Assembly: GCA_008632985.1 (NCBI GenBank)
Contig: QPGO01000070.1
Coordinates: 1 to 64,000, forward strand
Source of the DNA: Psammoneis japonica
Lineage: Eukaryota
Reading direction: 5' to 3'
Length of the DNA stretch: 64,000 bases
Shown: positions 1 through 64,000 of the stretch, one piece after another
Layout of the letters: the number at the start of each line of letters is the position of its first letter
How positions within the stretch are numbered: the first letter of the stretch is position 1
Made by a program: the position numbers and the translations under genes
Notes under the pieces: model-generated
The model's input: only the letters and a program-made list of their open reading frames with translations
Database searches by the model: none
Told to the model about the DNA's origin: nothing

Positions 1-1306
1 TGCAAACAGCAAGTGGACAAAGCTGACCAAGCCATGTGGGCAAAAGAGATCAAGACCCATGCAAGGTCAAGGCAGAAGCACCAAAGCAGAACATGAAGAA
101 AGCACACACACTGATTTAGAGTCAGGGCAGCGATGCCATGAGATCAGTGTTTGAGGCCAATGGCCAATGTGTCAATGCTGTGAATGGGCTTCAATGACAA
201 GAGTGTGCCACAATGCACAAAATTCACAAAGGAGTGATGCAGAGCTTCTGCCCAAGCCATGAGGGACAGCAACTTGACTCAGCATGGACCTGGTGCAAGA
301 AGAGGCTCCAAGCATCAGCCAGTGCAATGACTTTCATTGGAGTGGCAGTTGGCTGCCACAAGGTTCCACAAAAGGGAGCTTCCTGCATCACCTGGGTGTC
401 ACTCTGCCACAGCTGATGTTGGCAGCCAAGCTCATTTTGGCCCAAGCAGAGGCAAGAGAAGATGCCTTTGGAGGGAATGGCATTCATGCTGGGAGCAGAC
501 CAACAAAAAGCAAGATGTGCCGCAGATGTTGCCAGCTGGGAATGATGGAGCTGCACTCACCAACGTTGGTGGAAACCCAGGCAAAAACTGGTGCAGAGGA
601 AAATTGGTGAAACATGTGTTGCCCACCTCACAAGCAGGAAGAAAGGACATCATGCACCTGGCTGCATTGAAAAGGACAAAGAAGAAGCAAGCAACTCATT
701 GAGCTGCGCGCCAATGCCTTGACAGGATTGCCATGCCAACAGACAACAGCTGGCACTTTGAAGAAGCATTTGAGAGCAGAGAGTTGGGCCAGACACCAAG
801 GATGCCATCTTGTTTCAATTCTGTGCTGTGGTGGCAGACAGCACTGAGCACAATGAAGCCAACCACAGGCACACTCAATGCAAGCAATTGAGCAGGGCAG
901 TTGACCCAGGCTGGATCCTGCCAGACAGACAGCCCACACATCATGGCATGTTCATCAACAGATGAACACTGGTGACACTGGCCTTTGTGAGTCAAACAGA
1001 GGTGGCTTGACATGCATGCAATGGCAGGTGTCACCATCACCAGCCACGTGGGTGCCCTGCCTGGGGGTGCAGCAGCACATCATCCTGGCAAATTTGCCAA
1101 TGTTCCACCCCTGGCAAAGGTCAAGGAAAAGCACTGGGTGATGAGCAATGGCCACCGGTCAAGCAAACACTCACCACACACAAGAAGGACAGCAGCAATG
1201 CCAGCCCAAAGTGGCAGCCAGGCCCTGCAGTGGCACTTGTCAAGCAGTGCTGTGGCAGAGAACATGATTAAGTGCCCAGCTTGAAATGCCAAGTGAGCAC
1301 AAACTG
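1..1306. repeat. Unclassifiable TpA- and CpG-depleted, TG/CA-rich transposon relic
   Basis: Only about 2 TA and a handful of CG dinucleotides in 1.3 kb. Many overlapping Cys/His/Gln/Met-rich ORFs with no recognisable protein. Confidence 0.55.
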
Positions 1307-1582
1307 TGACAGAAATTGAAGGCAAATGGCAAGAATTCAAACAATGACTCCTTGCTGCTGTCTAAACAGCAGATGAGTCTCCACCCAGAGACCGTTGCAG
1401 GAGCCGAAAGACGTGTGAGTCGGTACAATCGGGCCACTGTCATTGTTCTTGTGAGCCTTGTGGCTCGAAAGCAAACTGCGTCGCGCGCGAACGTGTGGAA
1501 CTAAAGCACACAAAACTGTGCGCGGCAAACTGAACAGTGTGCGACATTTCGCGCGCACCCAAATCCTGTTCAAATCCTGTCA
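1307..1582 (-). repeat. 3' LTR (276 bp) of the minus-strand Copia copy
   Basis: On the minus strand it follows a PPT (ggggag, 1583-1588), starts TGACAG and ends CTGTCA (inverted termini). Its last ~94 bp match 5883-5976. Confidence 0.85.
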
Positions 1583-4500
1583 CTCCCCAGTTTGCTTGAG
1601 GAGTCACAGAAACAGATTCGACTTTGGATGGAATGAAGTTCCAGAACATGAGGGGGCGGAGAAGGTCCCAGACTTGGGAGCAACCCCAATGTCTGCTGAG
1701 AATGTCAGCAGGGTTGCGGGAGCCTTCGATGAAGTGGAGCTCAAGGTGACCAGAGGCAATTGCCTCGCGCACACGGTGGAACGACAGTGCGGTGTGTCGC
1801 TTGTGTAACTTGGAGTGCGGGATGTTGGCACTGTCTACAACCGACTTGTTGTCACCGAACATGTGACCAATGTCATGGATCGGGACGCCGAGGTGGCGCA
1901 GGGTGATGCACAGGTCGACAATCTGCTCGACACAAGTCCTTGCGGCAACAAATTCAGACCCATGGGTCACAGTCTCCATGGTGGCTTGCTTCTTAGAGAA
2001 CCAATCAGCCGGGAATTTGTTGAGGAAGTGGAGCATTCCCATGACAGAGCATCCGGTGAGCATGCAATGGTGCAAGTTTGCATCGACACAGTGGGTGGCA
2101 GTGACGAACTTGCCAAGGGGCGGTGGAGCGTCCTTCGGGATCATCTCTTCTGCTTCGCCGCACACAGAATGCATCCGTTCACAGGCCGGAGCAGGGAGAT
2201 CCGAATGGTCGGGCTCTTCCGTGCAAACGCGGAGAGCGCCGTGTCGCATCTTGGAGAGGCACCCACAGACACGTTTGGCACGATCCAAGTGGCCTTGACG
2301 GGGCGCAGCTCGGAAGCTAGAGAGTGACATGACGGCCGTGGCAATGTCAATTCGACCAAGGGACACTGCCCATTGGAGTGAACCAACAAGAGACTGGAAC
2401 TGTTGAATGCCATCGGGCCCCAGCAGTTCGGAAGTGTCCAGTTCGGGGTGGTCACCCTTCTCCAGAGGTGACAGGGCGTTGGTGGCAGGTTTCTCCCCAA
2501 ACAGTCATGTGCAGCTGTCGACCATGCGTTCAATGTACTTGCACGGAGACAGGCACAAGGTGCCGTCAGGATCCCGGGAAAAGTCGCAGCCTAGATGGAA
2601 CTCAATCGGTCCCGCACCCTTGAGCTTGAACTTGCACTTTTCCGTGAGAGTGTCGACGAAAGATTGAGGGTCCTTCATGGCAATGGCGAGGTCATCCACA
2701 TAAACGGCAACATGTTTGCAGTGGTCGCCGTTCCTGCACATCCAAATGTCGGGTTCGGCGTGGCAGGGGAAGAAACCTTCAGCTCGCAGGCAGTCGGCAA
2801 AGCGCTCGTGCCAGCGGAGGCCGGAGCTGCGCAGTCCACACAGGGCCTTGTGGATGACAAGAATGTGGCCTTCGAGTTTGCCAAATTCGGGTCCAGCTAC
2901 AATGCACAGCTTCTCCTTGGTGGTGGCTTCAAGGCAGGCATTGCCAATGTCGGTGGCCCATGTCTCCAACTCGTTGAGTTCGGCCAGGAAAATCATCAGG
3001 CGAAGGCCACGGAGGGAGACTGCTCCGGAGCAGACACTGTGGATGGGCACGTCTGTGAGGTGCCCATCGGCTGCGAGTCGTGCCTTGTGCCGGCCGTCAT
3101 GTTTCACGTCGCACACCAGGTGCACTTGGATCTTCTTGTGTCCTGCAGGAGGAGTGGAAGACTCAGAGGGCCCGCAGTCATGAAAGACTTCGCATTCATC
3201 GAGTTGGTCCATCTCGAGATTAGTTGCGTCTCCCCATTTGCGGTTGCCGTTGCATTCGTCCAGTGACATGGCGTGTTTGCAGTTCTGGGGAACTTCGCAT
3301 CCGCACTTGCAGTGAGGTGCAGTGCAGAAGGAGCAAAGCTTGGCTTGGTTGGCCATGCGGAACAGCTTCTTCTGGCGCCTCGCGATGGTGCGGAACTGCT
3401 TCCAGCCATCAGTGTCGAGAAGTCCGTTCTCTTGTGCACAGATGGCGCAGGTGACAGGGTCGTCCTTGGCGATGATGGCAAGAGGCTCGGACGTGATCTC
3501 CCCACTTTCCCATTCAAGCATGATGTTGTAGCTTGAGCCTTTCCAGGTTGGGTCATGAGGCTTCAGAGGTCCCACGTGTGACACAATGCGTCAAAATTTC
3601 CAAACAGCAGTGTCTTCGTCTTCTTGCTCAATGTGATTCATGATGTCGTTGCAGGCCAGGACTTCCTCGCATTTGTCGTTGTTGACAGAGCAGACGAACT
3701 TGGTGAGATCGGGGTTGCCGTTCACTTTCCATTCGTGGTCTTCGACGGCCTTGACGATGCGAACTCTGTGGCGTTGTCCGTCCTCTTGTGGCTGCATGAG
3801 GAAGGTGCGTCTGATGATGTCTTGCGGATCGAAAACTGGCATCTTGGGTGTCCTGATCTCCCCATCGGGTGAATCAACGGGGTTGTTGTCATGGCGAGAT
3901 TTGATGATGGGTTCAGGTGGCTCCCCATCAGGAGGATCAAGATGCAGGTTTCGAACAGCAGGGTCGGTGGCAGCGGATCGTACGTTGGACCGGCAGAGGA
4001 TCTTCTGAGTCTCGTCAGAGAGAATCTTGAAGGTCATCTGGTGGCCGACGTGCTCAGCAATGCCAACAAAGCGTCCACACAACTCACGGGATTCGGACGG
4101 CCAATCGGAGTCATCGAGGTGGAAGCACACGGGTTCCCACCAGTGAAAGCAAAGCAATGAGGTGATGTCCGGGGTGGAGCCAGTGAGAGTCTCGAGGGGC
4201 GTGCGCCAGTGGATGCGTGGGGACGCTGTGTGGTTGAGTGTGAAGCACATGCACATGAGCGCCAGCAGCCATGTGTGGGTGGGCGAACTGAAACGGTCCA
4301 TGACAGTGTTCGCCATGCGCTTCACGGTCTGGTGTTGACGTTTGGCAAAGTTTTGGTGTTGTTGGTGAGGCTCACTTTGCCAGCTGGAGACAAAGAGGGC
4401 TCGTAGGATCCCGAGCACCTTGTTGCTGATCTCAACTTGAGCACGGTCGCCAATGAGTTTGGATGGAGCACCACGCTCACGGATCTGATCCTCGAGTGTG

Positions 4501-5883
4501 TTGAAAAACTCTTTGTCCGTTTTGGTGCCGCAGACGTCAGTGACAGCAGACTCGGTGCCAACAAACAGTTGGGCGCTGGTGCAACCAGAGTCGACGGCCG
4601 GGGTGTCGGCATGAACAGTGTCAGTGGCGATGGGCTCGTCGCGGCGGTGCACATTGAGGGCGGGGTTGGGCGATTTGCAGGCCTTCTTAAGGTGTGCACT
4701 GGCGGGCATGCGGGCGCACTGCATGGTGCAGTCGAAAGCACGACGAACCGCATCGGCAGGTTGGAAACCAAAGCAAGACCGAAGAGACTCGCAGGGGGGG
4801 TCCTTGGGCTGCACAGTGCGCTCCGGGGGCGGAACGTTGTCGTCCTTGGGGTCAATCGTGTGCAAATGACACTCACAGAACACGTCGTCATTCGGAATGA
4901 GCTGGTCATCGAGGGCGGACGCGTGATCGGCAGACAAGGAGGCAGACATGATGGCCTTGTTGACAACGACACGGTGACGGCAGTTGCCGCATTCGTCAAA
5001 TGGGTTGGCAGTGGGATCGTCCTGCAGGTCAGAGATCGCGTTGTGCCACTGGTCGTCGTCAGCGACAGAGTGATCGAGGACAGAAGGATCCCATGTGTCA
5101 TCACCGGTGAGGATGACATGGGGCAGGGTGTCCCATTCGGCGTCAGTGCAGGGTCGCATGGCAACACAAGGCAGGCCGCCCTTGATGTCAATTGGGGTGA
5201 CACAGCCATCAGGGGTGGCGACACATTGCAAGCTGCTGGGCACCTTGACAGAGCAATCGTTGACATCATGTTTGCACCATTCGAGCTGGCCACAGGAATG
5301 AATGGTCTTGCCCTTTCCTGTGCATGCGTGCTGATGGAGGATGGCGATGACGGGACCACACTGTGTCTCAATGACAGCACCAGCGGTGACAATGGGGATG
5401 TCCACCAATTGGTGGTCGTCAATGCCCTGAACGTCGACTTGGCGAGTGGTGCGTGCAATGACGCGAACGTCGTTGCCAGCAATGCCGCCGTTGGCCCCAC
5501 GATCAACTGGAGCACCAGTGCGTGTGGAGCGATGAGCGGAGGCAGAGCAAATGACATTGTGGTTGTTGACGCGGCAGCAAGTGCGGCCGTTGAGTTCCAT
5601 GTCATCTGCAGGAGCAGGAGAGGTGGAGCGAGCGGCGGATGGGCCCGGTCGACTGGCGTTGGGGGCTTGGTCAGGAGACAACAGGCATTGCAGATCACTG
5701 GGTGGCAGTGGCTTGCGCTTGGCGAGGTGCACCAGAATGGGATCATCTGAAGTGGCGTCCACATTTGGAGCGGGGTCACCAGAGTCAGCAGTGGTCGTGT
5801 TGGACAAGTTGACATCACCGTCACTCCCAAGGCGTTGGTCGTGAAGGTTGACCGCAACGGACTCATGGCAGTTGCTGGCTTGC
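1307..5883 (-). mobile_element. Ty1/Copia LTR retrotransposon (diatom CoDi-like), 5'-truncated and degenerate
   Basis: Protease-like DRGANG, integrase, RT (KALCGL, VYVDDL) and RNase H (FGDNKSVV, NPADILS) in Copia order, followed by PPT and 3' LTR. Confidence 0.93.
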
Positions 5884-5976
5884 TGCAACGGTCTCTGAGC
5901 GGAGACTCATCTGCCATTTAGACAGCAGTGAGGAGTTGTTGTTTGAATTCTTTCCACTTGCCTTCAATTTCTGTCA
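5883..5976 (+). repeat. 3' remnant of the 5' LTR of the plus-strand Copia copy
   Basis: Reverse complement of 1307-1400, ending CTGTCA. Confidence 0.85.
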
Positions 5977-6797
5977 GATTGACAGTCTTGCTCATTGTCA
6001 ACCCATTGAGCAACCGCCATCATCGTCGTTGATTTGCCGACGATGCCACTTCAATTCTGCGCGGACCTCCGCATGTGTTCTACATGCATCGGCAAGTCCA
6101 CGCGCATTCAATGCCAGGCATCGGCAGGAATTTAACGTCGCCATCAAGTCTCCTTGCCGCTGGACATCTGGATTGATTGTGCCACCTTTTTTGCTGAAGA
6201 CACACATTCAACGGTTGCATCCAAGTCTGTCCTTTTTCCTCATCCCTTGACACACCCATTCGACGGTTGACGGTCAAGAACCCTGCATGTTCAAGGATCT
6301 TCGTCGATGAAGACACATGTGTGCACATCTTCACGGCCAAGGACTTGAACCCACTCTTTGGACTGCGGCTTTGCCACCACTCTACAAGCACGCCGAGTCT
6401 GTTGCACCTGATCTACCCCGGACCACTGGTGCTCTGCAGTTCTGCTGGGTCCACGAGGATGACTGTGAGAGCAAGCAGCCGTGATTGCAGCCTGCGTTGG
6501 GGCGAGGGTGCTTTCCCACGTTTGTTCGTTCGTCCACAGCACCTGACGCCTGCGTCAACTGGCCAGCCTGATCGGGAAATCCAACCGATGTAAAATGAGA
6601 ACGGTTCGGGGGTCTTGTCCACCTCTTGTCAGCTTGCCTGCAGGGGTTTACAACCCGCTGCTCCGCTTGCAAGCAACCCAAAGCGCCGCCAGCTGCGGGT
6701 TCGGACGTGCCGGCACAACTCTGCCGACCGGACAGGAAGTTTGGCACTTGACAACGAACGGGACAACACAACCCGGCGACTTCTGATTTTAAGATAG

Positions 6798-6858
6798 TTC
6801 AAGATTTCAAGTCAAGTCTGTTTCAAGTCAAGTCTGTTCTTCCTCAAGTTTCAAGTCC
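6798..6858 (+). repeat. Short tandem (t)tcaag repeats in the Copia leader
   Basis: ttcaagatttcaagtcaagtctgtttcaagtcaagtctgttcttcctcaagtttcaagtc just upstream of gag. Confidence 0.7.
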
Positions 6859-9800
6859 ACCTCCACGTCCCAACAAGAATCGCTTGTGCTGACACCGCTT
6901 TTGTCTGCCATGGTTCTCACTTGTCAGCAACAAACCGATGGCTTCGAGCACGTTGTTGGAACCGTGCTTGCCCAAGGTGCTGGAAGCCCTCTTCGTTTGG
7001 CTTTGACCCATGACGGCACGGACTCGCACCAAGAACTGTTCACATTCATGCCGTCCCAAATCGACTCGCTTGAGTGCGACAATGGCACTGATGTGATCCC
7101 TTTGCCCCGCAGTTGTAAGAACATGTCAGCAGCTCTAGTTGGTCTGTACATTGTCAAAGCACACGAAGGTCTTGACATTGCCAATGACTCCTCGTTGTTC
7201 ACGCATGACGAGTTCCTTGCCTGCCGCCTCAGCCCCGACTGCATGTCTTCTGTGTCTGTCGGCAGCTCACCCCTCGCACCTCCGCATGTCACCAACCCGG
7301 CCAAGGCACGCGACCCGGTGCGAGACTTCAAGTGAGGCATCAAGCGTGACCCCACCGCTTTCACGGCTCTCAAATCAGACAAGCAGTGGCACACTTGGCA
7401 CACCTCACTTGTGGCACAAGCCCGTGCCCAAGACGTCGAGTGCATTCTAGACTCGTCGTACAAACCGACCAGCCCCAAAGACAAACTGCTCTTTGCTGAA
7501 CAGCAAAAGCACATGTTCGCCGTCTTCGAATGCATCCTTCTCACCGACAAGGGCAAGGCTCTCATTCGCGAAAATGTGGGGTCTTCTGACGCCCAGACCA
7601 TCTGCCGTGCCTTGTCCGAGCATGCGCTCGCCTCCACCCGCGCATCCATCGAGTCCTCCACCTTGCTCACGTGCCTTGCCACCGCACGTCTTGGTGATGG
7701 CACTTGGAAAGGTCCGACCCACGGGTTCATCCTTCATTGGCAGGATCAGTTGCACAAGTGCAAGGCACTCATCCCGGCCAGTGACCACTTCTCTGAAGGA
7801 CAGAAGCGTGTCATGCTCGAGAATGCTGCACATCCTGTCGAGGAACTCCGCGCCGTCAAGAACCAAGCTGATCAGCATCGCACGCAGAGTGGCAAGAGCC
7901 TCACATGCGATCAATGTTGTGGCTTGCTCCTCTCCGCGGCGGCTCAATGCGACAGTGCATTTCAACCCAAGATGACACCTTGAGCTCCCCGATGCGCCAC
8001 ACACGCACATGACGTCTGCTCCGAGGAACCATCCGATGATGTGTTCCATGACATTGACAGCGACATTGATGTCCTTCAGGCCAACGCTGCCTGCACCCGC
8101 GGTCCCAGCCTCACCGGTGACCAATGGAAACGTCTCCCCCCCGACCACCAACGGATTTGGGATTCGTTGCCCCATTCCTCCAAGGCGATCATCCTTGAGC
8201 ATTCTCGTCCGCCTCCACGCAACCCGCGAGCCAGCAACTGCCATGAGTCCATTGCGGCCAACCTTCACGACCAACGCCTTGGGAGTGACGGTGATGTCAA
8301 CTTGTCCAACATGACTCCTGCTGACTCTGGTGACCCCACTCCAAATGTGGATGCCACTTCAGATGATCCCATTCTGGCGCACCTCACCAAGCACAAGCCA
8401 CTGCCACCCGGTGATCTGCAACGCCTGTTGTCTCCCAACCAAGCCCCCAACGTCAGTCGACTGGGCCCATCCGCCGCTCGCTCTACCTCGCCTGCTCCTG
8501 CAGATGACATGGAACTCAACGGCCGCACTTGCCGCCGTGTCAATGACCACAATGTCATTTGCTCTGCCTCCGCTCATCGCTCCACATGCACTGGTGCTCC
8601 AGTCGATCGTGGAGCCAACGGCGGCATTGCTGGCGACGATGTTCGCATCATTGCATGCACCTCTTGCCAAGTCGACATTCAGGGCATTGACGACCATCAA
8701 TTGGTGGACATGCCCATTGTCACCACTGGTGCTGTCATTGAGACACAGCGTGGTCCCGTCATTGCCATCCTCCATCAGCGCGCATGCACGGGAAAGGGCA
8801 AGACCATTCATTCCTGCGGCCAGCTCGAATGGCACAAACATGGTGTCAACGATCGCTCTGTCAAGGTGCCCAACGGCTTGCAACGCATCGCCACCCCTGA
8901 TGGCCATGTCATCCCAATTGACATCAAGGGCGGCCTGCCTCATGTTGCCATGCGACCCTGCACTGACGCCGAATGGGACACCCTGCCCCATGTCATCCTC
9001 ACCGGTGATGACACATGGGATCCTTCCGTCCTCAATCACTCTGTCACTGACGACGACCAGTGGCACAACGCGATCTCTGACCTGCAGGACGATCCCACTG
9101 CCAACCCATTTGACGAATGCGGCAACTGCCGTCACCGTGTCGTTGTCAACAAGGCAATCATGTCCGCCTCCTTGTCTGCCGATCACGCGTCCGCCCTCGA
9201 TGACCAGCTCATTCCAAATGACGACGTGTTCTACGAGTGTCATCTGCACGCGATTGACCCCAAGGACGACGACGTTCCGCCCCCGGAGCGCACTGTGCAG
9301 GCCAAGGACCCCCCCTGCGAGTCTCTTCGGCCTTGCTTTGGTTTCCAACCTGCCGATGCGGTTCGTCATGCTTTCGACTGCACCACGCAGTGCGCCCGCA
9401 TGCCCGCCGGTGCACACCTTAAGAAGGCCTGCAAATCGCCCAACCCCGCCCTTGATGTGCACCGCCGCGACGAGCCCATCGCCACTGACACCGTTTGTGC
9501 CGACACTCCGGCCGTCGACTCTGGTTGCACCAGCGCCCAACTGTTTGTTGGCACCGAGTCTGCTGTCACTGACGTCTGCGGCACCAAAATGGACAAAGAG
9601 TTTGTCAACACACTCGAGGATCAGATCCGTGAGCATGGTGCTCCATCCAAACTCATTGGCGACCGTGCTCAAGTTGAGATCAGCAACAAGGTGCTCGGGA
9701 TCCTGCGGCCCTCTTTGTCTCCAGCTGGCAAAGTGAGCCTCACCAGCAACACCAAAACTTTGCCGAACGTTGACACCAGACCGTGAAGCGCATGGCAAAC

Positions 9801-12434
9801 ACAGTCATGGACCGTTTCGGTTCACCTGCCCACACATGGCTGCTGGCGCTCATGTGCGTGTGCTTCATGCTCAACCACACAGCGTCCCCATGTCTCCACT
9901 GGTGCACGCCCCTCAAGACTCTCACTGGCTCCACCCCGGACATCAGCCCATTGCTTCGCTTTCACTGGTGGGAACCCGTGCACTTCCACCTCGATGACTC
10001 CGATTGGCCGTCCAAATCCCGTGAGTTGCGTGGATGCTTTGTTGGCATTGCTGAGCATGCCGGCCACCAGATGACCTTCAAGATTCTCTCTGATGAGACT
10101 CAGAAGATCCTCCACCGGTCCAACGTATGATCCGCTGCCACCGATCCTGCTGTTCGAAACCTGCATCTTGATCCTCCTGATGGGGAGCCACCTGGACCCA
10201 TCATCAAATCTTGCCATGACAACAACCCCGTCGATTCACCCAATGGGGAGATCAGGACACCCAAGATGCCAGTTTTTGATCCGCAAGACATCATCGGACG
10301 CACCTTCCTCATGCAGCCACAAGAGGACGGACAACGCCACAGAGCTCGCATCGTCAAGGCCGTCGAAGACCACGAATGGAAAGTGAACGGCAACCCTGAT
10401 CTCACCAAGTTCATCTGCTCTGTCAACAACGACAAATGCGAGGAAGTCCTGGCCTGCAATGACATCATGAATCACATTGAGCAAGAAGACGAAGACACTG
10501 CTGTTTGGAAATTTCGACGCATTGTGTCACACGAAGGACCTCTGAAGCCTCATGACCCAACCTGGAAAGGCTCAAGCTACAACATCATGCTTGAATGGGA
10601 AAGTGGGGAGATCACGTCCGAGCCTCTTGCCATCATCGCCAAGGATGACCCTGTCACCTGCGCCATCCATGCACGAGAGAACGGACTTCTCGACACTGAT
10701 GGCTGGAAGCGGTTCCGCACCATCGCGAGGCGCCAGAAGAAGCCATTCCGCATGGCCAACCAAGCCAAGCTTCACTCCTTCTGCACTGCGCCTTGCCACA
10801 AGTGCGGATGCGAAGTTCCCCGGAACTGCAAACACGCCATGTCACTAGATGAACGCAACGGCAACCGCAAATGGGGAGACGCAACTAATCTTGAGATGGA
10901 CCAACTCGATGAATACAAAGTCTTTCATGACTGCGGGCCCTCCGAGTCTTCCACTCCTCCTGCGGGACACAAGAAGATCCGAGTGCACCTGGTGTGCGAC
11001 GTGAAACACAACGGCCACCACAAGGCACGACTCGTAGCCAATGGGCACCTCACGGACGTGCCCATCGACAGTGTCCACTCTGGAGCAGTCTCCCTCCGTG
11101 GCCTTCGGCTGATGATTTTCCTGGCCAAACTCAACGAGTTGGAGACATGGGCCACCGACATTGGCAATGCCTGCCTTGAAGCCACCACCAAGGAGAAGCT
11201 GTGCATTGCAGCTGGACCCGAATTTGGCAAACTCGAAGGCCACATTCTTGTCATCCACAAGGCCCTGCATGGACTGCGCAGCTCCAGCCTCCGCTGGCAC
11301 GAGCGCTTCGCCGACTGCCTGCGAGCTGAAGGTTTCTTCCCCTGCCGCGCCAAACCCGACATTTGGATGCGCAGGAACAGCGACCACTGCGAATGTGTTG
11401 CCGTTTGTGTGGATGACCTTGCCATTGCCATGAAGGACCCTCAATCTTTTGTCGACACTCTCACGGAAAAGTGCAAGTTCAAGCTCAAGGGTGCGGGACC
11501 GATTGAGTTCCATCTGGGCTGCGACTTTTCCCGGGATCCTGACGGCACCTTGTGCCTGTCTCCGCACAAGTGCATCGAACGCATGGTCAACAGCTGCACA
11601 CGACTGTTTGGGGAGAAACCTGCCACCAATGCCCTGTCACCTCTGGAGAAGGGTGACCACCCCGAACTGGACACTTCCGAACTGCTGGGGCCCGATGGCA
11701 TTCAACAGTTCCAGTCTCTTGTTGGTTCACTCCAATGGGCAGTGTCCCTTGGTCGAATTGACATTGCCACGGCCGTCATGTCACTCTCTAGCTTCCGAGC
11801 TGCGCCCCGTCAAGGCCACTTGGATCGTGCCAAACGTGTCTGTGGGTGCCTCTCCAAGATGCTACACGGCGCTCTCCGCGTTCGCACGGAAGAGCCCGAC
11901 TGTTCAGATCTCCCTGCTCCGGCCCATGAATGGATGCATTCCGTGTACGGCGAAGCAGAAGAGATGATCCCGAAGGATGCTCCACCGCCCCTTGGCAAGT
12001 TTGTCACTGCCACCCACTGTGCCAATGCAAACTTGCACCATTGCATGCTCACCGGACGCTCTGTCATGGGAATGCTCCACTTCCTCAACAAATTCCCGGC
12101 TGATTGGTTCTCTAAGAAGCAAGCCACCATGGAGACTGCAACCTGCGGGTCTGAATTTGTTGCCGCAAGGACTTGTGTCGAGCAGATTGTTGACCTGTGC
12201 ATCACCCTGCGCCACCTCAGCGTCCCGATCCGTGACATTGGTTGCATGTTTGGTGACAACAAGTTGGTTGTAGACAGTGCCAACATCCCGAACTCCAAGT
12301 TACACAAGCGACACACCACACTGTCGTTCCACCGTGTGCGTGAGGCAATTGCCTCTGGTTGCCTTGAGCTCCACTTCATCAAAGGCTCCCGCAACCCTGC
12401 TGACATTCTCAGCAAACATTGGGGTTGCTCCCAA

Positions 12435-13880
12435 TGTGTCAACCAAGCACACACAGTGATGCACACAGCAGACATGGAATTGCAGTCAACATGGGCTGCA
12501 TGGACAGCCCACTTGAGGCCATGCCTGCATGTTTCACAGAAATGGAGGCCACCTTCAATGCAGCATCACTGCAGGGGCACATGGCAGAGGTTGAGTGCTG
12601 TGTTCAGACCAATGATGACAGCATGTTTCAAACTGGAGAGATTGCAGCGTGCTTCCATTCCAGTGCTTCCCACACCACCTTGTGATTGAAGTGGCAGTGT
12701 GTTGGGTGACATTTTGGTGGAGCTGTTTTGTGGCCAAGGATGGAATTTCTGACAAGCACAGCCTGCAAGCCATCATTTTGTCGGCCTTTAGATTGACCAC
12801 AACAGCCATTGTCTGCTGTTGGAGTTTGGGCAGCCCTGCATGCAAAAAATGACGGACATGACAACAGCATGGTGGGCTGCACTGCTGGAGTTCTTGTGCT
12901 GTGCAGCCATTGGGAAACACCCAGCCAGGAGGGTGGCCATTTCTTCATGAGCCTGTCCATGAAACACTGGACCAGCAGCTGAAAGTCTGTGAAGCCCAGA
13001 CAACATTGCCAGTGCCTGGTGCTGTTCTTGACCAAGTGCATTGGCACATGGCCAGGTGCAACAAGGCAAGGAAGGGGATTGTTTTCCATGGTCAGTCTGG
13101 CAACCTCATCAAGAAAAAAAATTCAGAAAAAAATGGTGGGAGGCAGACTCAAGCTTGGAGGCTTCAACACTGTCCCTGGCTGGGTGCAGCAGCAGCAGAT
13201 CACAGCCACCCAGGCTTCTCTGTGCAAGCTGGCCGACAAAAAGATGTGCACCTGCAGCTTCTGAGGGCACAATGGTCAAAGGCCCACTCTGGCTCAGCTG
13301 GGACAAATGTGCCAAGTGCGCGTGACACTTGCTGAGATCAGCCATGCTCTGAGGGGTGGTCTGACAGTCAAGTGCAGCAGGGGTTGCTTTTCATCAAGTT
13401 TCAGAACCAGATCATGAGCATGGAAGGTTGTTTTCCAGCAGAGGGCCTGGGCTGTCACAGGAGGAGTGTGCTGGAGCACAAAGAGCACGTGCACCCCTGG
13501 ACAGCTGATGCTGCACAAAGCCGCAACAGCCGTGAGGAAGCAGGTGTGGCGGATCATCCAGTCAGGAATCTGCAACCAAGGAACTTGATGAGGCAGATTC
13601 AGGAGGGGAGATGGTGCTGAAAATGATGCAACCAGTGGAGCTGCAGCTGGGAACGAAAACAAAAGAGCAGCGAGAGCGAGATCGCTCTGGGCGAGCCAGG
13701 AGGAAGAGAGAAAGCCCACCAGATTCACAAGAAGGTGAAAGAGAGAGAGATGAATGGGGCCAGCTCATTCCAACACAATTGTCAACTCTAATGCCCATCA
13801 GACTGTGGGAGATCTGCGATTTTATAAATCCAGACCCAAAGCAAGGACAGACACGTTGTTTGGCAACACCGCAAAATGAT
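12435..13880. repeat. TpA/CpG-depleted relic DNA, unclassified
   Basis: Almost no TA and few CG. No recognisable protein. Confidence 0.5.
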
Positions 13881-14026
13881 GCATGCGTGGGAAGAAAGAA
13901 TCTTTTTCGAATCTTCGCGAATCTTTCACGCTGACGGACGACACTCGCGTTGAGTGCGCGAAATTTTGGCGGGCGGAGCATCTGCAGGTTCTCCTTTGTT
14001 TGCTGTCGTGTCCTCACATTCTCAGC

Positions 14027-14524
14027 ATGAAGTTGCTTACCACGACGTTGTTCGCTTTGCTGTTTGGTGTTTCCGTTGCCTTTACCACTACAAGCGGTAG
14101 CAAACCATTTATGTTTCGTCCCTTGGCTCAGCGTGTGCTAGTTCGTACCATGGCGACTAAACCCGGCGTTGCTACTGTGGAGGAATTGCAAGCCATGGCT
14201 CAAAACAAGAATTTGGTTGTGATTGACGTGCGCAATCCCGATGCTTCCGTCGAGCCTGGGGACCAAAAGAGTTTGGCAGTGGCGCCCTTGCCGTCATCTA
14301 ACGTGAGACCAAACGCGCTTCACTTGATTTGGGACCGCAATCAAGACAAAATGCCTTTGCCTCCAGCGGAGGTCGCCAAGGATACACCCATCATTACACA
14401 CTGTGGTGGAGGAGGACGAGGACAAAAGGCAAAGGAATTCTTGCAAGAAAATGGATACACAAATGTATTGAATGGAGGTGGACCGAAATTGACCGAGCAC
14501 TGGGCTGAATATGGAGACAAGTAA
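14027..14524 (+). CDS. Single-domain rhodanese (sulfurtransferase-like) with bipartite plastid-type presequence
   Basis: Signal peptide MKLLTTTLFALLFGVSVA-F. Motifs VVIDVR, IITHCGGGGRG and GYTNVLNGGG. Confidence 0.85.
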   Translation: MKLLTTTLFALLFGVSVAFTTTSGSKPFMFRPLAQRVLVRTMATKPGVATVEELQAMAQNKNLVVIDVRNPDASVEPGDQKSLAVAPLPSSNVRPNALHLIWDRNQDKMPLPPAEVAKDTPIITHCGGGGRGQKAKEFLQENGYTNVLNGGGPKLTEHWAEYGDK

Positions 14525-14734
14525 ATACGTTTACCTTTGCGTCTATGCTTCGTATTATAATCGGGCGTTACTTCTTACCGATCCTTCGATCAAACCGAGA
14601 GTAAAGTTTGTCGCAAGATGTATTTAGGCTAGTGACGCGTGAAAAACCTTTATTCGCTAGATCCCACATCCGATGATAAAGTGTGACGACGTATCCTAAC
14701 TGTTTCTGAAGAGAGCGCTTCAGGTGATTCGGCT

Positions 14735-15412
14735 TCAAATATACTTGTAGGCTTCACGCTTGGCAACCGTGGACAAGTCCAGATCCCGGACAAAGTTGCG
14801 AACTGCATCTGGATCGGTGCGGGAGTAGTGCCTGAGGCTCCAACCAATCGCTTTCTGAATAAAGAATTCCTTGACTGGCAAGTATTGCAGGATGAGACCC
14901 TTCAACAATTCAAAATCTGTCTTGTCTTTGTATCGTAACTGAAACAAAAGGCAGCTTCGGTTGAGCCACATATTGTCGCTATGGCGCCACTTTGTTATGA
15001 CAGTATCAATCATTTCGGGACACTGCTGAAAATACCGGCCAGCAATGTTGCTTGCCAAAAGGTCCACCGTGTCCCACCAAGCTTTACTAGTTAGGAATCG
15101 TTCAATCTTTTCGTGATCTTTATTCTGGTAGTCACTTTTGGGTATCGTCTTTAGGTAGTCAATAGCGACGTATTGAAACTCGCGATGCTCCAATTCCCAA
15201 AGCAACCACGCCATTTCCCACGGTTCGACTTGTTTGTCCTTCTTGAGCTCCGCCAACCACTCTTTTTGAATCTTGACACGATCGGGTCGTTGTATGCCCA
15301 GACAAGGAAAGTGACCCTTGAGATATTTGGACATGCTGGCACCCTTGGTTTTGTTTTGAATCTGAAGCATGCGAGACTTCAACCTTGCAATGTGATGGGC
15401 AGAAAGCGGCAT
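14735..15412 (-). CDS. AlkD-family DNA alkylation repair glycosylase (HEAT-like), intronless
   Basis: Motifs LWELEHREFQY, WWDTVD, NMWLNR and EFFIQKAIGWSLRHY. Start codon uncertain (15412 chosen; the ORF is open to 15541). Confidence 0.85.
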   Translation of the reverse strand: MPLSAHHIARLKSRMLQIQNKTKGASMSKYLKGHFPCLGIQRPDRVKIQKEWLAELKKDKQVEPWEMAWLLWELEHREFQYVAIDYLKTIPKSDYQNKDHEKIERFLTSKAWWDTVDLLASNIAGRYFQQCPEMIDTVITKWRHSDNMWLNRSCLLFQLRYKDKTDFELLKGLILQYLPVKEFFIQKAIGWSLRHYSRTDPDAVRNFVRDLDLSTVAKREAYKYI

Positions 15413-15599
15413 TGTGATGCACAAACAATTGGCACGGGACGCGACGAGAAGAAAGCAAAGGAGCTGTTTGAGTGCGACTTTGGACGCCGTTGCCGTGGAG
15501 TGCTGTGCCTGCAAATAGAGTGCAGAAGCAGGGGCATTCATTGATCAACGCTCCTTCTGATCTGCATCGCCGCTGTGGCTTATTGTTTGTCAGTTGCGA

Positions 15600-17270
15600 G
15601 TTGCGGCATCTTGTGCTGTTTTGTGATCTGTCCGGAAGGTGGAAGCTCACATGACCAACACAGATCGACCATGGGGCCCGACCGCGCCACAAAAAGGCCC
15701 ACCAAAGACCAAACCTGTTCGTGATCAAATTCGGGGGACAACAGGAACTTACACAAGCCGCGAATCTAATGTCCCTGGAGGTCAAAGGTCTTTGGATTCT
15801 GGGGCCTGCACCTTGTCGGCAATGCCCGTCTGCCTTTGTTTCCCCCACCAGCTGAGTGGATGTGGCCATTGGGAGACATTGGGCACATGTCTCTGTCAAT
15901 CCTCACATGATGCTGCATGTGATGGTCTCTGAGTGACAAAAAAGGAAGGGTGCAGAGCCACCCCAGGCAGGCACAACAGCCAGTGGCACATGTGAGAAGT
16001 TTTTGTTGCAACTGAGATTTTGCCAGAGCTCTGCCAGCTGGCAGCCAGGGTGTGTGTGCACTTTGTTTTTGGGTGAAAGCACTGCACCAGCATGACTGTC
16101 TTTTCAGAGGAAGTTTGTGAGCACAGAAGCACAGCAAGCCAAACCAAAAGCCAACACTCTTGGAGTGCTGGGGAGGACGAGCATGGTGCAAGCAGCCACG
16201 GGGCACACAGCCATGGGGTGATGAGCTTCTCTCTTTTGTGAAAGAGAGCTCTGAAAAAGAGACCATCTTTGCATTTGCTGTTGAGAATAAAATGAAGACA
16301 ACTTTTGCAAGCAATGTGGGAAAAGATTCTAAAAAATCTGTCCAGCCTGCCACTTTGGTGCACACATGGCTGGAAAGCTGCAGTGTTTTGGAGGGGAGCA
16401 GACATTGTTTGCTGTCAAAAACAAAAAGAAGCAGAAACGGAGCCAGTTTGCTGCTTGGGTGCCCCCACAAGGAGACGAGAGCACATCTGGCCTGAAAGCT
16501 GCAGAGCATTTCTGTAAGAGCAGCAGTCCCAAGGCCCCAAATGATGACCTGCTGTTTGAGCAAGAACAATGTCATTGGATCAGAGAGTCTCATTTTGCAG
16601 CAAGCCACAGCAAAAGAGTTTGGGAGCTCTGAGCTTTTCATGATGAAGAGTTGCTTTGTTGTGCAAGCAAGTGAACAGGGCAAGCAAGCACCAGCAGAGA
16701 AAGAAGAGCAAGAAGGAGCTCATTTTCAAAGCACAAGTTTCTGCAGCACAGACGGGAGGAATGCTCTCCAGCTCTGTGTGAAAAAGTGCATGTTGCTCTG
16801 CTGGCTGGCATGCTGGAAACCAAGGAAGAGTGCAACCAGGTGACTGGGCGAGGCACCAATGGAGAAGAGTGGCCAAGCTGGTGCCAAGAAAAAACGTTTG
16901 TTGTGCAGAGAGTTTCAAGCAAAGGACAGCACTGAAGAAGCAGTGGACCTGCAGAATTTGCCACAGACCAGAGTTTTCTCTTGGCTCTTTTGTGAACAAT
17001 TTTTCACAGGATTTGCAGCTGCTTTTTGCAGAGAATGTCCCAAGTTTCCCCAGCGCAGGCTTTTCCAACAGAGTTTGGCTGGCACCAATGCCATGATTGC
17101 AATTTTCTTGTGACACACAAAAGCTGCAAATTGGTTGTCACAGGCGACAGACTCAAAATCACTTTGCTTTGTTGTGCAGGTGCTGCGCCACAACTCTGCC
17201 TTGAACAACAAGTGCTCTCGTCCTGTCACTCCCCCCTGCAACGTGGGAGTGTGTTCCTGTCTCACCCCCA
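15600..17270. repeat. TpA/CpG-depleted relic DNA, unclassified
   Basis: Very few TA. Dense spurious ORFs on all frames. Confidence 0.5.
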
Positions 17271-17547
17271 CCCTCTACAACACTCGCATGTAGCCCCTTC
17301 ATGACCCACCACACCATCCACAGGGCCGGGCCCAGAGGGCCCTCTCTACTAGAGCTAGAGTAGATCCGTCCACATGCGGGACAGATGTCCGTCCGTCCAC
17401 TGTGCGGCCACAGGGTCTGTGCGTCGCCCCATCATGTCTGTCCTTCACCCTGACCCCAACCTAACAGCCTGCGATCTTGCGATCTTATCCATCTCTTTAT
17501 GGGTCTCGATCAAGGAAAATCACAGAACACCGCAAGGCCTAAGGACG

Positions 17548-18255
17548 ATGCGGATTGTTCCTTCTTCTTGTCTCGCTTCACTGCTTGTTGCGGTAGTGGA
17601 TGCCAGCAACAAGGCACCTTTTGAGCTTCCTCCACTTCCATACGCGTATCATGCACTCGAGCCGGTGATTGGCAAACAAACACTCGAGATTCATCACGAC
17701 AAACATCATGCGAAGTACGTCAACACGATGAATACCATGATTGCTGGCAATGCTGACTTGGAGAACCAATCACTCGAGTCCATCATCCAATCGTCATACG
17801 GAACCAATCAGGGACTTTTCAACAACGCCGCTCAGAGTTGGAATCATGCCTTTTATTGGAATTGCATGACTGCCGGTGGCGGTGGCGAACCTGCTTCTGG
17901 TACGAAACTCAAGGACATGATGGAGTCATCCTTTGGATCCTATGACGAATTCAAAACCCAGTTTGAGGCAGCTGGAAATACTGCCTTTGGTTCCGGATGG
18001 GCTTGGCTTGTCTATGACGGCAAAGAAAGTCGTTTGTTTGTGACAAAAACTATTGGGGCCGACAATCCCATGACGACTCCCAATCATGTTCCCATTTTAA
18101 CCATGGATGTTTGGGAGCATGCCTATTATCTTGACTACCAAAACATGCGAGCCACCTATGTCGACGCATTTTTAGACAAACTCGTCAATTGGAAATTTGT
18201 AGAAGAAAATCTCAAGCAAGCCGTGGCGTCAACCAGTAACACGGACGAACTATGA
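17548..18255 (+). CDS. Fe/Mn superoxide dismutase (Fe-type signature) with signal peptide and C-terminal TDEL
   Basis: Motifs LPPLPY, HHDKHH, FNNAAQSWNH, FGSGWAWL and DVWEHAYY. Hydrophobic N-terminus; ends NTDEL. Confidence 0.92.
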   Translation: MRIVPSSCLASLLVAVVDASNKAPFELPPLPYAYHALEPVIGKQTLEIHHDKHHAKYVNTMNTMIAGNADLENQSLESIIQSSYGTNQGLFNNAAQSWNHAFYWNCMTAGGGGEPASGTKLKDMMESSFGSYDEFKTQFEAAGNTAFGSGWAWLVYDGKESRLFVTKTIGADNPMTTPNHVPILTMDVWEHAYYLDYQNMRATYVDAFLDKLVNWKFVEENLKQAVASTSNTDEL

Positions 18256-18836
18256 AAAAAGATTGGAGATAAACGAATCTATCTGAGTGCAAGAGATCTT
18301 CCAAGGAACCAACATTTGAAACGTTAGGACGGATAACGATAGATTTTGTACAACTTATTCTAGCTAGTTGTCTCCCCTTGCCCACCAACGGGAGCGTTCG
18401 GCGAGAACAACAACAGCTAGCTACAGTATCATGGGCCAACCAACCAAGGTCAGACGGAACATCTCGCGCGCGAGCGCGGGTTGTGTAGTGATTGAGTCGT
18501 GCGAAGAGTCGTGACAACTGACAACTGACAACATTCTCTCAATTTGGAAATTCCAACATTGAGACATGACACGTTTCTGATTGTTGTCTCGAAGAATAAT
18601 GGCGAATGAAACCCATTACACACCAATGCAAATCAGTCGAACCGAACAAGAATAAGAAAGAAGAAGAACCAAGGCTTAGTTGCGTCAAGGCTGTCGTCAG
18701 GCTTATTGATCGGAAGCCCACGCTTGCCCCTACGACTACTAGAGAAAGTGCAGGACCAACAGCCGGAAGCGGAAGCCGCGACACGCAACAAATACCAGAC
18801 GCTACCGATACCATCGTCGTTTGATTCCGCGACAGG

Positions 18837-19681
18837 ATGTTGCCAGCTGCCTTTTCCGTCGCTCACCATAGTGCCCGCATTGTTGCTCCAGCCGCTAGAG
18901 CAGTGGTCGGTGGAATTGTGGTGCAATCGGTTGTGAACAAGTTCGTTGCGCAATCAGTCAGACGCAGATTGGATGCTAAGATTGCCTCCAATGACATTGC
19001 CGCTATTCAAAAGACAAGAAGCTTCTTAAAGACCGAGCTCCAACGCAAGCAATGCTCCTTTCGCCAATGTGTTCCCTTACTCATTCTCACTTTGGCGGTT
19101 GGAGAAGTAGCCGTGAGGAATGATCCACTTACTCGGAGCTGGAACTTATACTCTCCCAGTTACGCTGTGATGGGGGTTGAGTTTTCTTTTTTAGCCTTTT
19201 TCAATGCTTTAGATAACATCCAAGATGAGGTTGCCCCTCTGGGGCCAGCCCCGATTCGAGAACTTGTAGTGCTATCCATGGGATGCATAGCAACAATGTT
19301 GTTTCTCGTACGGAGCAACAAAGCATACCATGTGAAAGCGGTTTCCATATTGTTGGGAACTTACCTGGGAAAAACACAAGACACTCCCTTGTGGAAACTC
19401 TTTGCGCCCTTTTGCATCATATTATTAGCATCAAGCATTTTGTTGGGACAAATGGGCAGCAAGGGGCGGTGGGTCCCGAATTCCCCGTTGTCGGTGCGAT
19501 CACGGCTGTCCTTAGCTTGACCAATTTGCTGTACGAAAATCTTACCGCTGCTGGGAATCCATGGCGCTCACCTCGGTGGTTGGTGAAGGCTGCTGAATCG
19601 AGCATTCTTCACTGTGCTGCCTTGTGGTCCATCACATTGACTGGACTCTACCCGTTGGCTGGATACCCAGAGAGGTTTTGA
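18837..19681 (+). CDS. Hypothetical multi-pass membrane protein (apparent 1-nt frameshift near 19480)
   Basis: 227-aa hydrophobic ORF whose plausible C-terminus continues in another frame to 19681. Normal TA content. Confidence 0.5.
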
Positions 19682-20148
19682 ACTATCTGTTTTACTACGT
19701 ACTGAAGATCCATCAGCACGCGACGAACCTCCACTTAGTGATGTCTGCAGGGAACGGGCCACTCGTTGAATCAACACCTAAACTGCGAAAGACACCAAAC
19801 AAAAAGTGACAACACCTTAAACATGTGTTTGCAATTTGGCCGATGGCTATAGGCAATTTCCGATTCTGTGACCTACAACGGTGTGTTCTTCATCCATCTC
19901 ATATTCCTAACATTTCTTGAATGGTTGATTCCAGATAAGTTCACAGGGAAAAGGGACAATACCCAGACGACGAGATGAGCAACTGTAAAGAGCCAGCGAT
20001 GAATGTACACCATTGAGTTAACTTTTGGATCACCCCACTCTATCATTCTGCTCAAAGTCGTAAGCCATTCACTTTTGTGTGGTAGCATAACGTTCTTCAC
20101 GCGAAAATAACTGTGAATGAGTAATAATTATAGCTGCTAGAGTAGTCT

Positions 20149-21565
20149 CTAACCCAAAACCTTCTTGAGACGGTCGCATGCTTCAATGACGGACTCACGG
20201 GAGCAAATGCACTGAGTCGAATGTAGCCTTCTCCTCCTGGTCCAAAGCCGGCTCCAGGAATAGTGACAACCTGAGCCTTTTCCAAAATGGTAGAAAAGGC
20301 ATCCCACGATCCACCGAGAGATTCCGGAAGCGCCACAAACACATAGGGAGCATCAGTGCCACCGTACACATCATAACCAATGCTCTCAAAGGTTTCTCTA
20401 AGAATCTTGGCGTTTTCCAAATAATATTCAATCAAGGTATTAATCTCAGCCAACCCATTTTCGTCCAAACACGCCATACCTCCGTTTTGAACAATATTAC
20501 TAGCTCCGTTAAAGGCGGTCGTCATGACACGGTTAAAGTCATTGCGCACGGGAGTGCCGTCCTTGAATTTCAAGTTGGATGGCACAACGGTCCATCCTAA
20601 ACGGACACCCGTGAATCCGGCATATTTGGAAAAGGAGTTGACCTCAATGGCAACGTCCTTGGCTCCCTCCACCTCAAAGATCGACTTGGGGACGCCAGGA
20701 GAACGAATAAAAGGAGCGTAGGCAGCGTCAAAGACGAGAATGGAACCACGTTCTTTGCAGAGCTTGACCAAGCCTTCAAGCTGTTCCTTGGTAGCGGCAG
20801 CACCGGTGGGATTGCTAAATGTGCAAGTATAAGAGACACAGTGTGAGCATGAGACCGTAACAACGCATAAAATGATTGCGTCGCTTGAACTTACTTTGGA
20901 CTGCACAAGTACACGACATCGGCGCGGGGAAGGCTTTCGTAGTCGGGGAAGAAATCGTTCTCGGCAGTGCATGGCATGTAGACAATGTTGTCGTACTGCA
21001 TGGTTTTCTCGTCCTGTTCGCCGGTCTGACCCATCATGACACTAGTGTCGACATAGACGGGGTAGCTAGGATCCTGAACAGCAGACGTAACTCCGGGACC
21101 AAACATTTGTTGCAGACGCATAATATCACACTTGGCACCATCCGACACAAAGACTTCGTCGGGCTCGATCAGACCATTGTACAAGACTTCGGCAATCTTT
21201 TCTCTCAGATCACCCTTGCCCTGTTCAGCGCCGTATCCACTGTATCCTTCCTTGGTCCCGAGTTTGCTGGCTCCCTCTACCAATCCACTCAAAATGTGTT
21301 CAGGAATTGGTTGAGTTGTGTCACCGATACCCAAACTAATAATTTTGTCAGCCATGTCTGGATTCTCCTCGAGGTACGCTGTGCGACGACGTCCAATTTC
21401 AGGAAAAAGGTATCCGCCGGCAAGCTTGGCAAAGTTGGGGTTGCGATCGACACCAGACATGCCCAAGGCAGTGCTGGACGCACCACGGTTCGACGACGGG
21501 GCGATAAAAGCCGCCGCTGTCGAGGCAGTCACAGCCAAGTAGCATGCGGCAAGAGAGAACTTCAT
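20149..21565 (-). CDS. dapL: LL-diaminopimelate aminotransferase, plastid-targeted, 2 exons
   Basis: Presequence TAAA-FIAP. Motifs GYLFPEI, IISLGIGDTT, SDGAKCD, CSPNNPTG (across intron 20815-20894) and SFSKYAGFTGVRLGW. One missing C near 20200 restores the ending PRESVIEACDRLKKVLG*. Confidence 0.93.
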
Positions 21566-22119
21566 GGTGAAAGCAACAAAACAGAAAGAAAAAAGTGAAA
21601 GTACATCAACAATCAACACGACGGTGGTCATCTGTTGATGGCACCAGCCACAGAAGGCTTTCTCGATTGACGTCAGTGGCTGATTTTGAAAAAATGAGCG
21701 GTTCTCGAGCTGTCGTACCGGCCCGTAGGTTTCTACGTAGCGTCTGTTCTCGTGCGAAATCAAATTTTCAAATCCGCGCTTTCAACCGAACTTGCCAAAA
21801 TTGTGCTATGGTACCGGTAGGTAGGATCCCTGGCTCTAGAACAAGGTAATTTCTAAACCGCAAGCTATCTAAATGGAGCCGAAATTGAATGTGGTGCCTC
21901 TGTGACAGTGTTGTTCGTTGTGGATAGTCATTCTTACACGTTTTGCTTTCTACTAACTCCTACCGGCATCTCGTAATCCTGAACATCCGGCACGATCCTT
22001 TACACTCGCACCATCTATGCGTAATAGCTCTTCGTAGCGGTAACAGCAATGCGTCTTTCAATTGACGACGATAGAAACAACGTAAATAACTCGTATAAGC
22101 TTTTGTATTACTAAAATGT

Positions 22120-24240
22120 TTACATGAGAGTCTTGATAACCTCATCTTTGACCATTGCTGCGACTCGTTCGTTCGCGTAGAGGGTCTGTTCTTGGAGTTG
22201 CGAGTCAGACTTACTTGTTGTGCCAACCGTAGAGTGGTGAGCTCCAGCCTCGGGGTTGGCGTTCATGTCAAACTGCTTGAGTGCCTTGAGCATGCCTTTG
22301 ACGGCCTTGTCGTTTTTCTTGGGAAACACTCCTTTCAAAATCTTCGTCCATGTGTTGTCGAAACTCTTTGAGGATTCCATAATCTCCGACAAATTCACCG
22401 TAATGTGGTGTTCGGGGTCCAACTTGGCGAGTGTGTGAGCAACAATCATTTGCTTCACAATCTCAATGCTCACCAAGTTCACTTCTAATTCGATGCCCTC
22501 CGTGACAGGAAGCTTTTCAACAGCTTCCTTGATTGTAAGGCCCTTGCAAGAAATGCTCTTGCAGTATTCGCTCTTAAACTTGGAATGATCTTCCACCTTT
22601 TCGTGCATCCATCCTTCCTTGCCCAACTTGGTGTATCTGTAGGAACTCAACATAATGTCGACGGGGTTCCTCACGAAATGGATAACCTTGTAGTTCTTTC
22701 CGCATGTAGCATCGCGAATTTGCTTGAGCCATGTGCCCTCCTGCGACGCAAAGCATGACTCGAGCCTTCCCGTGCCGGGTGTTTCGGGCCAACTCTCCCA
22801 CCATTCACCAACACATTTTGACCACAAGTCGCCAATCATCCACTGAGGCCAATGAATGTACGATCGGATTTCGGGCCTGGAGACTGTTCCAGGGCAAGTC
22901 ATGGCTGAGCCATCACCCATTTTGGTAAGGTTGCTCTCGTCGTTGTTACCTTCTGAGAACTTGACAATGCCCTTGGACTCCAGAAGCTTACCAACGTGCC
23001 TTGATAGAGCGGTACCAGTCTTGTGGTGAGTAGCGAAAAAAATCGTTGCCGGTGGGCCCTTTGGCGCTGGTCCCAGGTCTGGCTTTACTGGTGTTGGTTG
23101 AGCCTTCATACCAATCGCCGCTGCAGCTGCTGCGGCCGCTGCTGCAGCGGCTTCAGCCTGAGGATCTTGCTTGGGCGAAGGTAATTCCTGGACATGTGCA
23201 TCATATCGACGAGGTGGTCCTCCACAACCTTCCAATTTCTCGCTCTCTTCCTTCTTGACGAGCCAGAATGGCCCAAGGAAGCGAATCTTGGTGTTGATTT
23301 CCTCGGTGAATACGTCCAACAAGGCTCCATCGACGGTGTCGAGGCGATAGTTGTTACCTCCAATCCAGCCGCCGACCTGGACCTTGTCAAGCCACTGGCA
23401 AAGACGCTCCTTGGCTGCGGCTTGCTCCTTTGGCATGTCTGTGTAAACGTAAAAGAGACTATTGTCTTCATAAAGAGATAGCATATCCTTTGGTATCTCA
23501 GGGCCGTGAGAAACGCGGTTGAGACGAGGAAGCACACCTGCATCATACATATGACCGATAAAACCATCAAACGCAGTTTTGTAACGCTTTCCAAAGTTCC
23601 ACTGGTCCTCCTTAAGCTTTTTTCGCTTGTCCTTTACCGGGTCTTGGATGATACCAACGTCCATTTTCACGTCATATGCCTTTCTCTTCACCATCCACTG
23701 TAGTGCAAAGCAGGCGGAGCGACGGAGCGTTGATCCCATCTCCAAAATCGTTGCGCCCTCAGGTGCTTGGCTGAGAAGAAATTCGTACGCCTGATCTGAT
23801 CCAATCATGTCGGGATTGTAGTAAGCGCTGCCATAATCTTGACATCTTGGATGTGTGGGTGCCGACCTAGTCGATTCCGTTGACTCATATATAGTTGTGT
23901 CTGCAACAATTTTGGAAGACCAGTCATTTAGGGCTAACGCAGTAATTTGTGACCTAAGGCCTCGTCGAAGGGGGTTTGCGAAACCACCAACAGTTCTTCG
24001 GTAGGAAAGCAGCCTTCCCAATCTATTTCCAATCACCAGAACAACGTATAGACATGCTCCAATCCGGATCAAACGGCCGGTGCCCTCCGCAAGGCCGAAA
24101 AGGGCACCACTTCTTCGGATTTTCACCGTCGAGGAACGGTCCTTATCAGCTTTCGCTGCAGAATCATCATTCGCTCCAACTGGAGTTCTTTCTGGCGTGC
24201 TGCTTCTCGAAGGTGTTGATCGCTGTCTCATGGTGGACAT
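22120..24240 (-). CDS. Type II membrane protein with SAM-methyltransferase-like and sulfotransferase domains
   Basis: N-terminal TM helix. ILEMGS...RSA and KVQVGGWIGGNNY (methyltransferase-like), poly-Ala linker, then HHKTGT and RNPVDIMLSSY (PAPS-binding motifs). Confidence 0.7.
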   Translation of the reverse strand: MSTMRQRSTPSRSSTPERTPVGANDDSAAKADKDRSSTVKIRRSGALFGLAEGTGRLIRIGACLYVVLVIGNRLGRLLSYRRTVGGFANPLRRGLRSQITALALNDWSSKIVADTTIYESTESTRSAPTHPRCQDYGSAYYNPDMIGSDQAYEFLLSQAPEGATILEMGSTLRRSACFALQWMVKRKAYDVKMDVGIIQDPVKDKRKKLKEDQWNFGKRYKTAFDGFIGHMYDAGVLPRLNRVSHGPEIPKDMLSLYEDNSLFYVYTDMPKEQAAAKERLCQWLDKVQVGGWIGGNNYRLDTVDGALLDVFTEEINTKIRFLGPFWLVKKEESEKLEGCGGPPRRYDAHVQELPSPKQDPQAEAAAAAAAAAAAAIGMKAQPTPVKPDLGPAPKGPPATIFFATHHKTGTALSRHVGKLLESKGIVKFSEGNNDESNLTKMGDGSAMTCPGTVSRPEIRSYIHWPQWMIGDLWSKCVGEWWESWPETPGTGRLESCFASQEGTWLKQIRDATCGKNYKVIHFVRNPVDIMLSSYRYTKLGKEGWMHEKVEDHSKFKSEYCKSISCKGLTIKEAVEKLPVTEGIELEVNLVSIEIVKQMIVAHTLAKLDPEHHITVNLSEIMESSKSFDNTWTKILKGVFPKKNDKAVKGMLKALKQFDMNANPEAGAHHSTVGTTSKSDSQLQEQTLYANERVAAMVKDEVIKTLM

Positions 24241-25492
24241 TACAATGTTCCCGCGTTGTGTTCAAATGGCAACAAGAGGAGTTGTTATTCACCCAAACGC
24301 GCTTTTGAGAGAATAAGTAAAGTGACCCCACAACACAAAAAGTGTCTTCCGGTCATCGATAAAATCCTCCAGAAATATTTTGCCTGCGGCGACGTGTGAG
24401 CGGAAACCCTTTTATGTACCTATACAGTACCAAATATTATCAAAAATTTTGTATGTGGAAAAAGAACCGATTTATGAAATTAAATAGTTAATACATGCAT
24501 AAATATGAATGATGGAAGGACGGGACTGCCCATAATAGAAATGGGAACTAAAAAAACACTACGGTCATTTCGGTACTGATACAGACATCATTCAGGTTAT
24601 GTTGTATTTATGCCTCCTTTTATCGAGAACTACAAATACGTACACTAAAATGAAACAGAACGAGTCGTACGGACACGCGTAGATTTGTACATACGAGATC
24701 ACGGCTGACGGTGGAATTTGGTCACATTTCTTCCTCTCGGATTTCCCCTCCCGCCAGAACCGAAAAAGCCTTATCGCAAGGCACATGCGTTGTAGCAAAA
24801 TGAAGTCTTATTGCCATAATTATCATTGAGAAGCTTTCAGAGGGGTGGCGTTAAGAAGTACAAAGTCTTTGATTAATCCCTCTCTAGCACAACGACGCGT
24901 TGGGCTCTGGAGGTGCGTGGTGCTCTTACCACGTGCGGAAGAACACTTAGTCGCTTCGACTTCTCACCAACTCCAATCTCCAAATGATGAAAAACTACGC
25001 AATGGCACAACTTATTGCTGATCGAGGACTAGTAGCGATTGAGACAAGGCGGTGGCCGACACACAACAGGGCAGCGAATCCTAAAACTTTCATGGTATCT
25101 CATCTCTCATGTTGAGTCCAACCTTTTTGGAAAACGAATTTTCGCATCAAGTGACGGGTGACATGCTTTTGACTTAGCTTGCATCATATAAGACATAAAC
25201 CCTTGTATTTTAGGGGCAGCTTTCAAAACGTCACATTTTGCTTGTTGTTGTTGATGGTTGCTTACCGCAAAAGAGGCTCATTTTGCGTCATGAATTTGTT
25301 TTGAGTAGTAGTCTTTACAGCACAGTAGTAGTAGGCGATTTTTGAAATTTCAATATATATGTACATAAACGTTTACAACATTTTTTATGACTATGACCCA
25401 CATCGATTCCGAAAAATATTCCAACATCTTGCCAAATCCACAACAAGAGTAGTCAACCTTCTCTTCCGAAGTCTCGAAAGATGCGATGAGCG

Positions 25493-26896
25493 ATGAAACG
25501 CCAAAGATGCAATGAGCTATCGTTTTCATGCTTCACGTCATCATGGTTAAGACTGCGATTGTGGTTTGGGGCGGTGCTATTGTTGATTTTTGGCTGGGAT
25601 GCGATCGAGGACTTTGTCACTTGGGAAGAGATCGACAACATGTATCATGTCGGAGTAGAAATCCGTAAGGGTCCACGACCGTGGACAAATCACCCCCTTG
25701 TATTCTGTGTTGATAACCAACGATGCCGTGTGAGGAAGAGATTTAGAAAACGAAAAGTGGAAGCCATGACAGAGTACAACCCCGAAGATTACGACTTTGA
25801 CTTGCACGACCCACCTCGGCCAATAATAAAGAATGCTGTGCCGCGGGAAGACGAGGAAGGAAAGAGACGCGGAAATTGTACAATCGCGGCTGAATGGCAG
25901 ACTACCTATTATCCGAACTGTAACTCTTTTCACGAACTGCACTTTGCCCTCAACAGCGAGACGGAATCACACGTTAGTTATCACAACAAAGAGAACAAGA
26001 GAGTATACAACGGTACCAGGCATTTACTGGACGACAGGAGAGGGGAGTCGATGGAGCTTCTCGGATTAGGCACAACCAGAGACTCTTGGAAGGTAACGAA
26101 GGGAAACGATGTTGTGGTTCTCAAAACTCTCCAAATCAAAACACGTGATTTCGCCCGAAGCATCTTCGATCATCAAAGAATAGACGCCATCGCATCAGAG
26201 CGCTTATCTTCCTCCAAGTTTGTTCTAGACATTTTCGGCTTCTGTGGAGTCTCCGTTTTCAATGAGTTTGGCATTGAACTTGAAGCAAAAACAGTGCACA
26301 AGCTTTCTACCGTAGAAAGACTTCGGTATTCAAGAGATTTAGCAAAAGGCATGGCAGATGTTCATGGAATCGATAATGCTCCGAATGCAATGATTGTTCA
26401 TGCTGACATGAGAGTCAGTAACGCGATGTTTTCGTTGGACATGAGTACTCTGAAAGTTGGAGATTTTAACCAGGCCTATTTTCTCGGGCGGAACCAGAGA
26501 GATGGATCTGCTTGTGGCTATGACATGGACTTTCCGTTCTGGAAGGATCGCTTTGCAGCGCCCGAAGAGTGCCTACTACGGACAAAGACCGAGGAAACGG
26601 ACGTGTTTCATCTTGGTGGAATGCTCTTTTTTCTTTTGACAGGCAAAAAACCGTTTGCAGTGAACAAAGATGACTATACGAATAGGGAGGCTTTGTGGGC
26701 TAATGGAACATGGGCACTGCCAATTCTTCCTGAGGACGTATTGGAAAGTCGCGATCCTGATGTTGTCGCGATGAGGAAAGCAATTAACGCGTCTTTGAAG
26801 TTTGAAAGGAAGGATCGTTCAACGTCAAAAGAGATCTATAGAATGTTGAAGCAAGCCTTGATCGCGTCAAACAGGCGCAATAAAAATAAGAGGTAA
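25493..26896 (+). CDS. Type II membrane protein kinase-like protein (PKDCC/VLK-like)
   Basis: N-terminal TM. Motifs LGLGTTR, VVLK, HADMRVSN, DFN, APEE and DVFHLG. Confidence 0.8.
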   Translation: MKRQRCNELSFSCFTSSWLRLRLWFGAVLLLIFGWDAIEDFVTWEEIDNMYHVGVEIRKGPRPWTNHPLVFCVDNQRCRVRKRFRKRKVEAMTEYNPEDYDFDLHDPPRPIIKNAVPREDEEGKRRGNCTIAAEWQTTYYPNCNSFHELHFALNSETESHVSYHNKENKRVYNGTRHLLDDRRGESMELLGLGTTRDSWKVTKGNDVVVLKTLQIKTRDFARSIFDHQRIDAIASERLSSSKFVLDIFGFCGVSVFNEFGIELEAKTVHKLSTVERLRYSRDLAKGMADVHGIDNAPNAMIVHADMRVSNAMFSLDMSTLKVGDFNQAYFLGRNQRDGSACGYDMDFPFWKDRFAAPEECLLRTKTEETDVFHLGGMLFFLLTGKKPFAVNKDDYTNREALWANGTWALPILPEDVLESRDPDVVAMRKAINASLKFERKDRSTSKEIYRMLKQALIASNRRNKNKR

Positions 26897-27000
26897 AAGA
26901 AATGTCAGTATCCTATACGATAGACCTACAATGTTTCTCAACTTCAATAGTATGGACTATTATGGCTTGCCACAGACTCAGCCTGTTACCACTTTTAAGT

Positions 27001-29073
27001 TTACGATTCTACCTCTGAGAAATGATCTGCAAAGCATTGACCGCATCGAATGACACCTGGACTACAAAGACAATATGTACGAACCTTCCTGTTGCAGGTG
27101 ATGCACTTGCGTTGTGCATAAGGTGATTGTGCATTGACAATTTCTGCGCCTCGGAATTTTTTTCCGCGCGGCAGGGTGGTGAGCCGGTGACTCGACGATC
27201 TAGGCCTGCGTCTCGGTCTCTCAGCCTCTTCCCTGGCAAGATAATCATTGAATATGAGGTCGTGGGCAAAGCGCTTCCGATATTCAAGCTGCTCTTCAAG
27301 TCGTTGGTTGTAGAAGTACCAATTGCCGAGGCAACAATTCACTTCGGTTACCGCGAGAAGGAAAGCATGCACACGATTTGGCCACCATTCCGTTCCCCAA
27401 GTCTCCTCCAAACTAATTGGACTCTGCCTTCGATCGTTGTGGTCATTAACAGCGTGTCTGAATTTGAAATGATTGTGTACAACCTCGGGGTACTGAAAGG
27501 TATCCTGCCGGTTCTCCCCGTTAATGACGTACTGCCGAGTTTTCAGTCCACCCATACGTTCATTGGTGCCATAAGAAGACATAAGCATCATTACATAGTC
27601 TGGTTCTTTCATTGCAAATATGTTCAGCGGTACAGTGTTGAGAGAACCCGAAATAGAATCAACGTCACCGACCTGCTTGTTGTCGAAATGCGCAATGATA
27701 GTGTCCGCCTCCACGTGCCTCGGCCAACACTGGCGCTTCTTTATCAATGCAGCAGCAAACACTCCTTTCAACCGCAGCTCGGCTATACCCTCAAGCACAC
27801 AAAAGCCACTGCCCAGCACAACAACCTTAGCCTGGTTCCAAATGGATTTTGTGAGTCGAAGCAAAAGCCCAACAGTTTTGCCCTTGTCGTCATGCTCCGG
27901 TCTCGGTCGCTCCCGCGGCTCGTCCTTACCCTCCACAAGCTCAATCGTGTACAGTATACGAGACAAACCACAGCATTCGGTATGATACTCATTTCCAAAT
28001 GGCCACGGCTTCCTTGGACAAAAAACAAAACCAGGGCAAGTGTATTGGTTGATCCAAGTAGACATGGACTGATCAATACAACTTACCCAGCTAGGAGTGA
28101 AGTTCTCACTCATGTTGTTATTCCAAGCTTCAATCATCTGCCTGACTTCATGGAAAGGATCATTGTAATTCGGGGCAGGCCGATCCGTGTACCGAATGCA
28201 TCTTAGAATTTCCTCAAACCGACTGCGTGACATGAGATCCCCAAGTCGGAACGGAGCGCCCTCAAATCTTGTGACCTCCGTATCTGACCAAAAGTCGTGA
28301 CGTTGTGGACCCTGAATAGTCGCCATCAAAAACCACATGCCAAGCCATCGCAAGTATTCACCATACAGCACCCTCTCTCCTTGTATATTTGCATTGATTT
28401 GGGGAATAATCACACCCAACACAAACGATTTTGGAAAGAACAACTCAAACAACTGTAGTCGTGTCGGCTGGATATCGCTCTGGAATCGAATGGAGGCGTT
28501 CGTGTTTTGTACATTGAGAACACGTCGGTAGCATATTCCATTGTGCCCCCACACATTCCCAAACACATCATTATCAGCATCTTGAGCTGCAGGCGGGGGA
28601 GGTATATTTTCTGGAGCAGGTACGTTGTCATCGTCAATATCAACAATGCCTCTGGCGAGCGTAATGTCTTCGCGCGAAAAAGTACCACGCCGCTGTTGCA
28701 AATCTTGAATCACTGGATGCGTTTCTTCTTGCTCGTTGTCGTCGTCGTCTCCTTCTCTCTCGCCTTCCCTGTTGCTGGCACCATCAAAGAAGTGTTCACT
28801 CGGACCTTCCCGAGTGACTTTGCAATATCTCGTGACAGCATGCATCTCAATGGGGGAAGAGTCATCTCTGTCGAGAAATGATTCTTGAGTAAACACGACG
28901 GCGAGTTGCATTCTGCGGTTGATGTTTTTCATTTCCAAACGCAATACGACTGCATTTTCGAGCCTCTGCTCTGGTGGATGTTGAGGAAAGACACGAATGA
29001 CGTATTCACGTGGATGAACGACCTTGAGAAGGACCGAAATCCTTGCTTCCCGTCCCATGGTCAACGTCGTCAT
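27001..29073 (-). CDS. piggyBac-family transposase, probably catalytically impaired
   Basis: Motifs MSRSRFEEIL, SCIDQSM, PRKPWPFG, VVLGSGF and RHAVNDHN, plus a C-terminal Cys-rich domain (CITC...CLC...CGQC). Confidence 0.88.
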   Translation of the reverse strand: MTTLTMGREARISVLLKVVHPREYVIRVFPQHPPEQRLENAVVLRLEMKNINRRMQLAVVFTQESFLDRDDSSPIEMHAVTRYCKVTREGPSEHFFDGASNREGEREGDDDDNEQEETHPVIQDLQQRRGTFSREDITLARGIVDIDDDNVPAPENIPPPPAAQDADNDVFGNVWGHNGICYRRVLNVQNTNASIRFQSDIQPTRLQLFELFFPKSFVLGVIIPQINANIQGERVLYGEYLRWLGMWFLMATIQGPQRHDFWSDTEVTRFEGAPFRLGDLMSRSRFEEILRCIRYTDRPAPNYNDPFHEVRQMIEAWNNNMSENFTPSWVSCIDQSMSTWINQYTCPGFVFCPRKPWPFGNEYHTECCGLSRILYTIELVEGKDEPRERPRPEHDDKGKTVGLLLRLTKSIWNQAKVVVLGSGFCVLEGIAELRLKGVFAAALIKKRQCWPRHVEADTIIAHFDNKQVGDVDSISGSLNTVPLNIFAMKEPDYVMMLMSSYGTNERMGGLKTRQYVINGENRQDTFQYPEVVHNHFKFRHAVNDHNDRRQSPISLEETWGTEWWPNRVHAFLLAVTEVNCCLGNWYFYNQRLEEQLEYRKRFAHDLIFNDYLAREEAERPRRRPRSSSHRLTTLPRGKKFRGAEIVNAQSPYAQRKCITCNRKVRTYCLCSPGVIRCGQCFADHFSEVES

Positions 29074-29348
29074 GATGCATCAAAAAGATTTTTTGTGCAC
29101 ATCGGTGTCAAACATGTACTATCAGTGTGCTGAACTTATCCCTGCATATTATTTACGAGCTCGAATTTGCACAGACATGCTCCAGAGCGTGTCTGTGCAT
29201 TTACGTAGATTTTGTACCAGTCGCATCGTAGAGTGATGTTGTTCGCCTGCCCCAACGAACTCTTTCTCGTACATAAAATATTACTCACGCCTGCCGGATA
29301 GGTTGGAGGTACATTTTCCTGGTACAAACACGTAGAATTTAACGCAGC

Positions 29349-29420
29349 TGCAGTGACCCTCGTTTTGGGGGGTCACTGCACGCGCGGTGGCAGTGACCCT
29401 CGTTTTGGGGGGTCACTGCA
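29349..29420. repeat. Two tandem 31-bp palindromic (hairpin) repeats, period 40
   Basis: gcagtgaccctcgttttggggggtcactgca at 29350-29380 and 29390-29420. Confidence 0.9.
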
Positions 29421-29481
29421 TAAGCAGGGTTATGTATAAAACTTATTTCAATTGCCATAGAAGTAAATTTGCAAAGGTGTC

Positions 29482-31338
29482 CGTTGAACGCGATGTATGG
29501 TTGAAATTTGAAATTATTCTGAGTCGTATTTTTCTAAATAATGATTGGCACCTTATGACTGAGTGCTGGCACAATGACTGACGACAATGGCCGCCTTCCT
29601 TCCCCAAAAAAATATCGAATCTCCTCATCATTCATCACGATTCATTTTCATGATTTATCTCTCTAGAGTAGTAGGTCTACTCTAGTAGCTACTCTAGAGT
29701 CGTAACACTCATACTATTCATCATCATGAGTGTTATAGGGAAGACAGAGAATGAAGCATCGATTTCGTGTTTGAATACCATCTGTACAAGAACTCTTCGG
29801 AATACATTGTTGCTTCTTCTGCTTTTTGCGGCGCTCCTCGATGCTCATGGCGTGTTTACAAATTTTCGAGAATTTCTACAGCTTGATGCATCCATGACGC
29901 TGTCAAGCAGCTCAAGGCAGGAGAAAACGCAAATTAGTTACGCTCCTTCTCGCCCGTCGCAGAAACCGTTTCCTCGTACACTTTTTCTTGATGACCAAGG
30001 AAAGGCGTTCGTCTTGGACGATGGCGTTGTTGAACCCGCGAAACAAAAACATCGAACTGTCGATGATATTTGGGAAGGGAGCCGAGATCCAGAGCACCAG
30101 TACTTCATTTCGATGGAAGTGTTGTATCATCCAGTCACACTGACGGGAGAGCTAGGTTATTCTTGCGTACCTGCCGCCGATTGGCAAAAGCGATTCTACC
30201 CGACATGCAATAGTTTTCATGAAACAATCTTCAACCCCGCCGGCGGCGACTCTGTATCGGACGATACAAGAAAACTGATCATGGGCAAGTCAAGAGAGGT
30301 GCAAGTCACTGACGGTATTTTTATGGACTATCTTGGATCTGGCAAGACAAGAGATGCATGGAAGGTACACAAGGATGATGAAGCTGTGGTCCTAAAAACG
30401 TTGAAGGTTGATCATTCCTTCACACCGGAAGTGTACCACCATCAAACAATCGATGCAGTCGCTTCAGAGAGGCTGACGGCCTCTCCTTATGTAATTGACA
30501 TTTATGGCTTCTGTGGAGCATCTGTCATGAACGAATTGGGAGTCGAGTATGGAGAGTACGAAACTCTGACAGTAGAAGAAAAACTCCGCTATTCACGAGA
30601 CATTGCACATGGAATGAAGGATATGCATAGCATTGACGGCTCGAAACTTGCCAAACTAGTCCACTCGGACGTAAGACGCGGCAATGTTATGTTTACAATG
30701 GACCGAAGTGTCTTGAAGCTTAGTGATTTCAACAGAGGTTTTTATCTTGGATGGAACAAGAAAAAGAAGGAACCTTGTGCTGTTAAACGGCCAAAACTCA
30801 ATCGCCCACCACGACGGGACAAGTTTTCGGCACCGGAAGAAACCTATCGGCAGATTGTCAATGAAAAATCAGACGTCTATCACCTGGGAGGAATGTTGTT
30901 TTATATTTTGACTGGTAGACGACCGTATAGTTTCAACGACAAGAGCCAGTTGACTAGCTCTGGCCAGCCGTTGCTGACAGACAATTGGGTAATGCCTACA
31001 CTTCCAGCGGATGTACGACAAAGCAAAGATCCAGCAATCATTGCAATGCGCAAGGCAGTCAAATCATGCTATCGCTATGAAAAAGAGGATCGCGCTAGTG
31101 CAAAAGAGATTTTTCAAATACTTGACTATGCAATGAAATCCACAGCAAAGCCGAACTCATAAAATCACGAGATTTTGATTCACGCATTAGCATGCTTTTT
31201 CTCTAGCTAGTAGGTCGAGATTTCTCCTTGTGAGTGCAAGACGATCAGGGCATTTGAAATTGTGAGGTGCCCCGCCTTTTTAATACGGTATATTTGGTAT
31301 GCGAGCATGAAGATAATAATGTTTCATAGGACATATCA
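29482..31338 (+). repeat. Segmental duplication copy A (kinase gene plus flanks)
   Basis: Near-identical to 48594-50395 across the CDS and 3' flank; the upstream region is more diverged. Confidence 0.9.
29726..31162 (+). CDS. Type II membrane protein kinase-like protein (PKDCC/VLK-like), paralogue A
   Basis: TM helix. Motifs LGSGKTR, VVLK, HSDVRRGN, DFN, APEE and DVYHLG. Confidence 0.82.
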   Translation: MSVIGKTENEASISCLNTICTRTLRNTLLLLLLFAALLDAHGVFTNFREFLQLDASMTLSSSSRQEKTQISYAPSRPSQKPFPRTLFLDDQGKAFVLDDGVVEPAKQKHRTVDDIWEGSRDPEHQYFISMEVLYHPVTLTGELGYSCVPAADWQKRFYPTCNSFHETIFNPAGGDSVSDDTRKLIMGKSREVQVTDGIFMDYLGSGKTRDAWKVHKDDEAVVLKTLKVDHSFTPEVYHHQTIDAVASERLTASPYVIDIYGFCGASVMNELGVEYGEYETLTVEEKLRYSRDIAHGMKDMHSIDGSKLAKLVHSDVRRGNVMFTMDRSVLKLSDFNRGFYLGWNKKKKEPCAVKRPKLNRPPRRDKFSAPEETYRQIVNEKSDVYHLGGMLFYILTGRRPYSFNDKSQLTSSGQPLLTDNWVMPTLPADVRQSKDPAIIAMRKAVKSCYRYEKEDRASAKEIFQILDYAMKSTAKPNS

Positions 31339-31599
31339 GGTTTCACGACAATTGGGCCGGTAGTTTGGTAGCTTTCTACGTAGCCTACGTAAGTTGAAGT
31401 GAAACGTCATCATGCGCGCCTGCCAACCACTCAAATTTTCAAAAATTCTCCGCACAAATTCGTGCTTTCTCAAACACCTCACCCGGTGCCTCCTGTCATC
31501 ACGAGAAAGCGAGGGACCTGGATCCTTTTTTAAAGTGAGTTCAGAGACACCCTCCAGGATAACATACTGAAAAAGGATCCAGGAAAACATGGAGGAAGA

Positions 31600-32550
31600 T
31601 CTCATTTCTGCGGAAAAAGAGTGTGTGCTCTCATTTCTTCGAGGCATTTCACGAAACTTACGAGGCAGCGCATGGTTTGGTCTGACATGGTCCAGCACCA
31701 ACCCTGGCAGTCTAGCCCATTTATTTGGACTTCAAGACGATGCACAGACATGCTTGTTGGACGATTTGGGTCTGACTAAAGTGGTGGAACCGACCACCAA
31801 TGTCAATGTGCGTCACAACAAGCATTGCTCAAGCGAGCCATTTTAATCTGCAATGTCACAGTCTTTTGTTGCGAGGAGATCTCTTGAATGATGCCGTGTT
31901 GCTTGAGTGCATGTCAACACTTGTTTGCTCCAACATAGATGGCGAAGGGGAGAGAGAGCCTAAAGACGGAAACCAGACAGCCAACATGCCGCACCATCTG
32001 TCATTGACAAGAATGACTGCAAACGCTTGTCTCGTACAATGTTCCATTGGATGATCCGGGCATTGCACAATCTCGAATTTTGTCAGACATCACATAACTT
32101 CAAAACTGCATGCCGCTTACAAGCAAAAAACGGCAAGGCGCTGCATGACAAGGACATTGTGTCCGAAGTGTTGTGAAGCGACATCGGTTGAAGCCATCAG
32201 ACAGCGACCCATTCAAAAACTAGACAGCATCCATTGAAGTCTTTTGTGTGTTTGTTCTGTGCTCCTGTGTTAAGATGGTTCTTTGTGGAGAGGGCAACCG
32301 TTGCGTCTGTGATGTCAGTGCAAGAATGCGTTTGCCGTTGGGGTTCATTCACGCCGAATCTACGTGCAACCAAGTCAATCCCTTTCTGATTCGTTTCCAA
32401 TCCCCACGTGTGCGGCAAGTTGACTTGCCATTGTGCATTGAACCTTGACAGCTCTCAATCATTCTGTTTCAATTGATGAAATTGACATGCAATCGACAAC
32501 GAGCTTGATTGACATTCTGCATGTTGCTGCCAATCCAGCTGATCGGCCCA
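31600..32550. repeat. TpA-depleted relic DNA, unclassified
   Basis: Marked drop in TA. Only broken ORFs. Confidence 0.4.
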
Positions 32551-34981
32551 TGTGCAGCATGCCTCGCTGCTGGACAACACGGCGAGACCGTGCATGAGCC
32601 TCTTGCACGTGGCAACGCAGCATTGTTGACACGTGCCTGGGAAGCACGACCACAGGAGGGCGTGGCTCTGGGTCTCAGGCAATTCCAGAAGGATGCCAAG
32701 AGAGCATCCGTGTGAAGCACACTGGCCCGTTGTCTGGCCCACGATGGCAGCGTGATTCCACACGATGACATCACTCGTGCATGGCACATGATGGCTTGAC
32801 TCGCACGATCCATGATGCGAACGCACGATCGATTCGATGCGATCCAAATGCGAACAAATGGGGATTTGGCGAGATTCCCTGTTCGCATGATCCCATTTTC
32901 TCTACTCTAAACTAGCTCATGATTTTCACAACGACAAAGTCGTAACACATCTTCTTTTTCAGCGCCTGGCACATGCACAGGGCACAGCAATGTCACTCCC
33001 GCATGTTGTGCGAGGTGACGAAATCTACAGAAACGAAACTACGAAATGTTGGCAGGACCGACAAATCTCAAAACGACCATGAAGAAGCGGATTGAGCCGC
33101 CGATTCCGTTCGCACGGCCGGAGAAGAAAGAGCCACAGCAGGGCGAGCACCAGATGTTCAAGCTGCGTGACAACCCTGCTGATCCGGACAGTCCAACGCA
33201 CGAGATGGGCATCCCGCACCTTTCTGTGGCTACATGCGAGACACTCCTGATCTTTCTGCGCAATGTGAATTGCGTGCACGAAGGACAAAACATGACGACC
33301 GGGCCAGCGAAATTTGCCCTCATGCATGACCTGCTGCAGGGCAATGCTCTGACGTCATTCAATGATGCCGCTGACAAGCAGGCATCCGAAACCAACGCTG
33401 CGTGTGCAGCATGCGTCGCGAAGCTAAAGGAAAGCATCTTCCCACACAGGGCGGCACTGCTGCAGAAGCGTTGTCTGAGGCGCTTCATGCGCAAGCCCGC
33501 AGAGGTTTCCACTCGTGACTGCATCACGAGAGCTGTTGAAATTAACGGCTGTGTCTCTCAGTTTCCACCCATGATGGAGGATGGAGCAGCACCGGCACCA
33601 TTGCCTGATGACGAACCATGTGATGTGTTCGAGTGCGGCATGCCAAACGCATGGCAGAAGTTCATGACGTTACAGAATTTTGACCCGTTGGTGCATGCCA
33701 TCGCCGAATTTGTGCAGTTCTGCGAGCGCATTGAGCAGGTCGAGCTTGCCGAAGGTAACCTGGACCAACATGCCAAGGTTCCACGCAAGCGGGGACGTAG
33801 AACGGACAATCCTGAGTCGTTGATCATGAACCAACGGAGTGCCCAGAAGTCGTGCATGCTGCACGGGACTGGCTGTGGACATCATGCGGAGGATTGCCGT
33901 CAGCTTGAGCACCACGTGAAACGTGTCAAGACTGGACATTCCAATGACGGAGGCAGCAAGCCCAATCAAAAACCTCGGAATGAGGAAGACATCAATGCTC
34001 TCATCGGATCGAAGGTCGAGGAGTTCTTTGCCAATGCTCAGAAAAAGCGCAAGGCATGCGAGGAGGAGCTCAATCACTTCCGCGACCTCAACTCAAGTGA
34101 TTCCGAAGATTCGGAAGCCTGAGAAGGGGGCCGACACGACACAGGCAGTTTTAATGCATTAGATGAATGCACAAATGAACAACTGAACTGCCATCATACA
34201 CGTGTTGTAGGCCAATCGCGGTTTTATCCATTGCCCATCATGCTGAGTGGAAGTGCATGGAAACCAGAAAGCAGAAGCTCATCCACTTAAATGACAAGCG
34301 TGAAAATCAGAAACGCAAGGAGTGTCAATGTACCGCAGGGCAATTGGTGCTTGTCAAACAGGAACAATCCTCTAAATGCGGTTCTGACAGCTGCGCAGGA
34401 CCCGCCAGAGTTGTCCGTGCATGTGACAACGGCGCGTTGCACATCCAGAACGGAGCGCTGACAGACACGTGCAATCTGTGGCAGATTGCACCCTGTCACC
34501 AGCAGCAAGACATTCTGTCACTTGACGGCCCTGATCATGGGGGAGTGTGCAGCATGCCTCGCTGCTGGACAACACGGCGAGACCGTGCACAAGCCTCTTG
34601 CATGTGGCAACGCAGCATTGTCAACACGCACCTGGGAAGCACGACCACAGGAGGGCGTGGCTCTGGGTCTTGGGCAATTCCAGAAGGATGCTAAGAGAGC
34701 ATCCGTGTGAAGCACACTGGCCCGTCGTCTGGCCCATGATGGCAGCGTGATTCCACATGATGACATCACTTGTGCATGGCGCGTGATGGCTTGATTCGCA
34801 CGATCCATGATGCGAACGCACGATCGATTTGATGCGATCCAAGTGCGAATGAACAGGGATTTGGCAAGATTCCCCATTCGCACGATCCCATTTTCTCTAC
34901 TCTAAACTAGCTCACAATTTTCACAACAACAAAGTCGCAACACATCTTCTTTTTCAGCGCCCAGTGCATGCATGGGGCACA
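32551..34981 (+). mobile_element. Non-autonomous Gypsy-type LTR element (gag plus integrase C-terminal tail; PR/RT/RH/IN core missing)
   Basis: 436-bp direct repeats at 32551-32986 and 34546-34981 with TGTGC...GCACA ends. PPT gggggag precedes the 3' LTR. No TSD seen. Confidence 0.85.
33046..34122 (+). CDS. Gag-like protein of the LTR element (Tyr-free, degenerate)
   Basis: 358-aa ORF with a zinc-knuckle-like CMLHGTGCGHHAEDC and no Tyr residues. Confidence 0.75.
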   Translation: MLAGPTNLKTTMKKRIEPPIPFARPEKKEPQQGEHQMFKLRDNPADPDSPTHEMGIPHLSVATCETLLIFLRNVNCVHEGQNMTTGPAKFALMHDLLQGNALTSFNDAADKQASETNAACAACVAKLKESIFPHRAALLQKRCLRRFMRKPAEVSTRDCITRAVEINGCVSQFPPMMEDGAAPAPLPDDEPCDVFECGMPNAWQKFMTLQNFDPLVHAIAEFVQFCERIEQVELAEGNLDQHAKVPRKRGRRTDNPESLIMNQRSAQKSCMLHGTGCGHHAEDCRQLEHHVKRVKTGHSNDGGSKPNQKPRNEEDINALIGSKVEEFFANAQKKRKACEEELNHFRDLNSSDSEDSEA

Positions 34982-35750
34982 GTGAACCATGTCACCAAGT
35001 GTCTGGTGTGCACGTTCCACTGTGGCATTCGCCTGTGGATTCCGCTTGCTCGTGGGTTTCTTCAAAATCCCACAATCATTTTTAATCATCTGGCTGAATT
35101 CTGCCATAAATTCTGTCCCACGGTCATAAACCACCTGGGTTGGCCACGGACATCTGCATGGCCACGTTTGTTCTACGACGTTTGCTGCGACGTAGGAATG
35201 CGGTCCCGAATTATGCCATGTTGAGGGCACCCACAACCTGGTCGCTGACGCTCTTAGTCGCCTTCGGCTGGCACCCAGCTTGCCTTCCGAGGCCAATCCG
35301 GATGTAAAAGACACTCCATCGAGTCGTCCTTTGCATGAAGCCTTCAATGCAGAGGCGCAAGACGCCGCACCTCTGCCCATTAGCTTCAGGCACATTCAAA
35401 AAGAACAACAAAAGGACAAGCGCCTGCTCTCGTGAGCTGAAGACTCGTCCGACTGCTCCATTCGCGTGCATCGTGGGGGAGGGTCATCACGACAGTTAAT
35501 CTGTCATAAGGACAAAATCGCAGTGCCACAGTCATTGCAGGTTCCGCTGACTGAATGGCACCACGAGACACTGTGTCATCCAGGTGAGACACGTGCGGAA
35601 ACATCTGTTGCCCAGCACTTCTGCTGGCCCAGTGTGAGGTCTACGGTGCATTCTACGTGCGTCAAGTGTGATCGATGTCAGAAGACAAAACGCCGAACGC
35701 AGCGCCATGGGAAGCTGCCAGAAAAAGTCGCTGAGACAATTCCATGACAG
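34982..35750. mobile_element. Gypsy integrase fragments in both orientations
   Basis: Minus strand 34982-35170 gives YDRGTEF...RNPQANATVERAHQTLGDM. Plus strand 35466-35747 gives an H2C2 finger (HETLCHPG...CVKCDRCQ). Confidence 0.75.
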
Positions 35751-36075
35751 GAAGGTTGTGAGCTGTCCAATGCAGACTGTTCGTCGAAAGATTTCGGGTG
35801 CTTTGCGAGATGGCTCAACCGAGAAATGGGATTGACACAAATGTCGGAAGAAGGAGCAGCAGCGCACAGAGTGTCGGAGCCAAGTTCCATTTCAGATGAC
35901 AAGGAAATTTCAAAGGATGAAAAAAGGAAGAAGGAGACGACAAATCCAGCACAAGAGGAAGAACCGCCGACGACCTTCACCTTGCTGTTGCTTTTTATAA
36001 AATGGTCACCGTTGTTTGGAATTTTGAGAGGAAGGATGATGTCAGATGGATGCGTGGCAGCAATGTGACTCATGA

Positions 36076-36418
36076 TGACATCACAAAACAAGACAATGAG
36101 AATGCAGTCATTGGACATTGCAAAATTTGTCCAAAATGGATGGATGCAAGACAGGACACATGCATGTGTTTGCATGTGTTTGGGAAAAAAAACAGCAATG
36201 GCCAGCATTGAGTCTGCAAGTCCACCATTTTTACCGTGCTGACATCACAAAACAAGATGACAGGGATGTGGTCATTTGACATAGAAGGTTTCTGGCAAAA
36301 TTTGTCAAAAACGGATGGATGCAAGACATGACACATGCACATGATGTTTGGGGAAAAACGCACGACTGAAAACACAGGTTTGCATTAAGTCTGCAAGTCT
36401 GCCGTTTTTACCGTGCTT
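36076..36418 (+). repeat. Degenerate tandem repeat of ~165-180 bp within TpA-depleted relic DNA
   Basis: Both units begin tgacatcacaaaacaaga, contain ggatggatgcaagaca and end gtctgcaagtc...tttttaccgtgct. Confidence 0.7.
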
Positions 36419-37659
36419 CATCGTGGTAAAAAAATTGCATGTGTTCAATGCATGTGTGTTTCACATGCATGGTGCTGCCACAAGGCCATTTGATTGTGCC
36501 ACCAGGCAAAAATCTTATGGCCGCCTTCATTGACCTTGCAGTGTCAGCACAGTGTGGCATGGATTGTTGACAATTTGTTTTCAAATGCACATCATGCTGT
36601 TTCACCAACCCGATTGTGTCAACGGATCTGCACTTGTGCCACTTGTTTTGCAGATCTCAGTGTGGGAAAAATCAACAGGCTTTCAGAACACAGAATTCTG
36701 CATGCATCCTTGGTGGTGCTTTCTCAATCATGGCAGCCCTTGGCAAAGACTGGTGTGATGTCCAGAGCAGCAGCAAGCTTGTTGATGCCTGCCAGCTCAT
36801 CCTTGTTCCAATTAAAAACAATCGCAGTTGGCTTGTTTCACATTCTGTCAACACACAAAAAATGAAGAAGGAAGCCAATTTGATGGGTTGTTTCCTCCAT
36901 TCAAAAGCATCACACAGATCATGCCCTGGTTGAGGCCAATGAAGCAGTGAACACAGTCGCAAATGCAATCCCCGCCGTCCCAAAAATTGAAGAAAGATTG
37001 GAAATGATTGCCAAAATCTGCCCTGGCCCTCATGTCTCAACCAACAGCATTGCCATCAAAATCCAAGTGACACATGGGGCCAAAATGTTGATTGTTTGTT
37101 GATCCATTTTTTGTGATCGCAGAAACCAATGGCATGGAGCGTCCAAGTGTGACCAAAAAGCATCGCTTGTGCCAAGGCACAATGGTGATTGTTGTTGAAT
37201 TGAGCTTGTGTTGTTGTCGTTGCAACGACGAGAAGGGGAGCAACGTGATGGCAATGAAAGCAAAGAAGAAAAGTTGCATCATCTGTCCCGCAGCAAGTGG
37301 CGACACACGGGCAATTCGTGGTGCAAAATCTGATCCAGCATGCATTGAGCAACGTTGACATCGCCATGGCTGAGAACCGTCGCTGCACATGCCGCCTCAA
37401 ATGATGGAGGTTGTTCCGCAGCCGAGTTCATGTTCAGCAACCATGCTGCACTATATTGAGCTTACATGGGATCCATTTCCAGAGACGAAGACACGACGGT
37501 GGTTGAGTTCGCATGCGGGACCTGCAGCTCCGGAATTGGAGTGGGCTGTAAATTCGGACTGATGGAAGAAATGCTGGTTTTGTGATTGCTGGCATCGCCG
37601 TAACTGCTGGTGGTTTCGTATGTTTCATAACGCATAAGTAGATATGTTTAATAGACGGC

Positions 37660-39498
37660 TCACGCATCATCGGCTAACTTTTTAACAGAGTAGTTTTTCC
37701 CTCCGTTGTACATAACAAGAACAAATCCAGCCACCCACTTGCTGGGATCGGTCCTGCTTCTATGTTCCTCGACGTATTTCCTTAGTTGAGCATGATACGC
37801 TTCCCATTCATGGGCTGTGGGCCCCGTGGGATTGTCCTTTTTTTTGAGCTCTAGTACCAGCGTGCATTTCTCCGTCGTAATTGTAACATCACTCCTTCCG
37901 GCATCGAGCTTATCCTCCTGCGTCGTTACAACATCTCGGGAAATCGTTTTGAATTCTTCATACAGGGATTCCACGACATTTCCTTGTAATTGCAGCTCCA
38001 GTATCCTGTTGTTTTCTCGGGACGCTGCCCAAGCAATCAACGCAGCCATCCGACTCTCTGAAAGGGCGTGCAAAAACTCGAGGAGGATGTCTTCCCCTTT
38101 ATCGTACATGTCTTCTTTCGTTTCCAGCTCAAGAATATCAGCAATAGAGCTCGCAAGTGCAAGGTTTAACGCATTCAAGTGCTTCTTCCGGTAGTAATCG
38201 CTGGTTGATTTGAATTCTGTTTCGTTGTTTTGGTTGTTTGTGGCCGACGCAACTCCTAGATGAAGAAGCAAAGTGAGGTACTGGTTCGTGTCCAGCCCAC
38301 CTTGCTCCAAAAGAGTCGTAATTGACATATCTCGGCTGATTGAGAATCCAGCCAACGTTTGCCCATCGGCAAGCTGGCTGACTAGGGCACGGATCCGACT
38401 TGTCTTGGACTTCTTGATAAGATCGAACGCGCTACCGGGTATCTCCTCGGCTTTAGTGATAGCGGAGAGGTTTGCAAGCCACTCATTCCGGTCTGAAGCC
38501 TGTTGAAGTTGATCCATAGCTTGGTTCATCATACCAGTATGGTAGAGCGGACTTCCATGTGGGAATCCCAGATTGTTGAAGTTCTTTTTCAGAGCTCCAA
38601 GCACTCGATCTTGCTCGCAGTCATCAAAAGATTCACCCGGGATCGCTGCTTGCAGCATATTAGTTACGTCGCTATGACGCAATCCAACAGCATCCGCCAT
38701 ATTTCTCTGAAACGATAAATCGACATATCTGAAACCAGAGATAAGCGTGAGGCCGACGGGAGTTATTCCAGTGACCCACGCGTTCACCTTCATTTGGTTG
38801 CTGCTTGAACTCTTGCAATTGTCGAAGAGGTTGACGTATTGAGCATAACAAGCCTTCATTTTCTTCCTGACATCGGGAATCTTGGAACCAATGAAATCAA
38901 ACAAGACGTCGCGGATTGGTTTGTCGTACTCGTCGATGAGTAGGAGGAGAGTGGGCTTGGACTTGGGCTTATCGTCGTCACATCCACTCAGATGCACGTG
39001 TGCGATCGAATCAGACAGCAAGCTGATCATTTCTCCTGCATCCATGTCGTTCATTGAACCCATCAAATTCGTCTCAAAATGTTTCTTTACCGAAGCGTGC
39101 TTTGACAGGAAACTCGAGACGCGCCGCTGGACGGTGTTGCGAATCTTTTTATCGATTTCTCTGGCCTGCTCTTCCCACGCTGCTTCGGCGCCGCCCGTAA
39201 ACCCAACACCTCCGAGGTTAATAGGAATAACATACCAGGAATTCTTAACCTCGTCTGGTGGGTACGATTCTAGCCCGGAAGGAGCTGTTTCTGTGTTGCT
39301 GAGGAGGAGCTCTGCTAGCGACAGGAGCGTCGTCTTGCCCAATTGGGGCGGGCGTGTAAAGAGCACGTTTGTGTTGTTGTTAGCACACGCCGTCACAAAC
39401 TTGCTGTTGTCTCTGAAAATCTTGTTGTCAACGTCGTACACGTCCGTTCCCAACTCTTGATACTGAGGGAATTTACGCTTCTTTGGCAGCAGAGACAT
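37660..39498 (-). CDS. AAA-ATPase-like NTPase fused to a C-terminal PD-(D/E)XK nuclease, intronless
   Basis: Walker A RPPQLGKT, Walker B LLIDEYDKP, VTGI, nuclease GRSD...LELK...QLRKY, and N-terminal PKKRK. Confidence 0.8.
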   Translation of the reverse strand: MSLLPKKRKFPQYQELGTDVYDVDNKIFRDNSKFVTACANNNTNVLFTRPPQLGKTTLLSLAELLLSNTETAPSGLESYPPDEVKNSWYVIPINLGGVGFTGGAEAAWEEQAREIDKKIRNTVQRRVSSFLSKHASVKKHFETNLMGSMNDMDAGEMISLLSDSIAHVHLSGCDDDKPKSKPTLLLLIDEYDKPIRDVLFDFIGSKIPDVRKKMKACYAQYVNLFDNCKSSSSNQMKVNAWVTGITPVGLTLISGFRYVDLSFQRNMADAVGLRHSDVTNMLQAAIPGESFDDCEQDRVLGALKKNFNNLGFPHGSPLYHTGMMNQAMDQLQQASDRNEWLANLSAITKAEEIPGSAFDLIKKSKTSRIRALVSQLADGQTLAGFSISRDMSITTLLEQGGLDTNQYLTLLLHLGVASATNNQNNETEFKSTSDYYRKKHLNALNLALASSIADILELETKEDMYDKGEDILLEFLHALSESRMAALIAWAASRENNRILELQLQGNVVESLYEEFKTISRDVVTTQEDKLDAGRSDVTITTEKCTLVLELKKKDNPTGPTAHEWEAYHAQLRKYVEEHRSRTDPSKWVAGFVLVMYNGGKNYSVKKLADDA

Positions 39499-39719
39499 CT
39501 TGTCTTTAAAATGTAAAATGCTAATATTATGTATTTTTTGTTGTCAGCTCTCGTCTTCGCTTTTTGCCTTTGCTGCTATTACCAGTGCTGGTACAGTACT
39601 ACCTATGGCTGGAATTGATTTTCTGAAATTTGGAGTAGATTTCTACGTAAATAGCATAAGACGTCACCAAGTTGAAGTTCATTTTATTGGTGGGAAAACA
39701 AAAAGCACGAGAATTATCA

Positions 39720-42700
39720 CGTGCCCGGTCGCTTGACGATGATGCTTACAGCTTCTTGAAAATCCTTGGCTTTTTGCACTACGACCCATGCCCGCCTTGC
39801 CAACCCACCTGTGAAGCTCCCTGTTGGCCGAAGTGCAAAAACCCATCATGTCTGATGTCCGAAAATCGTTCGCATTAAAACACATGCATCGCTGTTCTTG
39901 GATTCTCGCGTTCAGAATCAACAGATGCCAGCAGACCTGTGGGCAGAGTGCTGCAGTGCAAAATTCAAGATCAATGACAAGAGAGTCAAATCATGGGCAG
40001 ATGGTTGAAGAAGCCACAAGGCAGTGTCAACGGGGTTTCGAATTTGACGGAAGAGAACAGCGTTGTTGTTGCTTGCGGAGCGAGTTTGTGCGAAACGGAG
40101 TGACAACATGGCAGTCAAGCCCAACCCCTTTTCCATCTTTGTACATTCCTTGGATCAACTCAAGGGCAACAACAAAGCCTGTGCATCCTGGTTCCGCACC
40201 AACATGGAAGACTTTTTAGAATCCCTCCGTTTGGACACGAGAGGATCTCAGCCACTTTGTCGGACCCAAGTCTTTGGCAAAACCCATTGACGTTTGTCAT
40301 GATCTTGCAAACCCAAGTTGTTCTTTGCCACCAAGCATCAATGGAAGGGCGTCATGGGATCACTTTTAATGGGTGCAATTTCGGATGAGACAATTTTGAG
40401 GATTGCAGCTTCACGCCAGTCGATTGACATCATTTTTTTTAATCACCAAATGCGATGGCCAGTTTTTGTGCCACTCTAGAGGCTCATCTGCACTGCCGTC
40501 TGCACGCTTCAAGAACGAATGGACCACTTGTGCCTTCCACACAAAAATGGATCTGTGTTTGTGTTGAACAGTGGACAGACAGGAACGGGCACAAGTCCCC
40601 GGGTGCAAGTTCCGGCCCCTCTCTGATTGCACACTCTAAACCATGTGCTGCTTGGACCAATCAAAGGAGTTCAAGCACTGCTCCAGAATATTTTTTTTAC
40701 ATTCAATGACCAATGGGTCTGCCTGCCCCCGTGGCATCAGCAGAATTGAGCAAAGCCAAGGGTGGCATCACGCAATGACGGCACCAGAGGCACCAGCAAC
40801 CAACAACAACATTTTCACAATTTGCCAGACACAACAGAGCTTCATCGCACACTCTTCCTGTCGAGATGCTTGCCTCTTGTGAAGACATTTCAAAGGAAAC
40901 TACGATGCTTCAGCATCACACACATCTCATGAGAGTCCGCGCAATCTTGACTCCAAAATGCCATTCTGAATTGGCAGGGGAAGGTGCAGAATGTCTTCAG
41001 GTTTGTGCAAAAGGTGAGAGCATCGAAACCTTTTCCTGTCACAGAAAATGGGAAAAGACAATTTCAAGAAATCGGTTGGGCATTGACGGCTGGATCAGGT
41101 GTTGTCAAGTGCGCGCGCAAGTTTGCAAAGAGAGCACCACGGTGCACTCACCATGCAATTGATGATGGATGTGTTGAGGACACCAAGAGGGTCCAAGAAT
41201 TTGGACCCACCACTCCCAATTGGAGGTCTGCAAGATTTGGACCCTTCGCACTCTACACACTCATCAAAACATTCAAGACGCACGGTGTGCTGTTGGTTTT
41301 GCTTTCAAGTTTGCATCAACAGCGTCGCCGAAGGCGATGCTTCGATCGTTGCATGTTGCATTGCTGCATGAATTTTTTGAAATCGTGTGGCCGCTGTAGA
41401 AATTGTGCGGGGACAAAGACACAACGGCCAATTGCATTCACTGTGAAGAATTTAGAGCGCCAGTTGCATTTTGTGCCACATTGCGTAGATTCCTGCACCA
41501 CACAGCGTCAGAACAATTCCAGCCACATGGGGACACACATGATAAATTGGACGCTTCACTGAATGGCTGTGTCTCATTGTCTTCATGAACAGATGTTAAA
41601 GATGAAACATTTGACGCCACTCATCCAAAAGAGCTTCGTTTGCGATTTGCCTGCACAGACTTTGAACAATGGCATCAAGAATGACTGAACTGTTTCATCA
41701 AACTCAGAGGCAACCACTGATTTAAGGATGGATCATCATTCAGTGGTCAATTTTATGAAGAGCTTGTAAATGCTTGAAAATGACTCAGATTTGCAACACC
41801 AAATGCGTGTGGCATTGGGCCGGCCAAAAGAATTCAGTGACAGGTTGAACTTTGTCCTTTCGCAAGACATCACAGAATGCATTGACAATGAATGTGAAGG
41901 TTTGGGATCTCTAGAATGATGACTGCAGGTGTCTTGCAGCCAGTCAAATGCCAATTGTTGGCCTTTCCTGGAAAGTTGCAGCTCATTTGCCATGAACACA
42001 ACCCGATTTTGACAAAAAAGGGTGGTTTGTCGAATGCAACAACTGCGCCAAATGCAATGCTGGCATTTGAAGGTTGACAAGGGCAGCTCATGTGCAGGTT
42101 TGCCAGCCCTGACAGAGGCCAGATGAGCTGACAGAAGAAGTTTCTTTGGATGATTTAGAATTTTTGAGGTCAGGAGTGATGGTCATTGGGTGAGGTCAGC
42201 CTGTGTTTCACAAGGCAAGCCCATTGTCTTGAGGCATCACATGAGGAAAAGGCTTGTTTCATGTGGCTCCAAGGAAGGAGAGAGACATGTGTTGACAACT
42301 TTCCTGTTGCTGCAATGAGTTTCATTCACAAGAGAATTCCAAGAATCAGTCAGAGGATGCAGATGACCCTGTTCCCAGTCATGTGCAGCAACACAATGAC
42401 TGTGTGCCACAAGCTCCAGGGGGGGAGCACAATTGTGAGCCTGGTTTGCTCAACAAGAACTTTGACTGCAGCAGAGACAACTGGGTTTGTGAGGTTCTGT
42501 CCAGAGTGACCAAAAGAAAGGAACTTTATCTTGGGAAGAAAAGCTTGATGGCAGGAAAATGAAGTGCATGCCATTGGCATTGAGTGAGTTCCTTGGTCAC
42601 TTCAGGAGCACAAAAGGGCTCCAAAAAAGCTGTCAGGCTCCTGCTGCAAATGACTGTGCAAGGCATTGCAACTGAAGATTGCAGTCATCAGAAAACAATT

Positions 42701-42991
42701 TTTTTAACAACACAGCAACAATCTAGGCTTGCATCATGTGATTGCCCTTGTGAGGCGTGGAAACAAGGGGGTTGAGCAAGTTGTTTGCGCTCACGCAATC
42801 CCCGGTTTGAAATGCGAAATAAAGTGAGCACAAAAAGCACAAAATCCAAAAATCCATCATCTTGACGGAAAAAAGAAAAATGTCACATCCACACATGAAG
42901 AAGACAAATGCAAGACAAAAAAGCAACTGGCATTGTGACATTTAACACAAATGACCTGAAAACAGAAAAATGGCCTGCCGATTGGCTGGGA
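39720..42991. repeat. TpA-depleted relic DNA, unclassified
   Basis: Sparse TA and low CG distally. No intact ORF. Confidence 0.5.
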
Positions 42992-43155
42992 TGCAAGCTC
43001 AAGCTGAGGTTGATGTCAAAACAAAGAAGTGGGCAGACCAAAGAGAGGGAGAGCCTGAGCGTCAGTGAGCACTGGCGAGCCCTCTCAAACGGCTGCGTCA
43101 ATCTAACATCCAAAATCAATGCTGTGTGTCAGAAGTGTGCGAGTGAGTTGCTGCA
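42992..43155 (-). repeat. Gypsy 3' LTR
   Basis: Direct repeat of 48430-48593, adjacent to the PPT. Confidence 0.9.
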
Positions 43156-46100
43156 CTCTTCCCTTCCATGATCCGAAAGAACCAGAGGATCATGCAAAGG
43201 GCCAAAACCAAAGGACCAAAACCCAAAGAAATCATGCAGGAGGAAACCCAGGTGTTGGGAAGAAAACCCCCTGACAAACCACGAAAAGGAATCAGGCGCC
43301 GAATGTTGAGGCACTCAACCACATGAGGAGCTTGTCGAACTGAAAGTGCGCCATTCACATGCACTTGAACAATGGGACAAGGGCCATGAGCACGAGGCTT
43401 GAGTGTAGACGGGTCAACCGACTTGATTGGAACTTGATCACCCACTTGACAATTGCAGGATCTTCTCTTGGCATTGGCTCTTTGCAAATTGTCGTTGATC
43501 AACGTCTGGCGATGGGCTTGAACAGTCAACAAGTCTGCCAGCACAGAGACATCTAGGATCATGTCACGTCCGAATGCCATGGCACCTGGTGAAGTCTGTA
43601 AAGCATGGGAAACAGCACAGCGAGTTGCATGCATTGCAGTTGCCAAAGCATTGTCCACGAGGCTAGCTGCATCCTGAAGGTTTTGAGGTGGACCAGAAGC
43701 AATGAGCGTGCGCAACACATTGCCGACGGTCTGGTGCATTCGTTCGCAAATCGCATTGGCTTGAGGGTTGTACGAAGCAGTCGGCACATCATCAATTCCG
43801 GCTCGTTGCAACAGCATCTGAAAGTCGCACCCGGTGAACTTGCCGCCATTGTCATGGATGCATCAATTCGGTCTGGGACAGCGTGCAAGCCAGCAGTTTT
43901 CAAATCGGTTGGCAACATGTTGGGCAGTTTTGTTTTCAATTCTCACCAGTTCAACAAGATTGGAGACAGGATCAATGCAGGTCAACGCCCGAAACTGAAT
44001 CTCTCCATTCGGCACTTTGATTTTCCACGGGCCAATGAGGTCAACCGCCACTTCCGACCAGGGAGTCAACGGAGCTTCTTGCTCGGGCAACTCTCCACAG
44101 CCAGGACCCAAAGTTTTGTTGCATTGACAATCAGCACAAGAGCGTTCATCACACATGCGACACAATCCAGGATGACAACAATGAGCCTGGATCGTTTCAC
44201 GCATGCGTTGGCTTCCGGCATGGCCAAGGACGAGATGACACCACTGTAAGATGTCGGGCATGAGCACAGTCGGCAAACAGATTTTCCATTGTCCTGGAGG
44301 ATCATTCGGTCGCATGCGACAACACACAAGCGGTTGATTGTTCACATGTTCCACGAGGAAACAATCAGGGTGAGCAATGCGCATCTGGTTCAGCTGTTGG
44401 TCCTCGAACTGGTGCTCCTGAATGCGTTGCAACGTCATTGGATTCTGCATCTCCTGCATCATGGGGTGGTTCAAGAAGGAATCAAACAGTTCCGGCTCAT
44501 CCACAAAGAAAGAGAAAAAGTGTGAGTGGCCTTCATTTTCAATGTTGCGACAACACTTGAATCGGCGTGCGCCGAGCTCCAAGTCCTCATCGTGGAAATC
44601 CTTGACTTCGGATGGTTCCTCACTCGGCACCAACTTTGAATCAAGCGGAGCAAAATCAACAACAGTTCCTTTGCCCGGAGCCAAGCTCTTCCCTTCAGAG
44701 GGAGGATCCACACGAGGCAAACGAGAAAAACAATCGGCCAAGACATTCAATCGACCTTCAATGCAATGAAATTGAGGAGCAAAGTCTTCCAGAAAGAGTC
44801 GCCAACGAAGGACGCGTTGTGAATTCAAGGTGCGAAAGGTGAGATTCTTGTGGTCAGTGAATGCATGCAAGTCGCCGCCAAGGAGCATCGTTCGGCATTC
44901 GCAGAAGCACGTGACAATGGCCAACAGTTCTTTTTTGATTGTTGAACAGTTTTGTTGCGCCGCATTGAGCTTTCGAGACCAGCACGCAATTGGTTTTCCA
45001 TCCTGTGCAATCACTGCGCCCATCTGGCAATCACTGGCATCGGTGTGGATGTGGAAGGGTTTGTCATGATTCGGGTGCGCCATCAATGTTTCGGCCACTG
45101 GGACTGCTTTCATCTCATCGAACGCCGATTGACATTCCGTTGTCCATGTCCACGAGCCTTCACCTGTGAGATCTGTCAAGGGTTTCAACAGGTGAGAACG
45201 CCGAGGCCACATGTTGCGACAATGCGTTGCAGCACCAAGGAACGAACGAAGCTGCTTGATGTTTTCCGGAGGTTGCATTCGCAGGATGGCCTCCACCTTT
45301 TTCTTCCATGGACGAATTCCAGTCGGAGTCAGCCAATGCCCAAGGAAATCCGTTTCCTGCACACACCATTCGCATTTCAAGGGATTTACTTTGAACCCAG
45401 CTTCTTCCAAGCATTGTGAGAGTTTGTCAAGACGGTCAAGGTGAATGTCAAAGTCGTCATCAAATTGAGCAAGATCATCAACACACGCGTCAACGTCCAA
45501 GTCGTGAACAGTTTTCTCAATCAAATGTTGCGCAATGTCTGGAGCCGGCTTCAGACCCATCGCTGAACGGCAGTGTCGGTGCTTTCCAAAGGGTGTCACA
45601 ATTGTCGTCAAATCCTTTGAGTCGTCATCTAATTCGAACGTACAGCACATCATCGAAAGGTCCAGTTTGGTCAAAAATTTGCACCCGGCTCTCTTCTGCA
45701 GCACATCTTGAATGATCGGTAAAGGACAAACCTTGCGTTTGAGAGCTTTGTTGAGTTCCCGAAAATTGCTGAGCCACCGCACTCGACCATCCTTCTTCGG
45801 CCGAATAAAAGCACCAGCAGCCCATTCCGAAGTTCCGGCTTCTTCAAGAACGCCAAGAGCCACCAAATGATCCAGTTCTCGTTTGAACGTCTCGAGATCA
45901 TTGTGCGGCACTGCATGCGCTCGAGAATGGTAAGGAACAGCGTTAGGATCAATGTCAAGGTGAACTTTTTTGCCAGTGTACTTGCCGAGAGTGCCATCAA
46001 AAAGAGCAGTGTGTTTTTCCAACACGAGGTGTAATTTTTCTTGTTGTTTGGTAGCAAGATGCTTTTGAGCCGACGCCACTTCAGAAGGGGACGTCTCCTC

Positions 46101-46342
46101 ATACTTTGCATCGAGGATGCAGCTGTCCCATGCATCATCATCGTCAGCTGGCTCATCCGCCAAGTCATCAAGCCACTGCTGGATGCCAATCCGATGGTTT
46201 CTTGGTTTCATTGCAATGCTTGAATCAAGCCACTTGACAATTCCATGTTCAAAGTCTAACGTGACACCTGCTTTCGCCAAGAAGTCCTGTCCAAGGATCA
46301 CATCATGTTGGCAGGGTGAGTCAAACACATGCGCATGCATGC

Positions 46343-46668
46343 CATCAATGCGCTTGGTCTTGTCAAATTCAGGGAGCACCATGTCCCGCAGTTGAACGCA
46401 ACGAGTCGATTTGAATTCTCCCGCTGACGTCCAAAACTTCGCAACAATTGGTCTTGTTTCCTCCATTGCTGGCACCGCTCCAACTGGTGACACCTGAGAA
46501 TGAATCATCAATGCGCTTGGTCTTGTCAAATTCAGGGAGCACCATGTCCCGCAGTTGAACGCAATGAGTCGATTTGAATTCTCCCGCTGACATCCAAAAC
46601 TTCGCAACAATTGGTCCTGTTTCCTCCATTGCTGGCACCGCTCCAACTGGTGACACCCGAGAATGAAT
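46343..46668. repeat. 163-bp tandem duplication in the Gypsy protease region (frameshifting)
   Basis: Units 46343-46505 and 46506-46668 both start catcaatgcgcttgg. Confidence 0.9.
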
Positions 46669-48429
46669 CATTGAATGGGTTCCACCGGAGTCGAGTGACA
46701 CCCACATCACGCGCTTGCTTTCCTTATCTTGGATGAATCGTGCCGCGAACAAGGTTGCAGGGACCATGCCCAAAGGTTCAATTGGTTTTGTTTTTGGGGT
46801 TGGTGCAGCGCACTCGATTCCCACATCATCTTTGTCATTCACAGCACAATTTTCGAAATCGTCATCATCAAACAAATCAGCAGCATGTGCACAACAATCA
46901 TCAGTGCAATCAGTGCAATCATCAAACATGTGGGATTCAGGAGCGACACACTCGGACGACAGCTCTTCAAGCTCATTGGGTCAGTGTCGACCGCGTCCTG
47001 AGAAGCAACCACCAGGTCTAAAACTTCCCGCTCCACCTCGACACTCACGAGGCCCTCCGACAGAATCAAGATGATGGCTTTCAGCAGACCAATCATCAGG
47101 AGGAGCCATTCTGGCCGGATTGCTGTAACCGCCGCCGTCTGCATTGGCTTGGGTGTCGTTTTGACATTGCATGTGGGAGCCACCATCTTCATGATGCTCG
47201 CCGCTGTTGCCATCAGAGTTGTGGTTTCCTCGACTGCCACAATTTCCTCGGCCACCACCACGACCTTGATGGCCATGGCCTTGCCAACCACGACCTTGAT
47301 TTCCACCACAACCATGACCTCCACCTCGACCGCCACCTCGACCACCATGGCCACCACATCCGCGACCGCCACGATCAGTTCTTGGACGGTGGTTGTTGGA
47401 GTCGGGATTCACGACGCAATCTTTCCACTTGTGATTGTGAGTGTGCAACGGACATTGGGTTTCTGGGTCAATGCGATTGCCTTTCTTCTTGTTCGAGCCA
47501 CCTTTGGACTGTCTGTCTTTTCGCTTTTTCGATGTCTTCTTGTTCCCATCCGCAAACGATTTCTCCGTGCTCATGTGCGTGACAATTTCCGCCAGTGTGT
47601 CATTTCCAATCGTGCGTCCTGCTCTTGCACACATTTCACGCCACGGCAGAGGAAAGCCATCGAAAATCATCTTCTTCTTCTGGTTCTGAGCAACAACTGG
47701 ATATTTCCCGGCAACTTGTTTGTGCATCGCACCAAAGTTTCCATTCGATCCACGTGTGCCTGCACTTCAACGTCACACGGCTTTTTAAGAGCAAGCAAGC
47801 ATTCAATCATTGTGTCACGAGCTTCAGTTTCACAGTGCGACAAACAAAAACGAGCCAATTCTTGGTTGAAACGAGCCACCGTCTTCTGCGCATCTGGAAT
47901 TGCCATGGTGAGATTAGACCATTCATCTTCAGCTGTGTCCGTCAACACTTCTTCAAAATTGTCAAACAATTCTTCTCCTGCTGCAGTGAATTCGAGTTTT
48001 GCAGCCAGTTTACGAAAACGATCTTCCACAAACAACAACGCTTCAATCCCATCACTTCCGTCAAAACAAGGACATTTTTTCGTACGCGTGCTACCATCAT
48101 CATGCGATTGAGTCAACTTTGCAAGTTCCAAATCCGAGTGGGCAAATTTCGCAGCATGCAAAATGCACGGTTCCTTGAGGCTCTCGCGATTGCTCATCAG
48201 GCCAAGTTGGTCCACCAAGAAACTGTTTCAAGCACTCTACCTTCGATTCGAGTTGTGCCACCCGAATCGCCAAATCCTGTTCGCGTTGTTTTCGTGTCTT
48301 CTTTTCTCGTTCTTGTTCCAAAGCCCAACTCGCTGCCTTCACTCTCAAAGTTCTTTTCTCTTGTTTCGCAAGCCTGTCAGTTGTGTCGTTGTTTCTCATT
48401 CAGCTCTTTACAATCGACTGTAATTACAG

Positions 48430-48593
48430 TGCAAGCTCAAGCTGAGGTTGATGTTAAAACAAAGAAGTGAGTAGACCGAAGAGAGGGAGAGCCTAAGCGT
48501 CAGCGAGCACTGGCGAGCCCTCTCAAACGGCTACGTTAATCTAATGTCCAAAATTAACACCACATGTCAGAAGTGTGCGAGTGAGTTACTGCA
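48430..48593 (-). repeat. Gypsy 5' LTR
   Basis: Direct repeat of 42992-43155; retains more TA sites. Confidence 0.9.
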
Positions 48594-50395
48594 CGTTGAA
48601 CGCGCGGAAATTGGCACATTATGACTGAATGCTGGCACAATGACTGAAGACAATGACCGTCTTCCTCCGAAAAAATATCGTATCTCCTCATCGCTCGGGA
48701 TCACGATTTCAGATGACCTACCTCTAGATGATGATTCATCTCTCTAGCTACTAGAAGAAGAGTAGCCCTGGCTAGCAACACTCATATAAATCACCATGAG
48801 TGTTATAGGGAAGACAGAGAATGAAGCATCGATTTCGTGTTTGAATACAATCTGTACAAGAACTCTTCGGAATACATTGCTACTTCTTCTGCTTTTTGCG
48901 GCGCTCCTCGATGCTCATGGCGTGTTTACAAATTTTCGAGAATTTCTGCAGCTTGATGCATCCATGACGCTGTCAAGCAGCTCAAGGCAGGAGAAAACGC
49001 AAATTAGTTACGCTCCTTCTCGCCCATCGCAGAAACCGTTTCCTCGCACACTTTTTCTTGATGACCAAGGAAAGGCGTTCGTTTTGGATGATGGCGTTAT
49101 TGAACCCGCGAAACAAAAACATCGAACTGTCGATGATATTTGGGAAGGGAGCCGAGATCCAGAGCACCAGTACTTCATTTCGATGGGAGTGTTGTATCAT
49201 CCAGTCACACTGACGGGAGAGCTAGGTTATTCTTGCGTACCTGCCGCCGATTGGCAAAAGCGATTCTACCCGACATGCAATAGCTTTCATGAAACAATCT
49301 TCAATCCCGCCGGTGGCGACTCTGAATCGGACGATACGAGAAAACTGATCATGGGCAAGTCAAGAGAGGTGCAAGTCACTGACGGTATTTTTATGGACTA
49401 TCTTGGATCTGGCAAGACAAGAGACGCATGGAAGGTACACAAGGATGATGAAGCTGTGGTTCTAAAGACGTTGAAGGTTGATCATTCCTTCACACCGGAA
49501 GTGTACCACCATCAAAAGATCGATGCCGTTGCTTCAGAAAGACTGACGGCGTCTCCTTATGTCATTGACATTTATGGCTTCTGTGGTGCATCTGTCATGA
49601 ACGAATTGGGAGTCGAGTATGGAGAGTACGAAACTTTGACAGTAGAAGAAAAACTCCGCTATTCACGAGACATTGCACATGGAATGAAGGATATGCATAG
49701 CATTGACGGCTCGAAACTTGCCAAACTAGTCCACTCGGACGTAAGACGCGGCAATATTATGTTTACAATGGACCGAAGTGTCTTGAAGCTTAGTGATTTC
49801 AACAGAGGTTTTTATCTCGGATGGAACAAGAAAAAGAAGGACCCTTGTGCTGTGAAACGGCCAAAGCTCAATCGCCCACCACGACGGGACAAGTTTTCGG
49901 CACCGGAAGAAACCTATCGGCAGATTGTCAATGAGAAATCAGACGTCTATCACCTGGGAGGAATGTTGTTTTACATTTTGACTGGTAGACGACCGTATAG
50001 TTTCAACGACAAGAGCCAGTTGACTAGCTCTGGCCAGCCGTTGCTGACAGACAATTGGGTTATGCCTACACTTCCAGCGGATGTACGACAAAGCAAAGAT
50101 CCAGCATCATTGCAATGCGCAAGGCAGTCAAATCATGCTATCGCTATGAAAAAGAGGATCGCGCTAGTGCAAAAGAGATTTTTCAAATACTTGACAATGC
50201 AATGAAATCCACAGCAAAGCCGAACTCATAAAATCACGAGATTTTGATTCACGCATTAGCATGCTTTTTCTCTAGGTCGAGATTTCTCCTTGCAAGACGA
50301 TCAGGCTCATTTGAAATTGTGAGGTGCCCCTCCTTTTCTATACGGTATATTGGATATCCGAGAATGTAGATAGGAGTGTTTCATAGGACATATCA
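48594..50395 (+). repeat. Segmental duplication copy B (kinase gene plus flanks)
   Basis: Matches 29482-31338 and begins exactly at the Gypsy LTR edge. Confidence 0.9.
48796..50231 (+). CDS. Type II membrane kinase-like protein, paralogue B (1-nt deletion near 50106)
   Basis: Almost identical to 29726-31162; ccagcatc versus ccagcaatc shifts the last ~40 codons. Confidence 0.8.
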
Positions 50396-50736
50396 TGTTG
50401 TACCTATTGAATCTTCATTCTTGTATACGTTATAACTTTACTTCACTTTTTCGCGCGCGAAGCGAATTTTTTGCGAACTCGGAAAGTGACAAGAAGCTCG
50501 TTTCACCGCACCACCAAATGAGATCAAGAACGTCTGCGGCGAGACAAAAACTGGCAAACCTTCATTTTGGACACAACGTCAGTTGCGGTGATGCGAGAAA
50601 CTCTCTCTTTCTCTTGAATAGTGACCGAACCAAAACGTTTCACCCCAGCCACCGAACCGAGCAAGGGTGCGGTAACAACTGATGAAAAATCAGTCAATGC
50701 ACCACATGCGACAGCAACAAAAATAGCAATAATAAC

Positions 50737-52103
50737 ATGCCTACTGCTCGTGAGAAGTCAACACCTCCTCAACGAAGCACTGCTTGGATTGTTATTGACT
50801 CGTCAAAACGATTGATATGGTGCTTTTTGATCTTGGCTGGAATAGTAGAGTCCATCGGAGTCATTACTAATTTCAAAATACTCGTCTTGCTCGAAGACAA
50901 CCATCTCCGAGGCCAATCATACTTCAAGCTCCCAATACCCAAAGAGATTCCAATAACAAAGAATGAAGTCCTTTATCCGCAAGTAGTTTTTCTTTCCGAA
51001 AAGTCGTTTACCTCGACGAATAATCGCACCCTTTCCGACGAGAACAATCTCATGATGCCCACCGAGGGGTGGCACCGTCATCCTCAACCCAACGACATGA
51101 TTCCCATCTTGGGAAATCCACTTCAGATGGATGGCAAGAATGGCACAGACGTATGTCAAGCTGCGGATTGGCAATCACGGTCCTATCCAACGTGCAATGG
51201 CTTTCATGAGTTGAATCTTGATTTTGGCGATGACAACAAGAAGGACGTGTCTATTGAATTTCTTGGCAACGGTCAACAGCGAGATGCATGGAAGGTTACC
51301 AGCGATAATACAGAATCCATTGTACTGAAAACTCTAAGAATGAGAGGATCCTTTTCTCAATTGACCTTTTACCGTCAACGGGTGGATTCAATCGTGTCGG
51401 AACGACTCTCGTCGTCGCCAAGCATTATCAATGTGTACGGCTATTGCGGGATGTCGGCCATGAATGAGATGGGTGTCGCCTACGACGTCAAGGAACGATT
51501 GACGTATGCAGAACGAATTAGGTTTGGTCGAGACTTGGCGTCCGCAATGGCGGATTTGCATGAAGTAGGCAACAAGCCATACTCCATGATTGCTCATGGT
51601 GACGTTCGCAGAGGCAACATTATGTTTTCTGCTGACAAGTCTGTTTTGAAGCTACACGACTTTAACCAGGGATCCTTTTTAGGCTTCAACCCAAACACAA
51701 ACGAGCCCTGTGGCTTTCAACGCGTCCAAGCCGTTCCACGACCACCGCGCCGCGACAAGTTTTCTGCTCCCGAAGAATCCTACCAACAAGTCCTGACGGA
51801 GAAGACCGACGTCTACCACCTTGGCAGCATTTTGTTTTTCATAATGACTGGCGGAAAGCCATACCTATTCAACAAGAAGAGCGACTTGGCCGAGGACGGG
51901 AATCCACCTCTGTCGGACGATTGGCTCTTGCCGGATTTGCCACCCGACAAGCAACACCACACCGACCCAGCTATTGTCACCTTGAAGGATACCATGTACA
52001 CGTGCTATCGCTACAAACCACAAAACCGACCCACAGCACGACAAGTATTTGAAAGCTCGACAAGACTGTGAAAATGATTGAACAGAAGAATGGTAATGCA
52101 TAG
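50737..52103 (+). CDS. Type II membrane kinase-like protein (PKDCC/VLK-like), fourth family member
   Basis: TM helix. Motifs LGNGQQR, IVLK, HGDVRRGN, DFN and APEE. A probable missing A near 52052 (as read, the ORF stops at 52071). Confidence 0.8.
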
Positions 52104-52153
52104 AAAGTGTTACCACATGATAAATGTACAAAATTCTACAGTTGTAGTCGTCT

Positions 52154-52859
52154 CTATGGTTTCAGCACGTGTTGTTGCAATGCCAATTCTCGCAATGCCG
52201 TTTCACGGTTTGCAAATTCCTCTTCCACTTCCTTCCATTCTGTCTGTTGCTTGCAATTGTCTATAGCTTCGTTGACGCGACTCCAATACAGTCTCCCACC
52301 AGGACCAAAGGATGCCACGCACTTTGCGTTGCGCCAAATTTGCACAAAGGGATACTTGACAATGCCCAAGCGTCGTAGTTGTTTGGCGGGAATCTTACTG
52401 CTTTCCATGGACGCAAAGGCGATATTGTTGTCGTGATTTACATTTGCCAGCTTTTTGTACTTTATTTGAATTCGTTGACAAACTCGGCAATAGCTCGCGT
52501 GAAAACTGTACAAGAAGAACAATCGTGTGTCAGGGTCTCATTCGTGCATGACGATGCACCTCCAGACAAATCATTTCAAATACAACAACTCACTTTATCA
52601 CCACCAGCTGATCTGTTTCCGCTTGATCAACCAAGGATCTCATGTCCTGGAAGCCACTCAAAACATGAATGTTGGTTGGAGATGACGATGGACTGCTGTG
52701 GGGAGGAACAGGTGCGAGTGTGGACGCGAGGGCCGTCGTCGTGGTGAGAGCTTTGCCAAAGGTGGGAGTCGCCACAAAGGCAGTAGACGATACAACCGAT
52801 AGTAGCAAGAACAAGAACAGCATATTAGGAGTAGTAGTAGTCAACTGCGCCATTGTCAT
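52154..52859 (-). CDS. Thioredoxin-like protein (YCRVC), plastid-type presequence, 2 exons
   Basis: VSSTA-F cleavage site. Intron 52506-52593 (GT...AG) gives LVVINFHASYCRVC, followed by the cis-Pro motif KYP. Confidence 0.8.
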
Positions 52860-53316
52860 GTTGCACTTGTGTTGATGTTTTGTGAAGGGTTGATGTGCGA
52901 TGTGCGTTTGTTCTGAATGAGAAAGCCGACGATAATGACGTAAGATGTCTGCGTAAAATTCTACCTGATTTCAGTACTGGCCATCATTTTGGCGGGAAGC
53001 GATGACGTAAGCGTCACTTAACGACAAACCGCTACCTTTCAAAATTTCACACCGACACAAGCGAGACACTGGCGACGCACCAACCACACGCAACCAACCG
53101 AGCAAACACGCAGAGACAACTCTATTGTAGGGCGACAAAGGAGTTTGTTTTGAAACCTTAAGGCAGCATACCTTCAAGAGTTGCATTCGCCTGCGCTTAC
53201 TTTGCTGTTACTAGCAAGACGAGTGCAATTTTTCTGTCTCAACTTCGCAATCCCAGGCCGCAGCGCACCTACCTTACAATTGCCATCACTTTGGAGAGCA
53301 GATCAAACTACAACAC

Positions 53317-56300
53317 ATGTCGACAGTTGCTTCCCCAAAAAGAAAAATAGTGTGGTTGCTTGTTGTTTTCATGATGCAACGAATAGCAAGAGCTGCCTTT
53401 GTTACAACTCGTCGACGGATCTTCACAACGACGGCTTTTCAACCTCATGCTCCAACAATTACAATTCAACCAAATCTTCGATTGTACGCGACCAAACGAC
53501 AAACAAAAAATGTGTATACATCCAAATTAACCGTTCGTGGCAGTCCCAACGAAAACCGACCCTTTCGTTTGGTAATTGTCGAATCGCCGAGCAAGTGTGA
53601 AACCATTTCCAAAATTCTTCAAAAATACGTTAAGGATCAGGACTTGCCTCATGACTACGTCGTGGCTTCCAGTATGGGTCACGTTCGGAATTTACCTAAA
53701 AGCAAGTCCAACAAAAATGAAACCATTGTCGGTGTTGATGTAGAGCACGGATACAAGCCGACCTATGAGATTTTACCCGGCAAGCACGGATTGGTTCAGG
53801 AATTGCAAAATCTCGCTGCACGTGCGGAGCACGTGGTGTTGGCCACCGACAAGGATCGCGAGGGCGAAGCTGTCGCTTGGCATTTGCTTCAATTGCTTCC
53901 CGATTCAACGGACTATTCACGTGTTGTCTTTTCGGAAATTACACCCACAGCCATTGCACACGCCATGCAAGAACCACACGATTTGGATTTAAATTTGGTC
54001 GAGGCTCAAGAGACGCGACGCGTCTTGGACCGACTGGCGGGATATACATTGTCGCCAATTTTGTGGAAAAAGATTGCACCCGGCCTATCGGCGGGACGAG
54101 TCCAGAGTGTCGGCATGGCGCTTGTCGTGCAACGCGAACGGGAGCGACTGGCGTTTCGGCCTGCCGAGTATTATGATTTGAACGGATGGTATACGCTGCA
54201 ACAACAGGAGCTGTCAGCCACCATGGTGGCCTTAAATGGTTTGCCATTGGCGACGGGGAGTGATTTTGTTAATTCTGGCAAGCTCAAGGCAAGGAAAAAG
54301 CATCACTTGGCGACAAACTCGAGTGCGCAAGAACTAGTGCAAGTGTTAAAAGGAGAGGATGTGTAAGTATGACTGTGGGTAATGCGATTCTTTTGTCGTC
54401 GTCGTTGTTGTTGTACTGGTCGTTCTTACTTTGCAGCGCTTATTTACTTCAGTACATGGACTGTCAAATCCGTCAAATCAACAAGACGACGAGAATCACC
54501 ACCGATGCCATTCATTACATCCACTTTGCAACAAGAAGCCAACAAGCGGTTGGGCATGTCTGTGTCGCAAACCATGCGAAATGCGCAATCCCTATATGAA
54601 GCAGGATATATATCGTATATGCGTACCGACTCGACCCGTATCAGCAACGACGCACATGCCGCGATTGAAAAGGTAGTCACAGACGCACATGGATCCAACC
54701 TGCTGGCACCCAAACGCCAAGACAACGACAAGAAAAAATCGAAAAAGAAACAAGGCAACAATGGCAAGTCTGTCGCTCCGCAAGACGCCCACGAGGCGAT
54801 TCGTCCTGCCGTGCAACAGGATGGAAGTTTTTTGCATCCAAGGCAACTCGATTCCACGGACGCTAACGCCATCAAGCTGTACGAATTAATTTATCAACGA
54901 ACCTTGGCATCCGGCATGACACCCCTCATTACCAATCAAACCTCTGTCGAAATCGACGGCACAAATAATGGAGAAACGACTGCAACCTTTCGAACCAGTG
55001 GCAGCATCGTTTTGGATGCGGGATACACACTAGCCATGCCCAAGGTGTCGAGTAGCGACTCGAAGATTCTGCCGCCACTGAAAGAGGGACAAGAATTGAC
55101 ATGTACACATTTGCAAGCGATGGATCACACGACGCAACCACCACCACGCTACACAGAAGCGAGTTTTGTCAAAAAGCTAGAAGAGCTCGGTGTTGGTCGA
55201 CCAAGCACGTATGCTCACACGGTTCAAATTTGAGAGATCGTGCATATGTCGGAACTCCCATTCGAGCCAAGGGTGGCAAGAATTATCGTTCCAAGGAAGC
55301 CATGACGGGACCGGCCATTAGTGCTCATCGTGCTGCGGGTGGAGAAGGTGAGTTTGACGAGATAATTTTGTGATAATGGCATGTGCGTTGCAGGCTTGGA
55401 CCCAATACCTATCTGCGTTTTCTTGTGTCACTTTCTAGAATTTACGGGTGGAGGTCGAGGACCCATGGTCCCTTCGCTCTCTGCTTTTGTGGTGTGTTCT
55501 CTCTTGGAGAACAACTGTCCAACCTACGTCGATCCTACCTTTACCGCTGGAATGGAGGAGAAGCTTGACGAGATCGCGCAAGGCGTAGACACCAATGAGA
55601 ATAGTCGGGTCGCCTATCTGGATGAGTTTTATGCTGGCGACGATGGTTTGGCAGCAAAGGTTGATCGCATAGACAAGGAGGTGAGTGCCAATGAGGCACG
55701 TCGTGCCATCTTCCTTCGCTTTTTTCCGACAGCAACGAAAGCAAGGAGGAAGATATTGGACTCTTTATTGGGCCGTGGGGACCTTATGTTCAGAAAATCT
55801 CAAACGAAACTACATCGGATATCGACGAGAAACCAATTACAGCTCCCTTGCCTCCTGGAATGGCAGCGGATTTGTCAACAATTACAGCCAAGACTCTTTC
55901 GGCGCTCTTGTCATCACGTGAGAAGAACGGGATTTTGCTTGGCACACATCCAGAGGATGGCCGAGATATTCGACTGAAGGTTGGTAGATTTGGTGCGTAT
56001 CTTCAATGGGGTAGGGACGATGAGGAAGGTACTACGTCACACTCTCTGCCAAAGCACATTGGAGGAATGCGAAACTTGGGAAACGGAAGCGAGGAAGAAG
56101 GCGATGAGTCGCTTGGGGCCATGATTGGACTCACCCTGGAAGACGCTGTTGGCTACGTTGGTCTTCCGAGAACTGTCTGCACGTTGAATGACATGCCCAT
56201 TACTGCCGCGATTGGTCCTTACGGGCCGTACTTAAAATACAACAATAGCTTTGCAAGTCTCTACGAAAAAGACGGAGATGTCCTGACGGTTGACAAGGAC

Positions 56301-57293
56301 ACAGCCCTTCGAATCGTTACCGAAGGAATTATCAACAAACCAAAAGGTAACGGCTCATGTGAGTTCTGGACGAAAAGATTCGCTGCGTCTAACGATTTCT
56401 CGTTTCTTGATTACATGGAATGCGTGATAGGTATGGCCAGAGGTGTCATTGCGGAGCTTGGTGAGAAAGACGGCAGTATGGTAAGAGTCAAAGATGGAAG
56501 GTTTGGTGTGTATATCAACTGGAAGAAAGTAAACGCAAAGCTGCCTGCCGAGTACAAAGATACTCCGGAAGAGGTGCCGCTAGAGGAGGCCTGGGATTTA
56601 ATACAAGCAAAGGCAGCCACAACTCCCTCAAAGGCAGGCGGCAGAAAGAAGAAAACGAAAAAGGGGGCAGCTATTAACGATTCTGTGGCATTGCCTCCGG
56701 CACCAAAACGTCCTCTTTCTGCTTATCTACATTTCTGCGCAGAGAAGAGACCGGAAGCATCCAAGAAATTCAGTTCGTTGGGAGACGTGTCAAAGGAATT
56801 ATCAAGATTATGGGCCGAAACAGATCCAGCAACCGTTGGAAACAGCGACCTTCGAAGCAAATACGAAGATCTCGCGGCTCAAGGCAAGAAGGAATATGAA
56901 GAAAAGATGAAGCAATGGAGGGAAGAATGCCAACAGGTCATGGCATCAGCTACCTCTGAAACAAAAAAGAAAAAGGGGGCTACAAAGAAGAATCGTGTCA
57001 AGAAGAAAGCTAGCGTGAAGAAAAGGAATGGGGCGGCGAAAAAGACCGCAGCAAATGGGTCGGCGCCAAAGAAGCCGCGCTCGGCATACATATATTTCTG
57101 TTCCGCGAATCGACCCGAAGCTGCAAAGAAGTTCAGCAAACTCGGAGACATATCAAAAGAATTGGCGAGGCTTTGGGCGGAGGCCGCATCTGATGGTGGA
57201 GAAGGAAGACGCGAGTTTGAAAGGCTTGCAGCGGAGGACAAGGTACGGTACGAGAAAGAAATGATCCAGTACAAAGCAGGCAGCTTTCAATAA
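53317..57293 (+). CDS. topA: Bacterial-type DNA topoisomerase IA with C-terminal repeats and two HMG boxes; probably organelle-targeted
   Basis: Motifs LVIVESPSK, LATDKDREGE, SAGRVQS, GYISYMRTDS, DAHEAIRP, GVGRPSTY, GRFG/GPYGPY repeats, PKRPLSAY and PKKPRSAY. Introns 54363-54452, 55348-55438 and 56347-56430. Apparent 1-nt indels near 55229 and ~55720. Confidence 0.9.
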
Positions 57294-57461
57294 TTTGCTA
57301 CCGGGACAAGCCTTCCCCTAATTAAATTGCCATCGAAGGCTGAAACCATGATAGAATTTAAAAAAAAAAATCAAAACAAACTAGACAATCTAATGTGACG
57401 AGAAATGTATGATTCGTTTGAAAATATCACCTAACGACGATTACCTGTAACCAGGCTACCA

Positions 57462-57615
57462 ACTCCCACGTTGGTACTGCTTTCATCTGAAGCTTCCATC
57501 CCCAATTGTTTGTTCCTCTCGCCTATCTACTAACTACCAACACCCTTGTTGGTACTGCGCTTTCATTAGAAACTTCCATCCCAAATTGTTTGTGCCTCTC
57601 GTCTGTCTACTAACT
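57462..57615. repeat. Degenerate ~80-bp tandem duplication downstream of the WD40 gene
   Basis: gttggtactgc...cttccatccc...aattgtttgt...tctactaact occurs twice. Confidence 0.7.
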
Positions 57616-59150
57616 GTTGGTTTCCAATTTCCAGACTTTAACGGTCCTGCAAACGAAGAGTAAAGCCATGAGATTTTCGAAACAAAGCTCCAGCACTGCA
57701 AATTAGGTCTGCTCAGCAATAATACTTACTTGTCTAGGGACCCCGAAATGAATTGCTGTCCTCCCATGGACGCAACCGATGTTACCACTTCCGAGTGACC
57801 TTCAAATGTTTGCGCTTCCCTATGTTGCGCAATATCCCATACCCTTATATTCCCATCACTCGAGCCACTCACAAACTTGTCGTCGCCAATGGCAGCGACG
57901 GACCAAACCCCACATGAATGACCCTGAAATGTGTGGACACACCGACCCGTTTCAGCGTTCCATAATTTAATCGTCTTGTCGAGCGCACAACTCAAGAATT
58001 GATTACTAGAGACTGCCGCCAGGGAAAAGACAGACGGATGTTGCATCTTCTTGACACACTTGCCCGTTTCGGAATTCCAAACCCTTATAATGTTTCCGTC
58101 GGATCCCAAATTGAACTTTTCGAGCGACGCCACGGCGTAGACACATTTCGAGTAGCCGTGATTAAAACTACGAATGCATTTTGCCGTCTTTTTGTTCCAA
58201 AGTTTAATGGTACGATCGTCCGAACCCGACGTGAAGCGATTCGCATCCACCACGGCCACCGATGTGACTCGATTCGTATGGCCGTCAAAGGTTCGAATGC
58301 AAGTTTCCGTTTCCAAATCCCACAATTTGATAAGCTTGTCATCGGAACCGGACAGGATTTGATTTTCATTGACAATGGCAATGGAAAAGATGGAATCCGA
58401 GTGTGCCTGAAACGAGTGAATGCACTGCTTGCTCGATAAGCTCCATCCCTTGATGGATCCATCGCTGTGACCCGAAATGACAACATCGTCATTCAACGCC
58501 TGGACCGAACAAACAGTACACGAATCCTGAAACGTGTGTACATGCGATATCCCTTGCGGCAGTGCTGGCATCCATGTTTCTTCTGTATTGTCATGCGCAA
58601 AAAGACCATTGTTGGTGGAAGCATCTTCGTCATCCGATGCATCCATTTTAACAGAGGCACTACCGCTGTTAGCGACGACGTTACCACTCATGAACTGTTC
58701 CACCTCATCCATCCAGTGTTTGGCTTCCTCCAGAGATTTTTCCAGCTTTTGTGCATAACAGCCATCCGTGTCATCGGAAAATCCATCAGATGATTGTGAC
58801 GAGGAGTCACAGTCACTGCTGAACTTTCTCATGGACGCTTCCAACTGCTCTATACTCAATTGTTCTTCTTCAAACCTGTGCGCATTGAAGAAAAAATAAG
58901 AGTAAGCATCTCACTTCAAAACAAACAAACAATGAATCATCAGATTATAAATCACTCACGATAATGGAGAGTGCAAAGGCGCGGTAGCTTCGCTCTTTGA
59001 TGACAAAGAACCGCTGCTAAGCGGCTGTTTTTGCTGTTGTTGCGGTGAAACTACCGCAGATGCTCTTTGTTGTTCCTTTGATTTTGGAACAACATTCTTC
59101 TCCTTTGCAATTCGCTTTGACTTTGACTTTTTGATTATTTTTCGAATCAT
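57610..59150 (-). CDS. WD40-repeat protein, 3 exons
   Basis: About 7 repeats of GH...SGSxDxxIKLW. Introns 58876-58959 and 57647-57729; the last exon reads KTVKVWKLETNS*. Confidence 0.85.
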
Positions 59151-60171
59151 ATTTTTTGTGGCCACCGGGCAACCTTTCTGCTCCAGCCTGTCTCCGTCGA
59201 GGTTGATGGCCAAGCAATGCGGCTCGCTCTCGCTCTCGTCTTGGTTGTTTGTGTCGCGTCCTTTTTGATGGTTGCGGGGTGTCGTTCTCTTTTTGTGACA
59301 AAACGTGGGGGGAAAATCCATCCGAATCTATCGCTGTGACAATGTACCAAGTTCACGTATGTACATTTCAACGATTACACTGTATCTCATTCATACAAGT
59401 ATTTTAAAAAGATAAATACTGTAAAAATAACATTTACACATTCCACAATTCTAGTTATAATAAAGAGAAACGGACTAAGACACCTTATTCAATAAATTCA
59501 GATCTTGATATATACATCTATTTACTTAGAAAAGACCTCCATAATAAGAAAATCAATTTGATATTCGAAATTTTCTGATTAGGAGGAAAAAGATCGAGTG
59601 CTGCGATGATGCCTGTTTTGATGTTGCTGCCAATAGATAGAGCGGGAATCATCGCAGCCTGACAATCTTTCGCCTTCAATTCGGTTCGGTCCATGGCAAA
59701 GGACCGCTCCCATGTGGTGTTTTTCAGACACCAGACAATGTCAACGTTTTCGAAGCACACCAGATTTTTTCCCAGCAGCTACAAACGACCAATGGGTTCC
59801 CGCCATGTTTCTGCTGGAGACTTGAACTCTTGGAATGACACTGCTAGTCAGCCCTTGCAAGCAGCTGGAGTTCGACACGCGTTGTCTTCGTCCTATCCGG
59901 GGCGTGAGGCGTGAGCTTCCATTGGGACGACGCGTTTGCACAAGATTTTCAGCTGACTGAGAATGCTCGTCATCAATGAAACGCGCTATTTAGATTTAAA
60001 TCGAGCATCCATGGCGATTGCGGACCTTATCGAAATATTGAAAAAAGTTTCTATTACAAAATTGTGCGTCTTGGAGCTAACAAAAGAATCAACAACTAGA
60101 AATGATAATCACAACGGGGCTCCCTTGACCGGTAAGTGAAAGTGCGAGAACTCGCCTCTATAGCACTCTGC

Positions 60172-62409
60172 TCACTCTTGACTCGCATCATTATCCACCT
60201 CTGACTGGTCAAGCGTCTCCGTGGAATGCCTTTCTTCGTCTCCTTTGCGACCATCAGTGGATGCGAAAGAGTCAATACTACTTGAATCCTGTTCTGTTTC
60301 CGGAATTATATCCATTTTGGCTTCCACGGCAAGAGTAGCCAACTTATTGACTTGATCAATGTCTTTGTTTGGTATCTCCTTCAAATCACTACCAATGGTT
60401 TCATTGGCTTCTGAAGATGCTTCCGCGTCCGGAAAGTTGGATGATTTTTGCATTGCCAAGTGTGAGTGTATTATTTGAGCTCCACTTTCTAGTTCGAACT
60501 GGCTGCTGCAATTCAAACTCTGGCTTGTTGATCTGACCTCGTTAGAAGCAAGGAACTTGCGCAAGAAATAAATGGCGATCGTTGCTATTGTGTCTGTGCT
60601 GAAAATGATATCACGGAAACGCATTAAGGTTGCTCCACTCAACTTTCCAGTCAAAAACAGAGTAACAAGCCTCAGTATCACAAAGACAGTGTGAGAATAA
60701 ATCAAAGTCCCCAAAGTCTGTGATTCATTGAAATGTTGAGGTACATGTCGTGTCTGGAAGGCTAGAATGGATGCGGACGTTAGCATCAAAGCGTTCCACC
60801 CTACCGCAATGTATTGCCACACTCTGGACTCTGAGTCACAAAAAATACCGACGTCGACAACATGGCTACCATCTTCTGTAGTAGTTCCAGACATGGAGAA
60901 CTCTTCGACTTTGCGCGGTGGGTCAAGAGCAGTCCATATAATCAAGAAAATTACTGCTAAGAACCCAATAAGAAACACGGCTCCGAAAAGGGAACGTCGA
61001 TTCAACTTGACGCGCTTCATTTGCCGTGAGGCCTCCATTAGCTTGTTTATCGCCGCGATTTTAACCAAAAGCGGCACCAGCTCAAGAGTGTAACCAATGT
61101 TGATGAACCAAATCTTGGTAACGCAGGAAGCATCAGAAGGTGTGACACCGTTCACTACGGCTCCCACGGAAATCATCAAGGACCCAACCAATAGCAGCGA
61201 TAGAAAATCGACTTGAGCATAGACAATCGCACGCCGCTTTCGCTGTACCCACAAGATGACGGCTGTGACAATACTCATAAGAATCGCAAGACTTCCCAGC
61301 GACAGGGCAGCGTACACTAGACCTGAGGTGGTTTCTTCGCGCACTATTCTTGGGTACGTATTCGGGACAAACTCGAGAAGTTCGTCCAAATTGTCCACCG
61401 CCCATCTGCAAATAGCTTCTCTCGGCGTTGGTTCTCGTTCCCAATAATCAAATATATCTCCCAATTGCTCTCGTGTCATTTGTAGATTTGACAGCAATTG
61501 ATACGCGGGACTCTGAGCAGCTTCTGGTATCGACGAATCATATATTGCATTATACAGTCCAGACGAGAATACTTTTGACAAGGGATCGGGTGGAAGGTCG
61601 CATGCCCCGCGGGCATCTCCTACCCTTGAAGTGAAGTCACGAGAGCATTTATCGGCTAGCGGGACTCTGTTTTCAATGCATTCTTGTGTAGGACTTGGCA
61701 GTGCGACCTTGTGAAACTCAGCATCTGTCCCTTGAAATAACTCAACCAGTGCATCAGGCTGCCACCAAATCATAATTACATCTGATTTTGTGGCATTGGC
61801 TGCCCTCCATATTTCTGTCATCTGGAGGTATGTATAGTAAGTGTAATTCAAATCCTCCAGATCTGTGTCCAGTGCGATGTCCAAATGATGCTGCTGCTGC
61901 TCAACAAAACTGGTCCAATCGCATGGATAGTCAACAATAAACCCGGTGCAGGTTGTGTTGTTCAAATCACAATCATTTTTCTCCGTCTTTCGAAAGTAGC
62001 CAGTAAAAAGACCTTCCACAAACATGCGTGCGTTCTCGCTTTCATTGTGAGGAGCACGTTGCGCTACGTCATCCGCTGATTTACAATTGTCTTGAGATAT
62101 CAAATCGCAATATTGTTTCCAAGAAGTAGGCCTCAGAAATGTTTCAGCCATCTTTCTTCGATACTTTTCTCCCTGCATACCCAGATACGTGCCAAGCGTA
62201 GGGTCTCGCTCCAAAGTGAACTTTGGTACATGCCAACCTTCCTGTGCAAAGATCCCCAGAGCTTGCGGATTCTCAAGCTGGCCCTCTATTACCAACTCGC
62301 GAAACTCGGGCACATTGGTATCCCATCCCTCAGGAATCACATGGGCACAGGCCTGATAGCTTGTAGGGTCCCGGTTCACCAGTCGGCAATCCTCCACCTC
62401 GGTAGCCAT
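60172..62409 (-). CDS. Class C (GABA-B-like) 7TM receptor with a large extracellular domain, probably 5'-truncated
   Basis: Seven hydrophobic segments and AFQTRHVPQHFNES. No signal peptide; an in-frame TAA and relic DNA lie just upstream. Confidence 0.78.
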   Translation of the reverse strand: MATEVEDCRLVNRDPTSYQACAHVIPEGWDTNVPEFRELVIEGQLENPQALGIFAQEGWHVPKFTLERDPTLGTYLGMQGEKYRRKMAETFLRPTSWKQYCDLISQDNCKSADDVAQRAPHNESENARMFVEGLFTGYFRKTEKNDCDLNNTTCTGFIVDYPCDWTSFVEQQQHHLDIALDTDLEDLNYTYYTYLQMTEIWRAANATKSDVIMIWWQPDALVELFQGTDAEFHKVALPSPTQECIENRVPLADKCSRDFTSRVGDARGACDLPPDPLSKVFSSGLYNAIYDSSIPEAAQSPAYQLLSNLQMTREQLGDIFDYWEREPTPREAICRWAVDNLDELLEFVPNTYPRIVREETTSGLVYAALSLGSLAILMSIVTAVILWVQRKRRAIVYAQVDFLSLLLVGSLMISVGAVVNGVTPSDASCVTKIWFINIGYTLELVPLLVKIAAINKLMEASRQMKRVKLNRRSLFGAVFLIGFLAVIFLIIWTALDPPRKVEEFSMSGTTTEDGSHVVDVGIFCDSESRVWQYIAVGWNALMLTSASILAFQTRHVPQHFNESQTLGTLIYSHTVFVILRLVTLFLTGKLSGATLMRFRDIIFSTDTIATIAIYFLRKFLASNEVRSTSQSLNCSSQFELESGAQIIHSHLAMQKSSNFPDAEASSEANETIGSDLKEIPNKDIDQVNKLATLAVEAKMDIIPETEQDSSSIDSFASTDGRKGDEERHSTETLDQSEVDNDASQE

Positions 62410-62479
62410 GGCCAGTACATCCCAATGGTTTGTCGCACCGTAATTTTAATCAATAACGTACATGTGTATCTATTCAGAC

Positions 62480-64000
62480 AAATGCATCCTGCAAGCTGCA
62501 CAGCAGCTTCAACAAAAAAATGAAGTGGAAATAAAAAATGGAAAACAGACAGAGATTTGGCAAGAGAAGGCAAATGTTTCAGTGCACGTGTGCCAACAAC
62601 AACGCAACTTTTGACCGCACAGTGACTGCACCATGGACTCGGTCGCATGCAAATTGAGGATGGATCCACGGTGGTGAGGGCGGATGTTTGGGGGCAACGA
62701 ATTTCCCGCACTTTGCCGTGTCATTTGGACCTCTCTCGGAACACCCCCAAACACTTGTGTGTTCGACCAACCCTCATCAGGGCTGTTAGACCACTGTGAG
62801 AGCTGCATGTCTGAAGCTTCAAATGCCACTTGTCGGCCTGTGCCCTGTTGCTGCATTGAAGCTGCCGCTAAATTTCGCCAAAATCGCGGCGCAGTTGTGC
62901 AGACAAGCGCCACAACTTTCCAGGAAATGCCGACCATTGGCATTTGACTGGCCACAGACACATCTGCAGTTGTTGAGCTGGAGATCACGCATGGTCATGA
63001 CCATCGCCAATGCACTTTGTGATGTCCCAGATGTGAACAAAGTTCGACCCATTGCTGGAATTTATTTTGGCGAATGCGTGTGCATTTTGTGCGATGAATT
63101 CGGGTTGTTTGCAAAAAATTGATGGGTCCACAAATGTCTGCCATCACCCCCATGGATCCATCGTCAACCGAAACTAGACTGGCAAGCGCTGAGTGTTTGT
63201 GTGGCACCACAAGGCAACAACATGAGGGTGCGCAGCCAGTCTGACGGCGTTGTTTGTTTTTTCATCGTCAGGGCCAAGGCAAATGGTGTGCTCCATTTCT
63301 GATGCATTCAGACACAAGGATTTTTGCTTGATCATGTCCTTTCATGCCAAAATGTTGCAGCATCTTTTGTGATGTTTGCCACAGTGGCAAGTGCCAAAGG
63401 CGTGCAGCGGCATTGGCCAATGAGCAAAAAAGGTGACAGCAATCTTTTGCAATGTTTGTCAAAGTTGTGAGAGCCAAAGATGCGCAGTGCTGGGAAGTGA
63501 GCAAAAGGCCACAGCATTTTTTGTGATGTTTGTCACAGCAGCAAGCTGAAGATTCGCAGAGTTGGGAAAACAGCACATGCCTTTGATCCGCTGTTGGTGC
63601 TGTTTTTTGTTTTTGTTCCAACATTTCTGTGTTTCTTGCTTTTTCACACAGTTGAGGGTGATTTTTGCGTGCCACTTCACTGCTGAAAGAAGAGGTCACA
63701 GTTTTTTTTGCAGCAACACCAATGTGACAAGGAGGGCCTCCTCAGCAATGGTGACAGAGTGCTTTGGCACATTGTTGACCCCAGGTCTCTTGCACACCAT
63801 GCTGTTGCACCTTGACAGCTGTCAGCATGCGGGCAGCAGCAGCAACAACAAGATCAGCAGTGCAGCAGGTGACTGAGCAGCATCAGGGTCAGCAACAGCT
63901 TGTGGCAGTGGAGCCATGGTGATGAGAGTGAAAGAGAGCAGACAACCTTGATCTTGAAGCAGAAGCTGTTTGCTTTTTGTTCTTTCAGCTCTTTCAGACT
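62480..64000. repeat. TpA/CpG-depleted relic DNA, unclassified
   Basis: Only a few TA in 1.5 kb; TG/CA-rich. Confidence 0.55.

What the first reader, a model, noticed from the sequence alone, without database searches (positions are those of the whole stretch)
1307..12434. Transposon-targeted TpA->TpG/CpA hypermutation: a candidate 'reverse RIP' genome-defence process
Seen: stretches of 1 kb or more in the Copia copies have no TA at all (e.g. 4690-5917, 7461-8483), while neighbouring genes have normal TA. The two sister copies resolve the same site differently. KAL[C]GL (tgt, ~2839) versus KAL[H]GL (cat, ~11268) is one case. Others are SV[C/H]SG, CAI[C/H]A, T[H/C]GSEF, D[H/C]SDLP, PV[C/H]FH, DTV[H/C]AD, GLP[C/H]V and EW[C/H]K. 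V[Y]VDD survives in one copy (~2700) and is V[C]VDD in the other (~11406). Known: KALYGL and YVDD are conserved Copia RT motifs, so the ancestor there was TAY rather than CGY. Inference: A->G hits either strand of the TpA palindrome, independently in each genomic copy, so it acts on DNA after insertion rather than by RNA editing or RT error. Fungal RIP creates TpA; this process removes it. It destroys catalytic tyrosines, TATA and AATAAA signals, and TA/TTAA target sites. Candidate mechanisms are a chromatin-guided DNA adenine deaminase, a thymine or adenine modification, or error-prone (Pol eta-like) patch repair in methylated DNA. I am not aware of a description of this process, but I could not check the literature.
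Basis: partly seen in the sequence, partly recalled or inferred. Interest (0 to 1): 0.95.

Follow-up and report, generated by a model that had tools for sequence, protein, structure and literature searches.

The report
TpA-purging hypermutation of diatom transposons
Transposon DNA in this probably diatom genome has had nearly every TA step turned into TG or CA after insertion, wrecking the elements' proteins; it matches a genome-defence-like mutation process first reported in 2026 in an unrelated alga.

Summary
Half of the window (about 31 kb, in six blocks of transposon-type DNA) has TpA at 0.09 of expectation, against 0.57 in the genic half. Apart from TG and CA (up) and CG (down), no other dinucleotide differs much.

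At columns where relatives keep tyrosine (TAY), the two Copia copies keep 3 of 31. The rest are mostly Cys (TGY) or His (CAY). An unrelated Gypsy element keeps 1 of 12.

The two Copia copies, two 437-nt LTR-like repeats and the two Gypsy LTRs resolve the same ancestral TA differently. The change therefore hit DNA after it was duplicated or integrated.

Ordinary CpG decay runs in parallel.

The process prefers TAT/ATA contexts and, in the Copia, the sense strand.

It is not undescribed. A 2026 bioRxiv preprint shows de novo TpA->TpG/CpA hypermutation of integrated viruses in Bigelowiella natans. This looks like a second, far more saturated case, in a probable diatom, aimed at LTR retrotransposons. 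The enzyme is unknown; adenine deamination is the leading guess.

The parts
1674..5883 (-). Copia (RVT_2) copy A: shared 4,210-nt block with 13 TA left and almost no Tyr codons
   Evidence: inverted repeat, 94.7%; 13 TA, 270 CG, 378 TG, 412 CA; 3 of 31 conserved Tyr columns kept.
8226..12434 (+). Copia copy B; the RT/RNase H ORF 10266-12689 is P0001 (Pfam RVT_2)
   Evidence: (15 TA).
5884..8225 (.). TA-poor, high-copy spacer between the two copies. It has no protein-family hit. 5883-5976 is an inverted match of 1307-1400.
   Evidence: repeat structure; summed depth 62,000-83,000 against about 57 for single copy; no Pfam hit; TA-free 7460-8483.
1..1673 (.). TA-free flank (118-1268 has no TA). 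It is also CpG-poor. 335-1121 is low copy.
   Evidence: TA 0.02, CG 0.08 in 1-1000; (records 1 and 2 match with 0 differences, depth about 30).
12435..14037 (.). TA-poor flank, low copy from about 12665, with a sharp edge at 14038
   Evidence: TA positions; records 4 and 5: 0 differences, depth about 32.
15768..17275 (.). Single-copy TA-free, CpG-poor block between the AlkD-like gene and the SOD gene
   Evidence: depth 58-65; no Pfam hit.
32551..34982 (+). Small LTR-type element: 437-nt direct repeats 32551-32987 and 34546-34982 around 1.56 kb, with a polypurine run before the second repeat
   Evidence: Of 37 differences, 22 nt come from 11 CA/TG discordant sites, 11 from CpG, 2 from TA/CA and 2 from other changes.
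32101..37451 (.). TA-depleted block containing the small LTR element and tandem-like repeats (36055-36420)
42992..48594 (-). Gypsy-type LTR retrotransposon: 3' LTR 42992-43156, 5' LTR 48430-48594, pol ORF 43863-46667
   Evidence: RVT_1, RNase H, integrase zinc domain; LTRs, polypurine tract; 1 of 12 Tyr columns kept; LTRs lost 11 of 12 against 4 of 12 TA sites.
39877..48400 (.). TA-depleted block around the Gypsy element
62533..64000 (.). TA-depleted block running off the window, with a sharp edge at 62532
27001..29079 (-). Control: intact piggyBac-type transposase ORF with normal TA and Tyr, not purged
   Evidence: PF13843, 4e-55; TA 0.45-0.60; Tyr 2.9%.

Best explanation
A host-directed mutational process converts 5'-TA-3' to TG or CA (A:T to G:C transitions on either strand). 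It acts on transposon DNA that is already integrated and leaves neighbouring genes untouched. It runs almost to saturation while background divergence is still under 1%. Tyrosine codons become Cys or His, so the elements' enzymes are destroyed. Methyl-CpG-type decay (CG to TG/CA) runs beside it in the same blocks, roughly ten times more slowly per site.

Shown: the signature, its confinement to transposon blocks, its independence in duplicated DNA, the context preference (TAT/ATA most hit) and a sense-strand bias in the Copia.

Inferred: the chemistry is enzymatic deamination of adenine to hypoxanthine in DNA, read as G, by a TadA/ADAT-like deaminase. The enzyme would be aimed at silenced chromatin or small-RNA-marked loci. 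It may reach the non-template strand more easily during residual transcription.
For: 1. Specificity. In depleted against normal DNA, TA is 0.09 against 0.57, CG 0.67 against 0.97, TG 1.58 against 1.22 and CA 1.61 against 1.17. The other 12 dinucleotides have ratios of 0.92-1.09, and AA is 0.98.

2. Direction.
- At 31 columns where at least 70% of 20 or more homologues have Tyr, each Copia copy has 3 Y, 19 C, 6 H, 2 F and 1 W.
- The other 19 residue classes are kept in about 70-100% of columns.
- Reverse changes are rare: His is kept in 23 of 23 (copy A) and 22 of 23 (copy B) columns, and Cys in 6 of 7.
- The Gypsy pol has 12 Tyr columns, now 1 Y, 6 C, 4 H and 1 F.
- Eighty metagenomic relatives of the Copia have a median TA o/e of 0.71, and none is below 0.3.

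3. Independence after duplication.
- Of 30 Tyr columns mutated in both Copia copies, 16 are C/C, 3 are H/H and 11 are discordant.
- Full independence with a TG share of 0.72 predicts 15.4, 2.4 and 12.2 (counts, expectation by hand).
- The 437-nt LTR-like pair has 11 CA/TG discordant sites where CpG decay predicts 0.69, and only 2 background differences.
- The Gypsy 3' LTR lost 11 of 12 inferred TA sites and its 5' LTR lost 4 of 12 (p = 0.009).

4. Rate.
- Per copy, 33 of 36 Tyr-codon TAs are lost.
- CpG loss is 0.22 per copy and other sites changed at 0.44% (counts, arithmetic by hand).
- This makes TpA roughly 400-600 times faster than background.

5. Not an assembly quirk. K-mer contigs of run X1 match 2,049 nt of TA-free unique sequence with 0 differences at depth about 30.

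6. Precedent. De novo TpA->TpG/CpA mutations arose in integrated viral DNA of B. natans mutation-accumulation lines, about 1000-fold above background. TpA-depleted CDS there were enriched for RT and DDE domains.
Against: - No de novo event was observed here. Everything is inferred from fixed differences.
- No whole genome was available, so no deaminase candidate could be sought and no genome-wide test was run.
- Run X1 is probably the source sample and its platform is not on record.
- The Copia pair has odd architecture: identical end points, no LTRs and unrelated flanks. Its history (segmental duplication, conversion or recombinant elements) is not resolved.
- No target-site duplications were found for either LTR element.
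- The sense-strand bias is 43:17 at Copia Tyr columns and 16:2 in the palindromic GTAC context. It could also point to a transcript-linked or partly pre-integration step. Those counts assume that the copies were hit independently.
- The Gypsy shows no clear bias (6:4).
- Sequence alone cannot separate adenine deamination from a thymine-based lesion.
Confidence: 0.72

Rival explanations
1. Same post-integration, TpA-specific process, but the chemistry is not adenine deamination. One option is a thymine modification or lesion at TpA (for example a TET/JBP-type product) that is miscopied as C. Another is repeated error-prone patch repair (Pol eta-like, WA motif) triggered by 5mC deamination in methylated transposons.
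For: - T to C on one strand and A to G on the other cannot be told apart in sequence.
- The purged blocks also show CpG decay (CG o/e 0.67 against 0.97), so they are probably methylated.
- Pol eta in antibody hypermutation favours A in WA motifs with a coding-strand bias (recalled, not from a call). That resembles the 43:17 sense bias.
Against: - AA is not depleted (ratio 0.98) and AG barely rises (1.08), so the motif is TA, not WA.
- Among 21 non-CpG, non-TpA transitions between the copies, very few are AA to AG.
- Metagenomic relatives L015, L012, L016, L021 and L065 have CpG o/e of 0.10-0.24 but TA o/e of 0.47-0.57. Heavy CpG decay alone therefore does not bring a TpA purge.
- Removing about 90% of sites by polymerase error would need very many repair rounds while other sites stay 99.5% intact.
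Confidence: 0.17
2. Editing before integration. A deaminase acts on the retrotransposon RNA (sense A to G) and on minus-strand cDNA (sense T to C) during reverse transcription. Each new insertion would then be born hypermutated, as with APOBEC3G and HIV.
For: - The clearest cases in the window are LTR retrotransposons.
- The Copia shows a sense-strand excess of A to G.
- The Copia family is very abundant: summed depth is 20,000-165,000 against about 57 for single copy.
Against: - The two LTRs of one element are copied from one template. Yet the 437-nt pair differs at 11 TG/CA discordant sites, and the Gypsy LTRs differ 11 of 12 against 4 of 12.
- Single-copy blocks with no recognisable retroelement are TA-free (15768-17275, 335-1121, 12665-13872).
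- Tandem-like repeats at 36073-36358 also carry 4 CA/TG discordances.
- In B. natans the same signature arises de novo in integrated dsDNA-virus sequence.
Confidence: 0.07
3. Artefact. Modified bases at TpA in transposon DNA are miscalled as TG or CA by the sequencing platform and then fixed by the assembler.
For: - Miscalls that differ by read strand could mimic discordance between copies and sharp block edges.
- The platform of the supporting run is not on record.
Against: - Contigs built from exact 31-letter words, at depth 30-57, reproduce 2,049 nt of TA-free unique sequence with no difference. That needs accurate reads.
- The same blocks show ordinary CpG decay and 0.5-0.9% background divergence, as real ageing DNA does.
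- The B. natans signature was called from Illumina data.
Confidence: 0.03
4. No special process. The CA/TG excess comes from CpG decay alone, and low TA is a compositional trait of these transposon families.
For: - 115 of 222 differing positions are CpG-type.
- 4-6 of the 29 discordant sites trace to CpG.
Against: - Tyr columns turn into Cys or His, while Arg columns are kept in 35 and 40 of 46.
- CpG decay predicts about 8 discordant sites in the Copia pair (by hand) against 29 observed, and 0.69 in the LTR pair against 11 observed.
- Relatives of the family have a median TA o/e of 0.71.
Confidence: 0.01

Closest known systems
TpA->TpG/CpA hypermutation of integrated NCLDV and virophage DNA in Bigelowiella natans (Mettrop et al., bioRxiv 10.64898/2026.01.13.699255; Results and Discussion read)
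   Same: - Only A to G and T to C changes, only at TpA, on either strand.
- Confined to foreign or selfish DNA that is integrated in the nuclear genome.
- Hundreds to a thousand times faster than background.
- The long-term footprint is TpA depletion with CpA+TpG gain.
- TpA-depleted CDS in B. natans were enriched for reverse transcriptase and DDE domains.
   Different: - The host here is most like diatoms (stramenopiles), not a chlorarachniophyte (Rhizaria). The preprint does not mention diatoms.
- The targets here are LTR retrotransposons and unidentifiable repeats.
- The purge is near saturation (TA o/e 0.09; 92% of Tyr-codon TAs gone). The B. natans NCLDV region still holds 3.3% TpA.
- This case adds a TAT/ATA context preference, a sense-strand bias, coupling with CpG decay and unequal purging of the two LTRs.
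- There is no direct mutation-accumulation evidence here.
Fungal repeat-induced point mutation (RIP)
   Same: A genome-defence-like hypermutation riddles integrated transposon copies with transitions in one dinucleotide context and destroys their ORFs. It works like RIP in outcome.
   Different: - RIP makes C to T changes, mainly at CpA, so it creates TpA. This process removes TpA.
- RIP needs duplicated sequence and a premeiotic stage. Here single-copy blocks are purged too, and no life-cycle stage is known.
- The details about RIP are recalled knowledge plus abstracts seen.
5-methylcytosine deamination (CpG decay) in methylated transposons
   Same: It is present in the same blocks: CG o/e is 0.67 against 0.97, 115 CpG-type differences separate the Copia copies, and Arg turns into Cys, His, Gln or stop. 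It converges on the same TG/CA products.
   Different: It cannot remove TA or turn Tyr into Cys or His. It is about ten times slower per site here. Relatives in other hosts show CpG decay without TpA loss.
ADAR / APOBEC-type hypermutation of retroelements and viruses
   Same: Deamination-type transitions cluster in selfish elements. ADAR prefers U before the edited A (as stated in the preprint's Discussion).
   Different: Those systems act on RNA or single-stranded cDNA before integration and mark one strand. Here both strands of integrated duplex DNA are hit, and the LTRs diverge from each other.

Membership tests
B. natans-type TpA hypermutation of foreign DNA | Changes are almost only A to G or T to C, and only at TpA | tested here: met
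   Only TA falls (ratio 0.16) while TG and CA rise; 12 other dinucleotides stay at 0.92-1.09. Tyr goes to Cys or His in 25 of 31 Copia columns and 10 of 12 Gypsy columns.
B. natans-type TpA hypermutation of foreign DNA | Confined to foreign or selfish DNA; host genes are spared | tested here: met
   There are six TA-poor blocks holding Copia, Gypsy, an LTR element and repeats. Genic windows have TA o/e of 0.41-0.72, and host ORFs have Tyr at 2.6-4.4%.
B. natans-type TpA hypermutation of foreign DNA | Acts on DNA already integrated in the genome | tested here: met
   This is indirect. Hits are independent in the sister copies (16 C/C, 3 H/H, 11 discordant), in the 437-nt LTR-like pair (11 discordant against 0.69 expected from CpG) and in the Gypsy LTRs (11 of 12 against 4 of 12).
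B. natans-type TpA hypermutation of foreign DNA | De novo events in clonal lines; episodic activity | not testable with these tools
   No mutation-accumulation or multi-strain data were available. Only one sample's runs were found.
B. natans-type TpA hypermutation of foreign DNA | Rate orders of magnitude above background | tested here: met
   92% of Tyr-codon TAs are lost per copy, against 0.44% change at other sites. That is roughly 400-600-fold (counts, arithmetic by hand).
B. natans-type TpA hypermutation of foreign DNA | Host carries an ADAT2-like candidate DNA adenine deaminase | not testable with these tools
   No genome is held for this window, and the window holds no deaminase gene.
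Fungal RIP | C to T at CpA, creating TpA | tested here: not met
   The direction is opposite: TpA is removed and CA and TG are gained.
Fungal RIP | Needs duplicated sequence | tested here: inconclusive
   TA-free blocks at single-copy depth exist (12674-20000 at about 57). They may be old repeats whose copies have diverged beyond 85%.
Pre-integration RNA/cDNA editing (ADAR/APOBEC3-like) | One strand marked; both LTRs of an insertion carry the same changes | tested here: not met
   Both strands are hit (43 TG to 17 CA), and the LTRs differ at TA-derived sites.
Pol eta-type WA-motif mutagenesis | AA as well as TA is mutated (WA to WG) | tested here: not met
   The AA ratio is 0.98 and the AG ratio 1.08.
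Ty1/Copia LTR retrotransposon (the target element) | RVT_2 reverse transcriptase in a pol with homologues, flanked by LTRs | tested here: inconclusive
   RVT_2 scores 2e-19 and there are hundreds of Copia-type homologues. However, no LTRs flank either copy.

The most novel reading that the evidence does not exclude
TpA-directed A:T to G:C hypermutation may be an old genome-defence system shared across the SAR supergroup (Rhizaria and stramenopiles) and carried out by a natural adenine deaminase that works on chromosomal DNA. In diatoms it would be aimed at methylated, silenced retrotransposons, prefer T-A-Y, and reach the non-template strand more easily. That would make it a true mirror image of fungal RIP and a natural counterpart of engineered adenine base editors.
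Probability: 0.3. Interest if true: 0.9.

Novelty: new member of a known kind. Interest (0 to 1): 0.72.

Why it matters
- Until 2026, no cellular process was known that targets adenine/thymine pairs in foreign DNA the way RIP or APOBEC enzymes target cytosine.
- A second, independent and much more saturated case in a diatom-like genome would show that the Bigelowiella finding is not a curiosity of one alga or of giant-virus inserts.
- It would make LTR retrotransposons a main target.
- It gives usable parameters for finding the enzyme and the targeting signal: the TAT/ATA preference, the strand bias, a rate about ten times that of CpG decay, sharp block edges and an LTR gradient next to an active gene.
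- Some diatoms are genetically tractable (recalled, not from a call), so candidate deaminases could be tested by knockout.
- The process also matters for annotation. Purged elements lose TAA/TAG stops and Tyr, so they give long false ORFs in all frames and fail domain searches (P0002 has no Pfam hit).
- A natural DNA adenine deaminase with a dinucleotide preference would interest base-editing work.

Tried and rejected
- Whole-genome access: none is held. No genome-wide scan and no search for deaminases could be run.
- LTRs for the Copia pair: none found with seeds of 11 or BLAST words of 7. There is only a 94-nt inverted match, 1307-1400 against 5883-5976. The origin of the pair is left open.
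- Target-site duplications for the two LTR elements: none seen.
- Pfam on 30 long ORFs from the TA-poor blocks: only one hit, which is a host AlkD-like gene at the block edge. With TAA and TAG gone, these ORFs are mostly artefacts.
- Host placement with a WD40 ORF was uninformative, as was the protein atlas. The SOD ORF gave diatom best hits at only 60-67%. The host is therefore 'diatom-like', not identified.
- Strand bias from TG and CA observed/expected ratios was dropped. Raw counts in the sense strand are CA 412-420 against TG 378-380, so the o/e difference reflects base skew. The bias claim rests only on Tyr columns.
- Metagenome relatives: 0 of the 80 kept (593 confirmed) are purged. One of the two search patterns required Tyr or Phe and the best matches were kept, so purged copies elsewhere could have been missed. 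This is a baseline, not evidence of absence.
- Earlier notes of this scan: nothing on this genome and nothing relevant.
- Literature: eight searches found only the B. natans preprint for TpA hypermutation. A term search of Maumus et al. 2009 (PMC2806351) for dinucleotide, hypermutation and deamination found nothing. bioRxiv supplements are closed, so the preprint's tables of TpA-depleted genes were not seen.

Full report
**What is in the sequence**

The window splits into two kinds of DNA. About 31 kb, in six blocks (1-14050, 15768-17275, 32101-35100, 35401-37451, 39877-48400, 62533-64000), holds 174 TA dinucleotides. The other 33 kb holds 1,322.

| Dinucleotide | o/e in purged blocks | o/e in the rest |
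|---|---|---|
| TA | 0.09 | 0.57 |
| CG | 0.67 | 0.97 |
| TG | 1.58 | 1.22 |
| CA | 1.61 | 1.17 |

The other twelve dinucleotides differ by ratios of only 0.92-1.09, and AA has a ratio of 0.98.

There are 46 TA-free runs of 200 nt or more. At the genic TA frequency, a 1,231-nt run has a chance of about 3e-22. Most block edges are sharp to within tens of bases, for example at 14038, 17276, 37452 and 62532.

**What the blocks are**

- An inverted pair of Copia-type copies, 1674-5883(-) and 8226-12434(+), 94.7% identical with one indel. The pol carries RVT_2.
- A Gypsy-type element, 42992-48594(-), with RVT_1, RNase H and integrase zinc domains, 165-nt LTRs and a polypurine tract.
- A small LTR-type element, 32551-34982, with 437-nt direct repeats and a polypurine run.
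- Several stretches with no recognisable content.

Between the blocks lie ordinary intron-poor genes with normal TA and normal tyrosine content. These are kinases, an Fe/Mn SOD, a class-C GPCR, a WD40 protein and an AlkD-like repair enzyme.

**The host**

The SOD's best named relatives are all diatoms: Attheya 67%, Thalassiosira 66%, Ditylum 65%, Skeletonema 61% and Seminavis 60%. A named relative of the Copia is from Cylindrotheca. The host is therefore diatom-like but not identified. No whole genome was available.

**Direction of change**

I mapped 118 homologues of the Copia pol onto both copies codon by codon.

- At the 31 columns where at least 70% of 20 or more homologues have Tyr, each copy has 3 Tyr, 19 Cys, 6 His, 2 Phe and 1 Trp.
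- Other residue classes are kept in about 70-100% of columns.
- Arg is kept in 35 and 40 of 46 columns. Its replacements are Cys, His, Gln and stop, the mark of CpG decay.
- Columns conserved as His, Cys or Gln almost never became Arg, so TG and CA are end states.
- The ORFs hold 0-0.4% Tyr and 4.4-4.8% Cys. Eleven homologues hold 3.2-5.0% Tyr and 0.9-1.4% Cys.

The unrelated Gypsy pol repeats the result. Of its 12 Tyr columns, 1 is still Tyr, 6 are Cys, 4 are His and 1 is Phe. The ORF holds 0.3% Tyr, 4.8% Cys and 4.5% His.

Eighty metagenomic relatives of the Copia have a median TA o/e of 0.71 and a minimum of 0.33. The purge is therefore not a family trait. One search pattern did require Tyr or Phe, so this set is a baseline only.

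**Timing**

Forty columns have Tyr as the homologue majority. Their states in copies A and B are:

| A / B | Columns |
|---|---|
| C / C | 16 |
| H / H | 3 |
| C / H | 6 |
| H / C | 5 |
| C / Y | 2 |
| Y / C | 2 |
| Y / Y | 1 |
| F / F | 4 |
| W / W | 1 |

For the 30 columns mutated in both copies, full independence with a TG share of 0.72 predicts 15.4, 2.4 and 12.2. The observed values are 16, 3 and 11 (hand calculation). Essentially all of the purge therefore post-dates the split of the two copies.

The 222 differing positions break down as follows:

| Class | Count |
|---|---|
| CG versus TG or CA | 115 positions |
| CA/TG discordant | 29 sites (58 positions) |
| TA versus TG or CA | 11 positions |
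| Other transitions | 21 |
| Transversions | 16 |
| Indel | 1 |

From 204 shared CpGs, CpG loss is 0.22 per copy. That predicts about 8 CpG-derived discordant sites. Homologue columns assign 4-6 of the 29 to CpG and 14-15 to TpA. Six have no homologue coverage, and the rest are ambiguous.

The Copia pair has identical end points, no LTRs and unrelated flanks. Its origin is unclear, so I looked for cleaner duplicates.

- **The 437-nt LTR-like repeats.** They differ at 37 positions: 22 from 11 TG/CA discordances, 11 CpG-type, 2 TA/CA and only 2 others. CpG decay predicts 0.69 discordances.
- **The Gypsy LTRs.** They share 12 inferred ancestral TA sites. The 3' LTR, inside the block, lost 11. The 5' LTR, at the block edge beside an active-looking kinase gene, lost 4 (Fisher p = 0.009).

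LTRs of one insertion are copied from one template, so these differences arose on DNA after synthesis, most simply after integration. Single-copy stretches are purged too (depth about 57, or about 30 for the flanks). So are tandem-like repeats.

**Rate and preferences**

- Per copy, 33 of 36 Tyr-codon TAs are gone.
- CpG loss is 22%.
- Other sites changed by 0.44%.
- By hand, TpA decays about 400-600 times faster than background and about ten times faster than CpG.

Survival of TA-containing trinucleotides, in purged relative to normal DNA:

| Trinucleotide | Survival |
|---|---|
| TAT | 3% |
| ATA | 4% |
| GTA | 10% |
| TAC | 13% |
| TAG | 15% |
| TTA | 18% |
| CTA | 21% |
| TAA | 22% |

Surviving TAs are enriched in TTAA, CTAA and CTAG contexts.

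At Copia Tyr columns, the sense-strand A was hit 43 times and the antisense A 17 times (p = 0.001). In the palindromic GTAC context the ratio is 16:2. Gypsy shows 6:4. The bias is real in the Copia if the hits are independent. It is not shown to be general.

**Artefact check**

One sample's public runs hold the region. In run X1, contigs built from exact words at depth 30-57 match 2,049 nt of TA-free unique sequence (335-1121, 12665-13872) without a single difference. The Copia region collects a summed depth of 20,000-165,000, so the family has hundreds to thousands of copies.

The run is probably the source sample and its platform is not recorded, so this is not independent confirmation. It does argue against noisy-read miscalling.

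**What is known**

Eight full-text searches found one description of TpA hypermutation: Mettrop et al., bioRxiv 10.64898/2026.01.13.699255. I read its Results and Discussion.

- In Bigelowiella natans mutation-accumulation lines, 231 of 302 new mutations fell in two integrated viral regions.
- All but one of the 231 were A to G or T to C, and all of these fell on TpA.
- They arose at about 1000 times the background rate.
- They arose in only some lines.
- TpA-depleted CDS were enriched for RT and DDE domains.
- An ADAT2-like protein was proposed as the deaminase.
- The preprint does not mention diatoms. Its supplements could not be read.

**Verdict**

- Its claim of novelty is superseded.
- What remains new is a second host lineage, LTR retrotransposons as targets, near-saturation, the context and strand preferences, the parallel with CpG decay, and within-element gradients.
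- The enzymatic step is inferred, not shown. I put adenine deamination at about 0.4-0.5 of the total.

Noticed in passing
window 14735-15544 (-): This ORF matches PF08713, the DNA alkylation repair enzyme family (AlkD-like glycosylase), at E = 5e-56. It lies directly beside the single-copy TA-free block 15768-17275. This is probably coincidence, but it is a base-excision enzyme next to purged DNA.
   Followed up: no
window 27001-29079 (-): An intact 692-aa piggyBac-type transposase ORF (PF13843, 4e-55) has normal TA and 2.9% Tyr. It is either domesticated or a transposon that escapes the purge.
   Followed up: partly
window 335-1121 and 12665-13872 against 14010-19147: Run X1 covers the TA-free unique flanks at depth about 30 and the neighbouring genes at about 57. 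The transposon island may sit on one haplotype only.
   Followed up: no
window 25490-26896, 29675-31162, 48790-50205, 50686-52071: Four paralogous protein-kinase ORFs of 460-495 aa are interleaved with the transposon blocks.
   Followed up: no
window 55695-57293 (+): This ORF has three topoisomerase C-terminal repeats (Toprim_C_rpt) followed by two HMG boxes, an unusual domain combination.
   Followed up: no
L015, L012, L016, L021, L065 (metagenome contigs): These relatives of the Copia have CpG o/e of 0.10-0.24 but TA o/e of 0.47-0.57. They show strong CpG decay without a TpA purge in other hosts. L053 has the lowest TA o/e, 0.33.
   Followed up: partly
window 32880-32900 and 34875-34895 (in the 437-nt repeats): Three TAs within about 12 nt (contexts CTAC, CTAA, CTAG) survive in both LTR-like repeats, while 13 other inferred TA sites were converted in at least one repeat. 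This may reflect local protection or a refractory CTA context.
   Followed up: partly
window 46343-46671: A 163-nt tandem duplication (2 copies, 97% matches) lies inside the Gypsy pol ORF.
   Followed up: no
window 1-14000, all frames: TAA and TAG are gone, so the purged blocks give many long overlapping ORFs in all six frames (48 ORFs of 100 aa or more in 14 kb). Gene finders would over-call here.
   Followed up: no
P0003 (homologue on a 1.86-Mb contig): Two halves of this 1,070-aa predicted protein (1-454 and 456-1069) align to overlapping parts of the Copia pol. It looks like a mis-joined or tandem RT model, and I left it (and P0004) out of the column counts.
   Followed up: no

Follow-up and report, generated by a model that had tools for sequence, protein, structure and literature searches.

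Host conversion of TpA to TpG or CpA as the probable source of LTR differences in a dead Ty3/Gypsy retrotransposon of the diatom Psammoneis japonica

Introduction

Mettrop et al. (bioRxiv 10.64898/2026.01.13.699255, 2026 preprint) report experimental proof of a TpA to TpG/CpA hypermutation in Bigelowiella natans. In mutation-accumulation lines, 231 of the 302 new mutations described in the preprint fell within two integrated viral regions; all but one of these 231 were A-to-G or T-to-C changes, and these all occurred at TpA. The new mutations are given as episodic, with a rate of about 1e-7 per site per generation, and an ADAT2-like enzyme is proposed as the candidate. Neither the Results nor the Discussion of the preprint deals with LTR pairs, a bias in dating, preferred flanking bases, runs on one strand or the edges of islands. 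DNA editing has also been reported for amphioxus ADAT2 (PMC10354150), and the editing of retroviruses and LTR elements by APOBEC3 has been described (PMC4866542).

Here, we consider a retrotransposon in a stretch of 64,000 nucleotides of the P. japonica genome (GCA_008632985.1, QPGO01000070.1:1-64000), referred to below as the window. The differences between the two LTRs of this element are probably explained by a host-driven conversion of TpA to TpG or CpA that acts on transposon islands.

Structure of the Element and Its Flanks

The element, a dead Ty3/Gypsy retrotransposon, lies on the minus strand and occupies the right-hand end of a transposon island. Its orientation follows from the polypurine tract GGAAGGGAAGAG, read on the minus strand at 43156..43167 immediately upstream of the 3' LTR. 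Therefore, the left LTR (42992..43155, minus strand, delimited by LTR alignment, TG...CA, strongly TpA-depleted) is the 3' LTR, and the right, gene-side LTR (48430..48593, minus strand) is the 5' LTR. Direct LTRs of the form TG...CA, a polypurine tract beside the 3' LTR, and the pol order protease, reverse transcriptase, RNase H, integrase all agree with Ty3/Gypsy. The pol ORF of 934 codons (43866..46667, minus strand) covers protease, reverse transcriptase, RNase H and the integrase zinc finger, with Pfam matches to RVT_1 and RT_RNaseH/RT_RNaseH_2; its YxDD motif now reads CVDD. The integrase core and C-terminus (43119..43862, minus strand) are in frame with this ORF and align with residues 948-1141 of a relative, P0002 (194 aa, 60% identical); PF00665 lies downstream of the reverse transcriptase in relatives. 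Between the two parts stands a single in-frame stop, TGA (43863..43865, minus strand), where the alignment consensus of the relatives has Arg. Judged from that column, the TGA is a change of the CpG-decay type and not a TpA loss. The element also contains an internal tandem duplication of 2 x 163 bp (46343..46668); its copies are distinguished by 4 positions, and at 3 of these CG faces TG/CA. The leader and gag-side part (46669..48429, minus strand) gave no Pfam match and is TpA-depleted until about 48400. The family is multi-copy, the summed contig depth being about 2000-4000 vs. 62 in the unique flank.

To the right lies a protein kinase ORF (48790..50205, plus strand) with normal TpA (0.52), the first ATG of which, at 48796, is about 200 bp from the right LTR. 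The window contains a paralogue of this kinase at 29675-31162. The right flank CGTTGAACGCG (48594..48604, plus strand) is identical to 29482-29492 upstream of that paralogous kinase; the region there serves as a paralogous empty site, in exact agreement with the right flank as far as the edge of the LTR. No homologue of the left flank was found, and it is unrelated to the empty site. A target-site duplication of 4-6 bp, as in Ty3/Gypsy, is absent: the left flank ends in ...CTGGGA and the right flank starts with CGTTG, in agreement with the caveat of a preliminary description of this locus. That description takes the two LTRs to have been identical when the element integrated, a premise that is not safe in this case, given that the empty site matches the right flank only. 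Since there is no duplication and the left flank does not resemble the empty site, the two LTRs may stem from two insertions, and the comparison with the empty site suggests that the element has been rearranged.

Differences between the LTRs

When 42992-43156 and 48430-48594 are aligned without gaps, 147 of 165 positions are identical and 18 differ; each LTR measures 164 nt as TG...CA, plus one C common to both copies. All 18 differences are transitions, and 17 of them lie within pyrimidine-purine steps, the sole exception being one G/A. Seven TA steps are unique to the right LTR (48455, 48472, 48494/5, 48532/3, 48537, 48555 and 48587/8), where the left LTR has CA four times and TG three times; none is unique to the left LTR (binomial p=0.016). 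Four further sites are CA/TG swaps between the LTRs, and at two sites CG in the right LTR faces CA or TG in the left. The counts of the preliminary description (18 differences, all transitions; seven right-only TA sites; four swaps; two CG sites) were reproduced. The left LTR has 1 TA remaining vs. 9.2 expected from its own base counts, and the right LTR retains 8. At the transition rate of a gene duplicate in the same window, 18 transitions out of 18 have p=1.3e-5. The difference spectrum exceeds chance by this standard.

The raw LTR divergence is 10.9%, against 1.15% (1/87) outside pyrimidine-purine steps. Dating based on it is therefore inflated about ten-fold, as had been anticipated, and affected elements appear some ten times older than they really are.

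The direction of the changes, however, cannot be read from the pair "directly", as had been claimed. The pair is symmetric under a purely cytosine-based decay, RIP-like or of methyl-CpG, in which CG gave the TG/CA swaps and CA or TG then gave TA in the right LTR, so that TA would be derived. Therefore, an outgroup is required.

Ancestral State of the TpA Sites

For the transposons of the window, changes were polarised with outgroup proteins. In the Gypsy pol, 19 of the 21 conserved Tyr columns have changed, 13 to Cys, 5 to His and 1 to Arg; among the other conserved columns, 37 of 346 have done so. Its Tyr content is 0.3% vs. at least 2.6% in all 120 relatives listed. In the second of two Copia copies, 17 of 20 conserved Tyr have changed. 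The two Copia copies, aligned over 4,209 bp, show 221 differences. Against the outgroup, TA is ancestral in 5 of 5 non-synonymous TA vs. TG/CA differences. Among the 13 Cys/His swaps the outgroup has Tyr at 9 and Arg at 1, with 3 uninformative, so that TA is ancestral in 9 of the 10 informative swaps and the remaining one came from CG (Arg215). One T-to-C change, TGG to CGG at residue 601, lies outside TpA. The polarised changes are thus A:T-to-G:C transitions as in B. natans-type hypermutation, and CpG decay (G:C to A:T) is also present.

Contigs of the family add a few states, covering 40 of the 393 variable places and, among the seven right-only TA sites, 48455 only. At 45047 (residue 541) this copy encodes His, a private change, where the family (16 contigs, 1685/1740 depth) and the outgroup have Tyr. 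At 48455, all 8 covering contigs (3615/3615 depth) carry C, the same as the left LTR, so that the TA there may be a private C-to-T change. A family consensus of TG/CA at the seven sites had been named in advance as evidence against the proposed direction, and it is found at this one readable site. Of 30 in-element differences with near-total family support, about 18 have T/A in this copy vs. C/G in the family and about 5 the reverse; many of them represent CpG decay.

An origin by cytosine deamination draws some support from the CA of the family at 48455, from CpG decay that is real in the element (at 43066, 43136 and 48509 the family has CG and this copy TG or CA), from the three CpG-type differences in the tandem duplication and from the swap at Arg215. 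Against this, the islands are nearly devoid of TpA (0.02-0.2), the opposite of a RIP product; Tyr codons are lost rather than gained, while conserved Trp (14/14) and Gln (10/10) are retained; about 1,180 codons contain one stop; TA is ancestral in 9 of 10 informative Copia swaps and in all five of the polarised TA vs. TG/CA differences; and about 0.1 swaps are predicted in the LTR pair where 4 are seen. Cytosine deamination as the only process is very improbable, and for the internal region it is already contradicted. The direction from TA to TG/CA claimed in the preliminary description is upheld by the Tyr losses, the Copia pair and Tyr541, but not by 48455. As far as sequence can tell, these comparisons show that TA is ancestral and that TG/CA derive from it.

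Islands of TpA Depletion and Their Edges

The window contains five sharp-edged transposon islands with TpA observed/expected of 0.02-0.2 and CA/TG of 1.4-2.0. The ratio for TpA is 0.04-0.11 in four transposon stretches vs. 0.44-0.60 in eleven gene stretches, and 0.45-0.72 in seven environmental relatives of the element. GC reaches 0.55-0.59 in the Copia copies vs. about 0.47 in genes. The island that contains the element (40000..48400) has TpA of 0.02-0.13 per kb; its part to the left of the element is CpG-poor too. A gene duplicate of 1.8 kb (29544-31342 vs. 48610-50399) shows 42 transitions, 37 transversions and 0 swaps, with 67 TA steps retained in both copies. A piggyBac-type ORF is unaffected (TpA 0.51), and no second copy of it was found within the window.

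The edges are sharp to 100-200 bp, and one of them lies at about 48400, some 30 bp internal to the right LTR, which is therefore placed just outside the island. This LTR is indeed the less affected one, as had been noted; it lost TA sites in fast contexts and retained those in slow ones. A chimeric origin would account for the same asymmetry. The left LTR and most of the body would then belong to one insertion, the right LTR and some 30 bp to a second, the two having been joined by recombination between elements or by gene conversion. Different histories or different ages would lie behind the difference in TA, instead of a single insertion with one LTR shielded by the kinase promoter; the underlying process would remain TpA hypermutation. 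The missing target-site duplication, the empty site that fits the right flank exactly to the LTR edge while the left flank is without homologue, and the jump in TA density at about 48400 with no gradual rise all speak for such a junction. However, the single difference among 87 positions outside pyrimidine-purine steps is what sister LTRs or very close copies would show, and the eight island edges that were examined in the window are all as abrupt as this one, so that no recombination junction is needed for an abrupt edge. A chimera is possible, if doubtful.

These data show a domain structure of TpA loss, as read from composition. We infer that the island edge is set by chromatin. The preliminary description suggested a dependence on chromatin domains, a conjecture for which the window offers a single LTR, at the edge of a single island. 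Targeting may be triggered by repeats, as in RIP, or by chromatin.

Sequence Context, Strand and Timing

Three transposon pairs have transition/transversion counts of 18/0, 37/0 and 205/16. TA retention was expressed as density in the islands over density elsewhere in the window. It is lowest in RTAY (0.05), reaches 0.13 in both RTAR and YTAY, and is highest in YTAR (0.34); chi-square is 61 (p=4e-13). This is a comparison of transposon with genic DNA, between which the ancestral contexts may differ. The pairs point the same way: YTAR makes up 7 of the 12 TA steps retained in both copies vs. 6 of 44 swaps (p=0.003). Between the LTRs, the four swaps are RTAY (3) and YTAY (1), and the right-only TA steps are YTAR (4), YTAY (2) and RTAR (1). 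At Tyr codons, the direction of change goes with the flanking base in the predicted way, 16:4 vs. 9:5, which is not significant (p=0.44). In each of the three pairs, strand runs fall short of the expected number (z = -1.57, -1.77 and -1.36; about -2.7 when combined by hand). Together, the counts show what appears to be a dinucleotide and flanking-base specificity of TpA loss.

CA/TG swaps between sister copies number 4, 11 and 29, whereas about 0.1, 0.7 and 8 are expected from CpG decay by hand arithmetic from the difference counts of the pairs. Swaps are far commoner than CpG decay predicts; therefore, TpA loss would have occurred after the copies separated, and the sister-copy counts show this timing relative to copy divergence. 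The element has TpA of 0.11 and CpG of 0.82 (observed/expected). The earlier claims that the loss is post-insertional and exceeds CpG decay (being faster per site) thus hold.

Editing of retrotransposon RNA by an ADAR- or ADAT-like A-to-I activity before reverse transcription, with copies born A-to-G mutated, would fit the excess of sense A-to-G over T-to-C at Tyr codons (13:5 in Gypsy, 12:4 in Copia copy 2). A preference for T-A-pyrimidine would produce the same bias, Tyr codons being TAY. About a quarter of the changes at Tyr codons are antisense (5/18 and 4/16). Editing before integration would leave identical LTRs, contrary to the pair, and both-strand swaps occur (4 here, 11 in the 32551/34546 pair). 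According to the preprint, the B. natans targets are integrated DNA viruses. The RNA route is thus extremely improbable.

Proposed Mechanism

In the mechanism that we favour, TpA would become TpG or CpA through A-to-G change on one or the other DNA strand. The target would be integrated DNA after the copies have separated, confined to sharp islands with the neighbouring genes spared, and the conversion would proceed to near saturation. The preferred A would be that of 5'-T-A-pyrimidine, at about 2.7x the rate of T-A-purine, and hits at neighbouring sites would tend to share a strand. Ordinary decay of CG to TG/CA accompanies the conversion, more slowly at each site. The left LTR, within the island, would have lost 11 of 12 inferable TA steps; the right LTR, just past the edge, would have lost only fast-context TA, now seen as the four swaps, and kept slow-context TA. 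Such a conversion could destroy TAA and TAG stops and could never create new ones; hence the element would retain a frame of about 1,180 codons with one stop, its catalytic tyrosines gone.

The modified base could also be thymine: a modified T at TpA in silenced DNA, of the hydroxymethyluracil type, would mispair with G and yield T-to-C. The hydroxymethyluracil of dinoflagellates favours TpA, but we know of no evidence of such a base in diatoms. By sequence, A-targeting at 5'-TAY and opposite-strand T-targeting at 5'-RTA are indistinguishable; however, the invariant 5' T suits the U33-A34 site of tRNA adenosine deaminases, and the B. natans authors report an ADAT2-like candidate. Thymine as the target is unlikely. 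As has been proposed for B. natans, the agent acting on DNA may be inferred to be an adenine deaminase of the tRNA-A34 (TadA/ADAT) kind.

More broadly, we propose tentatively, and with considerable reserve, that diatoms, or at least this one, possess an enzyme-driven, chromatin-bounded DNA defence by adenine deamination, homologous to or convergent with that of the rhizarian Bigelowiella, which would recognise 5'-T-A-pyrimidine, act in strand-coherent bursts and silence retrotransposons through the loss of Tyr codons and TATA-like promoter steps, with no stops created. If the two systems are homologous, such a "reverse RIP" would have an early origin and a wide distribution within the SAR supergroup, and would have distorted transposon ages, gene predictions and GC content in many algal genomes.

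Comparison with Known Systems

ADAR hyperediting and the tRNA adenosine deaminases (TadA, ADAT2/3) share with this locus an A-to-G change with a 5' U/T neighbour, the latter enzymes modifying A34, which follows the invariant U33. The known roles of ADAR and ADAT concern RNA, whereas the changes here are inherited in DNA, on both strands and after integration. ADAR-type hyperediting fixed by retrotransposition, which is sense-only and leaves identical LTRs, was rejected: antisense changes occur and the LTRs differ. As with APOBEC3, deaminase-type hypermutation is preserved in integrated retroelement copies. Unlike here, APOBEC changes are plus-strand G-to-A, arise during reverse transcription, leave matching LTRs and create stops.

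RIP in Neurospora and other fungi is likewise a post-integration, DNA-level, transition-only and dinucleotide-specific mutation of repeated mobile DNA, which affects strand-coherent groups of sites and ruins LTR-based dating. Chemically it is the mirror image: RIP turns CpA into TpA, raises AT and creates stops, while here TpA is removed, GC rises and no stops are possible. The RIP signature itself was rejected, both as C-to-T at CpA with TpA excess and CpA/TpG deficit, to which the island composition is opposite, and as frequent stops from Gln and Trp codons, all of which are retained, the one TGA standing at an Arg column.

B. natans comes closest. Its genes are intron-rich, unlike the long intronless ORFs of the window. 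The host lineages differ, a chlorarachniophyte there and a diatom here; the best named relatives of a superoxide dismutase in the window are diatoms (Attheya 68%, Thalassiosira 66%, Ditylum 66%), with no 100% match among the proteins retrieved. The targets here are LTR retrotransposons, and the depletion is far deeper, 0.02-0.1 vs. 0.45 in the giant-virus region treated in the preprint. The same source describes an enrichment of TpA-poor B. natans genes in reverse-transcriptase and DDE domains. Both genomes, on the data of the preprint, have clustered windows poor in TpA and rich in CpA and TpG, with TpA changed to TpG/CpA on either strand (the TGG to CGG change in Copia being the exception here) and a restriction to foreign or mobile DNA, the spectrum elsewhere being normal, as it is in the adjacent genes of the window. 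The TpA-erasing hypermutation recently reported in B. natans seems, from these likenesses, to occur here in a diatom.

Anatomy of the Gypsy element and its flanks

The dead Ty3/Gypsy retrotransposon lies on the minus strand at 42992–48594 between direct repeats, the left LTR (42992–43156) and the kinase-side right LTR (48430–48594). A polypurine tract, GGAAGGGAAGAG (43156–43167, minus strand), adjoins the left LTR, which is therefore the 3′ LTR. RVT_1 and RNase H domains lie in the pol ORF of 934 codons (43866–46667, minus strand), and an in-frame TGA (43863–43865, minus strand) is the only stop between this ORF and the integrase core, which continues in the pol frame with 60% identity to a relative. 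The start of this frame contains a tandem duplication of 163 bp (46343–46668), a length that is not a multiple of three; of the 4 differences between its two copies, 3 are CpG-type. The family turned out to be multi-copy, with a summed depth of ~2000–4000 across the element vs. 62 in the unique flank in contigs of a public run (2186 pieces). A degenerate LTR pattern gave 0 matches in metagenome contigs, and a protein-based scan returned seven environmental loci with 33–59% identity, which served only as a composition control.

The right flank, CGTTGAACGCG (48594–48604), is identical to 29482–29492, upstream of a paralogous kinase, so that the paralogue shows the empty site as far as the edge of the LTR. 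The flanks of the element carry no target-site duplication, and the left flank has no counterpart at the paralogous empty site, which means either that the left side has undergone rearrangement or that two copies recombined to form the element. The premise of the preliminary description that one integration produced both LTRs as sisters should be softened accordingly.

Protein-kinase ORFs are present on the plus strand at 25490–26896, 29675–31162, 48790–50205, and 50686–52071. The segments 29544–31342 and 48610–50399 are 93% identical, and the end of this kinase duplication coincides with the Gypsy LTR edge, save for a 49-bp indel. Farther on, a bacterial-type topoisomerase fused to two HMG boxes (53215–57293; Toprim, Topoisom_bac, and three C-terminal repeats) is read as three adjacent ORFs, indicating short introns or frame breaks.

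Differences between the two LTRs

A gap-free alignment of the two LTRs shows 18 differences over 165 positions, every one a transition, which confirms the earlier description from the sequence alone. TA is found only in the right LTR at seven steps, where the left LTR has CA (4) or TG (3), and at none is it found only in the left LTR. Four further steps are swaps, with CA in one copy and TG in the other; two have CG in the right LTR and CA or TG in the left, and one G/A difference falls outside pyrimidine-purine steps. The duplicated kinase segment of the same window (29544–31342 vs. 48610–50399) was used as a control and shows 42 transitions, 37 transversions, and 0 CA/TG swaps. Against the gene-duplicate rate, 18 transitions out of 18 have p = 1.3 × 10−5. 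The mixed spectrum of the gene duplicate means that the LTR pattern differs from the local background.

Direction of change

The preliminary description held that the LTR pair reveals the direction of mutation directly. This wording is too strong, since the pair is symmetric under TA to TG/CA or CG to TG/CA to TA and does not fix the direction alone. Three outside tests settle TA as the ancestral state.

The first is tyrosine loss in pol. From the 120 listed relatives, 40 (47–60% identity) were chosen for an alignment with the ORF, and a column was taken as conserved if at least 80% of the aligned relatives agree. Conserved Tyr columns are changed at 19 of 21 positions (13 Cys, 5 His, and 1 Arg) vs. 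37 of 346 other conserved columns, and the 14 Trp and 10 Gln columns show no change. Tyrosine makes up 0.3% of the Gypsy pol vs. at least 2.6% in every one of the 120 listed relatives, and the YxDD motif now reads CVDD. Tyrosine is encoded by TAY, cysteine by TGY, and histidine by CAY, hence these replacements record TA that was lost, not gained.

The second test comes from two inverted Copia copies (1674–5883 and 8226–12434), which are 94.7% identical over 4.2 kb and have a GC content of 0.55–0.59 and a TpA observed/expected ratio of 0.04–0.09. They were polarized with 36 outgroup proteins, the aligned P0122 and P0123 being left out of the consensus. At non-synonymous TA vs. TG/CA differences the outgroup residue favors TA in 5 of 5 cases, and of the 13 Cys/His swaps, 9 have Tyr in the outgroup and 1 has Arg, the other 3 being uninformative. 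Conserved Tyr is replaced at 17 of 20 positions in copy 2. Because the differences separate the two copies, they arose after copy divergence. The third test is position 45047, where 16 contigs of the family, with 1685 of 1740 depth, have a Tyr codon and this copy has His541; the loss of Tyr541 is private to this copy. The central proposal of the preliminary description, that TpA loss is derived, post-insertional, and faster than CpG decay, is right.

Selection against UpA in RNA was considered as a cause and rejected, catalytic and invariant tyrosines being among those lost. At an invariant Trp column, Copia residue 601 (11931–11933), copy 2 has TGG and copy 1 has CGG; this T-to-C change at TpG is the sole polarized A:T-to-G:C change found outside TpA.

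Swaps, site preference, and strand runs

The number of swaps expected from CpG decay was calculated from how often CG persists in both copies or in only one. It amounts to ~0.1 for the Gypsy LTR pair, 0.7 for a second LTR pair, and 8 for Copia, vs. 4, 11, and 29 observed. Such an excess is what would be left if both sisters had lost TA independently and to saturation. The second LTR pair (32551–32987 and 34546–34982) is 437 bp long, begins with TG and ends with CA, and has a polypurine run before the right copy; its 37 differences are all transitions, and 11 of them are CA/TG swaps. It encloses only ~1.56 kb, with a 367-codon ORF without a Pfam match, and no recognizable target-site duplication was found around it, so it is unusable as a clean control of that kind. 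Three of the four Gypsy LTR swaps are adjacent. With TA restored, the plus strand would read aaTAcTATAtg there, possibly a TATA-like run at nt ~31–37 of U3 when read along the strand of the element.

The flanking bases influence how much TA the TpA-poor islands retain compared with the remainder of the window, with values of 0.05 for RTAY, 0.13 for RTAR, 0.13 for YTAY, and 0.34 for YTAR (chi-square 61, p = 4 × 10−13). The values are additive per strand on a log scale, which fits a target 5′-T-A-pyrimidine changed ~2.7 times faster than T-A-purine by our arithmetic. In the transposon pairs, the YTAR context is found at 7 of the 12 TA that both copies retain, at 7 of the 20 that a single copy retains, and at 6 of the 44 swaps (p = 0.003). 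A predicted trend between direction and flanking base at Tyr codons was seen but is not significant (p = 0.44 to 0.51). The derived TG/CA states form same-strand runs, with z = −1.57, −1.77, and −1.36 in three pairs and about −2.7 when combined by hand.

Context also distinguishes the two Gypsy LTRs. The swaps are 3 RTAY and 1 YTAY, the right-only TA sites are 4 YTAR, 2 YTAY, and 1 RTAR, and the single TA common to both LTRs is YTAR. This split of swaps vs. kept TA means that the right LTR was hit, at a lower dose, and "partly protected" was thus an apt term for the gene-side copy. The further suggestion that this sparing is due to chromatin around the kinase promoter should be put more cautiously, as something that may be so.

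TpA-poor islands and their edges

The TpA observed/expected ratio is 0.04–0.11 in the Copia copies, in 7984–9786, and in the Gypsy element, vs. 0.44–0.60 in eleven gene stretches; the seven environmental relatives of the Gypsy element have 0.45–0.72. At 1-kb resolution, the window contains five TpA-poor, CA/TG-rich islands at 1–14, 15.5–17, 32–37, 40–48.4, and 63–64 kb. At the right end of the 40–48.4 kb island, TA per 100 bp rises from 0–3 to 3–9 at ~48400, 30 bp ahead of the right LTR. The asymmetry of TA loss is confined to this edge pair (0 vs. 7, p = 0.016), while loss is symmetric in the interior LTR pair (1 vs. 1) and the Copia pair (5 vs. 6). The eight island edges examined are sharp to 100–200 bp, and such an edge can cut through an LTR.

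A piggyBac-type transposase ORF (27001–29079, minus strand; 692 codons; DDE_Tnp_1_7, E = 4 × 10−55) shows TpA at the normal level (0.51), and the window contains no further copy of it. This ORF has escaped hypermutation and may be domesticated, young, or single-copy.

CpG decay and the evidence against TA loss

According to the preliminary description, TG or CA in the family at the seven right-only TA sites would make TA the derived state. The listed family variants (40 of 393 variable places) include one of the seven, 48455, and there the family has C in 8 of 8 covering contigs, as does the left LTR. The TA at 48455 could be an ordinary C-to-T gain, ~0.4–0.8 of which are expected in the LTR pair from the gene-duplicate rate by our estimate; alternatively, the sampled copies may descend from a master element already hit there. 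A plain family consensus is unsafe for polarizing because the same sites are hit in every copy.

In the 30 in-element rows of this list, T/A in the present copy against C/G in the family is the more frequent direction, and many of these rows are at CpG. The family CG at 43066, 43136, 46565, 46999, 47867, and 48509 means that CpG decay in the element is real. It explains both CG differences of the LTR pair and the single TGA stop.

Five stretches of the window (1–1000, 16001–17000, 36001–37000, 42001–43000, and 63001–64000) are depleted of both dinucleotides, with TpA 0.02–0.09, CpG 0.08–0.36, and CA/TG 1.7–2.0. They resemble older repeats brought to a common end state by both routes of decay.

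Consequences for dating and annotation

Raw divergence is 10.9% for the Gypsy LTR pair, 8.5% for the second LTR pair, and 5.3% for Copia; outside pyrimidine-purine steps it is 1/87 (1.15%), 2/193 (1.04%), and 22/2053 (1.07%), respectively. Across the three pairs, raw identity thus overstates age by a factor of five to ten, as had been anticipated for LTR-divergence dating in this genome. The dating of diatom transposons by LTR or consensus identity, as practised in a recent study, assumes one genome-wide rate (10.1101/2025.10.24.684338). Single-rate dating of this kind is off by that factor here.

Stop codons cannot arise through TA loss. Every stop in the dead elements is a TGA at an Arg (CGA) column; Gypsy has one and Copia copy 1 has two, both of the latter where copy 2 reads CGA. 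The hypermutated elements keep open frames of 934, 852, and 771 codons and can thus pass as intact genes; a long frame in this genome is therefore no evidence that an element is active.

Comparison with Bigelowiella natans

Mettrop et al. found that in mutation-accumulation lines of B. natans 231 of 302 new mutations fell in two integrated viral regions, and that all but one of the viral-region mutations were A-to-G or T-to-C, each at TpA (10.64898/2026.01.13.699255). In the preprint's account, TpA-poor, CpA+TpG-rich windows also occur in clusters throughout the genome, and the authors put forward an ADAT2-like enzyme as the candidate for the agent (10.64898/2026.01.13.699255). A term search of the preprint's main text for LTRs, retrotransposons, and boundaries came back empty. 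For diatoms and other stramenopiles, the open-access papers (including PMC2806351) and bioRxiv preprints searched yielded nothing on hypermutation directed at TpA.

The best named relatives of the superoxide dismutase encoded in the window are from the diatoms Attheya, Thalassiosira, and Ditylum (66–68%), with cryptophytes at 62–64% and no identical protein; on this comparison the host is distinct from B. natans and likely, though less than certainly, a diatom. Two of the 120 Copia relatives, the environmental proteins P0223 and P0195, have a Tyr content of 1.7% and 2.3% vs. a median of 4.2%, with Cys or His raised; they may reflect the same process, less advanced, in other uncultured hosts.

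The process described here belongs to the kind of hypermutation first described months earlier (April 2026) in one chlorarachniophyte. As far as the B. natans system is set out in the preprint's main text, its chemistry and targeting logic agree with the islands of this window, whereas the host here is of another algal lineage and the targets are LTR retrotransposons near saturation. Mutational genome defence is thereby extended to a second, ecologically dominant algal lineage and to near-saturated LTR retrotransposons, and the 3′ pyrimidine preference, same-strand runs, and sharp edges provide handles on mechanism beyond those met in that main text.
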